Source: Octopus bimaculoides
Taxonomy: Eukaryota
Direction of reading: 5' to 3'
NCBI RefSeq assembly: GCF_001194135.2
Contig: NC_068984.1
Location: 132,701,446-132,758,925, forward strand
Length of the DNA: 57,480 bases
Part shown: positions 1 to 57,480 of the stretch, one piece after another
Layout of the letters: each line of letters starts with the position of its first letter
Numbering within the stretch: position 1 is the first letter of the stretch
Translations under genes and position numbers: made by a program
The notes under the pieces: generated by a model
The model's input: only the letters and a program-made list of their open reading frames with translations
Told to the model about the DNA's origin: nothing
Database searches by the model: none

Positions 1-27
1 AAACGATGATGATGATGATGATGATAT

Positions 28-1172
28 ATCATCATCATCATTGTTTAACTTCCGCTTTCCATGCTAGCATGGGTTGGATGATTTGACTGAGGACTGGCGA
101 ACCAGATAGCTGCACCAGGCTCCAATCTGATCTGGCAGAGTTTCTACAGCTGGATGCTCTTCCTAACGCCAACCACTCCGAAAGTGTAGTGGGTGCTTTT
201 ACGTGCCACCGGCACGACGGCCAGTCAGGCGGTTCTGGCAACGGCCATGCTCAAAAGTGTTTTTTACATGCCACTTGCACAGGAGCCAGTCCAGCAGCAC
301 TGGTAACAACCTCACTCAAATGTTTTTTCATGTGCCACCGGCACAAGTGCCAGTAAAGCAACACTGGTAACGGTCACTCTCAAATGGTGCTTTTTACGTG
401 TCACCAACATGGAAGCCAGACAGCTGCTTTGGCAATGATCCCACTCGGATGGTGCTGTGAGCGCTCCTCTGGCATGGGTGCCTGTCAGTGAATCTGGTTC
501 AATTTCTTTTTCACTTGCCCCAACAGGTCTTTGCAAGCAAAGTTTAGTGTCCAAGGATGGAAAGGTATGCATAAGTGGGCTGGCTACACCCCTGGTAAAG
601 GCCACGGGTTATGGTCTTACTTATTTTGCCGGGTCTTCTCACACACAGCATATTTCCAAAGGACTCGGTCACTAGTCATTGTCTTGGTGAGGCCTAATGT
701 TCGAAGGTCTTGCTTCACTACCTCATCCCAGGTCTACCTCTTCCACAGGTTCCCTCAACCGCTAGGATGTGGCACTTTTTCACACAGCTATCCTCATCTA
801 TTCTCGCCATGTGACCATACCAGCGTAATTGTCTCTCTTGCACACCACAACTGATGCTTCTTAGGTCTAACTTTTCTCTCAAGGTACTTACACTCTGTCG
901 AGTATGCACACTGACATTACACATCTATCAGAACATACTGACTTCGTTTTTTGCGAGCTTACGCATGTCCTCAGCAGTCACGGCCCATGTTTCACTGCCA
1001 TGTAGCATGGCTGTTCATACACATGCGTCATACAGTTTGCCTTTTACTCTGAGCAAGAGGCCCTTTGTCACCAGCAGAGGTAAGGGCTCTCTGAACTTTG
1101 CCCAGACTATTCTTATTCTAGCAGCTACACTTTCAGTGTACGCTCCCCCGCTACTGACTTGGTCACCTAGGT
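28..1172 (-). mobile_element. 5'-truncated RTE-clade LINE (RT C-terminus, 3' UTR and (GAT)n tail)
   Basis: Minus strand reads VVDSFCYLGDQV...ARIRIVWAKF...GKLYDACV...HGSETWAVT...LRWYGHMARIDEDSCVKKC...GRGRP (RTE RT C-terminal motifs, with stops/frameshifts), then 3' UTR ending CATGGAAAGCGGA-GTTAAAC(GAT)n. Confidence 0.9.
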
Positions 1173-1516
1173 AACAGAAGCTATCAACTACTNNNNNNNN
1201 NNTATTCTAGCAGCTACACTTTCAGCGCCCCCTCCCCCACTACTGACTTGGTATCTAGGTAACGGAATCTATCAACTACTAGTTTTTCTCCCTGGAATGT
1301 GGCAGAAGTTGTTCTCTGCACAATTTCAGTGTTTATTGCTCCTGAGCATCTGCCACTTACAAAAATTATCTTCCCAGTTAGCCTTCCTTTGATATTACTG
1401 CACCTCTTATGTGTCTATAGCTTACACTGGGTACATCTTATAGAGTTTCTACCTATGCCTTTCCTACAGATTGAGCAGGGCCATCTACCTGAAGGGGTAT
1501 ATATATATATATATAT

Positions 1517-2075
1517 ATCATCATCATCATCGTTTAACGTCCGCTTTCCATGCTAGCATGGGTTGGACAATTTGACTGAGGACTGGTGAAACCGGATGGC
1601 AACACCAGGCTCCAATCTGATTTGGCAGAGTTTCTACAGCTGGATGCCCTTCCTAACGCCAACCACTCAGCGAGTGTAGTGGGTGCTTTTACGTGTCACC
1701 CGCACGAAGGCCAGTCAGGCGGTACTGGCAACGGCCACACTCAAAATGGTGTATTTTATGTGCCACCCACAGCGTCTGCTTTCCATGCTATTATGGGTTG
1801 GACGATTTGACTGAGGACTAGTTCACCAGATGGCTACACCAGGCTCCAATCTGATTTGGCAGAGTTTCTACAGCTGGATGCCCTTCCTAACGCCAACCAC
1901 TCCGGGAGTGTAGTCGGTGTTTTTATGTGCCACTGGCACGAAGGCCAGTCAGGCAATACTGGCAACGGCCACGCTCAAAATGGTGTATTTTAAGTGCCAC
2001 CTGCACAAGAGCCAGTACAGCGGCAGTGTCAACGATCTCGATCGAATATCTTTACACGTGCCACCAGCACAAGTG
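1517..2075 (-). mobile_element. Two tandem RTE 3'-end copies next to a (TA)n tract
   Basis: (ATC)n-GTTTAACGTCCGCTTTCCATGCTAGCATGGGTTGGAC... at 1517; the same terminal block restarts at about 1772. Confidence 0.85.
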
Positions 2076-2649
2076 TCAGGAAGGCGACGCTATTATATTA
2101 AATATAACAATTTGTCCACGCAATCCTCCCAGCCCTTCCCTCATGAGAAATTGTTCTGAACCATATCCAAACGAATGTATTCTCATGGAAAACATTCGAC
2201 AAAAAAACATGAACATCACAACACAGTTCTTCACCAGCTTTACATATATGTCAATGATTTGTATCTAGTTAAAGTAATCAGTATTTATTCAAAATATAAA
2301 TAAAATTTGCCAAATAAACTAATCATTAGTTTTCTAGTAAGTCTAAGAGAGGCAAAATGGGATGTGATGGTTATATCTTTTTTGATGATGTTAACAATGT
2401 AAAATTGTTTTAAGAGACACTAATAAAGGGGTTAGGAATTTGGATGGTTGAGGTTATATTTTATGTTTTACAGTAATTTGGCAGTTTAATATGTTCACTT
2501 GAAGCTTCAGATATATGGCAAAGTGAAAATAAAACAAAAGAATTCATTGATATTTATATAGGAAGAGAAAAAGTAATATAGAAAATAGAAACTAAGTTGT
2601 GGATTCGGCATGTCGAGAACCTGTCTATGTTTCACAAATTTAATAAGAA

Positions 2650-2692
2650 CCGCCATTTTCAATTCTTGGAATGCGGCTGTAATCACGTGACT
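2650..2692 (+). promoter_or_regulatory. Putative promoter of the AT-hook gene (YY1-like and E-box motifs)
   Basis: CCGCCATTTT (2650-2659, YY1 consensus CCGCCATNTT) and TCACGTGAC (2683-2691, USF/MiT-type E-box) in a locally CpG-containing stretch ahead of a GA-rich leader and a splice donor. Confidence 0.5.
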
Positions 2693-2699
2693 GCCAAGG

Positions 2700-2918
2700 G
2701 AGGCAAGCTCGAGACTGTGCTGTATAAAGAGAGTAGATTGATTCTTTCTTTTTCTTTTTATCATCGAGAGGTCGAGGAAAGAAAGAAGAGAGAAAGAGAG
2801 TGACTGAGTGAGCGGGAAGCGAAATATAAAGAGAGAGAGAGGGTGACTGCTTTTGCCGCGTGGTTTATTCATATCACCCACCAGTGTTTCTTTCACTGAG
2901 AGCGATCTCTTCCTTGAG
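2700..2918 (+). other. Putative non-coding first exon (5' UTR) of the AT-hook gene
   Basis: GA-rich leader ending CTTGAG|GTATGT (donor at 2919); start position approximate. Confidence 0.55.
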
Positions 2919-3886
2919 GTATGTGCATTGAAGTTGAAAGAAAAAAATGATAGTACATGAACGATTTATATATGTTTTTAAATTGAAATTTTATTTTAAT
3001 TTCTTTTGTTCGAAAAATAATCCTCACTTAAATCCGGAATACGGCTATATATATGTATATATATATATATGTATGTTTCAATGTGCACAGTTTTGCAAGA
3101 AACGTGCTTGTTGTTTGTTAAGAATAGTTCTGTGTTGCTTTATTCTCTTAATACAGTTAACCATTTTTCTGCTATGTAGAGAATACCTTCGGCCTAAATT
3201 TCGCACTGCCCCCGAAACAGCTATGCAAAAATTAGAGAAAAAACAGCTGGTCACAAAATAGTGATCGACTTTTAACACAAAACATTGGCTAAACTGATCC
3301 CTCATTTAATATTTCAGCTCTTCATCTTTTTTTTCTTTCTCACATTTCCCCAGACTTGCTTTTCTTTTGTTTGCGTTCTTGTTTCTTTTTGTTCATTTTC
3401 TATTCCTTTGTTATTTCGATATTTAATCTTTCTTTCTTGAAACTTTTTTTTTAAAATTTAACTTTTTTAAAGTTTTATATAAAACAAATTTTATTTTTAA
3501 TTTTTTTTTATCTTGGTGATTTATATTTGCCCAAAATATTTTAAAATATCTGTTATTGCAAACGTCTGATGTAGAATGAGATTTGGTTATAATTAACATT
3601 TTCAAAATATTTTAATTGTTGTCTAATCTAATTATTTACTATTAGTCTTTATCAGTTTCAGTCATGTCGTCATGAAGATGCTAAGTTTCAAACAATACAG
3701 AATCAGAAACTTGCCCAATTAGTAAAACTAACTTTACTGCAATAAACACCAACCCTCTAGCTTTCGTATTCCAAAACTTTTTCGAATACCAACAAAATAA
3801 ACTTCTAAAATTGCTTTACATTGTATTGGTGTTTTCATATATAAATTTCTTAGCATTTCCAACACTTTTTCCTTGTTTTATTACAG

Positions 3887-3903
3887 GGATAGAGCACCTA
3901 GAA
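3887..3903 (+). other. Possible 17-nt 5' UTR micro-exon
   Basis: TTTTTCCTTGTTTTATTACAG|GGATAGAGCACCTAGAA|GTAATT. Confidence 0.35.
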
Positions 3904-4099
3904 GTAATTTTTTTTTATTTTTTGATATTAATGGCGCCTTTGCAGTCATCTCGTCGCAAAATAGGTATTTAGGGTCTTCTTGTAAATCAATTAAATTTTT
4001 ATTATAGATTTATATTTTGCATATTTTATTTAAGGAAATTATTCATTTTTTGTATGATTTATATTTTATAGATATTTAATTACACTTTATTTGTAAATT

Positions 4100-4285
4100 T
4101 GGGCGATCTTAGAGTATAACGTACCGGGGTGGAGGCAAAAAATCTGTGCGAAATATTGAGAGTTGTCTTCTCTTAATTGCGCCGAGGTTGACTTTGCATT
4201 TCATCTTAAAAGAGTTTATTCAGGTATTTGTACAATAGAGCCATGTGTACGGTTGTTTTTTCTCCGCCCCTTCTCGCGGGAGAAA
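4100..4285 (+). promoter_or_regulatory. Possible alternative promoter / first exon of the AT-hook gene
   Basis: CpG-containing patch, donor ATTCAG|GTATTT at 4223/4224, GC box CCGCCCC (4264-4270) and TCTCGCGGGA (4272-4281). Confidence 0.35.
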
Positions 4286-4424
4286 ACTCATTAGTAATTT
4301 ATTAGTTTCCACTTTTCTGCTCTTTCCTCGACCACCAGTTATTTTTTTTATGTTAAGTTTTGTTTTCTACATCGACAGCATCTCAACTCATCAGATTTGA
4401 ATCGTTTATAGCTTCAATGAATTA

Positions 4425-4702
4425 TCTATATATATATATATATATAAAGATGAGAATGTGTGTCTGTGTGAATCCCTAAAACTTGAGAACTACACAACCA
4501 ATTTCATTCAAATTTTACACATGCCTTAGGGTCCATATAGTGTCAGGCCAAAAAAAATTTGCTAATTTTTCAGATTAACACCAGCACGATCTTCACTAGG
4601 GTTTTAGGGTTACGGTTAGTGACGGAATTCCCTAACACCATAATGAAAATCGTGCGGGTGTTAATCTGAAAAAATTACCAAAATTTTTCACTTCTTGCCT
4701 AG
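4425..4702 (+). mobile_element. Non-autonomous Helitron-like element with a long subterminal hairpin
   Basis: A|TC(TA)n start and CTAG|T end (inserted between A4424 and T4703); about 45-bp inverted repeat (4551-4598 vs 4641-4688) ending about 10 nt before CTAG. Confidence 0.65.
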
Positions 4703-4753
4703 TACGAGCCCAGATCAATATCATATCTCCTTCACTATTTCAGTATTACTTGT

Positions 4754-4834
4754 CAAAAGTGAATAATAGTCAGATATTTTCAAAAGTGAATAATAGTCAG
4801 ATATTTTCAAAAGTGAATAATAGTCAGATATTTT
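4754..4834. repeat. Three perfect tandem copies of a 27-bp unit
   Basis: CAAAAGTGAATAATAGTCAGATATTTT starting at 4754, 4781 and 4808. Confidence 0.95.
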
Positions 4835-4944
4835 CACTTTAATATTGAAACTTTTAAAGTGAAACTATTATCTCACATATATACAGGCATACATACATAT
4901 ATATAATATGTATATTATGTGTATATATATGTATACATCTGCAC

Positions 4945-5363
4945 AGACCTGTTGAGGCAAGTGAAATCGAACTAAATTCGACGACTGGCACCCATGCCAA
5001 CGTCGTCTCCCTCATTGGACACGAAACTCAGCTTGCGAAGACTTATTGGGGCAAGCGAAAGCGAAATTGTGATGGCACCTGTGCTCAGCGTCGCCTTTCT
5101 GGCATTTGTGCGGGTGGCACATAAAATACACCATTTTGAGCGTGGCCGTTGCCAGTACCGCCTGACTGGCCTTCGTACGGGTGACACGTAAAAGCACCCA
5201 CTACACTCTCTGAGTGGTTGGCGTTAGGAAGGGCATCCAGCTGTAGAAACCATGCCAAATCAGATTGGAGCCTGGTGTAGCCATCTGGTTTCACCAGTCC
5301 TCAGTCAAATCGTCCAACCCATGCTAGCATGGAAAGCGGACGTTAAACGACGATGATGATGAT
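4945..5363 (+). mobile_element. RTE 3' UTR copy with (GAT)n tail
   Basis: Ends CATGCTAGCATGGAAAGCGGACGTTAAACGACGATGATGAT, followed by (TA)n(GA)n. Confidence 0.9.
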
Positions 5364-5473
5364 ATATATATAGAGAGAGAGAGATGTATATGTATACATG
5401 CATATATATAGATGTATACATCTATATATATATATATACATGCATACATATATACACCCACACACATATACAT

Positions 5474-5757
5474 AGGTGCAGGTGTGAATGTGTGGTAAGA
5501 AACTAGGTTCCAAAACATGGTCCTGGGTTCAGTACCATTGTGTGGTAACTTGGCATGTGTCTTGACCAACCAAAGCCTTGTGAGTGGATTTTGTAGACAG
5601 AAACTGAAAGAAATCAATCGTATATATATGTAAGTGTATGTGTGTCTTTGTCTCTGTGTTTCTCCCTCATCACTACTTGACAACTGCTTTTCGTATATTT
5701 ACATCCCCATAACTTACTGGTTTGACATGAAGAAACTGATAGAATAAGTACCAGGCA
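5474..5757 (+). mobile_element. tRNA-derived SINE, family B (diverged)
   Basis: GTGTGGTAAG...GGTTCAGTACC head and CAAAGCCTTGTGAGTGGATTT...GAAACTGAAAGAA core shared with the 7596 copy. Confidence 0.7.
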
Positions 5758-5854
5758 TATCAAAATAAAAAAAAGCACTAGGCACTGTCTCATATTTTTG
5801 TTTGCCCACTCAGTTGTATCTATCTATCAATCTATCTTTGTGTGTGTATATATG

Positions 5855-5930
5855 TTGCCATCCGGTTTCGCCAGTCCTCAGTCAAGTCGTCCAACCCATG
5901 CTAGCATGGAAAGCGGACGTTAAACGATGA

Positions 5931-5987
<57 letters not shown>
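5855..5987 (+). mobile_element. Short RTE 3' terminal fragment running into a long (TA)n
   Basis: GCCATCCGGTTTCGCCAGTCCTCAGTCAAGTCGTCCAACCCATGCTAGCATGG...GATGATGAT(AT)n. Confidence 0.85.
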
Positions 5988-5990
<3 letters not shown>

Positions 5991-7412
5991 CACATCATGC
6001 ATATGTATATGTGCATATTCATATCTATTATATGGTGAGGAATCCTACATTGGAGAGTAGTAACGACTAGGATAGGGTAGCTGACTGCTTATTGTGATCA
6101 TTCTTCTTTTGGTTTCCTGCAGCCTTGCTCTCTTTTACAAACCCAGTGAACATACATATATTTCCTGTTTCAAAGAAATTCGAACAATACATATAAGATC
6201 CAAATTAAAAAAGATTCTCAACAATTCAACTTCTCTGGTTGACATTAAGACCCCCCCCCCCAATAGGAGCCTTAACTCCCACATTTTAGAGCTCCATGAC
6301 CTCCATTTTTCAGGAGCAAAATCCTTTTAATAGGTTCCATAAGACTGGAATTTTGGAATCTGCACATAAAGATCAGTAGTATGGGATACATGTGTCATGA
6401 TTAGAATTTTTTGCAATTGACTAGTCCTCTCCCACTAAATTTCAGGACTTGTGCCTTTAGTAAAAAGGGTTATTATTATTAAGAAGGCTGGGAACTGGCA
6501 GAACCTGTGGTATACCAAACAAAATGCTTAGCAACATTTCTTTCAACTTCTAGTCCTCTACCCCTAAATTTCAGGCATTAAGGTCACTATGTGGCAGAAT
6601 TGTTGATGCATGAGACAAAATGCTTGTGGCACTTCTTTTGACTTTTTACACTGAAATTCCACTGTGTCCAACTGCTACTTAAGAATTGATGAGTTAGCAG
6701 TTGTTAGAGCATAAGAAAATAAGTGCCCTGTGGTATTTTGTGTGTGTGTGTGTGTGTAGGGGCTTTCTATTCCTTTTCATCCTTTTGTAGATGAAAAGTG
6801 TCTGTCTGTCTGTCTAGAGTGTTGCATGAGATGGTATAATATTTGCTCCAGCTCTTTCCATTCTGAGTCTGTGAGTGGCTTAATACCACCACCTGGCACT
6901 TTGGGTGCCTGTTGAAGGCATTTGGGTTAGGGCATCTGCTTGGGAATAACATCCCACCAGTCTTTAGATTCTCTGAAAATAAAAGTGGTTACAGTCACTG
7001 CCCTTCCTTCCTTGACAAAATGGTTAAAAAAAAAAAAAAGAAGAAATTCAAGGCAATTGGATATTGAACCTTAATTGATTTTATGATCACTTTGATCAGC
7101 TTATTTGGTAGTAATTTGAATAAATGTCAGATAGATGATACCTCAAGAAAAAAATCATTAAATTTTTTGAGCTAGCTGATATTTATTATTTAAATCTCAA
7201 AGCTTTGTGATAATGCATGATTAATTCAGAAGAATGTAAATAAAGAAATACTTGCATTTGACAGTAATCTGAATGTTTTTCTTGATTACTTAAAAAAATG
7301 TGCTAGAAATAGACAGTTTTTAAAAAAAATATTTATATTATTGTATGTGTGTTGTGTAGCATGGTGCTGAGATTAATCTGCATTGTTTACTGAGTTTTGT
7401 GATTCTTAACAG

Positions 7413-7446
7413 ATCGCAGCTCAGTTGTGTGAACTAGCAAAAGAGG
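7413..7446 (+). other. Possible 34-nt 5' UTR exon of the AT-hook gene
   Basis: TTCTTAACAG|ATCGCAGC...AAAGAGG|GTAATT. Confidence 0.35.
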
Positions 7447-7595
7447 GTAATTTCAGTGCTGTAATAATTATACTTTCCTTCCGTCTTGACAACTTCTGTG
7501 TATGTATAGATATGTGTATACGTGTATGATATACATATTTAAGAAAGTGTGCCCACCTTCTCCCTCTTTTTATTTTGTAAATAGTTATTGATTAT

Positions 7596-7762
7596 AGGCG
7601 CAGGAGTGGCTGTGTGGTAAGTAGCTTGCTTACCAACCACATGGTTCCGGTTCAGTCCCACTGCGTGGCACCTTGGGCAAGTGTCTTCTACTATAGCCTC
7701 GGCTGACCAAAGCCTTGTGAGTGGATTTGTTAGACGGAAACTGAAAGAAGCCCGTCGTATAA

Positions 7763-7808
<46 letters not shown>

Positions 7809-7965
7809 ATATGTTTGTCAGTCTGTGTTTGTCCCCCCCAACATCGCTTAACGACCGATAGAATAAGTACTAGGCTTACAAAGAATAAGTTCTGGGGTCG
7901 ATTTGATTCGACTAAAGGCAGTGCTCCAGCATTGCCGCAGTCAAATGACTGAAACAAGTAAAAGA
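7596..7965 (+). mobile_element. tRNA-derived SINE, family B (near full length, internal microsatellite)
   Basis: A-box-like GTGGCTGTGTGGTAAG, B-box-like GGTTCAGTCCC, core, internal (TA)n/(TG)n, and 3' tail ...GACTGAAACAAGTAAAAGAG. Confidence 0.85.
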
Positions 7966-8669
7966 GATTGCTTTGTTGCTATCACAGTGCTGAGTCTCTG
8001 TTCTTCACGTTTCTGCCTCTTCCAGTCTTCCTCTTCCTTTTATCTTCTCTCTCTCTCACTGCTTTACAACTATCACATCCTGTTGCTTTCCCCCTGCTTC
8101 TCTCTATCATTGTCTTCCTCTCTGTTACTCTTACTAATACTTCTTATGTTGATCTGCTTCTTTCCTCTTTCTCTCTTTGTACTATTAATTTCTCTTCTTA
8201 TCTCTTTTACTCTCCATTTCTCTTATCTTTTTACGTCTTTCACTGCTGCTCTCTTGCCTCTTCATTCTTTGCCAATTTCTTTTGATTGTATAAGTGGGGA
8301 GTAACATTTTATGGATGTCAGTTCAAACTACAGTCATGACCAAATGTATCTTTTTTTATTAATGATTTGCAAAACATGAAGAACGGATTTGTAAGCGAAA
8401 TTCAAGAAGTATGATTTTTAAACATATAAAGGCAGTTGTAAATAATTTTGCAAATGTGGGGCTCTTGGTGCATTAATTGTGAAAATGTAAATGGGAAGAT
8501 GAGTGAGAGAAAAGGAAACTGAAAGAGTGGAAAGGATATTGATAGCCCATGCAAAGAAGTGCCATGTCAAGTTTCAAGTGTTAGTTTCAAATTTAGAATA
8601 TTCATGCCATTAGAATGCATGTAGATGCAGTGAGGTTGCTTTGGAGAACCACATAACAAAAGCAGTGTC

Positions 8670-10690
8670 ATTCTGAGATGCTAAGATAACTCAAAAATAT
8701 GAGACGTAGATCCTGTGATACACTCGATATTCTCTTTATATCAACAAAGATAGCTCATCCTTTTGGAAAACGATAGGCCAGCTCAAATTGAAGACATGTT
8801 CTCATAGTCGGAGCTTTCCAATTAAAGCTGAAAAAGACTGTGGATTTGATTACTAAATGCAAAACATTTGGTCCTCACAATGATCACATGTATACTGTAG
8901 AGTGGCAAAAGGACGTTTGCAACATGTGCAATCAAACTAATTCCATTGTATCAGCAAAGCTTTGGGACGTTAGCAGGGACAGAATTTTCTTCAATATTGT
9001 TAAAACCCAGATAGTTCATGGTCCTTGTAGTGTGCTCAGCAGGAATTCACATTGCATGTTGCATGGAAGATAACTGGTTTCCAAGACCATTTGTGAAGGA
9101 GACTCAAACGGTTGAAGAACATCAAAGGCTGGAAGCTTCCAAACTTTGGTTGGATGGCATGAAATTGCTAAGAAATGGGATAGTTACCTACTACCTGCTC
9201 CTACTCTGGACATTTTGAGGCATATATTAATTTTGAGTTCTGCAATTCAATAGAGTCCATCAAATATGTTAGCTAATTTGTAAACAAGTGTTCTGATGAA
9301 ACTAAACAGCTACATTGAAGTTAGCCACTTCTCGCAGGGATAATGCATGAGCAGTAATGTTTTCTGGGGTTTATTGTTTTTTTTTTGTTGCCTTTCCCCT
9401 TCATGAAAGATCCCTCAGGATGCAACTGCTATAGCCACTGGGTTTACATTGCACCAGCAACTACTGCACTACAAGCAGAGCATCCAAGGGACATGTTGGT
9501 ATGATCCTCTTGCATTTTATTAGACATGAAACAATGTATGGTAATGAAAGCAAGTTAGATACCCAACTGAAGACCAACCTGATACGTTTTGATGATGCCA
9601 TTGGAAGAGTTTATACTGTACATCCCTGAGAAGTCATAATATACAATTTCTCAGGGATACATAGTTCACACTCTTCTAGGTTCTTTTCAAGATCTCTGAA
9701 CTTTCAATGGTGAAATATGCACCACTTACAGGAAGGTATGCTTTTACATACATTTCTGAAACTGGTCTGTGTGCAAAGACGTCTGGGGATTACTGGACAA
9801 GAGCCTTAGTGATGCACTTGGTTGTAACATTGCCAAGAATTTAGGAACTGGAGAGTTTTTGTTAAGGTCTTGAATGAATGCATAATAGTACACAAGAGTT
9901 TTGGAGGCTTTAAACAGGGCAACATTCCAGACTAGAATGAAAATAGATCTCAAATAAGAATAGCAGTGATGTCAGGTGATTTCTATGATATTGTTTGTGA
10001 TGCTAAAAGGAGCCAAAGCTGATTAACTTTGAGAGTTCTTAAGAGTTTCAGACTGTTTACAAATAAGAAGTTTCATATTTTTGGCAGTCAGTTGTCTAGC
10101 CAGTTTGTGAAAAGTTTCTAACTAGTTGGGGAGGGAAGATTTCCTTTGGGCATTACTGACACTACGACTCAGTTCCTATAAGCACATTTGTTAATACAAC
10201 AAACGAATTGTTATCCAAGCTGTTCCCGAACCAACAACATCTGTTACCTAAAGCATAAATGACAATATGTAGCAGTATCAACCAACAGCTGCTGCAGGCA
10301 CTTTTTTAGAAAGTCAAACCTACAAATCAATATACACTGTTGGGGATCAAGAAGAAATAATTCACTATCATGTGGAATTTCTAGATTGTTTAGAACCCTA
10401 AGTAAGTTACATGTTAATGAAACTACTATTCTCATTGAATGCACCAAAGGAGGTGTGATTTTCCAGTTGTAACATTGCCAAGAATTTAGGAACTGGAGAG
10501 TTTTTAAGAGCTGTCAAATAATTGTCTTGAATGAATGCATAATGGTACATAAGAGTTTTGGAGGCTCTAAACAGGGCAACATTCCAGACTAGAATGAAAA
10601 TGGATCTCAAATAAGAGGAGTAACAGTGATGTCAGGTGACTTCTATCAGATATTGCTTATGGTCCCAAAAGGAGCAAAAGATGTATGTTG
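8670..10690 (+). mobile_element. Degraded autonomous Helitron (Rep and Pif1-like helicase remnants)
   Basis: Fragments: DLITKCKTFG..MYTVEWQK(R)..QHVH (Rep motif), VHGPC..SHCM, FPRPFVKETQT, TCNIAKNLG..IVLNECIM (helicase motif II), SGDFYQIL (motif III), YKSIYTVGDQEEIIHYHVEFLDCLEP. Many stops and frameshifts. Confidence 0.8.
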
Positions 10691-10894
10691 ACTGAATAAG
10701 GTGTTCAATAAAACACACACACGCATAAATGTTCTCAATACATGTGAAAAAAAAAAGTTATTAAATTTTCTAGGTCTCTTGCTGTTTTTATGTTCAAGAC
10801 AATGGCTCTTTGCTGCCTTAGTGAATGTTCAAAAGGAAGTCTCAAGAATTGTGAAGGGATGAATCCACAGCTTCAAATATGCCCATACACAATC

Positions 10895-11157
10895 ATGAGG
10901 TAGTGAGTTCGATTCCTGGACTACGCTGTGTGTTGTGATTTTGAGCAAGACACTTTGTTTCACATTGCTCCATCACTCAGCTTAGAAATGAGTTGTGACG
11001 TCATGGGTGCCAAGCTGTATTGGTCTTTGCCTTTCCCTTGAATGACATCAGTGGCATGGAGAGGGGAGGTTGGTTATGCACAGGCAAATGCTGGTCCTCC
11101 ATAAAACAACCTTGTTCAAACTTGTGCTTCGGAGAGTAACTTTCTAGGTGCAATCAG
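10895..11157 (+). mobile_element. tRNA-derived SINE, family C
   Basis: B-box GAGTTCGATTCC followed by TTGAGCAAGACAC core; a related head/core is seen inverted at about 40940-41277. Confidence 0.6.
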
Positions 11158-11461
11158 AAATTATCCGCACTTTCAGCATAACATACAGATGTGTAACCCT
11201 TTGAATTTTCTGTATCTGTTTTAAAAGCTTTGTTCTTAGCAACAAGAATTTTGTACGTTTACATTACAAGAATTAAAAAAAAGTTTTTAAAAATTTAACA
11301 GAGATTTGAAATAAATTGGCTTAATGGTGGAGCTTGAAGTAGATAAAGCTATAAATAATAGCATGTAGAATATTGTTTTAAAAATACCCCACTTGGATAC
11401 AGAAATGTCAAAGGCTTTTATAGTTATGTATATATCCAAGATACATACACAAACTGTTAAC

Positions 11462-11632
11462 ATCTAATGGAGGCTGATTTTCTATGGCAAGACACCTTCA
11501 CCTGTTTCCAAGCAAGGTAAAATTTCCCCATGGCTGGACATTTTTATGGAAGAGTGGAAACTAGCAACATTGCTTATGTGATAGTGATGCTCATTTACAA
11601 CTACCATATAATGAGACAGGGTAAACAAGCAC
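11462..11632 (-). mobile_element. SINE-like family D (RTE-like tail)
   Basis: CCTGTTTCCAAGCAAGGTAA..TTTCCCCATGGC..ACAT block shared with the 29250, 46940, 48100 and 55420 copies. Confidence 0.7.
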
Positions 11633-11654
11633 ACATGCACATATTTACACAATA

Positions 11655-11812
11655 GGTTTCTTTCAGTTTCGATCTACCAAATCCATTCGCAAGGCTTTAG
11701 TTTGTCTATGGCTATTGTAGAAGACATTTGCCCAATGTGCCATGTAGTGGGACTGAACCTGAGACCACATGGTTCAGAAGTAAGCTTCTTAACCACACAA
11801 TCATGTTCTGGC
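11655..11812 (-). mobile_element. SINE family B head/core
   Basis: TTTCTTTCAGTTTC..CTACCAAATCCA..CAAGGCTTT..GGGACTGAACC..CTTAACCACAC. Confidence 0.75.
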
Positions 11813-11838
11813 AATCTCTCTCTCTCTCTCTCTCTCTC

Positions 11839-11883
<45 letters not shown>

Positions 11884-12450
11884 NNNNNNNNNNACCTCTG
11901 AAATTAAAAAAAAAAATCTCTTGAACAACAGGTAAAGGTTAGCAACATGGAAAAAATCTGATTATAAAAATCCAGCCTGAAACAACTATCTCCTTAATTC
12001 TTGCTAGCATGGAAAGAATGACCTAAATGAACAAACACTCCATCCATCATACATCTTGTTTCATTAGCCAGTATGTGAATCTACACGATTGCTTTACCTG
12101 TTAGAATTAGCAGCCAAATGTCACTCAAATCACAGCTGGCCTCCTTGAAAAAAGGAAGAATACATTGGACGTTGTAATCATAGATGTATAAAAAGATGGG
12201 ATACTTACAGTTGGAATCTCTATGATCATAGGTCTACTATATCAAAGCTGATTTGAGCTAAACTACAACAATCACAACAACTTGTTCCTCTATATAATCT
12301 TGTGGATTATGTAGTTTTTGGTGTTTAGCTTTTGGTCATTACTGATTCTATAGAGGTATAATCAAAAACTTTGTGGCCATCCCATTTTTTGTTTTTCTAG
12401 GACGTTGCATCCAGCGCAACATTATCCATGTATTTGTTTTAAGATAATTG

Positions 12451-12667
12451 TGCCATTGCCAGTACCGCTGGATTGGCCCTCATGCCGGTGGCACGTAAAA
12501 AACACCCACTACACTCTTGGAGTGGTTGGCGTTAGGAAGGGCATCCAGCTGTAGAAACTCTGCCAGATCAGATTGGAGTCTGGTGTAGCCATCTGGTTCG
12601 CCAGTTCCCAGTCAAATCGTCCAACCCATGCTAGCATGGAAAGCGGGCGTTAAATGATGATGATGAT
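12451..12667 (+). mobile_element. RTE 3' end copy
   Basis: Ends CATGCTAGCATGGAAAGCGGGCGTTAAATGATGATGATGAT, then (AT)n. Confidence 0.9.
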
Positions 12668-12915
12668 ATATATAATTCTTATTCCAGTAAAATTGAAAGT
12701 GCTATTAAGTATAAAAAACACTTATTCTATTATTAAAAGGAATTTTGGCTCTTAATAAAACACTGTTATTTTTATGAATGGAATAGCAGCACTGGCTGAA
12801 TTTTCTTTAAACTGTACAACTTTAATTATTGCTGATATTATGACATTTTTCTCACATGGCAAAGTTATTCAGTTTTATTTCGTTTTCTTTTAAGTTTTAG
12901 TGTTTAGAATCCAGA

Positions 12916-12966
12916 ATGTCATCCCGAAATGCCAAAAGGGGCCGGAAGGACTCACCTAATTCTGAA
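12916..12966 (+). CDS. HMGA-like AT-hook protein, coding exon 1 (MSSRNAKRGRKDSPNSE)
   Basis: ATG at 12916 after a pyrimidine-rich acceptor region; open frame to GAA|GTAAGA; phase 0. Confidence 0.8.
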
Positions 12967-12975
12967 GTAAGAATT

Positions 12976-13006
<31 letters not shown>

Positions 13007-13040
13007 TATTTCTCATTGGACTTAGATTTTGATTTCATAT

Positions 13041-13270
13041 CCATCATAATTATTTAACATCCGTTTTCCTGCTGGCAGGGTTTGGATGGTTTGACAGGAG
13101 CTGACCAGACTCCAATTGTCTGTTGTGGCATGGTTTCTATGGCTGGATGCCCTTCCTAATGCCAACCACTTTACAAGGTGTGCTGGGTGTTTTTTATGTT
13201 CCACTGGCATGGGTGTGTTTACACAGCACCTGCACAAGTGCATTTTACGTGGTACTGGCACCTGTAAAGG
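13041..13270 (-). mobile_element. Diverged RTE-tail repeat
   Basis: CTATGGCTGGATGCCCTTCCTAATGCCAACCACTTTAC core, inverted relative to the 12451 copy. Confidence 0.75.
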
Positions 13271-13949
13271 ACAAGCCTGTATGTATGGATGACTGCAATT
13301 TTACTTCACTTGAGTTTGTCTTCTCAAGTACAGTAAATCAAAACTTCTGGTCCCTTGTCATTTCCTCAGTGGGGCCAGATAGGGATAATTGACCGAGTAG
13401 TTTGCTCATTCAACATTTTATGGGGTAAAGAAAAAACACAAATTTGCTCTACAATCCCTAACTGTAGTTTTAAAATATTCTTGGAAGGAATTGTAATCAT
13501 TGCCAGGAATGTAACACAAGTCACTCCAAAAACTTATTGAGAAATCTGATATTTTCCAAATATCTTAAAAATTAATTTTTACAAAAATTGATATACTCAT
13601 CTAACATTTACAGTAAGAGTGGTTCTTATTTCTTGTACAAATTTCCAAAAGTAGATATTTCCAGCCCTTACCAGTACATGGTGTGAAAGACCCTTAAGTT
13701 TTTATTTATTATACTGTGTTGAAAGCTTTGTGTTTCTGTTTTGCTGGATTGATTTAGTTGTTGGTTAGTTCAATGTCAGGCCTAATTCAGAAATCTGATC
13801 TATGGTCAAAAGCTTGCCTGCTATCTCCATCCATCCATCAGCCCAGAATGGTGTACTGAGGACTACTATAAAGAAAACTTTGGAGATTAACCATAGAAAA
13901 AAAACAAACTAATAACTGAACAGCAAACACAAATTGTGAAATTTTATCA

Positions 13950-14975
13950 AAACCAAGGAACAATAATCCTGATCCAATAAGCATATCATGGCATGAGAGT
14001 GTCTTCAAGGGAATCAATGATTAGATGTTTGATAGATTGTTTTGTGAAATGGCGTTCAATAAGCAACCTTCCACAAAGAGACAAGCCTCACTTGGTTAGG
14101 AATGAAGCCATAGTTGAGCTTGTAAAGGAAAGTTTCAAGGACATCAACTTGAGGCATTCTGGACACATTAGAGTCCTCTGGACTTTGCCCTGATGCATTT
14201 TTAAAATCATGAACATGTTTGCATTCAAGGATTAGCAAAGGGAACTCCTGAATTTATCCACAAGCTGATAATGTCAGATGAAGCACATTTTCATTTGAAT
14301 GGCTTCTTTATGAAAATAAAGCTGTGATATTTGGTGGTTCTGAAAATCTTAGTGTAATCCGTCAAAGGAAATTGCACCCAATTAAGTGTACAGTTTGGTA
14401 AGGGTTGATGATGGGAGAAGTGACTGAACTCTGTTTTGAAAACCACATTAAGAATCTTGTCACTTACAGGATATGAATATTGGTCTATGATAAAAAATTT
14501 CTTATTCCCAACAGTTCCAGAATAAACATGGCATAGGATGGAGTGCCAGCTTGCCTAGTAAATCTAACTGCTCAGTTAAATTTTTGAGAGATAAAATAAT
14601 TTCCTGCACTTACAATATAAGCTGGCCATTGTAGTATTCTCCAGATCTGAAGACTTCTGATTTCTTTGTAATGAGCTATCTCAGTGAAAAAATTTATGTT
14701 AACAAGCCTCAGACAGTCTAACAGCCGAAGAACAATATGTGGGCTGAAATCATCACTGGAGCCTGAAATGCTGAGAAGTATCATGGAAAGCACTTTAGAA
14801 AGAGCACATTTGTGTGATGTAGGAGAAATGGATGCCATATACAACGTGATTTTCATGCCTAGCATATATTTATTTCGTATACACTGTATATGATGCTATA
14901 ATATTGTAAATTTAAAACAAATAAAGGGGGTATTAAATATTGAACCCCCTTTGTGATTTTTGACACGTGTCTGGA
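13950..14975 (+). mobile_element. Degraded Tc1/mariner (maT/DD37D-like) transposase fossil
   Basis: SDEAHFHLNG (about 14274), WP..SPDL..SDFF, YVNKPQT and MESTLERAHLC segments; multiple frameshifts. Confidence 0.7.
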
Positions 14976-17439
14976 TGGCATATATAAATCTACTGGTCTC
15001 TATTATTTACGTAGATGATGTGTATCTAATGCGTTCACTTTTCAGTTTAAAGAAAATATTTTTGTGGTTGGGTGTAGATTTAGTATTTCTCGATATTTTT
15101 TATAATTGAGCTCTTTTTGTATTTTTGCAGATTGTTGCAAAAGAAATGAAACCAGAGGTAAATATTGTGAATATACTTTTAAGAATTGGCATGGAATATT
15201 ATGTTTACAGTCAGAAATAATATACATATATATATTTATTATGACTCTTTTGTGGCCCATGATGATGATAAAATATATTGACCATATATTTCACTTAGTT
15301 ACTGAATTTTGTACTTGGTATTTGTAATATGTTTTTTGCAAGAAATTATGAAAGCTTTGATTTAGATATGAACACTTTAAAACAAGAAATTGTGTATCAT
15401 AAAACCAAATTGCAGATTGGGATCAAAAGAGATAAATAGACTAGCAGGTTGAATGGTACTTTATTGATTTTACTGTACCATTCCTTTTGTTCATAACATT
15501 TGTATCCACACTGTTAACCATATCTGTGCTCCACTATGGGTTGTGTGTGGCATATTTTTTATTTGGTTTATGTAAACTATATGAATAATGGTGCACAAAG
15601 CAGTAGTGAATAAAATATATTTGTGTGAGGTTATATTTAATGTGTTCAAGTGTATTTGAACATAAGACCTTTCACTGCATAACTAATCCCAGGAGCAAAT
15701 TATCTTCCTAGACATGTGCAAAATGGTATCTTAGGCTGTCATCAGATTGTGGGATGCATGCATATCTGCATCTTTTTGCTTCAACTACAAAAACCAAATC
15801 TGTCATTCACAGCCTGTAAAGAATGAAATTATTCTTATTAAAACAATAAAGTACATAAAGCTTGGTCAAACCAGAATTACATAATGTTTCATGAAACAGT
15901 GTTATATAAAATATAACCATGTGAAATCTTATTTAACATGTCTGGGTGTATTTGGACATGAGAAGGCCTTTTGCTGTGGAATTAGCCCTTGGATAAAATT
16001 CTCCTCTTGGACATAGAGCTTTTAATTTATGATTGGCTTAATGATCTGGGTTTTGAGTGGTGCATTAATCTAAGCCATGTTTTGAATATCTATACTTTCA
16101 CTAGTATTACATTGGTACTTTTGGTATTTTATGCTGTTGTATGTGCAAATACATTGGCCCACTCCTCCACCTTGTGCATTAAGTATGTTGTGTAACAGTG
16201 CAAATATTGAGTAGTTTTTACACTCTGTGATTCCTGAATAATAATAAGAATATACCGATATTTTTATTGTCATTGACTATTCTTTCATTTACCAGTTTGA
16301 TACCTAGCTGTCTGATATTTGTATTAGCTCTTGGTACCAACCTGCCTATCTGCCCCTTGGTCTATGATGCAAACTTTCTTGTTTAAAGTGATCTTAACAT
16401 TTAATTTTAATGAAAATGTTAATTTATGTTCCAAACACCATCTTAATTATGGCAAAGTTATTTTATTAAATTCTTCACTATTTTCAAAATTAACTGAAAC
16501 AAAGGCAGTGTATTTTAACAGGAATAAGGTAACAAAAGGGTTCATATTTCAATTAAGACATTTTGTTAAAAAATTTATTATACAAAACAAAATATATTAC
16601 ACTGGGTAACCTTTGTCTTTTAAGATGCTAATTGAAAAGTTAGTAATACCTTGCCTCCTTTTTGAGTTGTTTTGAAGTTAATTGAATTGTGTAACCAATT
16701 TGTTGGAAATATAGTGATGTGTGCTTTAACCCATTGCCTGTCCAAAGCATTTTCATAAGCTTCTCCTAAATGGCCATGCTTGTTTTCAAGTTTTTAGCTA
16801 GGCCTTGCTTCATACATTCTGACTAATATAAAGCTTTTCTTTCATAAGTGCCAAGTTACTCTGGTGGTTGAAAAAAATTTGGAAAATGTATCATATATGA
16901 TGCCAGGGAGAAATGTCTTGTGTATTACATGTGATACATAGGACTGGGAAAGGATTAACCTTTTAAAATGTACAAATTTATCCACACAACAGTCTTACTC
17001 CTGGCAGAATGAAGGAAAATAGAACAAGGGAAGTGTCTCAACAATAATGCAAAGTTGAAAATGTGTAGCACTTAATGTGTATGAATGAAAAGCATTGGAA
17101 AATAAATGACAGAAGTGAAGATAGATTGTGACTGATGGAGCTCAAAGATTCTACACAGCACAAGTTGAACACCTTAATAATAATAATCTTGAGCAGAGAA
17201 AGCATTACAAAGTGATCTCACAACTCAACACAAGCTCAATCTGTTATTTAACTTGTGAATCTAGTATTGGCCTACATAGTTATATGTAGGTCTACAGAAG
17301 TTGAATTTGGTGGGCAGTCATCCTCAACATGCAGGTTTATCATCACCAACAACTTACTGGTATAACACGAGGGAGTGGAGTTTAACAAAATTGGTGGTGC
17401 TAGTATTCATGTGATTTAATTTCTGTTCTTCTGTTTTAG

Positions 17440-17475
17440 GCTGAGTCCAATGATGCTACAGATAACAATACTGAG
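17440..17475 (+). CDS. AT-hook protein coding exon 2 (AESNDATDNNTE)
   Basis: TTCTTCTGTTTTAG|GCT...GAG|GTATTT; 36 nt, phase 0/0. Confidence 0.75.
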
Positions 17476-17826
17476 GTATTTTCTTTCTCAACTATAACTT
17501 TTATTAATATCTCATTTAAAATTTAAGCCATAATTCTCTTGATTATAAATCAAATGATCACTGTTTCTATGGCTTCAAAAAGTCCACAGATAAAGAGGGA
17601 AATGGGTCTATATGTAAAACTGAACTTCGGGAAACAAGTTTGTTGAGTAAATTGAAATTAAGATGAAGTAGCATTATTTAGTTTTTGTAAACCACTTATG
17701 CAAGAAGAGTTTGCATTAATTAAAAGTTTTCTTGATTGCTATATGTTTACTTTCCATATGAATGTTATTATCCCTAGATAATTTTCCTCTGTCATTGTTA
17801 TGTTCATGTGTTTTATTGTGCATGCA

Positions 17827-19266
17827 CAGTGGTGGGTACAGCTAACCAAAAAGTTAGCTTTGCTAACCATTAATCTAACTAAAAAAGTTAGCCTTGCAAA
17901 CGCTAAAAAAATTAACAGAAGGTAGCACTAACTTATAACTGCTAACTTTTATCATATGAATTTAGCTTCAGTCTGGTTTGCTCTAAAACTCTTAAAGACA
18001 GACCAAGAGAGCTGAAATTTTCATGTTGGAACTTAGATGTAGAGCTTTCCAAATAGGTATAGCATGCGAAGATCAAATGATGATCAAGATGTATGTAAAT
18101 AATTAAATGAACAAATGAAATTAAGCATTAGTTTTTTCAGTCATCATACACTTTATTTATTGTACAAAAAGTATTAAATCAAAAAGGTATAGTATAGCAT
18201 AGGTATCATGCCAAAATCAGATGACAATCAAGGTGTACTACTCTGGCTGGGTCTTCTCCATCATCTCGACATGATGCTGGTTGCCATTCATAAACATCAG
18301 CCTCTCAAAGTTACCTTTGGCCCTCAAAATATTTTTGCCTGTAGAGAACAGGTGCTCAACTGCAGCACTGGATGGGATGGCTGTGTTATACTTGGTGCAG
18401 CACTGGACGGGATGGCTATGTTATACTTGGTGAACAGGTCACTCAAGACCTGCTCACCCAAAAAGGCAACTTCAGTCAGGACTTTCCTCAAGACTGCTTC
18501 CAGCCAGGTCTTCACCAAATTCTGTGCCTTAAACTTCAGTGACCTGTGGCTCCTGTTCTCCCGAAACCAAGTGCTGTTGCTGAAGAAATCATCTTTCTCA
18601 TCCTCGCTGCTCTCCTCATTGGTCTCCATTAGAGCAGTCTCCATGGCATTCATTACTTTCCTAACCTGGCTGTTATACTGCTCCAGCCAGATCAGGCGAA
18701 ACTTATGGTAGAAGGTAGTGGTCAGCTGGCACTCCAGGTCTTCTAGGAGGAGTCCAAACCGTTTTGTGATGCCTGCCAGTATCGCATCTACCAGAGGAAC
18801 TTGTTTGAATTTGGCCTCCTTCAGCGACCTCTGCCTCATCTACAGCCTTTGCAGACTCCTCAACAGGCTCTTCATCTTCAAGCTGAACAACGATGGCTTC
18901 ACCTTCCATAACGATAAGCCAATAATGTACACTGCTATCGCTGACACTGTAAGATTGTCTGTAATGTGACAACATAAGTGAATACAACTCAACTGCAGAA
19001 TTACACAACGTTGCTCAGCTAGCTGCTGTGTCAACCAATCACGTCTTGTCATGTGTACATGTAGTCAGCCAATAATGTGCCTGATGGATGCTTCAAGACA
19101 CGCCCACAACAAACAGGAACAAACGTATGAATTTTGTTTGCGGAACTAAATTTAACGGGAGCTAATTGGTCTGTTAACGGTTTCTAAAGTTAGTGGAAAC
19201 ACTAATCTACTAAAGGAAAAGTTAGCTTTACTAATTAGCTGATTAGCAGAATCGTGCCCATTACTG
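17827..19266 (-). mobile_element. hAT DNA transposon, internally deleted, with intact ends
   Basis: Perfect 8-bp TSD TGCATGCA (17819-17826 and 19267-19274); TIRs CAGTGGTGGGTAC / CAGTAATGGGCAC; minus-strand transposase C-terminus PLVDAILAGITKRF...KYNTAIPSSAAVEHLFSTGK (hAT dimerisation motif). Confidence 0.92.
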
Positions 19267-19550
19267 TGCATGCATATAGATATTCTATTAGTACAGATCT
19301 AGCAGAGATGTTTGAAGACTATACTTTGTTGAGATCTAATTAAATTAGGAAGGCATAGAGTAATTCTTAGAGGATAACATGAAATAAGTTGAGCAAAAGT
19401 TTGACAGAAACATATAACAAATAGGTGATATAAGAAAGAAACAAAAGTCATGGAGAGGGGTGGAGGAATTTCAGTGTGAAAAAAATTCATTAATTGTATT
19501 CTGTTCAATATGTCTTTCAACAGTTTTGAATTTTTATTTATTGTTTTCAG

Positions 19551-19607
19551 GTGAAAGTTAAGAAAGGCCCTGGTAGACCTAGGAAACTAGAATCTGAAAA
19601 GAAGAAG
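19551..19607 (+). CDS. AT-hook protein coding exon 3 (VKVKKGPGRPRKLESEKKK; hook 1)
   Basis: TTGTTTTCAG|GTG...AAG|GTATGT; 57 nt; GRPRK motif. Confidence 0.92.
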
Positions 19608-19910
19608 GTATGTACATATATATATATATTATATAGTTACTCTTGCCATGGCAACCTATTAGTGGAACTGAACCCCAAACCACATAGTTTGCAATTATTT
19701 TAGATATTGCTTTGTTTTTTTCACAAAGCTTAGGCTATCAAGATGATGTTTAAGTATAATGTAATGAAATATACACGAGATGAATGATTGCAGAATTTGA
19801 ATTTTAAAGACAGATTGATTACAAGTATTTAATGAATATATTAGTAAATATTTTGCTGTATTAACTTATATGAATACATAAATAGTAATCTTCTGTATTC
19901 TCTTTTTCAG

Positions 19911-19958
19911 TGGATTCCAACAGGCCGTTCAAGAGGAAGGCCAAGAGTTCATCCAGTT
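19911..19958 (+). CDS. AT-hook protein coding exon 4 (WIPTGRSRGRPRVHPV; hook 2)
   Basis: TCTTTTTCAG|TGG...GTT|GTAAGT; 48 nt; RGRPR motif. Confidence 0.92.
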
Positions 19959-20824
19959 GTAAGTTATATTACAACTTGTAATTTCTGCTTGGGCATATCT
20001 TCCATAATATTTGTGCTAATTATTGTAGTTACTATTTTTGAAATGTGGAAAACCTATTTATTAAGCTGTATAATGCTTAACTGAGTACATTTTTATAAAT
20101 TTAGTGTCTTTAGGCATATGATGTAGATATATCTGTGATGGAACTTTTTTGTTTTTAAATCTACTCTAATTACAGGTAAATACAGGTAAATTCATTGAAA
20201 TGTAAGTTTATTAAAATTTTGTTTAAACATCACCTTTTAGAATGAGTTCATCATCTTCATCATTTTTACATCAGTATCCACTTTCCATGTTGGCATGGGT
20301 TAGGAAGGATATCACAACTCAAGCCAGTTCTTATTCAGAATTACTGCTGTCTTAGACAGATTGAAAGGCCACATCTTGCTTGTATGTCATTTTTGACTTG
20401 GTTTCTTTAGCTGGATGCTCCTTCTATCATCAACCACTTTACAGTGTACTTGGTGTATTTTGTCATGATGCCAAAACTAGGGTCATTGTCATCTCCTCAA
20501 CTAGACTAAAGGGTTCTCTTGACTTATATTGTCTCTACTCACTGGTTACTTTACGTCATTTGGGTGCATTTTATTATGGCATCAGCCTTTGTGAAGTGGC
20601 CTTATACTCAAGTAGAGTCCTTGCTACTGTAGGATGTGTTTTGCCCAAGGTAATCTGATTGAGTAAAACAATAAACAGATCTGTGACAGAACAACTAAGA
20701 TAAAGGGAGCAGGAGTATGATGGTTGGGGGAGAGAAATAAAGGTGGACAATGGTAAGAAGTGAGTGATGGATATCTGTAACAAGTGGTCTGGAGGAGAAG
20801 GAGTGATTACTGGAAGTATAGGAA

Positions 20825-20980
20825 TGGCAGTGAGCTGGTACAATCATTACCATGCCGGGCAAAGTGCTTAGCAGTATTTCATTTGTCTTTCTGTTATGAG
20901 GTCAACTTTGCCTTTCATCCTTTTGGAGTCAATAAAATAAGTACCAGTTGAGAACTGGGGTCAATGTAATCAACTTTACT
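20825..20980 (+). mobile_element. SINE family N (Nin-domain-like core)
   Basis: GGCAGTGAGCTGG head and GTCAACTTTGCCTTTCATCCTTTTGGAGTCAATAAAATAAGTACCAGT core. Confidence 0.7.
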
Positions 20981-22581
20981 CCTGGATATGAGTACAAAAA
21001 TCTGCCTCCCTTTGCCAAACCTTGTTGAGCTGTTGTGGCAGTGTAGGCTCATCAGACCAGCATGATCTCAAGCTATTCTCTGGTGGAGAGAACATGCTGA
21101 GGCCCTCGTCTTGCAGTGGACTGAACACGAGCAAATCAATCCAATCCAGTTGAAAGGGTGATGGTTAGAGTGTAACAGGTACCATAGTTCTTACACATAG
21201 GTTTGTGATGGGTGGATGAGGGGAGAGGATTTAATATATGCAAATCTAGTACCATCTCTCATTACATAAGTAACGTGAATCGAAGGTAAGTCATAGAAAT
21301 GAATTAGCTAGTATTCATATAGGTTAAGTAGATGAATTGTTGCATTTTCAAGGGAGCTTGAGCGTGTAAAACAGGCTACATGTAAAGGTAAAATAACTTT
21401 TTAAAAAAGTTTGTTTTATAAAATGAAAATTGATATGATACTTTTTTATAGCAATTTGTGAACACTAGTGTTGTTGGTTTCATGTTTCCAATTGGACAAT
21501 CCCTGATTTACTATGTATTTTTGATGGAGTGTGAAACCTAATGCAAGGAACTTTACCTGTAAAGTATTTTTTTTTGTTTTCTTGTTGGTGTTTATTTCCT
21601 ACACCAATATAAATCTATAAAGTGTGAATATATATTTGTGTGTGTATATACCGATATACATACACATACGAGTTTTCACACAGTTTCCCTCTACCAAATT
21701 CTACTTGCAAGTTATTATTGAACATGAGGCTAAGGTAAAAGATACTTGCCCAGTACTGTGTATTGGAATTGAACTTTGAGTCCATGTAGTTACAAAGCAA
21801 GCTTTTTAATCATGCAGTCATGCCAATCAAAGTTTCATGGAAAAATGTAGAATGTCCTCCATTCATAATGCATTTCTTGCAGAATATGTACAGCAGAAAG
21901 TTGTTTCAGTTGACTGTCCATCAGGTGTTTTCTTTTTCTGCTGTAAGCATTTGCAGAATACAACTGGGAAATCATTATTCTCTGCACACAATCTTGCAAT
22001 CATTGAATTTGTTTCCCTTTCCCCTCTTGTTTTATAGAGGTTGGCTGAATTTAAAGTCATATCCTTCTTTCAGACTTTTTCCTTTCTCACAACAATTGTC
22101 TCTACACCTCTCTTTATTTTTTAATTTTTCACAAATGATTTATTCTCAGTTGAACTGCAACATCAGCTTGAAACTGCAAATGGTTGTATCACTTTTGAGC
22201 TTCTCTTTATTCAGTATATGATAAATAATCATTGAAAATATTCATATTTACTTTATATTAAACCAAGTATTACCACTACTTACTATCTTTCAACCAAGTT
22301 ACAGCTCCTCATCTGATTCAACCAATCTATACAGTCTGTTACCATTATAATTGATATTTACGAATGGTGTACCATTTTCATTCATATGTCATGCACATGT
22401 AGATAGAGAATGAATTTACTTCTTATATCTGTGCAGTCAGTAGCAAATTTCCTTTCTGCTGTTAGATTAACCTTTTTATTTTTAAAACTGTGCCATGTGT
22501 ATGTTGTCGCAGTTAAATCCTCTACATGCCTGACTGAACTGTGGAACTGATCAAAACTTAATATTCAGTTTCAGTTATGGT

Positions 22582-23175
22582 CATCATCATCATCGTTTAA
22601 CGTCCGCTTTCCATGCTAGCATGGGTTGGACGATTTGACTGAGGACTGGTGAAACCGGATGGCAACACCAGGCTCCAGTCTGATTTGGCAGAGTTTCTAC
22701 AGCTGGATGCCCTTCCTAACGCCAACCACTCAGTGTAGTGGGTGCTTTTACGTGTCACCCGCACGAAAACGGCCACGCTCGAAATGGTGTCTTTTATGTG
22801 CCACCCGCACAAGCCAGTCCAGGGGCACTGGCAACGATCTCGCTCGAAANNNNNNNNNNNNNNNNNNNNNNNNNNNNNNNNNNNNNNNNNNNNNNNNNNN
22901 NNNNNNNNNNNNNNNTACTTGGCTTGCCGGGTCTTCTCACGCACAGCACATTTCCAAAGGTCTCGGTCAGTAGTCATCGCCTCGGTGAGGCCCAATGTAC
23001 GAAGGTCTTGCCTCACCACCTCAGCCCAGGTCTTCCTGGGCCTACCTCTTCCACGGGTTCCCTCAACTGTTAGGGTGTGGCACTTTTTCACGCAGCTATC
23101 CTCCTCCATTCTCACCACATGTCCATACCAGCGCAATCGTCTCTCTTGCACGCCACAACTGATGCTTCTAATGTT
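22582..23175 (-). mobile_element. 5'-truncated RTE LINE (young; contains an N gap)
   Basis: MQERRLRWYGHVVRMEEDSCVKKCHTLTVEGTRGRGRPRKTW...KTRQAK, then 3' UTR and (GAT)n tail. Confidence 0.92.
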
Positions 23176-23523
23176 CAGTTAATAATTTCAAGACCACATC
23201 ATACCCTTGGTCACACTGACAACAAGCACAATTGTTTCTTTTCCCCTCTGCAGTGAAAGTTAAAACCACAGCAGCACCTAACTTTTGCATCAGAGATTTT
23301 ATTCTTTTACATCCCATTTTCTAGACTCTCTTGGCATGTAGTAACCAGCCTTTATGTCTGGCATTCCTTTTGTCCCAGACTTAATTCTCCATTGTACAGA
23401 GTCCAGAAGAGTCTTGTATAATTAATGGGTTGTAACACTTTCTTTCCATACTGGGTGCACTATTTTTGAAATGATAAACTTTTTATTCATTTAGTTATTT
23501 GTCCCTTTTCTTTACTTTCTTAG

Positions 23524-23571
23524 GATTATAACAAGGTAAAGAAACCTAGAGGAAGACCACGTATAAAGCCT
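23524..23571 (+). CDS. AT-hook protein coding exon 5 (DYNKVKKPRGRPRIKP; hook 3)
   Basis: TTTACTTTCTTAG|GAT...CCT|GTAAGT; 48 nt. Confidence 0.92.
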
Positions 23572-24248
23572 GTAAGTTGTGCTTTCTTAAAAAAATTTCA
23601 GATGTTTCAATTCTTCCAGGATTTAGGAATTATGTAGTTTTTTCTATAAAGATTTTGCTGTAGGATTATGTTTGGTATGCTAAGTATTGTAGTATAAATT
23701 GGTTCTTTTAACTCTTTCATCACTATATCTCTAATTAAAATAAATGTCTAATAGTAATTAATGAAAGTGGTTTTGCTTCAATAACTCCTGTCAGTGTTCA
23801 TATTTTCAGAAGTATGCCATTAGGCACATATCCTCCTCAGGGAAATTGGATGGAAATAAAGGAAATGGTTTTAAACAAAATAGCTTTCTATTTCTAATCA
23901 AATGTTCCATATTAGAATCAGAAATATATTTTAGGAAGGAATTTGAAAATTTGTTTATAACTGGGGATGACAAAAGTAAAACAGTGTGCCGTTCTAAAAT
24001 TTAATCACAAATAACACAGTACTGCTAGCACCAGATTTTAGTTCGTTATGACTACTATTGCCAAAGTATCCATATTTTGTTCTTTTGAAGTTGAGTTTGG
24101 TACAAACAATCATCATTGAATGTCCACCTTCCATGCTGGCATAGATTGGACAGTTTGACAGGATCTGATGGACCCAAGAATTGCATTATGCTCCAGTGTC
24201 TGCTTTAGCATGGTTTCCTAATGCCAACCACTTCAATGTGTGTAATTA

Positions 24249-24623
24249 CTCTTTTACTTGTTTCAGTCATTTGACTGTGGCCATGCTGGAGCACCGCCTT
24301 TAGTCGAACAAATCGACCCCAAGACTTATTCTTTGTAAGCCTGGTACTTATTCTATCGGTCTCTTTTGCTGAACCGCTAAGTTACGGGCATGTAAACACA
24401 CCAGCATCGGTTGTCAAGCAATGTTGGGGGGGACAAACACAGACACATACATATATTTATATATATATATATACGACAGGCTTCTTCCAGTTTCCGTCTG
24501 CCAAATCCACTCACAAGGCTTTGGTCAGCCCGAGGCTATAGTACAAGATGCCTTGCAGTGGGACTGAACCCGGAACCATGTGGTTGGTAAGCAAGCTACT
24601 TACCACACATCCACTCCTACGCC
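24249..24623 (-). mobile_element. SINE family B, near full length
   Basis: Reverse-complement match to the 7596 copy from head to 3' tail. Confidence 0.85.
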
Positions 24624-24963
24624 TGGTGCTTTTTTAAATTTTTTTTACCACTAGCACTAGTGAGGTCACCATGTAGCTTGAAAGATTATGAACCCTGGGT
24701 GGGGTGTAGGAACTTTATTCGAGAATAAGGATTAGATAGAGGTAAAGTGTGAGAAAAAGGGCCTGAGCAGAATATGTTTCTTGCTGGAGGACACATTCTG
24801 TCAGTTTTATGTTGGGTCAGAGCATATAAAATGTCATTTATATATCCAGTTTGTAGATTAAGTCTAAATAGTGTTCAAGTTGTCTTTATTATTGTATTTG
24901 TTGTTTTTTTCATTATTAGTTAATTTGTTATACATTACTTATGGGATTTATTTGTTTTTCCAG

Positions 24964-25011
24964 ATAGTGCATAAAGAAAAAAGACCAAGGGGCAGACCAC
25001 GCAAAAATCTT
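24964..25011 (+). CDS. AT-hook protein coding exon 6 (IVHKEKRPRGRPRKNL; hook 4)
   Basis: TTGTTTTTCCAG|ATA...CTT|GTAAGT; 48 nt. Confidence 0.92.
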
Positions 25012-25673
25012 GTAAGTCTATTTTCTCTTTAGATTAAGATTGACTTGAATGTTAGTGTTTAGTCACACTCAACCCCCTTTTAATACAGCAAATCTATGAT
25101 TAAAGGGGCACTAGCTATGACAAAACTAATTTTTTATTCAGACCTAGTGATTCTGCAATATTGTCCCCTTTTTGTGCTGTTAAAAGTAATGCTTGCCTAT
25201 TCACATTGTCTTGAATTAATCATGCATTATCTCGTGGCTTTGATGAGGAAACTGTTAATTTTTAGAATGATATTGTAGGATTATTGTAAGATCCTAAATC
25301 AGGTCATCATCATCATCGTTTAATGTCTGCTTTCCATGGTAGCATGGGTTGGACGATTTGACTGAGGAAAGGGTAAGTCGATNNNNNNNNNNNNNNNNNN
25401 NNNNNNNNNNAGTGCTCAACTGGTACTTATTTTATTGCCCCCTCTAAAGGATGAAAGGCAAAGTCAACACACAATGGCTTCTCTGTTTCCATCTACCAAA
25501 TGCACACACAAGGCTTTTGTCAGCCTGGGGCTATAGAAAAAAACACACTTGCCCAAAGTGCCATGTAGTGGGTCTGAACCCAGAGTGGTTAGAAAGTAAA
25601 CTTAACCATACAGCCACACCTGATCAAATACATTCATTCAAATGTTATGTAATCATTTTTCTTTCTTTTTTAG

Positions 25674-25703
25674 GCTGAAGATGGTGAAGAGAAGCAGAAA
25701 AAG
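25674..25703 (+). CDS. AT-hook protein coding exon 7 (AEDGEEKQKK)
   Basis: CTTTCTTTTTTAG|GCT...AAG|GTATTG; 30 nt, phase 0/0. Confidence 0.85.
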
Positions 25704-25864
25704 GTATTGAAGTTTCCCTTTTAACCTCTTTCAGTTTCTTTTTGGGAAATTTTCTTTTTTATGTTGAGGGAGGTGTTACAATCACAATTTGGTGTTTGTC
25801 ATTTTGCCATTACTATTGAAGGCCAGATTAGATAAGATTAATGTGAATGTATGATTTGTTTTAA

Positions 25865-26084
25865 ACCATTCGTTACTGTATTTATTTTGAGATGCTCTCT
25901 GTTTCTTTCAATTACTTTAAATATAACAAAAAATTTAGTAAAATAACTTAGTTATCATTCAGCTATTGTTAAGCACATAAATTGTGACTAAGGTTTGGTG
26001 GAAGATTTTAATTCAAAACTTATGAAAACAAGACATTTGCACTCAGAGCCAGAGCCGGTTTCAGCCGGGTTAGTAACGAAAGGG
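25865..26084. mobile_element. TTAA-flanked MITE (piggyBac-type), family 1
   Basis: TTAA-ACCATTCGTTAC ... GTAACGAAAGGG-TTAA; a related degenerate copy lies at about 16320-16610. Confidence 0.7.
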
Positions 26085-26197
26085 TTAAATGTCTTTTTGG
26101 TACTTGATTACGTATAAGATAGAGCACTGAATTTCATAGTTTTGGAGAAGTGTTGTTCTAATTTATATATCCTGTGTTAACCATTTCTTTCTCTCAG

Positions 26198-26245
26198 GTA
26201 ACTGGGCGTGGACAGAAGAAACCGGGAAGGCCCAAGAAACAATAA
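26198..26245 (+). CDS. AT-hook protein coding exon 8 (VTGRGQKKPGRPKKQ*; hook 5)
   Basis: TTTCTCTCAG|GTA...CAA TAA|GTAAGA; 48 nt; stop codon abuts the donor. Confidence 0.88.
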   Translation, partial: VTGRGQKKPGRPKKQ

Positions 26246-26657
26246 GTAAGACATTTCAGTAATTTTATTAAAACACTATCATACATTGAACTTTTCGGTT
26301 ATTTCAAAGTGACATGTTTGGTCAATTCTCCTGTATTTCTCTCACGCTTTTTTATAATTAAAAAAAAGATATACATGTTTCAGGTTTTGTAAGAGTGACT
26401 CTGAAATGAGTTTTGAATGCAGTAAGTAAAAAAAATTAATAAATAGAAATCAAGTGTGAATCATAGTGGACTTTGAACTGGATTTTCTGTTTTCAAGTGT
26501 GTAAACAATATTTGGCAAAATATTTCCATCAATCCATCTATTTTCTCCACCCACTATTTATGGGAAGCAACCATCAATTCTTGGTTAATCCCAAAATTAA
26601 GATTTACGATTTACTGGTTTAAATCCTTTCTACAAAGACTTATTGATGGCAATTTAA

Positions 26658-26878
26658 CCATTTAGCAATCAGATTACTCTGTTAAACACAATGCTTATTT
26701 ATTCACATTGTTTTGTATTAATCATGCATTATCTCATAGCTTTGAGGTTTCAAAGAGGTGATTGTTTATTTTTAGAATGACATTGTAGGGTAGGTGAGAG
26801 AGCCTGGATCTGGCCAGTTTCAATGTCGAAACAGGTAGAATATTTGGGCCAGATATGGCTGGTTTAAATGTTAAAGGG
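26658..26878. mobile_element. TTAA-flanked MITE, family 2
   Basis: TTAA-CCATTTAGCA ... TGTTAAAGGG-TTAA; inverted copy at 54853-55076 and partial copy at about 25150-25300. Confidence 0.7.
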
Positions 26879-27334
26879 TTAAGGAGCCATCATCTTTTAA
26901 CCTCCAGCTTCCATGCTGGCAAAGACCAGATAATTTGACACGATCTGACAGGTCCAAGGGCTACTTCATGCTTCAATATCTGCTTTGGCTTATGTGACTT
27001 TTAATTTGCAGAAAATTCAAACTCTTTTTCTCATAGTGATAAAAAAACCTTCCTTCCATGAACATTTGATATACAACTTCAGTTATTAATTAGATCAGAT
27101 TACTAAAGATTTATCTTCATATAATGATTTCAAAAGGTAATTAACAAGAGAACATGAGACTTTTTCCTCGTGGTGATTCTGCATGATAGAAGAATCATAA
27201 ATTAGTTGCTAAAATGTAATGTTAAGAAATGGATGAGTGAGTTAAATAATAATTTGTTTATGACTATGTTGTCTCCTTCCATTGTACTGAGAATTCATAA
27301 AGTAAAATGTTTGTGTTTTTGTTTTTGTTTTCAG

Positions 27335-27460
27335 GATCCCTTTAAATACATCTGTCTGAATAATGCTAGGAGCAGTATGTTGGCATCAAAAGACTTCTCA
27401 TCTTCATCTATATCACCTAATAGTCTTACATCACCTAAGTCGGGTCCAAGAATGGACTGA
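27335..27460 (+). CDS. Terminal exon of the AT-hook gene: 3' UTR, or in-frame alternative C-terminus (DPFKYICLNNARSSMLASKDFSSSSISPNSLTSPKSGPRMD*)
   Basis: Strong acceptor TTTTTGTTTTTGTTTTCAG| at 27334; 41 open codons in phase 0. Confidence 0.45.
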   Translation, partial: DPFKYICLNNARSSMLASKDFSSSSISPNSLTSPKSGPRMD

Positions 27461-29249
27461 AGCCTTTTTTAAAAACTTGGCTGTGTGCAAGTGACTGTGT
27501 GTGTATGCATGCAATTTGACTGTTTTCAATTCCAGTTCATATATAAGAATCTTTTATTCAAAATATGCACTATTTTCATCCTTTTAGCTAAATTTAAAAA
27601 AAAAAAAAAATCAGATAAACTCTGCTGGCATAGCTCTGGTATAGCATCATCCTCATCATCATCAGATACACTGTTTGCTGATCAGAGTTTATGCTGCATA
27701 ACTTAGAATGCAACAGATATCTGAGGTAATTAGTTTGTTAATCACTGGCATGTTATTGTTCATCTGCTTAGAACAAACAGTAACATAAAATGTGAAAACT
27801 AATGCACTGCCATCAACCCTTCCCATTAGAAAATCTAGTATTTTATTTTCCCTCTTGATTTGTTTTTATAGATAACCTGTCCATTTTGATTGATTTATAT
27901 AATAAATTAATTCTTANNNNNNNNNNNNNNNNNNNNNNNNNNNNNNNNNNNNNNNNNNNNNNNNNNNNNNNNNNNNNNNNNNNNNNNNNNNNNNNNNNNN
28001 NNNNNNNNNNNNNNNNNNNNNNNNNNNNNNNNNNNNNNNNNNNNNNNNNNNNNNNNNNNNNNNNNNNNNNNNNNNNNNNNNNNNNNNNNNNNNNNNNNNN
28101 NNNNNNNNNNNNNNNNNNNNNNNNNNNNNNNNNNNNNNNNNNNNNNNNNNNNNNNNNNNNNNNNNNNNNNNNNNNNNNNNNNNNNNNNNNNNNNNNNNNN
28201 NNNNNNNNNNNNNNNNNNNNNNNNNNNNNNNNNNNNNNNNNNNNNNNNNNNNNNNNNNNNNNNNNNNNNNNNNNNNNNNNNNNNNNNNNNNNNNNNNNNN
28301 NNNNNNNNNNNNNNNNNNNNNNNNNNNNNNNNNNNNNNNNNNNNNNNNNNNNNNNNNNNNNNNNNNNNNNNNNNNNNNNNNNNNNNNNNNNNNNNNNNNN
28401 NNNNNNNNNNNNNNNNNNNNNNNNNNNNNNNNNNNNNNNNNNNNNNNNNNNNNNNNNNNNNNNNNNNNNNNNNNNNNNNNNNNNNNNNNNNNNNNNNNNN
28501 NNNNNNNNNNNNNNNNNNNNNNNNNNNNNNNNNNNNNNNNNNNNNNNNNNNNNNNNNNNNNNNNNNNNNNNNNNNNNNNNNNNNNNNNNNNNNNNNNNNN
28601 NNNNNNNNNNNNNNNNNNNNNNNNNNNNNNNNNNNNNNNNNNNNNNNNNNNNNNNNNNNNNNNNNNNNNNNNNNNNNNNNNNNNNNNNNNNNNNNNNNNN
28701 NNNNNNNNNNNNNNNNNNNNNNNNNNNNNNNNNNNNNNNNNNNNNNNNNNCAATTACTTATGCATACGCTTTATTTTCACATAGTAGTGTCTCCATTTTA
28801 ATTTCAAATTTGCTTGCAGTATTCCTTATTTCAATTTTTAACTTCCTCTCAATTTTGTAATGCTTAACTTTGCTGCTTTTTTTTAAAGTCAGTGCAAGCA
28901 ATAGGAAGTGATTTATTGCAGTTAGACAATATTTAAGCAGTGACTCTCATTAATTTTTTTTTTAAATAATAAAGACAAAAAAATACCTTAGAACCAGTTT
29001 CTCACTGGATTTTAATTGTAAGATATAGTTTTAATTTTGTTTTGCTTTTAAAGTCCATTGCCAAACTATTTTTAATTTCAAGAATGTCTTGTTTATCAAG
29101 CTGTACAGGAAATCAATGTTATTTTTATTTGATACAAGGGTTTTTAGATTGTATTCATTTTCAAGATTTCATTAAAAAAAATTAGATTTCTACAAACAGC
29201 AGTATTTTGTTGTTGCTTGTGTTTAATTGATAATTTTTAACTAGTTAAT

Positions 29250-29450
29250 GATACATCATTTTAATGTCTGCTTTTCCATGCTTGCATGGCTCAGACAAAA
29301 TTTACTGAGGTAGATTTTCTATGGCTGGATGCTCTTCCTGTTGCCAACCTTCGACTGTTTCCAAGCAGCGTAATATTTCCCCCATACCCAGATATGTTCT
29401 TGCAGCAACACCTCATTCGCAACTACCACATAATATTAAGACAAGGATAG
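29250..29450 (-). mobile_element. SINE-like family D
   Basis: ATCATTTTAATGTCTGCTTTTCCATGCTTGCATGG...TGTTTCCAAGCAGCGTAATATTTCCCC. Confidence 0.75.
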
Positions 29451-29499
29451 ACGGGGTGGGTTCACATGTGTGCATGCGCACACACACACACACAAACAC

Positions 29500-30390
29500 G
29501 TGATAGGTTTCTTTCAGTTTCTTATTTCTTTACTGCCCACAAGGGGCTAAACACAGAGGGGACAAACAAGGACAGACAAAGGGATTTAGTCGATTAAATC
29601 GTCCCAGTGTGTAACTGGTGCTTCATTTATCGACCTAACGTTTCTGCCAACTCGCCGCTTTTCTTTCAGTTTCTGTCTACCAAGTCCATTCACAAAGCTT
29701 TGGCTGGCCTTGGGCTTTGCTCAATATGCCACACAATGGGACTGAAACCAGAACCATGTAGTTGAGAAGTAAATTTCTTACCACACAGCCATGCCTGTAC
29801 CTACAAGTGTGTTAATGTTGAACAAAACAAAAGGATTTCGCTTGCAAGTAAAATTGTTAAACAAAGGTATCTTTCAACATGGCAGCAAAGAGTTTATACT
29901 TCATTATCCAGTGTAATTACTGAAATCATATTGTCAATTTTTCAGATTGAACAGCAAGTTATTCACTTTGCAACTTTGTGGTTTTAGGGTCAGTCCGACC
30001 GCATGGCACCTTCAGTAAGTGTCTCCTGCTATAGTTCCAGACCAAATAATTCTTTGAGTAAATGTAGTAGATGGAAATTTCCTAGCCATATGGTTCCGGG
30101 TACAGTTTCACTGCTTGGCACTTTGGGCAAGTGTCCTGTACTATAGCTTTGGGCCTACCAGGTCCTTGTGAGTGAATTTGTTAGATAAAAACTGAAAGAA
30201 GCCTCTGTGTGTGTGTATCTATCCTCCACCACCATCCTACAACTGGTGTTGGTGAATTTGTGTCCCCATAACTTAGTGGTTCAGCAAAAGAGACTAAGTT
30301 TACAAAAATATAAGTGCTGATGTTGATTCACTCACAGTGCCACAGCATGGCCACAGTCTAATGACTGAAACAAATAAAAAGACAGAAAAA
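29500..30390. mobile_element. Cluster of SINE family B fragments (both orientations)
   Basis: Minus-strand head/core at about 29660-29800 and plus-strand fragments at about 30060-30390. Confidence 0.65.
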
Positions 30391-31224
30391 GATAGGCATT
30401 GTAAGATGTGGGTATGATTGTATGATTTCGGAGATTGCTTTGTAACCATGTTGTTAGGTGCTTCATCCTTCTGTGTAGCACCCTCAGCAAATGTCTTCAA
30501 CTATAGCCTCAGGGTGACCAAATTTCTTGAGTGAAATTTGATTTGCAGAAACTGTACAAAAGCCTGTTGTTTAAACATTCATACATATATTTTGGTGTGT
30601 TTCTGCACATCTTCACTGGGTGAGTTAAAATGGTGACTGTTTACATCTATGATTATTACATCCCATAGATTGGTGGTTTCAGCATATATAAAAACCGGTG
30701 AAATAAAAGGAAAATTTTATTTTAAAAGCAAGTATTCGTTGGCAACAGGAAGAGAGCATTCATCTGTAAAATGTTACTTCATTAAACTCACATTCAAACC
30801 ATTTGCCAAAATTTAACCCTTTCAAAGCCATATTGATGATGAAATACACAGGTTGTGATTTTCAATTCAATGAAGAATTTGGTATGAAGTTTATCTTAAA
30901 ACTAGGGCTTGAAATTTAAAGGTAGGATATTTAACATTCGTGTACATAAACAACAGAATGCATACTGAGAAAAGGGCGAACTATAAAAAGAATCACATGT
31001 AGCATGCAAATGACTAGAGAAAACTGACATGGAGGAGGAGGGCCGTTAGATAAAAGAGTGCAAATGGAAGAATCATGTAGATTACATGAGAAGTGGTGAA
31101 AGTTAATCTCCAGAGGCTGAACTTCACTGAGATGGAGAAAGGACTACAAGTAGCATGATGTGCTAGAAGAGACCTATCAAAGTACAACATGCAATCATGG
31201 AAAGGTGGACTCGATATATATATT

Positions 31225-31435
31225 GATTTTAAATTTTGGCACAAGGCCAGCAATTTCAGGAGGAGCTAAGTTGATTACATCAACGCCAGTGCTCAACTGG
31301 TACTTATTTTATGGACCCCAAAAAGATGAAGGGCAAAGTTGACCTTGGTGGAATTTGAAATTAGAATGTAAAGAAGGATGAAATGCCACTGAGCTTTTTT
31401 GCTTGGTGTGCTAATGATGCTACCAGCTCACTGCT
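31225..31435 (-). mobile_element. SINE family N
   Basis: TTTTGGCACAAGGCCAGCAATT...CTGGTACTTATTTTAT.GACCCC.AAAGATGAAGGGCAAAGTTGACC...CCAGCTCACTGC. Confidence 0.8.
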
Positions 31436-31735
31436 TCAGTGGACTTGAAATATTGATAATTTCTATCAAGAAGTCACACAATACACCACAGCAGTTTATA
31501 GTACATCAGTCAGCCTACTCAACCAGGATCCATGTATAATTTTGTTAAAATTTATGTGAAATAAATTGCTTATACACCTACAATACACAAAATGTTTTAC
31601 TATTTTTATACAATTCCTCATAATATTAGGAATAATACAAAAGGATATTTTTTTTTATATGCATCGAATGTCTATGGATGTCCAGTAGAGTAAAATAGGA
31701 ATCTAAGAGGTCCATAGGAAAAAAATGTATATATC

Positions 31736-31975
31736 TCTATATATATAAAACAGAGTTTGTGTATGTTCCTTATGGATTCGGAAACTGAGTTGCCAATTTT
31801 GATGTGTGAGGTATCAAAAGATTCAGTAATCGTTTGGCTGCCAATTAAAGTGTTTTTTGTACAACTTTTTTTTTTTTTTTACTACAAAAATAACCTCAAA
31901 AACAAGGTTGGGTCCCACAATTTTGAGATCTTTAGCTAAAGGAGGCAACGCTGCCTGAACAATCTTTGTCTTAGA
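31736..31975 (+). mobile_element. Possible non-autonomous Helitron (degenerate)
   Basis: TCTATATATATAAAAC...TGTATGTTCCTTATGGATTCGGAAACTG start resembles 4425; small GGCA-ACGC-TGCC hairpin near the end; no clean CTAG. Confidence 0.4.
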
Positions 31976-33411
31976 GCATAACAAGAAAATGTTTAAAATA
32001 CATGGAGTTTTACCAGGACATGAAGCTTCGAAGCTTAGTATTATTTAGTAGATAATCTTTTGATGTGAAGTATATTTGTGTTTTGTTTAGCCCAGAGTTG
32101 TCTCTGATGTAGCAGACCTATCTTTTTTTTTTTTTATTCTTGCATCGTGTTCCACTATTGGTACACAGTATAAATTTTAAAAAACTGATATTTTAATGAA
32201 CTCAGTCATTATTATACATGATTTATGTTTTAGAAATGAAGGATAATAACTAGATTTTGCAAATTTATAACATATTCCTGTTTTATTATCAAAACTTATC
32301 AATAATAATAAAGTAAAATAAATAATAAGAAAAAACAACTGAACAAGATGCTGGTGAGGCTTAATGGCTAAACTCAGAGATGTGTTTAAAGTGTTAAGAA
32401 CCATGTTAAAATTATTAACTTATATCATAGGAACATTAGGCAGTTATATGGGATTGCAACAGTAAACTTCCAATGCATGTAAGGATTGAACCAACAAGAA
32501 TTGGCAGAATGAAGTTCTGGTGGCCAAACACTTGTTTGTAGATGAATTGCTGCCAAAACTATTCCTTTGCATCCCACTGAATGCAAGAGTACTACCTGTT
32601 TCATCAAAGCAACAAGGCCACCAGACTGGTAATGCATTCTTCATTATCTTCAAACAAACCATTCTAAAGCTTGGTCTTTAATTGCTCATTCTCATCTGAC
32701 TCCACAGAGATATAACCCAATCAGTGTATTCCATTCCCTCATAGAAGAACAACTTGAGCCAGCCAATTACTGTCCTGCCACACTCTTCATATGTAAAAAG
32801 TGAGGGAAACAGCTCCAATATCTTAAAACTCTCTCTTCCTTTTTAAAGACCACCAATATGGCTTTCATAAAACCAGGTCTACTGTAGACCTCTCTTGTGT
32901 CACCAGTGACTCACTCTCAAAAAATTTGGTGAATAATGCTGTTTTGTCTTTAACATTATCAATGCTTGGCAGTGAAATTCCTGTCAGTTGTGCTTTCATG
33001 GGTTCCATCCATCTCTCAACTCTTGAATCAATGGTTTCCTGTCAGATCATACTACTGCAATGGACTGATGTAGTTCTCTCTGACCCACATTCTGTCAACT
33101 TGAGCATGCTCTAGACTCCGGTTTCTTCCTCCTGTACATTCAAGATTTACTTGCCATCACCTTCTGCAACACACACTAAACTTTCACTCAGCCTAAACCT
33201 AAAAGAATAAAATGGAGGAGAGTAGCAAGAAAAACAGCCTTATCTGTTGGTGTGTTGAGGACTCGGTAACAATATTTTGGAAAAGAAATAAAAGTAATAA
33301 AAAAAATAACTTAATTTAGTAGTTTGTCCAATTAACTATTTGAAAATAAATGCCATCCACTTGGTGGCAGTGTAATATCCCTAACGTGTATTTATCTTTT
33401 TAGCACTCCAA

Positions 33412-34609
33412 TATGAGGATTAGCTGAAATGTTCATAGGTTGACCCAGATACTATTATAGAATGTGACCAAATGAGGTTTATTTTTCAACATTGTCCCCT
33501 TTGTGGTCCACACACTTCCATTGGATCCCATCAGCGAAGAAGCTTTTATCCTATTGGGCAAAAAAGTCATCAGCAGCCTATATGACTTCATTAGTGCGAT
33601 ACTAGTTCCCAGCCAAGTGTTTTTTCATGTCAGGGAACATGGGGGCCAAATCAAGAGAATAGGGAGGGTGATCAATCAGTTTAAAGCCACAATTGCAGCA
33701 ACCATTGAAACCAAGGACTTGTGTGCTGGGACATTGTCCTCATGAAACCAAACCTCTTCCGTCAGTTTCCCTGCACATTTGGTCTTGAGAACCTTTCGTA
33801 ACTACCTCAGAAATTTGGCATGGTACCCACCATTGATGGTGTAGCCCTTTTGAAAATAATTTTGCATCCCCAAAAAACTGAGGCCATTACCTTCTCTGTA
33901 GATAAACAACCATGGCTTTTTGGGAGCAGGTGAAGAGAGGTGTTTCCACTGAATAGATTGTCTCTGGTTCAAAGTGATGAAGCCAACACTCATCCTGGCT
34001 TAGGAAACGCTCAAAGAAACTAGCTGGATCTGCCTTAAATAATGTCAGATTTTCGTCTGATATGATCAGCCAGGTGTGCTTTTGATCAGGTGTCAGTAGA
34101 GTGACATCTACCAAGCTCATTATTCAGAGCATTCTCAACTCTCTCACAAGATATGCTAGTAGCATTGGCTATCAATCACATGTCATCCGTCACTATGAGT
34201 TAAACATGATCAATATTTTCTTTAGTGGTGGCAGTTGCAGGACGTCCAGGCTTTGGGTCAACTTCGAGACTCTCCCTTCTCCTCCCAAAATCAGCTGCCC
34301 ACTTATGTACTGTTGATAAAGCTGGAGTATCATACCCTCATACAGCAACAATGTCACCATGAATGTCGTCAGCGGCTAAAACGTTTTACCACAGGTGCAG
34401 GATAACAACACAATACCAAATTTTGTCCATTTTCAAAAGTTGCTGCCAGTTACTTTTGAAGTATTCTTTGAACAGTCAGATATCATTTTACTTGGAAAGA
34501 AGCAATACAACTATTAATAAAATGTGTTGAAATTAATGCATGCGATATTCTACAGCTCTTGCATCACTTCTTTATAGTCAGCTTATGAAGTTATAAGACC
34601 ACCCTCGTA
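33412..34609 (-). mobile_element. Degraded mariner transposon (about 1.2 kb)
   Basis: Minus-strand QDECWLHHFEPET, WFHEDNVPAHKS and HPPYSLDLAP catalytic motifs; degenerate TIRs TATGAGGA...TTCATAGGTTGAC and TACGAGGG...TTCATAAGCTGAC. Confidence 0.85.
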
Positions 34610-35084
34610 TTATAAAAAGTAAATGAAAGTTTAGCGTTCGTACGACTGAAGTGCAATAGTCAAATTGATTCCGAAGGAATCCAAACATTCTTCCCCCATT
34701 CTTGAATTAGTTCTAGTTCGGTTTATCGTATCCTTTAACCGTTTAGGTCATTGCGATGTCACTCAGACCTGTTTTTGCGGTGGTATAACTAAGGAAAACC
34801 AACTTTATTCCTCTACATAGAAAGATTAAAATGAAACTCTCGTCCAAATTCGGACGAGCTATTTGAATTGTATGCTTTAGTCCTCTTTCACAAGACAGTA
34901 GTGGTAATAGGAGACGAAGTGTCGATGTCTCATTTGGTTACACGATCACGCAATGTGAGACTCGTATTAATGTCATCTACTGTCATTTTGCAACCCATTA
35001 CTTTTAAAAAGGTGAATTTGTAAGATAGTCAGGATTATGTCCCTTGATCAAGGTAGATAATCAACATAAACGACATTCAGCAAC

Positions 35085-35243
35085 ATGGCTTCTAAAGCTG
35101 GGAGAAAATTTGGGAAAGCTGTTTCTATGGCTGGTAAACAAGTTATGGATAAAAGTAAGCAGAAACAACCTCAGATCTTAAAACCTACTATACCATGTGG
35201 CAAAGCTGTAGCTGCTCCGCCATTAGGACCTCAACTCGGGCAG
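35085..35243 (+). CDS. MRPL11: Mitochondrial ribosomal protein L11 (uL11m), exon 1
   Basis: MASKAGRKFGK...IPCGKAVAAPPLGPQLGQ|GTAAAT; L11 'PPLGP.LGQ' motif. Confidence 0.95.
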
Positions 35244-35769
35244 GTAAATCTCAGACTATAGTCAAGGTTGTTTAAGGGCACATGTATAAATATCGGTCGT
35301 ATTTTTGTTTTCCCCTTTTATTTAGATAGCAGTTTGAATAATTCGAAAAGATACATTGAAAACAGTACACAAGTTAAAGCTATTTATGTTTAAGTGGACT
35401 TCGTTGAATATTGTTTTTGCTTTGTTTACTGTCAATAATTCGAAGTCAACTTTGCCTTTCACCCCATTCATAGTCCTGTATCGGCTAAACTAAGGGCCCT
35501 GGCACAATTTCACTTTTCGTATCAACTGCATCAACCCTTCCCTCCGAAAAAATGTCTGTGTCAGAAATGCAAATAAGTAGTGCAACTGTAGTTACACATA
35601 ATTTCATACTAGCGATGCAGGTATTAGTTGAGACTAAAAGAAAAAAAACATTGCGTATTTCTAGGGTTCTGGTTCGGTTTCGATTTCCGTTTGGAATTAT
35701 CTCCTTAGGACGTCACTTGATATAGTAATTTGAAACATCAATTATCTACCAGAGAATGTTTGGGAGACC

Positions 35770-35974
35770 GGTACTACTAAAGCAGCGCGGACCCGAACGC
35801 GCTAGCTAGTCTTGAGTGGTCGATCCTAACCCTAACCCTATCCCTAACCCTGTCCCTAACCCTAACCCTAACCCTATCCCTAACCCGCGTGTGCAAATGA
35901 ATACGTGTTTAGGGTTAGGGTTAGGATCGACCACTCACGACTAGCTAGTGCGGACGCGCTGCTTTAGTAGTACC
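35770..35974. mobile_element. 205-bp fold-back MITE with 9-bp TSD and inverted telomeric repeats
   Basis: TSD TGGGAGACC (35761-35769 and 35975-35983); 20-bp perfect TIR GGTACTACTAAAGCAGCGCG; inner IR about 39 bp with 1 mismatch; (CCCTAA)n left, (TTAGGG)n right. Confidence 0.9.
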
Positions 35975-36260
35975 TGGGAGACCTTAATCAGAAACTGTTC
36001 ATTTTTAACCTGGTGTCCCAAAGCGAACCAAAATAACAATGGATGTAAGATTTCTTTTATTTCTCTTATTGCATTTCTTTAATGTTGTATGAATGAGTAT
36101 GCGTGTATGGTGGAAGTACCATTCTGTCTATAGATTTCATAACTTATTTTCTTGTAACAGAGTGTGTTTAAACTAAATTCAACAGTTTAGCAATTCCTCT
36201 GCTATTGTGATCTCTTTTGATCGTTGTATACTATAATCTTAATGTTTCTGTTTTCTACAG

Positions 36261-36356
36261 CTTGGTGTTGCGATAGGAACGTTTTGTAGAGATTTTAATG
36301 AAAAGACGGCTCATTTTAAACCTGGCATCCCAATGCGTACCAAAATCACTGTAAAT
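36261..36356 (+). CDS. MRPL11: MRPL11 exon 2 (LGVAIGTFCRDFNEKTAHFKPGIPMRTKITVN)
   Basis: TTTTCTACAG|...|GTAAGA; FC..FN..T motif of L11. Confidence 0.95.
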
Positions 36357-36574
36357 GTAAGATTATTTTCGTTTTATTATTGTTTTGTAAAAAAGATGCA
36401 ATTTACAGCTCTGTAATCTGGTACACTTCTGTTTAAACCATTTCACCACTGTTTTGCATATCTAAATAAATATTAAATGTTAACTTTTCATCTAGTTATG
36501 AATAATAACTAGTTATTAAAGAAACGTCTCCTCATAATTGAATCACTTTCAGTAGTTATTGATTATCATCATCA

Positions 36575-36862
36575 TCACCATCATTGTTTAATATCTATTT
36601 TCCATGCATGCATAGGTAGGACGGTTGACAGGATCTGGCCAGGTAGAAGACTACCCCAGACTACTGTGTCTGTTTTGGCAGGGTTTTTATGGTTGAATGC
36701 CCTTCCTAACACCAACCACTCTGCGGAGTAGACTGAGTGTTTTTTATGTAGCACTAGCACAGGCAAGGTTAGTTTTGGCATGATTTTACAGCTGGATGCC
36801 CTTCCAAATGCCAACCACTTTCCAGTGTGGACTGGATACTTTTTATGTGGTACCAGCACTGA
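36575..36862. mobile_element. Diverged RTE-tail-related repeats in MRPL11 intron 2
   Basis: ATCATCATC..TTTTCCATGCATGCATAGGT and two GGATGCCCTTCC..CCAACCACT cores. Confidence 0.65.
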
Positions 36863-37183
36863 TTAGCTTGTATAAAATAAGTCACATTGCTGGGAACTTT
36901 ATCTTTGACTTTAGTTGGGCTACATTTCAAAGAATGTGAAGGCATTGCATGTGTGAGGTGTTAACTATGTTGAGCAATAAGCCTAACAAAACTACTGGGT
37001 TATGTTAAGTCTATCACTATCACCTGTTTCTCAGGTACTTTTAATGGATTTCAGTCTTTTGTATGTATATAGCCCAGGCCCTTCGTCTGATTATTTTTCT
37101 TTTCAATTTTAATTATAAACTATTTTCTTGTGTGATATGAAAATATTTCTATTAATCAACTTATCCAATGTTTCATCTGTTAG

Positions 37184-37277
37184 CCTGATCGCAGTTACCA
37201 ACTTGAATTGATATCTCCACCAACAACATTTTTCCTCAAACAAGCAGCAGGCATAGAGAAAGCAGCTATGGTTGGAG
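37184..37277 (+). CDS. MRPL11: MRPL11 exon 3 (PDRSYQLELISPPTTFFLKQAAGIEKAAMVG)
   Basis: CATCTGTTAG|...GGA G|GTAAGA; phase 1. Confidence 0.95.
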
Positions 37278-37919
37278 GTAAGATATGTTTTATTTTGACT
37301 TAGTTTCTACAGTCATGTGTGTGTGTGTGTGTGTGTGTGGCTTTACCATTCAATGTCTGTTTTCCATGCTAGCATGGATTGGACGGTTTCATAGGAGTTG
37401 GCTTTCTAGAGGACTGTACAAAGCTCCTGTGTCTGTTTTGGGCATGGCTTCTATGGTTGGATGCTCTTCCTAATGCCAACCACTTTACAGAGTGTATTGG
37501 ATGTTTTTTACAGGCATTGGCACCGGTGAGGTCACCAAATAACTTGCAAAACAAAATTCCTCACTTTTTTGTTGATCACACCAATAACAGAACAGTACAT
37601 TTTATATATGTATATATATATTGTGTGTGTGTTTTCTTGATATCACATGATGGTTGTATACAACCATCGCCATCATGCTAGTGAGTTTCCAGTCTTCTGT
37701 AGAAAACATGTCTAGCTATGAGACAATATTATCTTGCTTGGAAACAGTTGAAAGTTGGCAACAGAAAGGACGTCTAGCTGTAAAAAGATTTACCTCAACA
37801 AATTCTGACTGAACCAGTTAAACAAAAGTGGATGTTAACTGATGATACTGGTTATTATTCAAAGACTGGTAATAAAAGATTTTATTACTTCTGAATAATT
37901 CCTTTTATTTTCATTTCAG

Positions 37920-38182
37920 GAGATGAAGTATCCGGGAAACTAACCTTAAAACATATTTATGAAATTGCTAAAATTAAAAGTGAAGATCCAGCTTTCTTAG
38001 GTCAAACCTTGCAGAACATTTGTAAGGGCCTTATTGGAACATGCCGGTCATGTGGCATTAAGGTTGTCCATTCACTAGATGTTGAGGAATATACTGCATT
38101 TTTGGAGGAGAGACATGCTTTTGTGAAAGCAGAAGAAGAGAGACTTGAAGAACTGAAGCAGGCAAAGATGTTACGAATATGA
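37920..38182 (+). CDS. MRPL11: MRPL11 exon 4 (GDEVSGKLTLKHIYEIAKIKSEDP...KQAKMLRI*)
   Basis: TTTTCATTTCAG| acceptor, phase compatible with exon 3; LKHIYEIAKIK and GTCRSCGIKVV motifs; total 203 aa. Confidence 0.95.
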
Positions 38183-38459
38183 GACATTGAGAAGAAAATA
38201 AAGTATTTTTTAAAAAAACAGAAAGGGATATATCTTAAATCTGTAATTTTCTACTGTTTGCTGGTGCAATTATAACATTTTGGAGAAAATTGCTCTTTTG
38301 AAAGAAAGCATCCTAACATGGGTATGACATGTTTTGGTATTGCTGACTTGTTTATGTTTTAATGTTGCTGTATATGTGTGTGTGTGTGTGTGTGCATATT
38401 TGTCTTTATGTGTATGAGGAGAGGGAAAGTGTTTATGGCAAATATGTTCAATTAATATA

Positions 38460-38993
38460 CAGGGTGTCCATAAAGTCATGGTGCAATGCTACAAAATTAC
38501 TCCATTTCTAAGCTCGAACAACCAGAACTGATAGAGAATACAATTTTTCAACAAGATGGTGCACCTTGTCACTTTGCTTTGCAGGTTAGGTAGTTTCTAA
38601 ATGAGAAATTCCCTAACAGATGGATTGAAAGAGGTGGACCATTATTTTGGCCTCCGTGTTCACCAGATTTGACTCCTTTGGATTTCTTTTTAAGGGGACA
38701 TGTGAAAACTATTGTTTATTCAACTGAGCATCAATCTTTAGAAGACTTGAAAGCTAGGATAATTGATGTGATTGAAGGTGTTATTGAAAATCAGCTGGAA
38801 AATTTTTTGTAAGAACTACAGAATCCTATTTCTCTTTGTATTAGTAATAATGGTAGATGTTGAAAATTAACAAGATATATAAAAAAATTTAGGTCATTCT
38901 TCTTTCTTATCCTTTTTTACAGATTAATTCTATCATATACAGTTACAAAGATATAAGTATTTCATATTACACCATTTCTTTAAGGATACCCTG
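38460..38993 (+). mobile_element. Internally deleted Tc1/mariner (maT/DD37D-like) element
   Basis: TA-CAGGGTGTCCATAAAG ... CTTTAAGGATACCCTG-TA; encodes FQQDGAPCH...WPPCSPDLTPLDFFL.GHVK. Confidence 0.9.
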
Positions 38994-39164
38994 TATAGTA
39001 ATGTCTCTGTCTCTCTCACTCTTTCTATATATATATATAAGTGTATATTTCTGCTTGTGTGTGTGTCTCCAGTGCCAAAAAGTACTGACACCAAAACAGG
39101 ATGAATATCCAGTCATCCAAAGTTCTAATGATTCTGCCAGCCTATAGCCTTTAATAATAATAAT

Positions 39165-39325
39165 AAACCCTTTCTACTATAGGCTCAAGGCCTGAAATAT
39201 GTGGGGAGGGAACTAGTTGATTACACCGATCCCAGTATTTCACTGGTACTTAATTTATTGACCCCAAAAGGATGAAAGGCAAAGTTAACCTCGACGGAAT
39301 TTGAACTCAGAACGTAAAGACTAGT
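39165..39325 (-). mobile_element. SINE family N
   Basis: CTGGTACTTAATTTATTGACCCCAAAAGGATGAAAGGCAAAGTTAACCTCGACGGAATTTGAACTCAGAACG. Confidence 0.8.
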
Positions 39326-39947
39326 GAAATTCTGTATATGTTAATGATTAGGAACATTATAAGCCTACTGTATTTCAATTAACTACATTAGTGGCATATT
39401 CTGATCCAATCGACTACTGATTTGTCACATTTTATTCAGATGGTACACATATTAGTATATTTGGATAGTACTCACATACCATATCTCTGAGCTGGAGTTA
39501 ATGAAAACAGAAGCTTTTATATACGTTCCTTACTCCAGATTTAGTTATTTTCCTTCACAAACTTTTTCATACTCACCTCTTTGTGTGTATTGGCTGTAGT
39601 GATAAGGGCATTTGCAATACAGAGCTCAAGTTCAAAGTTTGTGGTTTTTCTATTACAATTCCTTGTAACCCAACTAAATATACATGTCACTCTCACTTCA
39701 AGTTTGTTTGCTTAGTAACAGGAAAGATAATTGTACAAATACATGCTCTAACAATGAGCATATCTCCAGATAGAAACTTGATATATGTGACAAGTAATGC
39801 AATATCAAAGGCTTTAGAGCCTTTGACTGTACTGCCTGTCAGTTTAACTAGTTTTACACCAAGGTCAACTAGTTACATTACTGAAATGGTGTCACCAGAG
39901 CCTCCTTACATCTAATGATAGCAATGAAAGGTATCTGTTGATTAGAC

Positions 39948-40216
39948 ATCATCGTTTAACGTCCGCTTTCCATGCTAGCATGGGTTGGACGATTTGACCG
40001 AGGACTGGTGAATCAGATGGCTACACCAGGCTCCAATCTGATTTGGCAGAGTTTCTACAGCTGGATGCCCTTCCTAATGCCAACCACTCCGAGCGTGTAG
40101 TGGGTGCTTTTACATGCCACCAACACGAAGGCCAATCAGGAGGTACTGGCAACTGCCACGCTCGAAATGGTGTATTTTACATGCCACCTGCACAGGAGCC
40201 AGTCCAGCAGTACTGG
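39948..40216 (-). mobile_element. RTE 3' end copy
   Basis: CATCATCGTTTAACGTCCGCTTTCCATGCTAGCATGGGTTGGACG... Confidence 0.9.
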
Positions 40217-40939
40217 CAAAAATTAATTCACAAAATATGAGATAAAGTGGGTTTTTTAGAAATCCTATGAATTTACCTTCATGTATTGTAAGACAAGTGA
40301 AACTAATTACTGTCATCTTCTGGCTACACTCACCATTGTATTGCTCGTGAACCGTACCAAATAAAGTAGTGATGTTGCTTTCTAAGTTGTGCTTACACAT
40401 AGTACCCATATGTAATGCAATAGATTGGTCAGTATTAAGACTGTTGATACAGAATGACTAAGCTGACATGTATCAATAGTTTTTCATCACAAGTCTTGAA
40501 ACAGTTAGTTGTAGTAGCTTGCCTAGTGTTGTGAGGCCCTAGGTTGTGCTTTTATGAAATGATTATTTGTGGCACAAGCTTTGGAGATAAATTATTAAGC
40601 TACCACTTTTGGTATAAATGCAATGTTGTTACCAATTGGAACTCAAACAAACCATTCACTGTTTTGTCAAAGAGAAAATTTCTCATTGTAGACAAATATT
40701 GATTTTTTTCCTCCATCACAAAATACAGTGAATGGCTTTACAAATTCGAACTTGTCACTGGTAATAACATTGCATTTATACACATCACTGCTTAGTGCTC
40801 CTACCTCGTACTTTTGGTATGTCTTTGGCTAATACAACTGGTGTCTTTATTTCTTCTCCAATAATCTTTTAAACTCAGCAATGCAGAAATTAGCTGTACA
40901 CCAAGTTATCCATTTACAATGTGAACTGAACCGGCTGGA

Positions 40940-41277
40940 GTTGTCTTTTTCCAGCCCTAAGATACTTACTGCTGACAATGATGGACTCTCCTATTGAAGA
41001 CAACACGTGTGTGTTCAGCTTTTGCTGAATGACCTGCACAAATGATTGGTTTATAGTGATCAAATGTTTGCACCACACATCAGCTCACTCTCTCTATCAA
41101 ACTGACATCTGAACAGATGCACTGTGTACCACGCACCAGGTGCTGAATTGATCACAGACTAATGCAAGATGATGTGTTTTGCTCAAATGCACAATGCCCT
41201 GCCTGGTTGAAGAACTGAAATCATGATCTAATGATTGGGGGTGCAACATCCTAACCACTAGGCCATGGGCCCTCGCT
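40940..41277 (-). mobile_element. tRNA-derived SINE, family C-like (diverged)
   Basis: Minus strand begins TGGCCTAGTGGTTAGGATGTTGCAC...TTGAGCAAAACAC. Confidence 0.55.
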
Positions 41278-41508
41278 GTTCACAGTACACTCCTTAAATC
41301 TAATAACTTGTTCAACTAAATTAAGCTTTATCTTAACACATATTTCACAATATTTTAACCAGGTCTCATGGTCTTTCTCTTAGTAGACAAATCCCAAAAA
41401 TACATGCTTTATTTCTTACAATACCATCAGTCTCTACAGTGTAATTCTAATATTGTTCTTTTAATGATTAGGTACAAGGTCACACCCACCACCACAAAGT
41501 CCAATCCT

Positions 41509-41699
41509 TGTGGCATTAAGGTTGTCCATTCACTAGATGTTGAGGAATATACTGCATTTTTGGAGGAGAGACATGCTTTTGTGAAAGCAGAAGAGAGACT
41601 TGAAGAACTGAAGCAGGCAAAGATGTTACGAATATGAGACATAGAGAAGAAAATAGAATATTTTTTTAAGAAGAAAGGGATATATCTTAACTCTGTAAT
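41509..41699 (+). pseudogene. MRPL11: Partial duplicate of MRPL11 exon 4 3' half plus proximal 3' UTR
   Basis: Matches 38051-38247; coding part is identical except for one GAA deletion, ending at the same TGA (41635-41637). Confidence 0.9.
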
Positions 41700-42062
41700 G
41701 ACCCTGAGTGCCACGCTAGCAGATTGCAAGCTCCTGGAAGGGCCTTTCATGCTGGACAGGTGACAGGACCGAGGCCAGACTAATATGGACCACCTATCCT
41801 CAAAGATAAAAATGGGTCTGAATAGGGCCACTGCCCCTTCCTGGGTAAAAGCAAAGTTGCAGAAGCTTCACTGACAATTCAAGACCAACAAAATCTGTGA
41901 GAAGAAGGCCTTCTTTCAGGGAAACATCTCCAGATACACAGATGGAGGTCTCCTCCGCCCTATTACTTAGGGAGTAGTTTTGACAACCCAGAGTCATAAA
42001 CAGTGAAGAAAAGATGTTGATAGCCTATGCTCCAAAGGGAGAAAAGGGCGTGAGTAAGTAAC
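41700..42062 (+). mobile_element. GC-richer RTE-like internally deleted element
   Basis: GGCCAGACTAA...GGGTAAAAGCAAAGTTGCAGAAGC resembles RTE 5' UTRs; GATAGCCTATGCTCC...GTGAGTAAGTAA resembles RTE 3' ends (from recall). Confidence 0.4.
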
Positions 42063-43058
42063 AAGGCCACACATTCCAAAAGGAGGGTGGATATAGTTGA
42101 TTGAAACCACCCTTGCAGTGCTTTTTTATGTGCTTTTCAAATGGCACCTTGGTTTTAGAATCTCAGTTCTACTGTGGTGGGCAAATTAAAAAAAAAAAAA
42201 AAAAATCAAAAAAAGAAGCAGTATCAAATGAAAATTGATTTTTCTCATTGATATTTTATAATGATGTGTTGTAAGACACCAGATTGTTACTAACACCAGA
42301 AGGAAGAGAAAAATCAACACTCATTCTATGTATATAATATAAACAAGCCTGTAAGAAATTAAAACGATATGTATATTAAATATACACACACACAGCCATG
42401 AAACTCAGAAGCAAAAACAACACCTTGCTACTGTCACTATTTAATGTCTCAACATCAATATATGAAATTTATTTTGGTGACAGTTTAAAAGTTGTTCAGT
42501 ATTAAAACATATTTTTTTTTCTTTAGTAGTTTGAAAACAACCAAAATTGTAATTCAATGTTGAAAGATGATTCGCTTCACTCAGTGAAATTCTTGTAGTT
42601 GTCATTTTAATATATTCAGTACTTGATTTGGATTCTCACAGGGAATTACAAATCGGGCACTTTTATATTTCCTGGCACGCAATCACTTAAAGATATATAA
42701 ATTTTTTTTTTGTTGTTGAAAATTCTATAGGAATAATGAAATGATAGCAACAGGGGATGGGGACTATTTCTTGGAATCAACATGGATAACACTTTGATTA
42801 ACATTCTTTGACTTGATAAAATATATATTATAAATGATACAAACAGGGAAAAAAAAAAATTACAAAAAAAAAAAAAAAAAAAAAANNNNNNNNNNNNNNN
42901 NNNNNNNNNNNNNNNNNNNNNNNNNNNNNNNNNNNNNNNNNNNNNNNNNNNNNNNNNNNNNNNNNNNNNNNNNNNNNNNNNNNNNNNNNNNNNNNNNNNN
43001 NNNNNNNNNNNNNNNNNNNNNNNNNNNNNNNNNNNNNNNNNNNNNNNNNNNNNNNNNN

Positions 43059-43097
<39 letters not shown>

Positions 43098-43469
43098 GAA
43101 AGTACACAAAATTTAAATAAGAAGTACACAAAAATATAAAATAAATTACACTCATTGATTATATGGAAGATCCATCACAGACTGGGATTGAAATTTCATT
43201 ATTTGTGAAACAAACTTCTTACTCTAGTCCTTTAAAAATAATCTCCTATCGACATTCCCAATTAGTTGCAGTTAAATAGCTTTAAAAGAAAGAAAAATAT
43301 ATTCACTGAATAAAATAACTTAGCATAAAATATCTGTTTTTATTTGCATGATAGATATTTTCCTAAAACTGTATCAGTGTTATTTAAAGAAAACTTTCCT
43401 TAAGATCACTATTTCAATTAGTTACCTTCTAAATACTTTAGAACAGCCATCCCAATCAACAACTGAGAC

Positions 43470-43695
43470 ATCGAGCCAATGAGGGAACCTTTACATGGTC
43501 ACTCTACCTGCTATAAATAGCAGCTAAATTCCATCGAAGAACAATACCCTAGCATTTTAAATGTGGAAAGAACTTACTGGACAATGTAGTCCTATGCACC
43601 TCTAAAAAGACGGGGCTGATTATGGGTGGAACATCTCTGATCATAGGTCTGGGCTGATTGGGGGTGGGGTAGGCTAAACAATAACAACAACAACG
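43470..43695 (+). mobile_element. SINE-like family with (CAA)n tail
   Basis: TGATCATAGGTCT...GCTAAACAATAACAACAAC; related copies at about 12075-12280 and about 46790-46940. Confidence 0.55.
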
Positions 43696-44910
43696 ATTGA
43701 GACAGTGGCAAAACAGTTATATATGTTATTCAACAGAGAAACCATTCAAAGAATTTGAAGGCTTGAATTTAGCAACGAGAAACAAAATTTAGAATGAGAA
43801 AAAATTAAATAAATTTCAAATCGAATCCAAAATAAACTGGCTGTGAAATTTGCTTTGAAGAGAGAAATTCTATTTTATGCAACTAAGCTAAAGCAAAATG
43901 CATTCTCAACATTGCAGTTTGGTTTTACCAAAGTTGTTTGAAACAAAGAGCACAAAAAGGATCAGCAAAGACCATGAATTCAACACCACAAGAAACCTGA
44001 TGCATTTATTTTATTGAATTATTTTCAATTAATTTAAAAGAAAATAGGAATTCAATAGATTAGAAAAAGAATGCAAAATGTACTCCCCCCCCCCACTCCA
44101 TTTTGCTCCAAAAAGTTTCTCATTTTCACAGCTGTCAAAAACTGTGATGAATGCAGCCTAATCAAACGTATCCTGGTTTATGTACATATGAACCATAGCC
44201 TAATTTTAGTACACAGCTAAGGAGAGAGGTAGGTCTACACCGTTAGAAAGATACACTGAAAATATAACCCAACTGTTAGCTAGAAGTGTGGAGTCCTAAA
44301 TGGTGAGGAAGCAGTGCCAGTTACTGACGAAGTATGAAATGACTGAGACAAAATACATTTCTGAGTATTAGCAAATGAATTTTTTTTTCTTCTTTAAATA
44401 AAAACATACACATGTGAATTCTGCCCCCAAATGAGAAGACAATCTAACCAACAGGAACACCTTAAAGTAAGCTGAGTGCAGCTTCTGAAAGAATAACACC
44501 ATTTGCATCTCCTACTGGGCTAGCTAGTTTTCGTATCTTCAGTTCACATCAGATAGAGCCATATTAAATGGGGGGGAAATCCAGTGTGATCAGAGCTACA
44601 GAAAACTGGGACAAATCAGTTGGTTTAAGGAAACAGAAAACTGTTTCTTATATACTTATGTCATTTTGTTTTATATTTTGAATATATTACCGTTGATGTT
44701 AATAACATATAACTGACAGCAGCTGTAACTCTTAAGCACAGCTTGGTGAACTGTAATGACAAGATTTTCATGTACTGAGCCATGATAAATTGGATCAACC
44801 TGCCAGGAGTTCTGTTCATGAAGTAGTAATAGCTATGTGGAAATACAAAATATTTTCATGCTGTCAAAGAAAAATAAAGGCCAGAGCCCGTCAAGAATAA
44901 TTTATTCCTT

Positions 44911-45048
44911 TCATTTCAACCAGAGTTTTAACCGTAAAGCATCCACTCCATTCAAATAATATCGAAAAAGCCGTTTATCTCTTACAAATCCGAGATTTTC
45001 ATATAGTTTAAGAGCAGCTTTGTTTGTGATTTCAGTCTCTAATACCAC
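44911..45048 (-). CDS. NAA30: N-alpha-acetyltransferase 30 (NatC catalytic subunit), last coding exon
   Basis: TTTTCTAG|[45 protein letters not shown]; Mak3/NAA30 C-terminal signature. Confidence 0.96.
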
Positions 45049-45080
45049 CTAGAAAAGACAAAAAAAAAAANNNNNNNNNN

Positions 45081-45118
<38 letters not shown>

Positions 45119-45369
45119 AAAAAATTTATATCTTGGTTTAACAAAAAAAACAAACAAAATATCAAAGTATTTTCAATTGATGCTCAACTACTAAATCTGT
45201 CAATATCTAACAATAACAATTACATACATACACAGATCCTCCCAGGGAATTAAAGGAAAAAAAAAACCCTACAAAACATTCATTTTATGTTAGTAATAAA
45301 CATATTTTGCCACCAATGGTCCAACCAGAAATATTTTAATATTTATGTTAATAATAATAATTATATGAT

Positions 45370-46122
45370 GCCTGTGTGCGAACAGCCATGCTACACAGCA
45401 GTGAAACATGGGTTGTGACTGCTAAGGACATGCATAGGTTTGTAAGAAATGAAGCTAGTATGCTTTGCTGGATGTGTAGTGTCAGTGTGCATAAGAGGCA
45501 TCAGATGTGATGTGCAAGAGAGACGGTCCTGCACTGATATGGTCCTGTGATGCATGTGGATGAGGACAGCTGTGTGAAGAAGGGCTGCACTCTAATGGTG
45601 GAGGGAACTTGTTGAAGAGGTAGATCCAGGAAGACATGGGACGAAGTGGTGAAGCATAATCTTCAAATGTTGGGCCTCATGGAGGCAATGAGAAGTGACT
45701 GAGACCTTTGGCAGTATGCTATTCTTGAGAAGACCTCTCAGGCCAAGTGAATTCTAGTCATGGCTGATGCCAGTGCCGCGTGACTGGCACCTATGCTGGT
45801 GACATATAAAAAGCACCATTCGAATGTTGGGCCTCACAAATGCAGTGACAGGTGGCCAAGATCTTCGATGATATATTGTGCTTGAGAAAACATGTCAAAC
45901 CAAGTGAGATCATACCCATGACCGATGCCAGTGTCATGTAACTGGCATGTAAAAAGCACCCATGACACTCTTAGAGTGGTTGGCATTAGGAAGGGCATCC
46001 AGCTGTAGAAACCATGCCATATCAGATTGGAACCTAGTGCAACTCCCTGGTTTATCAGTTCTTAGTTGAACCATTAAACCCATGCTAGCATGGAAAACAG
46101 ACGTATGATCTATGATGATGAT
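45370..46122 (+). mobile_element. Older RTE LINE 3' fragment
   Basis: Degenerate ..WYG.VMHVDEDSCVKK..GR.RKTW.EVV, then 3' UTR modules and a GATGAT tail. Confidence 0.85.
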
Positions 46123-46124
46123 GA

Positions 46125-46345
46125 ATATTGGTTTCAAATTTTAGCACAAAGCAAGCAATTTAGGTGGGGAGGGAAGAGTGTAAATCTATTATATTAACCC
46201 CAGTATTCAGTTGGTACTTATTTTATCAACCCTGAAAGGATAAAAAGCAAAATTGAGCTCGGCAGAATTTGAACTCAGAACACAAAGACGGTGAAATGCT
46301 TCTAAGCATTTTGCCCAGCATCTTAACAATTCTGCCAGCTTATCA
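46125..46345 (-). mobile_element. SINE family N
   Basis: TTGGTACTTATTTTATCAACCCTGAAAGGATAAAAAGCAAA...GAATTTGAACTCAGAAC...TTCTGCCAGCT, flanked by (AAT)n. Confidence 0.8.
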
Positions 46346-46939
46346 ATAATAATAATGATGATATTAATAAATTAATTTGACAGATAACCAGTCAAAGTGG
46401 CTGGTGAGGTAAACCGGTTGAACAATGGTTGGCAAAATACATTCAATGCTAACATGAAACCAAAGGTCCTGGCTTCTTTCAGGTCATTATTATTAATGCA
46501 CACACTGACTCATACAGACAACAGACTTAGACACAGTTTCTATAAACCAAATTGAATTCTCGGGCTTTAGTCAAACTTTTATGTTGTACATAGTTTAATA
46601 AAAGTCACAATAAAATTTTAAAAAAAAGGCATGATGCAAGACTGAAGATGTAATTCACCTCTAGCAGGATTAGAGGAACAGAATTTAAATACAATGACAG
46701 TAAAAGAGACAGACATATGTGTATAAGACAATAATGAACAAAGATGTTAAAATAAGTCAATGACATGAGTGCTGTTGTTGTTTGACCTGCTTGAAATAAT
46801 AGCCAATGCTCCCCATGCCTTTAAACAAAAAAAGACATATTTAATATGGTAGTTTCAGATACAATATACATAAATATAAGACTGGAAGGCCCTTGATCAT
46901 AGGTGTACTCAACCAGAGGTTATCTAGAGTTAAATATCA

Positions 46940-47335
46940 TCATTGTTGTTTAATGTCCACTTTTCCAAGCCTCCATTGATCAGACGGAATTTAATGACTT
47001 AGATTTCCCATAGCGAGATGCCTTTCCTGTTTCCAAGTAAGGCAATATTTCCCATGGCTGACATGTTCTTCACAGAAGACTAGAAGCAAATAACATTGCT
47101 TGTATGATAGTGAGGCTTGCTTATAAAACAACACATGTCAGGACAAAATTACACACACATGCACATATGCATGCGTGTATGTATGAGGCTTCTTTCAGTT
47201 TCTGACTACCAAGTCCATTCACAAGGCTTTGGGTGGCTGGGCTATGGTAGAAGACACTTGTCCAAGGTGCTGCACAGCGAGACTGAATCTAAGAACAGAT
47301 GGTTTGGAAGCAAGCTTCTTGACTCACAGCCATGT
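46940..47335 (-). mobile_element. SINE-like family D followed by a SINE family B fragment
   Basis: ATCATCATTGTTGTTTAATGTCCACTTTTCC... then CTTTCAGTTTC..ACAAGGCTTTGG..GAAGACACTTGTCC. Confidence 0.7.
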
Positions 47336-48099
47336 TTGTTATATTTATGTGTGTGTGTGTGTATATATATATATTGTACAGAATGAAGTTAAAACTTATG
47401 TACTTTATGAACACAACTATAAGTAGGTAATTTGAAGCTTGTATCAGAATTACAAGTTTTACCAGATGTGGCTCTACTAGAAAGTTACTTTAACAATAGT
47501 ATTACCAACAAAACTTGAAGTCTCTTCTAGATCTTTGCTCTGCAACCTTTCAATGTGTAAGTGAGCTATTGTCCTACTTATTTCAATGAAATCACAAGTT
47601 AAATAATGACAATTCATTACTCTAATAGCCAGCAATAGCTTAAATTATCTACTTCAAACTCAAAGTAATTGTCTCCCTTAGCCATATTTTAGTTTGATGA
47701 TCTTCCATGAGACATCAAGCATTGTAATTTAAAGAATTCTTCTTCAGATTTACATCCATTTATCCATGCTTTGTATAGGTGACACATTTTATTTGTACTT
47801 GTTTGTCGAATTTCAATCAAACAAACTGGAGCAAGCAGAGTTGGACGTCTTGCTGACACAATGATAAAAGTAGAATTTTAACTTACGACCATGTTGACAG
47901 ATGTCCAACACAGTAAATTGCTATATGATCTATATAATACACACATGCAATCAATCCAATATATTATACCACACACACACACGCACACATAATTTACATT
48001 AATTTAACTATTTATTTAGGTCAGATAAAGACAAACAACAGAGTGACAAACTAAACACCTTATGACACCTTATTTATTACCCTGCTTTACATAATAACC

Positions 48100-48490
48100 A
48101 TCATCAATTAATGTCCACTTTTCCATGCTTGCATGGGTCAGACAAGTTGCTGAGGTAGATTTTCTACAGCCAGATGCCTTTCCTGTTGCCAACCCTCACC
48201 TGTTTTCAAGCAAGGTAATATTTCCCTATGGCCAGACCCGTTTTTCATGGAAAACTGGAAATGAACAACTACATTTGTATGATGATGGTGCTCATTTACA
48301 TCCATCACATGATGTCTAGACAAGGACACACAAAAACATACATGTACATATATATGACAAGCTTTTTTTCCAGTTTTTGTCAACCAAATCCACTCACAAA
48401 GCTTTGGTCGACTCAGGTGCCGCACAGTAAACCTGAACCCAGCACCACATGGTTAGGATGCAATCTTCTTAACCACACAGCCATGCCTGT
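48100..48490 (-). mobile_element. SINE-like family D followed by a SINE family B fragment
   Basis: Same D-then-B arrangement as at 46940. Confidence 0.75.
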
Positions 48491-49839
48491 GTTTCAGTTT
48501 AAATTCAGCATGAATCAACTTTGCCAATTATCCACAGTGGAGTCAAAGTCCCTTCATTACCCAAACGCCTTCACAAAATTGTCTATGTACCAGAAGGGAA
48601 ATATATAATCATGACAGCATTCAATTAAGGTCTTATAGTTAGTCATTATCTTAATGGAGTTGAATTTCCTCGTATATTCCAATATTGATCAAAGCTAGTT
48701 TGGTGCAGCCATAATGAAGTATACCACCATTAACATTTTTTTTTTTTTTACATATAGCAATTAAAAGGTTCAATAAATGACAAAATTTATATTTATTGTC
48801 AGAACAAATGTTTTACTTCCCCAGCTGGAAATCCGATTTTTTAAGTGGAAGAAGAGGATTTAATTGTTGTTAAACTAGACAAAGCAAAAATATGTCTTTG
48901 GCATGGCAAAAAAGCAGGCTTTTAAATGCATCACCCTTGGTCAAGTAAGCAAATCTTTAATCCAGTCAAATTGTTCAAATGCTCCACATTCTTTTAATAG
49001 ATTTAATATCGAATTATTCTGTGTTAGTCAATTGTCTATAAGCCTATTAATTAGTGGTTCTTTAATTCTACTGTTATAGTTTTTAAGTGAATTTACTGTA
49101 AAACTCTTAGAATGTTGGTTTTCTTTCAGTAGGCAGAAAGTCATTTATGTAAAGAAGAGGAAAAGATTGTCTCACTCTGTCATAGTCTAGTAATGGCACT
49201 TATTTTCATCACCCTAGGAAGGTTATAAAGTATAGCTGAGCCTGGACAAATTTAATCCCCCAAATTTTAATAACTGAACCAGAGTGACAAATCTAGCTAA
49301 GCATCCAACATTCCCCATTTGTACTCTATTTTGTAAATAACATTCCATACAAGAGCTGGTATATGATGTTTAATACTGTATTAATGATATGATAGTTTCA
49401 AATTATGTATTATGTTCTATGGCTGAGTTCATATTTCAGTTAAAAGTAGAAACACAATGATAAAAGTTGTGATAAGTTGGTTGTTTAATAGTGAGCGATT
49501 TCTAATACAATGTTCAATGATTATAAATGATGTGTCATTGTTTATTTTCAAGGATCTAAAGTAATATTTGGTTGGATGATACCTATAGTCTCAGCTAGTC
49601 ATGCTTGGGAATTCAACTGGAAAGTCCAATAATGATGGAGAAGGTGCCTGAGGATTCTATCACTATGACTCTCCCAGAAATAACTGGCAGAGAAAATGGA
49701 TGGCTGGATAAAGTAACAATGGCACAAGACAACAAATTTTAGGGAGATATGGATCTGTTAAACCAACCCTAGTATTTATTTTATTGACCCTGGAAGGTAG
49801 TTAACCTCAGAACAGAGAGACAAATAATAATAGTGTCAA

Positions 49840-50043
49840 ATTTTGGCACAAGGCCAGCAATTTTGGGGAAGGGGCTAAGTCAATTACATCAACCCCAGTG
49901 TGCAACTGGTACTTATTTTATCAACCCCAAGAGGATGAAAGGCAAAGTCGACCTCGGTGGAATTTGAACTCAGAACATAAAGATGGGCGAAATGTTGTTA
50001 AGCATTTTGTCCTGTATGCTAACAATTCTGCCAGCTCACTACC

Positions 50044-50083
<40 letters not shown>

Positions 50084-50225
50084 TAATAATAATAATAATA
50101 ATAATAGTGGATTCAAAATTTTGATTTTGGGGAGGGGGTAAGTTGACTACATTGACTGCAGAGCTTAAATGGTACATATTTCAGTGACCCCAAAAAATGA
50201 ATGGCGAAGTCGATCTCAGGGAATT
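49840..50225 (-). mobile_element. Two SINE family N copies separated by (TAA)n
   Basis: Core GGATGAAAGGCAAAGTCGACCTCGG; (AAT)n at 50046-50106. Confidence 0.8.
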
Positions 50226-50387
50226 TAATGATAATATTGATAAAAACTTCACATTTCACACGATGAAATGCATAAAATAATTTTGAAGATGAAGCAAATT
50301 AAAGTTTAAAATAAAACACTTGCATAAAATCAACAGGAGGATTTCCTTAAAAGATTTGAAAAAAAAAAACAAAAAAAAAAAACTCAC

Positions 50388-50443
50388 CTCATCACAACCA
50401 TCAGCAAGCATTGCTCTAATGGCTTTTAGAACTAAATTGGAGC
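50388..50443 (-). CDS. NAA30: NAA30 penultimate coding exon (GSNLVLKAIRAMLADGCDE)
   Basis: TTTTGCAG|GC TCC...GAG|GTGAGT; 56 nt, phase 1 to 0. Confidence 0.95.
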
Positions 50444-50594
50444 CTGCAAAACATAATAAAAATAAGTGAAAGTTAATATTAGGAAAATGCACAAAATTAA
50501 ATACAATTAGAAAATAAGGATCTTATTACAAGAATTACTCTAGGGAAATATGTAACAAATTGTTACAGAAAATTTGTTGTTCATTTAGAAACAC

Positions 50595-51252
50595 CATCAT
50601 CATCGTTTAACGTCCACTTTCCATGCTAGCATGGGTTGGACGATTTGACTGAGAACTGGTGAACAGGATGGCTGCACCAGGCTCCAATCAGATCTGGCAG
50701 AGTTTCTACAGCTGGATGCCCTTCCTAACGCCAACCACTCCGAGAATGTAGTGGGTACTTTTATGTGCCACCAGCACGAGGGCCAGTCAGGTGGTACTGG
50801 CAACGGCCACGCTCAAAATGGCGTATTTTACGTGTCACCTGCACAGGAACCAGTCCAGTGGCACTGGTAATGACTTCACTCGAATGTTTTCTAACGTGCC
50901 CCTGGCACAAGTGCCAGTAAGGCGATGCTGGTAACGATCCCACTCAAAATGGTGCTATTTACATGCCACTGGCAGGGAAGCCAGACAGCTGCTCTGGCAA
51001 TGATCACGCTCAGTTGGTGCTGTTAGTGCTCCACTGGCACAGGTGCCAGTCATCGAATATGGTTCAATTATGATTTCGATTTCACTTGCCCCAACAGGTC
51101 TTTGTAAGCAGAGTTTAGTGTTCAATGAAGTAAAGATATGAATAAGTGAGCTGGCTACACTTCTGGCAGAGGCCACGGATTATGGTCTCACTTGGCTTGC
51201 CGGGTCTTCTCACGCACTGCATATTTCCAAAGGTCCCAGTCACTAGTCATTG
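50595..51252 (-). mobile_element. RTE 3' UTR copy with several internal modules
   Basis: (GAT)n tail at 50595; extends to AGACCCGGCAAGCCAAGTGAGACC (end of ORF2). Confidence 0.9.
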
Positions 51253-51454
51253 TCTCACAACAATATACAGTCAACAAACTGACTATATTGCTTATTTCAA
51301 GGAAGAGCAGCAACAAGGAGACTTAGCTTTACTTTTAGAACTAAGAAGTATTTCGGTTTCAAGTAGTTGCTAGCTTCTAACAGGGTCCAAATATACTCAA
51401 CAATGAAATACTGTTCCCACATTTGGAACACCTTATCCTTGTTCACTACACCTC

Positions 51455-52015
51455 ACCAATGCTGGTGCCATGTAAAGAGCACCCAGTTCACTCTGTAAAG
51501 TGGTTGGCATTAGGAAAGGCATCCAGCCATGAAACATGCCAAAACAGACAGTAGTAGTATTGTGTAGTCCTCTGGCTGACCAGCTCCTGTTGAACTGTCC
51601 AACTCGTACCAGCATAGTTGTTGGCACTCCATCGCTTACGATGTCGAGGGTTCCAGTTAATCCGATCAACGGAACAGCCTGCTCGTGAAATTAACGTGCA
51701 AGTGGCTGAGCACTCCACAGGCACGTGTACCCTTAACGTAGTTCTCGGATATTCAGCGTAACACAGTGTGACAAGGCTGACCCTTTGAAATACAGGCACA
51801 ACAGAAACAGGAAGTAAGAGTGAAAGAAAGTTGTGGTGAAAGAGTACAGCAGGGTTCGCCACCATCACCTGCCGGAGCCTCGTGGAGCTTTAGGTGTTTT
51901 CGCTCAATAAACACTCACAACGCCCAGTCTGAGAATCGAAACCGTGATCCTATGACTGTGAGTCCGCTGCCCTAACCACACCAGCATAGAAAACTGACGT
52001 TAAATGACAAGGATG
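51455..52015 (+). mobile_element. Diverged RTE-tail repeat interrupted by a SINE insertion
   Basis: Tail sequence breaks at ACCAGCATAG (51608-51617) and resumes at 51980-51989 with AAAACTGACGTTAAATGAC. Confidence 0.75.
51618..51979 (-). mobile_element. tRNA-derived SINE, family E, with 10-bp TSD
   Basis: Minus head GTGGTTAGGGCAGCGG (A box), GGTTTCGATTC (B box), (CAA) tail; TSD ACCAGCATAG. Confidence 0.9.
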
Positions 52016-52408
52016 AGGAAGAAAGCCATTTGCTTGTTGATAAGGCCTCTCTTATTAAAAATCCTTAATCTTCGGCCCATCATCATGCTCTTTTACTGAT
52101 CCTTCTATCGCTTCAAGAACAGTTTACTGTTCAGATTTCACTCGTTGCACTATTCTGTAGCCTACTTACTACTCATACAGTGTTTTTCTCACTAATCTCT
52201 ACCAAACACATAAATCCTTTACTTTCAGTATGGCTACTCAATAGAACTTACTTTCCCTGTATGCCTTTCTCTAACAGCTTGACATTCACCAAATATATTC
52301 ACAACATGAATTTATCCTTTCTAATCATAGTGATCTTTTCCCCAGATGTTATGAGCAATATTCCAGTCTACTTTCAACAAAATTTTAGTACAGTTTGTCT
52401 ATACTTAC

Positions 52409-52532
52409 CAATTTTCCGCCGTCTATACTCAGCATCAACAGCAAGCATAGCTATATATCCTCTTCTTATAACTCCTTGGTGGATGTCCAATTTGCAAACT
52501 ATGGCACCAACACATTTACTGCCATCCATACA
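52409..52532 (-). CDS. NAA30: NAA30 internal exon ([42 protein letters not shown])
   Basis: TCTCTTACAG|TGT...ATT G|GTAAGT; GNAT motif A with acetyl-CoA loop RRRKIG; upstream exons not found in the window. Confidence 0.96.
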
Positions 52533-52689
52533 CTGTAAGAGATAAAAAAAAAAAAATGTGAGTTTCTTTGACAAAAGCCTCATTAAATTAGGAAAATACA
52601 ACAAACAATTTAAATGAGAACATTGATAAATGGTGACCAAACATTCCTTAAGTTGAAGTGACCCCATCACTTATTTTTTTATAAAGCCT

Positions 52690-52975
52690 GGTACTTATTT
52701 TATTGGTCTCTTTTGCTGAACTGCTATGTTACGGGGATGTAAACACACCAACACCAGTTGTCAATTGATGGTGGGGGACAAATACATACACAAAGACACA
52801 CAAACACACATATATACAATATGTTTCTTTCAGTTTCCATCTACTAAAGCCACTCACAAGACTTTGGTCAGTCCAAGGCTATAGAAGATGACACTCACCC
52901 AAAGTACCATGCAGTGGGACTGAACCCGGAACCGTGTGGTTGGGAGGCAAACTTCTTACCACACAACCATGCCTA
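52690..52975 (-). mobile_element. SINE family B
   Basis: GGTACTTATTTTATTGGTCTCTTTTGCTGAAC...GGGACTGAACCCGGAACC..CTTACCACAC. Confidence 0.85.
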
Positions 52976-53251
52976 TGATAATCATCATATGCATGGTGAA
53001 CAGCGAGAATCAAAATAATGACTTGCACATTTATTCTTAATTCAGGCAGATTCAAATGTGAATAAGCTAATTGCTGTTGTGTTTTGTCACAAGTGAACAA
53101 CAACTTTATGACGAATATGTGCTCAGAACGCATTTGATTCATACATGTACTAATGAACTGAATGTGTTAACACAGTAGCAATTAGCATTTGTCCAAATCT
53201 GCCAGAAAATGTATTAGGAGTAAATATGCAAGTCACCATTTGTGTGTGTGC

Positions 53252-53332
<81 letters not shown>

Positions 53333-53392
53333 ATAATACCTTACTTAGGCTTCTTACTACACAACCACGCCTGCACCTATAAATATTATATT

Positions 53393-53795
53393 GCCAGAGC
53401 AGTTGTCTGGCTTCCGTGCTAGTGGCCCGTAAATAGCACCATTAGAGCATAATCGTTACCAGAGTTGCCTTCTAGCACTTGTGCTGGTGGCATGTTAGAA
53501 AATCATTCGAGCGAGATCGTTGCCAGTGCCACTGGACTGGCTCCCGTGCAGGTGGTACGTAAAAAACACCATTTTGAGCATGGCCGTTGCCAGTACCGTG
53601 TGACTGGCCTTCGTGCCGGTGGCATTTAAAAGCACCCACCACACTCTCTGAGTGGTTGGCGTTAGGAAGGGCATCCAGCTGTAGAAACTCTGCCAGATCA
53701 GATTGGAGCCTGGTGCAGCCATCTGGCTTGCCAGTCCTCAGTCAAATCGTCCAACCCATGCTAGCATAGAAAGCGGACGTTAAATGATGATGATA
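53393..53795 (+). mobile_element. RTE 3' UTR copy
   Basis: Ends CATGCTAGCATAGAAAGCGGACGTTAAATGATGATGAT. Confidence 0.9.
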
Positions 53796-53989
53796 TGATG
53801 AAGACACCATAGAGTATATGAATGAATTCATTATATATATAAAAATACATTTCTAACCTTGTTGTAAAGAGAGAAGAAACAGGCATAACATCTGAAGGTT
53901 TATAGTTTCAATTTAGTTACAGCTCATTAGCTTTAATGTAATCAGAACCACAAGTTATCTCAATCAACAGTTTATCGCTCTATATATAC

Positions 53990-54215
53990 AGTAGGTCCCA
54001 CGCATCCATGCTGGTAGCATGCTAAAAGGCACTTGTGCTGTTAGCATGTTAAAAGCACCCATGCTGGTGCCATGTAACAAGCACCTGTGTTGGTGCCATA
54101 TAAAAGATACTTGTGCTGGTGCCACATGAACAGCACCCAGTACACTCTGTAAAGTGGTTGGCATTAGGAAGGGCATCCAGCCATAGAAACCATACCAAAA
54201 CAGACAATGTTTCTC
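53990..54215 (+). mobile_element. Diverged RTE-tail repeat with short tandem modules
   Basis: Repeated GTGCTG.TG.CA..T.AAA.GCAC units, then TAGGAAGGGCATCCAGCC.TAGAAAC. Confidence 0.7.
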
Positions 54216-54445
54216 TATATGAGTAGAGAAGCAATTATAGTGGATACTTGCTACCACTAAGGTACAGATACATAGAAATCCCAGATCTAGCAATTCCACT
54301 ACTGTAAATGGACGTTTTTTCCCCCACTACTGATACTTCTGTGCATTTTAGCCTAATACGTCAATATAAAATGCTTTCTCAAGAATACCATCATGCTGTG
54401 GCTTTCTCATAGTATAGCCATGTTAAATCAGATATACAGATTAAG

Positions 54446-54781
54446 ATATATATATGTCAGTGCTGCCTGGCTGGCACCTGTGCCGGTGGCAAGTAAAAAG
54501 CACCGTTTGAGCGTGGCTGATGCCAGTGCTGCCTGACTGGTACCTGTGCTGGTGGCGTGTAAAAAGCACCATTTGAGCATGGCTGATGTCAGTGCCACCT
54601 GGCTGGCACCTGTGCCAGTGGCATGTAAAAAGCATTCACCACACTCTCAGAGTAGTTGGCATCCAGCTATAGAAACCTTGCTAAATCAGATTGGGGCCTG
54701 GTGCAGCTCCCAGCTTACCAGTTATCAGTCAAACAGACCAACCCATGCCAGCATGGAAAATGGACGTTAAATGACGATGAT
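54446..54781 (+). mobile_element. RTE 3' UTR with three tandem modules of about 65 bp
   Basis: CAGTGCTGCCTG.CTGG.ACCTGTGC.GGTGGC..GTAAAAAGCACC.TTTGAGC.TGGCTGATG x3; tail GACGATGAT(AT)n. Confidence 0.85.
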
Positions 54782-54852
54782 ATATATATATGTTCATTTT
54801 TAGCAACAGAAGCAGTATTATATAAAAATAGTATTCTGTACATCTTGCTTAA

Positions 54853-55076
54853 CTCTTTAGCATTTAAGTTGGCCATATTTGGCCCAAATATTCTGCATGT
54901 TTTATGTTAAAACTAACTAAACCCAACCACCCTTACCAACCATATAATGTCATTCTAAAAATATACAAACACACCATTGAAATCTTACGCTACGCTACAA
55001 GATTAAATGTGATTAATTCAAAGCAGTATGAATAAATAAGCATTACATTTGACAAAGACATCTGAATGTTAAAGGG
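54853..55076. mobile_element. TTAA-flanked MITE, family 2 (inverted relative to 26658)
   Basis: TTAA-CTCTTTAGCATT ... AATGTTAAAGGG-TTAA. Confidence 0.7.
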
Positions 55077-55419
55077 TTAACGTAGATAAATTGTAGAAAT
55101 CCATACTACTGCTGTTTTCTTCTCGAGAAAGCATCATGTATAGATGTACAGTGCTAAAAAGCACAGAAGAATATCAGTAGCACACGAGAAGCATCCAGCA
55201 GTAGAATTTCTACATATTTGCATGTCATCAACAGCAAGCATCCATTAGCAACCATATGCTTAGACAAATTTAAGTTCTATTGACATAGAAAAACAGTGAG
55301 TAATAAATCATTAGTGTTGTAAATAGCCAGCAGGCTTGCTAAAACTTACGTGACAGAAACATTTTATTATATCAAAATAGCATTCTGTATACTACAGTTG
55401 TATGGCTTCCAACAGCCTT

Positions 55420-55585
55420 TCTACATTAAGGAAGATATACAGAATGCTATTCGCAAGCCCTCGCCTGTCACCAATTCAGGAGATATTTCCCCATGGCCAG
55501 ATATGTTTTTCCTAGAAGACGAGAAACAAACAACCTTGCTTGCATGTTCATTTTCAACCATTATGTGATGTCTAGACAAGGGTAC
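55420..55585 (-). mobile_element. SINE-like family D
   Basis: ATATTTCCCCATGGCCAGATATGTTTT...GATGTCTAGACAAGG. Confidence 0.65.
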
Positions 55586-56267
55586 ATACAAACAGCATAA
55601 GGCTTTGATTGGCCTAGGGTTGACTAATCCATGCGAGCATGGAAAAATGGATGTTGAGTGATGACGATGATGATATCACATAATATATCAAAATGAACAG
55701 AAAAACTGAAAAGCACAAGTGTGCATTTCATTTGGATACCCCGACAAGGAGAACTCAGCAATAACATGTTGATACTGCTTGTCCTTGGCAGAAAAGAGCC
55801 ATCCAACATTTTATCAATGAGTTCTCACTAATGTATGTGGCCGTGTATAGTACCATCTAAATATTTTGTCACTACAACCTTCACATGTTAATTTCGATTG
55901 GATTCAAAAGATAAACTCAAGAGCTACAAACTACAATGAAAATAATATCAATACAACAAATAAATTTTCCCTTTACCACATGCTTTTCAACTAAACATAT
56001 AATAACATTAGATGAAATGTCAGGAATTCTAACTATAAATCTATTGTTATGCTTTTAAAAAAAAATTAATCTGAGAAACAGGGGCACTGTCCAAAACCTT
56101 TTCAGGCTTTGACTGGCTGAGAGATAGTGACAGCTGGGGAAGTTTAATACATTGAATGCCACATTCAACATGGAATGTAACTTCTTGTATTGTAGTCTTT
56201 ATCTCTTTCTTACACATATATACATACATATTCACACATATATTACAATATACGACACACACACACA

Positions 56268-56484
56268 CAGTAATCCCTTGACTACCGCATGTGTTACGTT
56301 CCAAAATACCCCACGATAGGTGAAAATATGCGAAGTAGAAACTACTGTATATTGTTTTATTATCATTTTTATAAATTGTATATATTTATTTTATTATCAA
56401 CGCAAAACAACACCACAGAGGAATCAACGTAAGCTTAAGTAATAAACTGCGATAGGTGAACCATGATATGGCAAGGGATTACTG
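56268..56484. mobile_element. pogo/Tigger-like MITE
   Basis: 13-bp perfect TIR CAGTAATCCCTTG at both ends; TA TSD not cleanly preserved. Confidence 0.75.
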
Positions 56485-56489
56485 ATATA

Positions 56490-56865
56490 GTTGTTGTTGG
56501 CACTCAGTCGCTTACGACGTCGAGGGTTCCAGTTGATCCGATCAATGGAACAGCCTGCTCGTGAAATTAACGTGCAAGTGGCTGAGCACTCCACACACAC
56601 GTGTACCCTTAATGTAGTTCTCGGGGGATATTCAGTGTGACATGGTGTGACAAGGTTGACCCTTTGAATTACAGGTACAACAGAAACAGGAAGTAAGAGT
56701 GAGAGAAAGTTGTGGTGAAAGAGTACAGCAGGGTTCGCCACCATCCCCTGCTGGAGCCTCGTGGAGCTTTTAGGTGTTTTCGCTCAATAAACATTCATAA
56801 CGTCCGGTCTGGGAATTGAAACCGTGATCCTATGACCGCGAGTCCGCTGCCCTAACCACTGGTCC
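56490..56865 (-). mobile_element. tRNA-derived SINE, family E
   Basis: Highly similar to 51618-51979; (CAA)n tail and CAGTGGTTAGGGCAGCGG head. Confidence 0.9.
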
Positions 56866-57167
56866 ATTGTATATACATATATACAGTGGAAATGCAGTTT
56901 ATGATTTTGCGTCATTCCTGAAGGCCATTCATTACCCGAAATGTTTGTAAAGCTAAACTATTTTTCTCATAGGAAATTCAAGAGAAAGGATGTGCACTGT
57001 GTGAAAGTTAGACAGTAACTGACACTCCCAGCCTGTTGCCAACCACTGATGCCAGCTTGCATGTTCATTACTTGAAACACCAGTTGTCACTTGACACATT
57101 TTATGTTTGAAAAACTGTTTGTAAACCGATTTATTCACGAATCAAGGTTCCAGTGTAATATATATCA

Positions 57168-57352
57168 TACCAGTGACACGTTAAAGGCACCCGGTACACT
57201 CTGTAGAATGGTTGGCATTATGAAGGGCATGTAGCTGTAGAAATCAAACCAAAACAGACTGGAGCCTGGTGCAGCTCTCCATCTTGCTAGTTTCAGTCAA
57301 ACCGTCTGACCCATGCCAGCATGGAAAATGGATGCTAAATGATGATGATATA
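57168..57352 (+). mobile_element. Diverged RTE 3' end
   Basis: CCCATGCCAGCATGGAAAATGGATGCTAAATGATGATGAT(AT)n. Confidence 0.8.
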
Positions 57353-57480
57353 TATAAAAAATGAAAGGAAGAGAAAGAAAATGGAATTCACGAAATTTTT
57401 TATTAATCACTACGATTGTTTCAACACATCATGCATTAGTGCCTCACGAGTGAGATGCTGTACTCAAATTGAAAACTATT

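Follow-up and report, generated by a model that had tools for sequence, protein, structure and literature searches.

The window, a stretch of 57,480 nt from Octopus bimaculoides that matches GCA_001194135.2 CM046604.1 in sequence, carries on its + strand a gene of at least 11 exons across at least 25 kb, beside which lie MRPL11 and a NAA30-like GNAT exon, the two neighbors that the initial annotation had proposed. The gene very probably encodes a 130-aa disordered nuclear architectural protein of the HMGA/multi-AT-hook kind (XP_014783749.1).

Gene model and transcript

Transcription and splicing of the gene are evident from a cDNA, the 1166-nt Logan RNA-seq contig L001 (SRR32601320), which is 100% identical to the window exons and crosses 10 junctions, each with a single GT-AG solution. 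The features of the locus are:

2871..2918, + strand: 5′UTR exon (L001 bases 1-48; donor GT at 2919, acceptor AG before 12895)
12895..12966, + strand: first coding exon, encoding MSSRNAKRGRKDSPNSE (peptide part 12916-12966; cDNA)
15131..15157, + strand: 27-nt phase-0 coding exon, IVAKEMKPE (L001 with GT-AG sites, XP_014783749.1, O. sinensis isoforms)
17440..17475, + strand: 36-nt acidic/polar exon, AESNDATDNNTE (translation, splice sites, cDNA)
19551..19607, + strand: 57-nt exon with hook A, KKGPGRPRK, a PGRP variant core (translation, splice sites, cDNA, motif scan)
19911..19958, + strand: 48-nt exon with hook B, WIPTGRSRGRPRVHPV (translation, splice sites, cDNA, motif scan)
22850..22915, no strand: assembly gap inside intron 19959-23523 (cDNA joins 19958 to 23524 in frame)
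23524..23571, + strand: 48-nt exon with hook C, DYNKVKKPRGRPRIKP (cDNA, splice sites; copy duplicated in O. sinensis)
24964..25011, + strand: 48-nt exon with hook D, IVHKEKRPRGRPRKNL (cDNA, splice sites; counterpart skipped in O. sinensis model isoform X4)
25383..25410, no strand: assembly gap inside intron 25012-25673 (cDNA joins 25011 to 25674 in frame)
25674..25703, + strand: 30-nt acidic mini-exon, AEDGEEKQKK (translation, splice sites, cDNA)
26198..26245, + strand: 48-nt last coding exon with hook E, KKPGRPKKQ, a PGRP variant (translation, splice sites, cDNA)
26246..27334, + strand: 3′UTR intron, directly after the stop codon (cDNA)
27335..27916, + strand: 3′UTR exon (L001 bases 463-1044), running into the N gap at 27917-28750 (834 N)

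The initial annotation, made from the genomic letters, had placed eight of these exons on the + strand, and its placement agrees with their translations, with their splice sites (each has a polypyrimidine tract and AG upstream and GT(A/R) downstream) and with the L001 junctions. It had named missing RNA-seq support for the junctions as what would speak against the model; L001 confirms every one of them. The exon at 15131-15157 was overlooked, however, so that the true product is 130 aa rather than the 121 aa proposed, and the spliced CDS is identical to the RefSeq protein XP_014783749.1. The proposed gene range of 12916-26245 was also too small, as the first coding exon begins at 12895 and UTR exons lie at 2871-2918 and 27335-27916. 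The internal coding exons are all multiples of 3 (27, 36, 57, 48, 48, 48, and 30 nt) and all in phase 0, and the cDNA bears out the proposal of an expressed small multi-AT-hook protein with one hook per exon and every intron in phase 0. Four hook exons of exactly 48 nt were also correctly described, one of the four bearing the stop codon and reaching this length with the stop codon counted. The gene, which the initial annotation called invisible to the ORF track, is already annotated, being present in RefSeq for three Octopus species.

The start ATG, at 12916, is preceded 18 nt upstream by an in-frame TAG. The TAA stop forms the last 3 nt of the exon at 26198-26245, flush with the donor, and the same stop/donor arrangement (TAA followed directly by GTAAGA) occurs in O. 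sinensis. The 5′ end given for the 5′UTR exon is a minimum, being the point at which L001 begins; this exon lies inside a CpG-undepleted stretch (observed/expected ~1.0 at 2601-3200 vs 0.35 for the whole window) and has TATA-like motifs upstream. The last 122 nt of L001 fall outside the window, and the first 30 nt of these find their match in O. sinensis at precisely the position expected from collinearity. Scanning the whole window for Rfam families and tRNAs revealed no non-coding RNA.

AT-hooks and properties of the protein

Six-frame scans of the window revealed seven GRP[RK] sites vs 0.63 expected and five RGRP sites vs 0.33 expected, and the five + strand GRP[RK] sites within the gene coincide one for one with the hook exons. 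The five hooks of the initial annotation accordingly stand as GRP cores, but the full RGRPR core is confined to three of them (B, C, and D). Hooks A and E, the first and last, carry PGRP[RK] variants in place of RGRP cores and therefore their binding may be weak. The exon of hook D contains the best Pfam AT_hook stretch (13.1 bits, under the 17.4 cut-off), and Pfam found nothing in the protein beyond this weak AT_hook match. A PDB sequence search with the protein gave no match to solved structures. The protein is predicted to be intrinsically disordered, its AlphaFold2 model having a pTM of 0.14, a mean pLDDT of 62.9 and, as sole secondary structure, one 3-residue helical turn.

As the initial annotation had indicated, the acidic patches are internal and there is no acidic tail: the protein ends in the basic KKPGRPKKQ, and all four O. 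sinensis isoforms share this basic final exon. A scan for acidic open frames (a minimum of 8 D/E per 15 residues) found none in the readable + strand sequence of 12967-35000, the 834-N gap at 27917-28750 being unreadable. Small acidic or linker exons separate the hooks. The only W of the protein lies 8 residues after hook A. The hook cores are invariant between O. bimaculoides and O. sinensis and the remainder evolves fast; a dN/dS of ~0.85 between the species, from the small counts of 6 synonymous and 18 nonsynonymous changes, shows that overall constraint on the protein, as judged from these substitutions, is weak.

With several hooks on one flexible chain, the protein would be capable of multivalent, cooperative binding to DNA, and such binding may bend or bridge DNA and thereby shape chromatin and enhancer architecture. 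Since it is without the autoinhibitory acidic tail of HMGA, constitutive DNA binding is predicted for the octopus protein.

Relationship to HMGA and other multi-AT-hook proteins

Like vertebrate HMGA1 and HMGA2, the octopus protein is small (~100-130 aa), basic and disordered, with several R-G-R-P AT-hooks, each on a separate in-frame exon with short linker exons between. The initial annotation had treated one hook per exon as distinctive, but this is the published organization of HMGA1 and HMGA2 (PMC7353061; PMC11291832), and it recurs in the gene model of the bivalve Tegillarca. One AT-hook per symmetric exon is therefore an architecture common to molluscs and vertebrates, and since the modular design is known from vertebrate HMGA, we regard the octopus gene as a tidy, ordinary member of a known family. 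The exons of human HMGA are 87, 51, and 33 nt in size.

There are also clear differences from HMGA. The octopus protein has five GRP cores (three RGRPR, two PGRP) vs three hooks in HMGA, and it lacks the acidic phosphorylatable C-terminal tail. Its stop codon is followed by a 3′UTR intron, unlike in vertebrate HMGA, and the multiple let-7 sites of the HMGA2 3′UTR have no counterpart in the octopus 3′UTR as far as it can be read: a search of the L001 3′UTR, of window positions 27335-32000 and of the corresponding O. sinensis sequence found no seed matches (6-mer to 8-mer). Neither the HMGA hook-2 signature (GRPKGSKNK) nor the W that in the HMGA2 type follows at once upon the third hook (PMC7013770) is present in the octopus protein. 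With the acidic tail and the second-hook signature both absent, orthology with HMGA is unproven.

These differences raise the question of whether the gene is an HMGA orthologue at all, or belongs to a lophotrochozoan lineage of multi-AT-hook proteins (D1 or XHMG-AT-hook type) that is independent of HMGA and is like it in the short hook motif only. We consider this a serious possibility, which we rate at somewhat less than even. It is consistent with the fact that similarity to human HMGA2 (28 bits) is restricted to the hooks, as is that to cnidarian HMGI-C. In addition, the acidic tail, the GRPKGSKNK hook 2 and an RKW after hook 3 are all missing, but sea urchin and sea anemone HMGA keep several of these features (Exaiptasia HMGI-C, P0104, has both the hook-2 signature and the W; Diadema P0117 has a hook 2 of the type RGRPKGSLNK). 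A bivalve relative is labeled "Chromosomal protein D1-like," and MRPL11 and NAA30 are not known as neighbors of human HMGA1 or HMGA2. On the other side, three of the relatives (P0005, Tegillarca P0042, and Lamellibrachia P0019) are small and have kept the acidic C-terminal tail that the octopus protein lacks, the first hook of the relatives (KRGRGRPRKP) is of the HMGA hook-1 type, the layout of one hook to each phase-0 exon is that of HMGA genes, and NCBI names the O. sinensis and O. vulgaris orthologues HMGI-C.

The O. bimaculoides entry in RefSeq bears a different name, "lens epithelium-derived growth factor" (LEDGF/PSIP1), which is a misleading automated mislabel. LEDGF/PSIP1 has AT-hook-like motifs, as does the octopus protein, but its PWWP and integrase-binding domains are not found by Pfam in the 130-aa octopus protein. 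In the O. vulgaris model CAI9722082.1, the C-terminus is frame-shifted.

Profile matches to the octopus family comprise cephalopod-like, bivalve, gastropod and annelid multi-hook proteins, together with a Xenopus XHMG-AT-hook protein. The uncharacterized relatives considered here are Sinanodonta ACJMK2_016001, Tegillarca KUTeg_022132, Patella SNE40_013904, Lamellibrachia LSAT2_031651 and the Logan transcripts P0003, P0014, and P0005; the octopus protein is the shortest among the lophotrochozoan relatives compared. The lophotrochozoan HMGA-like or "D1-like" proteins have a hook order in common with octopus, namely A (KRGRGRPRKPxxxKK), B (W/Y-x-x-TGRPRGRPR-x-x-P), and C (xNxPKxPRGRPR), and also share with it an N-terminal M-x-SR-x-KRGRKD motif and a terminal segment or exon KKVT(S/G)RG. 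The A-type hook followed by KKK/W is kept in the relatives, and the B-type TGRPRGRPR motif in those of cephalopod-like, bivalve and annelid type. A counterpart of the acidic mini-exon (DGENGRSKS) is present in P0014 and missing from P0003. Five hooks, which the initial annotation had raised as a possible mollusc standard, are not a fixed number, as lophotrochozoan relatives have from 5 to ~12; what does recur, in Tegillarca, is one hook per exon.

Xenopus XHMG-AT-hook1-3 are tail-less proteins whose hook number (6-8) is determined by duplication of internal exons combined with differential splicing from a single locus (PMC3723657). The octopus gene resembles them in having more than three hooks and no acidic tail, and in the duplication of an exon with its flanks that adds a sixth hook in O. 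sinensis. However, with 298-327 aa the Xenopus proteins are longer than the 130 aa of octopus and contain long spacers outside the hooks, and they have neither the conserved A-B-C hook order nor the KKVTGRG terminal exon. The octopus-family profile retrieves Xenopus P0054 (E = 2.5e-5; C-terminus VRSIEINQ), the shared residues being hook cores. Drosophila D1 is, like the octopus protein, multi-AT-hook, tail-less and disordered, but no specific sequence relationship is shown. D1 has ~355 aa and ~10 hooks, and suggests binding and bundling of AT-rich satellite DNA as a plausible role. There is no new kind of protein or mechanism here. The gene model was public before, and relatives with many hooks and no tail have been described in Xenopus; what the locus offers is a clean, transcript-verified gene model for an uncharacterized lophotrochozoan HMGA-like family.

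Hook number: exon duplication, splicing and assembly gaps

The modular exon design is probably inherited in genes of this type, and it permits changes of hook number by exon duplication, as seen in O. sinensis. The O. sinensis locus (L002) is collinear with the window in exon structure, and it has an extra 42-nt hook exon which, with its flanks, is 94.7-97.2% identical to the DHNK exon region (hook C). The O. bimaculoides copy is less similar to each of the two O. sinensis copies than these are to one another, and the duplication therefore appears, from these identities, to post-date the split of the species. It was caught very soon after the event and is a useful example of motif valency evolving by exon duplication. 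The serial exon duplication put forward in the initial annotation is demonstrated directly in O. sinensis, but among the hook exons of the window and their 150-nt flanks we found no duplication trace in nucleotide similarity. The best exon pair, C vs D, is identical at 29/48 positions (17/33 outside the core), and the one pair of flanks that stands out clearly from the shuffles, those downstream of A and C (z = 4.7), does not exceed the shuffle maximum. Any duplication within O. bimaculoides is, given this lack of a trace, ancient at best.

Exon skipping may also alter hook number, a change seen in model isoforms only. A stronger version, in which regulated skipping is the point of the design, with tissue isoforms that differ in hook number or spacing and a DNA-binding valency tuned by splicing, seems doubtful to us. 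It gains from the symmetric, phase-0 character of all internal coding exons, from the attribution of the 6-8-hook Xenopus XHMG-AT-hook isoforms to differential splicing (PMC3723657) and from the O. sinensis RefSeq isoforms X1-X4 with 6, 5, and 4 hooks, among which entire hook exons distinguish X1, X2, and X4. However, these O. sinensis isoforms are computational models, and exon duplication by itself would produce symmetric exons, whose presence implies no regulation. The acidic mini-exon sets P0014 apart from P0003, as it might two isoforms, but these proteins also differ at many residues and so come from different species. In O. bimaculoides itself, the sole transcript on record has every exon and RefSeq has one isoform; furthermore, an exact look-up of nine single-exon-skip products, including the 121-aa version, among 15 billion proteins found none of them. 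The suggestion in the initial annotation that hook number is tuned by splicing is thus matched by the O. sinensis models and by no skip isoform on record for O. bimaculoides.

More speculatively still, octopod hook valency might be adjusted on two timescales, by the recent SINE-flanked exon duplication that gave a sixth hook in the O. vulgaris/sinensis lineage, and by tissue- or stage-specific skipping of hook exons to give 4-, 5-, and 6-hook isoforms. We think this rather unlikely; if true, the gene would encode a chromatin architectural factor that has no tail, can be tuned by splicing and serves a genome very rich in AT and repeats.

The five-hook count could itself be an assembly artefact if the gap at 25383-25410 concealed a sixth (DMVKKSRGRPRIKP-like) hook exon, which we regard as improbable. 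The flanks of this gap correspond to L002 25612 and 28615, and in O. sinensis these positions enclose 3 kb with the additional 42-nt hook exon and with two copies of a SINE, on which an assembly could collapse. Against this, the O. bimaculoides cDNA goes directly from 25011 to 25674, and the identity of the O. bimaculoides copy to the O. sinensis copies (92-93%) is below that between the latter two. Since the left flank of the gap stops ~50 nt into a SINE, the unread remainder of that SINE suffices to explain the gap. The other gap, at 22850-22915, lies inside a ~600-nt insertion (a SINE-like repeat and a retrotransposon tail fragment) that is missing from O. sinensis, where window 21196-22581 and 23180-24247 map to the adjacent positions L002 23840 and 23848. 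We rejected this gap as a hiding place for an exon, as it lies in a lineage-specific transposon insertion.

A reading of the locus as a product of chance or as a dead gene, with hook-like frames that are fortuitous or transposon-derived, could draw on the occurrence of GRGRPRK in minus-strand retrotransposon tail fragments and on the dN/dS of ~0.85, but this is refuted by the fully spliced cDNA with its intact ORF, by the conservation in O. sinensis of the ORF, of the splice sites and of the unchanged hook cores and by homologues across molluscs and annelids, and motif counts ~10-fold above shuffles leave it a negligible probability. No cryptic hook exons were found on the + strand of the introns. 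The window ORFs labeled hAT-like, mariner-like and retrotransposon-tail gave no Pfam matches, and these labels are a reading of motifs only. The other GRGRP frames of the window are all in minus-strand retrotransposon tails, with GRGRPRK at 23038-23046 and 730-738.

Structure and expression of the hook gene

The initial annotation had proposed a 121-aa HMGA-like protein (12916-26245) with five AT-hooks, one on each of a series of phase-0 mini-exons. All eight of its peptides translate from the + strand at the coordinates assigned to them, and each predicted exon is flanked by a polypyrimidine tract and AG upstream and by GTA/GTR downstream. Searching proteins with the spliced product recovered a 108-aa ORF (P0001) at 100% identity from the Logan assembly of a sequencing run, and its parent contig (L001, 1166 nt, SRR32601320) is a spliced transcript of the locus, which matches the window in eleven blocks at 100% identity. 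The splice junctions that had been proposed were all correct, with 10/10 cDNA junctions having a single GT-AG solution. However, one 27-nt coding exon (IVAKEMKPE) had been overlooked, and the CDS is 393 nt, encoding 130 aa.

Exons of the gene, as defined by the transcript
2871-2918, +, exon 1, 5'UTR; 5' end is a minimum
12895-12966, +, exon 2, ATG at 12916, in-frame TAG 18 nt upstream
15131-15157, +, exon 3, 27 nt, absent from the initial model
17440-17475, +, exon 4, 36 nt
19551-19607, +, exon 5, 57 nt, hook A
19911-19958, +, exon 6, 48 nt, hook B
23524-23571, +, exon 7, 48 nt, hook C
24964-25011, +, exon 8, 48 nt, hook D
25674-25703, +, exon 9, 30 nt
26198-26245, +, exon 10, 48 nt, hook E, includes the stop codon
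27335-27916, +, exon 11, 3'UTR, enters an 834-N gap

The 130-aa product is identical to Octopus bimaculoides RefSeq XP_014783749.1 (P0009), and the window matches GCA_001194135.2 CM046604.1 base for base across 33,330 nt. Neither the 121-aa product nor any of eight other single-exon-skip products was found among ~15 billion proteins. The assignment of five hooks, one per exon, held: GRP[RK] occurs seven times in the six frames of the window (0.63 expected from shuffles), and the five on the + strand within the gene coincide exactly with the five hook exons. The gene is indeed invisible to a prokaryote-style ORF list, but it is already in RefSeq. Its name there is "lens epithelium-derived growth factor(-like)", despite the protein having no PWWP or IBD domain.

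The 5' exon region has a CpG observed/expected ratio of ~1.0, versus 0.35 for the window, and TATA-like motifs lie upstream of this exon. At the other end, the TAA stop is the final triplet of its exon, flush with the donor (TAA/GTAAGA), an arrangement conserved in O. sinensis, and is followed by a cDNA-confirmed 3'UTR intron of 1089 nt (stop and intron, 26243-27334); with the stop so near the last junction, the transcript should escape NMD. The last 122 nt of the transcript have no counterpart in the window. The first 30 nt of these match the orthologous O. sinensis locus (L002) from ~31326, directly after the collinear block, so the transcript supplies part of the 3'UTR that is unread in the gap at 27917-28750. 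Two further assembly gaps (22850-22915 and 25383-25410) are both intronic. The cDNA joins 19958 to 23524 and 25011 to 25674 in frame, and this continuity is independent of gap length because all introns are phase 0. The gene is real, expressed and already annotated, an uncharacterised member of the known HMGA/multi-AT-hook kind; save for the one missed exon, the initial observation was confirmed, while its interpretation was only partly supported.

The protein and its relatives

Basic and low in complexity, the 130-aa protein contains five AT-hooks with a GRP core. This core is a complete RGRPR in hooks B (GRSRGRPRV), C (KKPRGRPRI) and D (KRPRGRPRK), and PGRP in hooks A (KKGPGRPRK) and E (KKPGRPKK). 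The sole Pfam match, AT_hook on hook D, scored 13.1 bits against a cut-off of 17.4; sub-threshold scores are usual for this 13-residue model. Solved structures gave no sequence match, and the AlphaFold2 model, from a four-sequence alignment, had a pTM of 0.14 and no secondary structure elements, which, as expected, fits a predicted intrinsically disordered protein. Judging from the motif, such a chain with several hooks would bind AT-rich DNA multivalently in its minor groove. The lack of an acidic tail was borne out: the C-terminus is KKPGRPKKQ, no acidic open frame (≥8 D/E in 15 residues) occurs on the + strand of 12967-35000, and all O. sinensis isoforms share the identical terminal exon.

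Human HMGA1 and HMGA2 also carry their AT-hooks on separate exons (PMC7353061), and a passage in PMC11291832, citing Chau et al. 1995, assigns the three hooks of HMGA2 to exons 1-3, an 11-residue linker to exon 4 and the acidic tail to exon 5. One hook per small exon is thus a known design and no novelty. The tail-less Xenopus XHMG-AT-hook1-3 proteins have 6-8 hooks, a number ascribed to the internal duplication of exons, together with differential splicing, at a single locus (PMC3723657; PMC7013770), and this work directly precedes the two main ideas of the initial annotation, serial exon duplication and hook number tuned by splicing. HMGA-like genes have been reported throughout animals (PMC7013770); no paper joining cephalopods and HMGA was among the top-ranked results of our literature search. 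Unlike HMGA, the octopus protein has no acidic tail, no GRPKGSKNK second hook and no W directly after hook 3. The 3'UTR as read contains no let-7 seed sites, and BLASTP scored the similarity to human HMGA2 at 28 bits, all of it within the hooks. Given these features, orthology with HMGA is plausible but unproven.

A profile search with the octopus sequence and two transcript-derived relatives matched two cephalopod-like transcripts (P0003 and P0014), a bivalve Sinanodonta protein with ~12 hooks labelled "Chromosomal protein D1-like" (P0015), Patella P0017, Tegillarca P0042, annelid Lamellibrachia P0019, a Xenopus multi-AT-hook protein with C-terminus VRSIEINQ (P0054), and canonical HMGA of sea anemone (P0104) and sea urchin (P0117). 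The lophotrochozoan set has in common an N-terminal M-x-SR-x-KRGRKD, the hook order A-B-C and a terminal KKVT(S/G)RG segment. Since hook number ranges from 5 to ~12 in this set, the five-hook structure is not standard among molluscs. Several members keep the acidic tail, and the octopus form is the shortest, tail-less. At the Tegillarca locus (L007), the hooks are likewise spread one to an exon in the predicted structure, with junctions at codon boundaries.

In O. sinensis, the orthologue (LOC115210677) bears the annotation "high mobility group protein HMGI-C" and has four model isoforms.

Model isoforms of the O. sinensis orthologue
X1, 144 aa, six hooks
X2, 130 aa, five hooks
X3, 122 aa, alternative start
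X4, 114 aa, four hooks, without the MVHK (hook D) exon and the extra hook exon

The O. vulgaris model CAI9722082.1 also has the extra exon; its last two coding exons are in a shifted frame (...GNWAWKEETRKAQERIRSL) that runs into the 3'UTR exon, which looks like a model error. The O. bimaculoides and O. sinensis CDSs are 93.9% identical (introns, 88-93%), with 6 synonymous and 18 non-synonymous differences, giving a dN/dS of ~0.85 from small counts. The changes cluster in the final three coding exons, with all GRP cores invariant, indicating constraint on the hooks and not on the chain as a whole.

Hook-exon duplication, splicing and the intronic gaps

No nucleotide trace of serial exon duplication was seen among the window's own hook exons. 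The best pair, C and D, is identical at 29/48 positions (17/33 outside the core), and no pair of 150-nt flanks scored above the maximum of its own shuffles. Each of hooks A, B and C is a type of its own that is conserved between phyla, and their origin is therefore ancient. Duplication as a process is directly visible in a young duplicate in O. sinensis and in P0003 and P0014, where the A-B-C triplet is doubled.

We judged the content of the two intronic gaps against the gap-free O. sinensis locus. Window segments 21196-22581 and 23180-24247 land next to each other in O. sinensis (at 23840 and 23848), and hence the ~600 nt around gap 22850-22915 are an O. bimaculoides-specific insertion, consisting of a SINE-like repeat and a minus-strand fragment with a retrotransposon-type tail RGRGRPRKTWAEVVRQDL; from this comparison an exon is not expected there. 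The flanks of gap 25383-25410 map to 25612 and 28615, a 3-kb interval in which O. sinensis has two SINE copies and a further hook exon, 42 nt long, with good splice sites (27860-27901, DMVKKSRGRPRIKP). This exon and several hundred bases of its flank duplicate the region of the DHNK (hook C) exon at 97.2% and 94.7% identity, while the one copy in O. bimaculoides shares 92-93% identity with each O. sinensis copy. As the O. sinensis copies are closer to each other, the duplication most likely post-dates the split of the two species. The gap, which has a SINE-like copy at its left edge, probably hides just the remainder of a SINE; that it conceals a collapsed duplicate of the hook exon is, from sequence alone, a conceivable alternative.

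In O. sinensis the duplicated segment (26238-28015) lies between two SINE-like copies and is interrupted by a ~1.27 kb insertion (26485-27758). At 42 nt, the extra exon is 6 nt shorter than its 48-nt parent, a loss that keeps the frame. This recent duplication in the sister lineage is the one neat evolutionary detail of the locus. Tuning of hook number by splicing is structurally possible, all internal coding exons being multiples of three, and the O. sinensis model isoforms suggest it; transcript evidence of skipping was not found.

Neighbouring genes and repeats

The GNAT exon at 52377-52670 is consistent with the NAA30 neighbour that had been claimed, and the introns of the gene hold SINE-like repeats and transposon fragments.

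Other features of the window
from 35085 (last exon 37895-38179), +, MRPL11, downstream gene call, Pfam Ribosomal_L11 match
52377-52670, -, GNAT acetyltransferase exon, NAA30 type, Pfam Acetyltransf_1, 24.1 bits
24-337, 1513-1772, 5082-5367, 12456-12673, 22578-22810, 39947-40219, 45942-46141, 50589-50900, 53488-53801, 57173-57354, both orientations across all copies, SINE-like repeat, ~180-300 nt
22918-23055 (-), 721-924 (-), 45616-45654 (+), retrotransposon ORF tail fragments (...VEGTRGRGRPRKTWAEVVRQDL...)
18241-18839, -, 171-aa ORF and adjoining 60-aa ORF, inside intron 17476-19550

The C-terminal part of the last MRPL11 exon (...GIKVVHSLDVEEYTAFLEERHAFVKAEE...) recurs in near-identical form at 41359-41634 (+), 3.2 kb downstream of the real exon; this second copy is one codon shorter and has the look of a pseudo-exon or a local duplication. 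The SINE-like repeat has at least 10 copies in the window, 78-90% identical to at least 8 copies in the O. sinensis locus; ARAGORN detected no tRNA-like part in it, and no Rfam families or tRNAs were found in the window. By motif reading, the ORFs at 18241-18839 (-) appear hAT-transposase-like in their C-terminal motifs (...KYNTAIPSSAAVEHLFS...), and a 72-aa open frame just downstream of MRPL11 (38594-38809, +) resembles a mariner/Tc1-type transposase C-terminus (...PCSPDLTPLDFFLRGHVK...), both with no Pfam match. Pfam likewise gave no match for the retrotransposon-tail piece at 721-924 (-). In these tail fragments a GRGRPRK frame looks like an AT-hook, which makes them false positives in hook scans.
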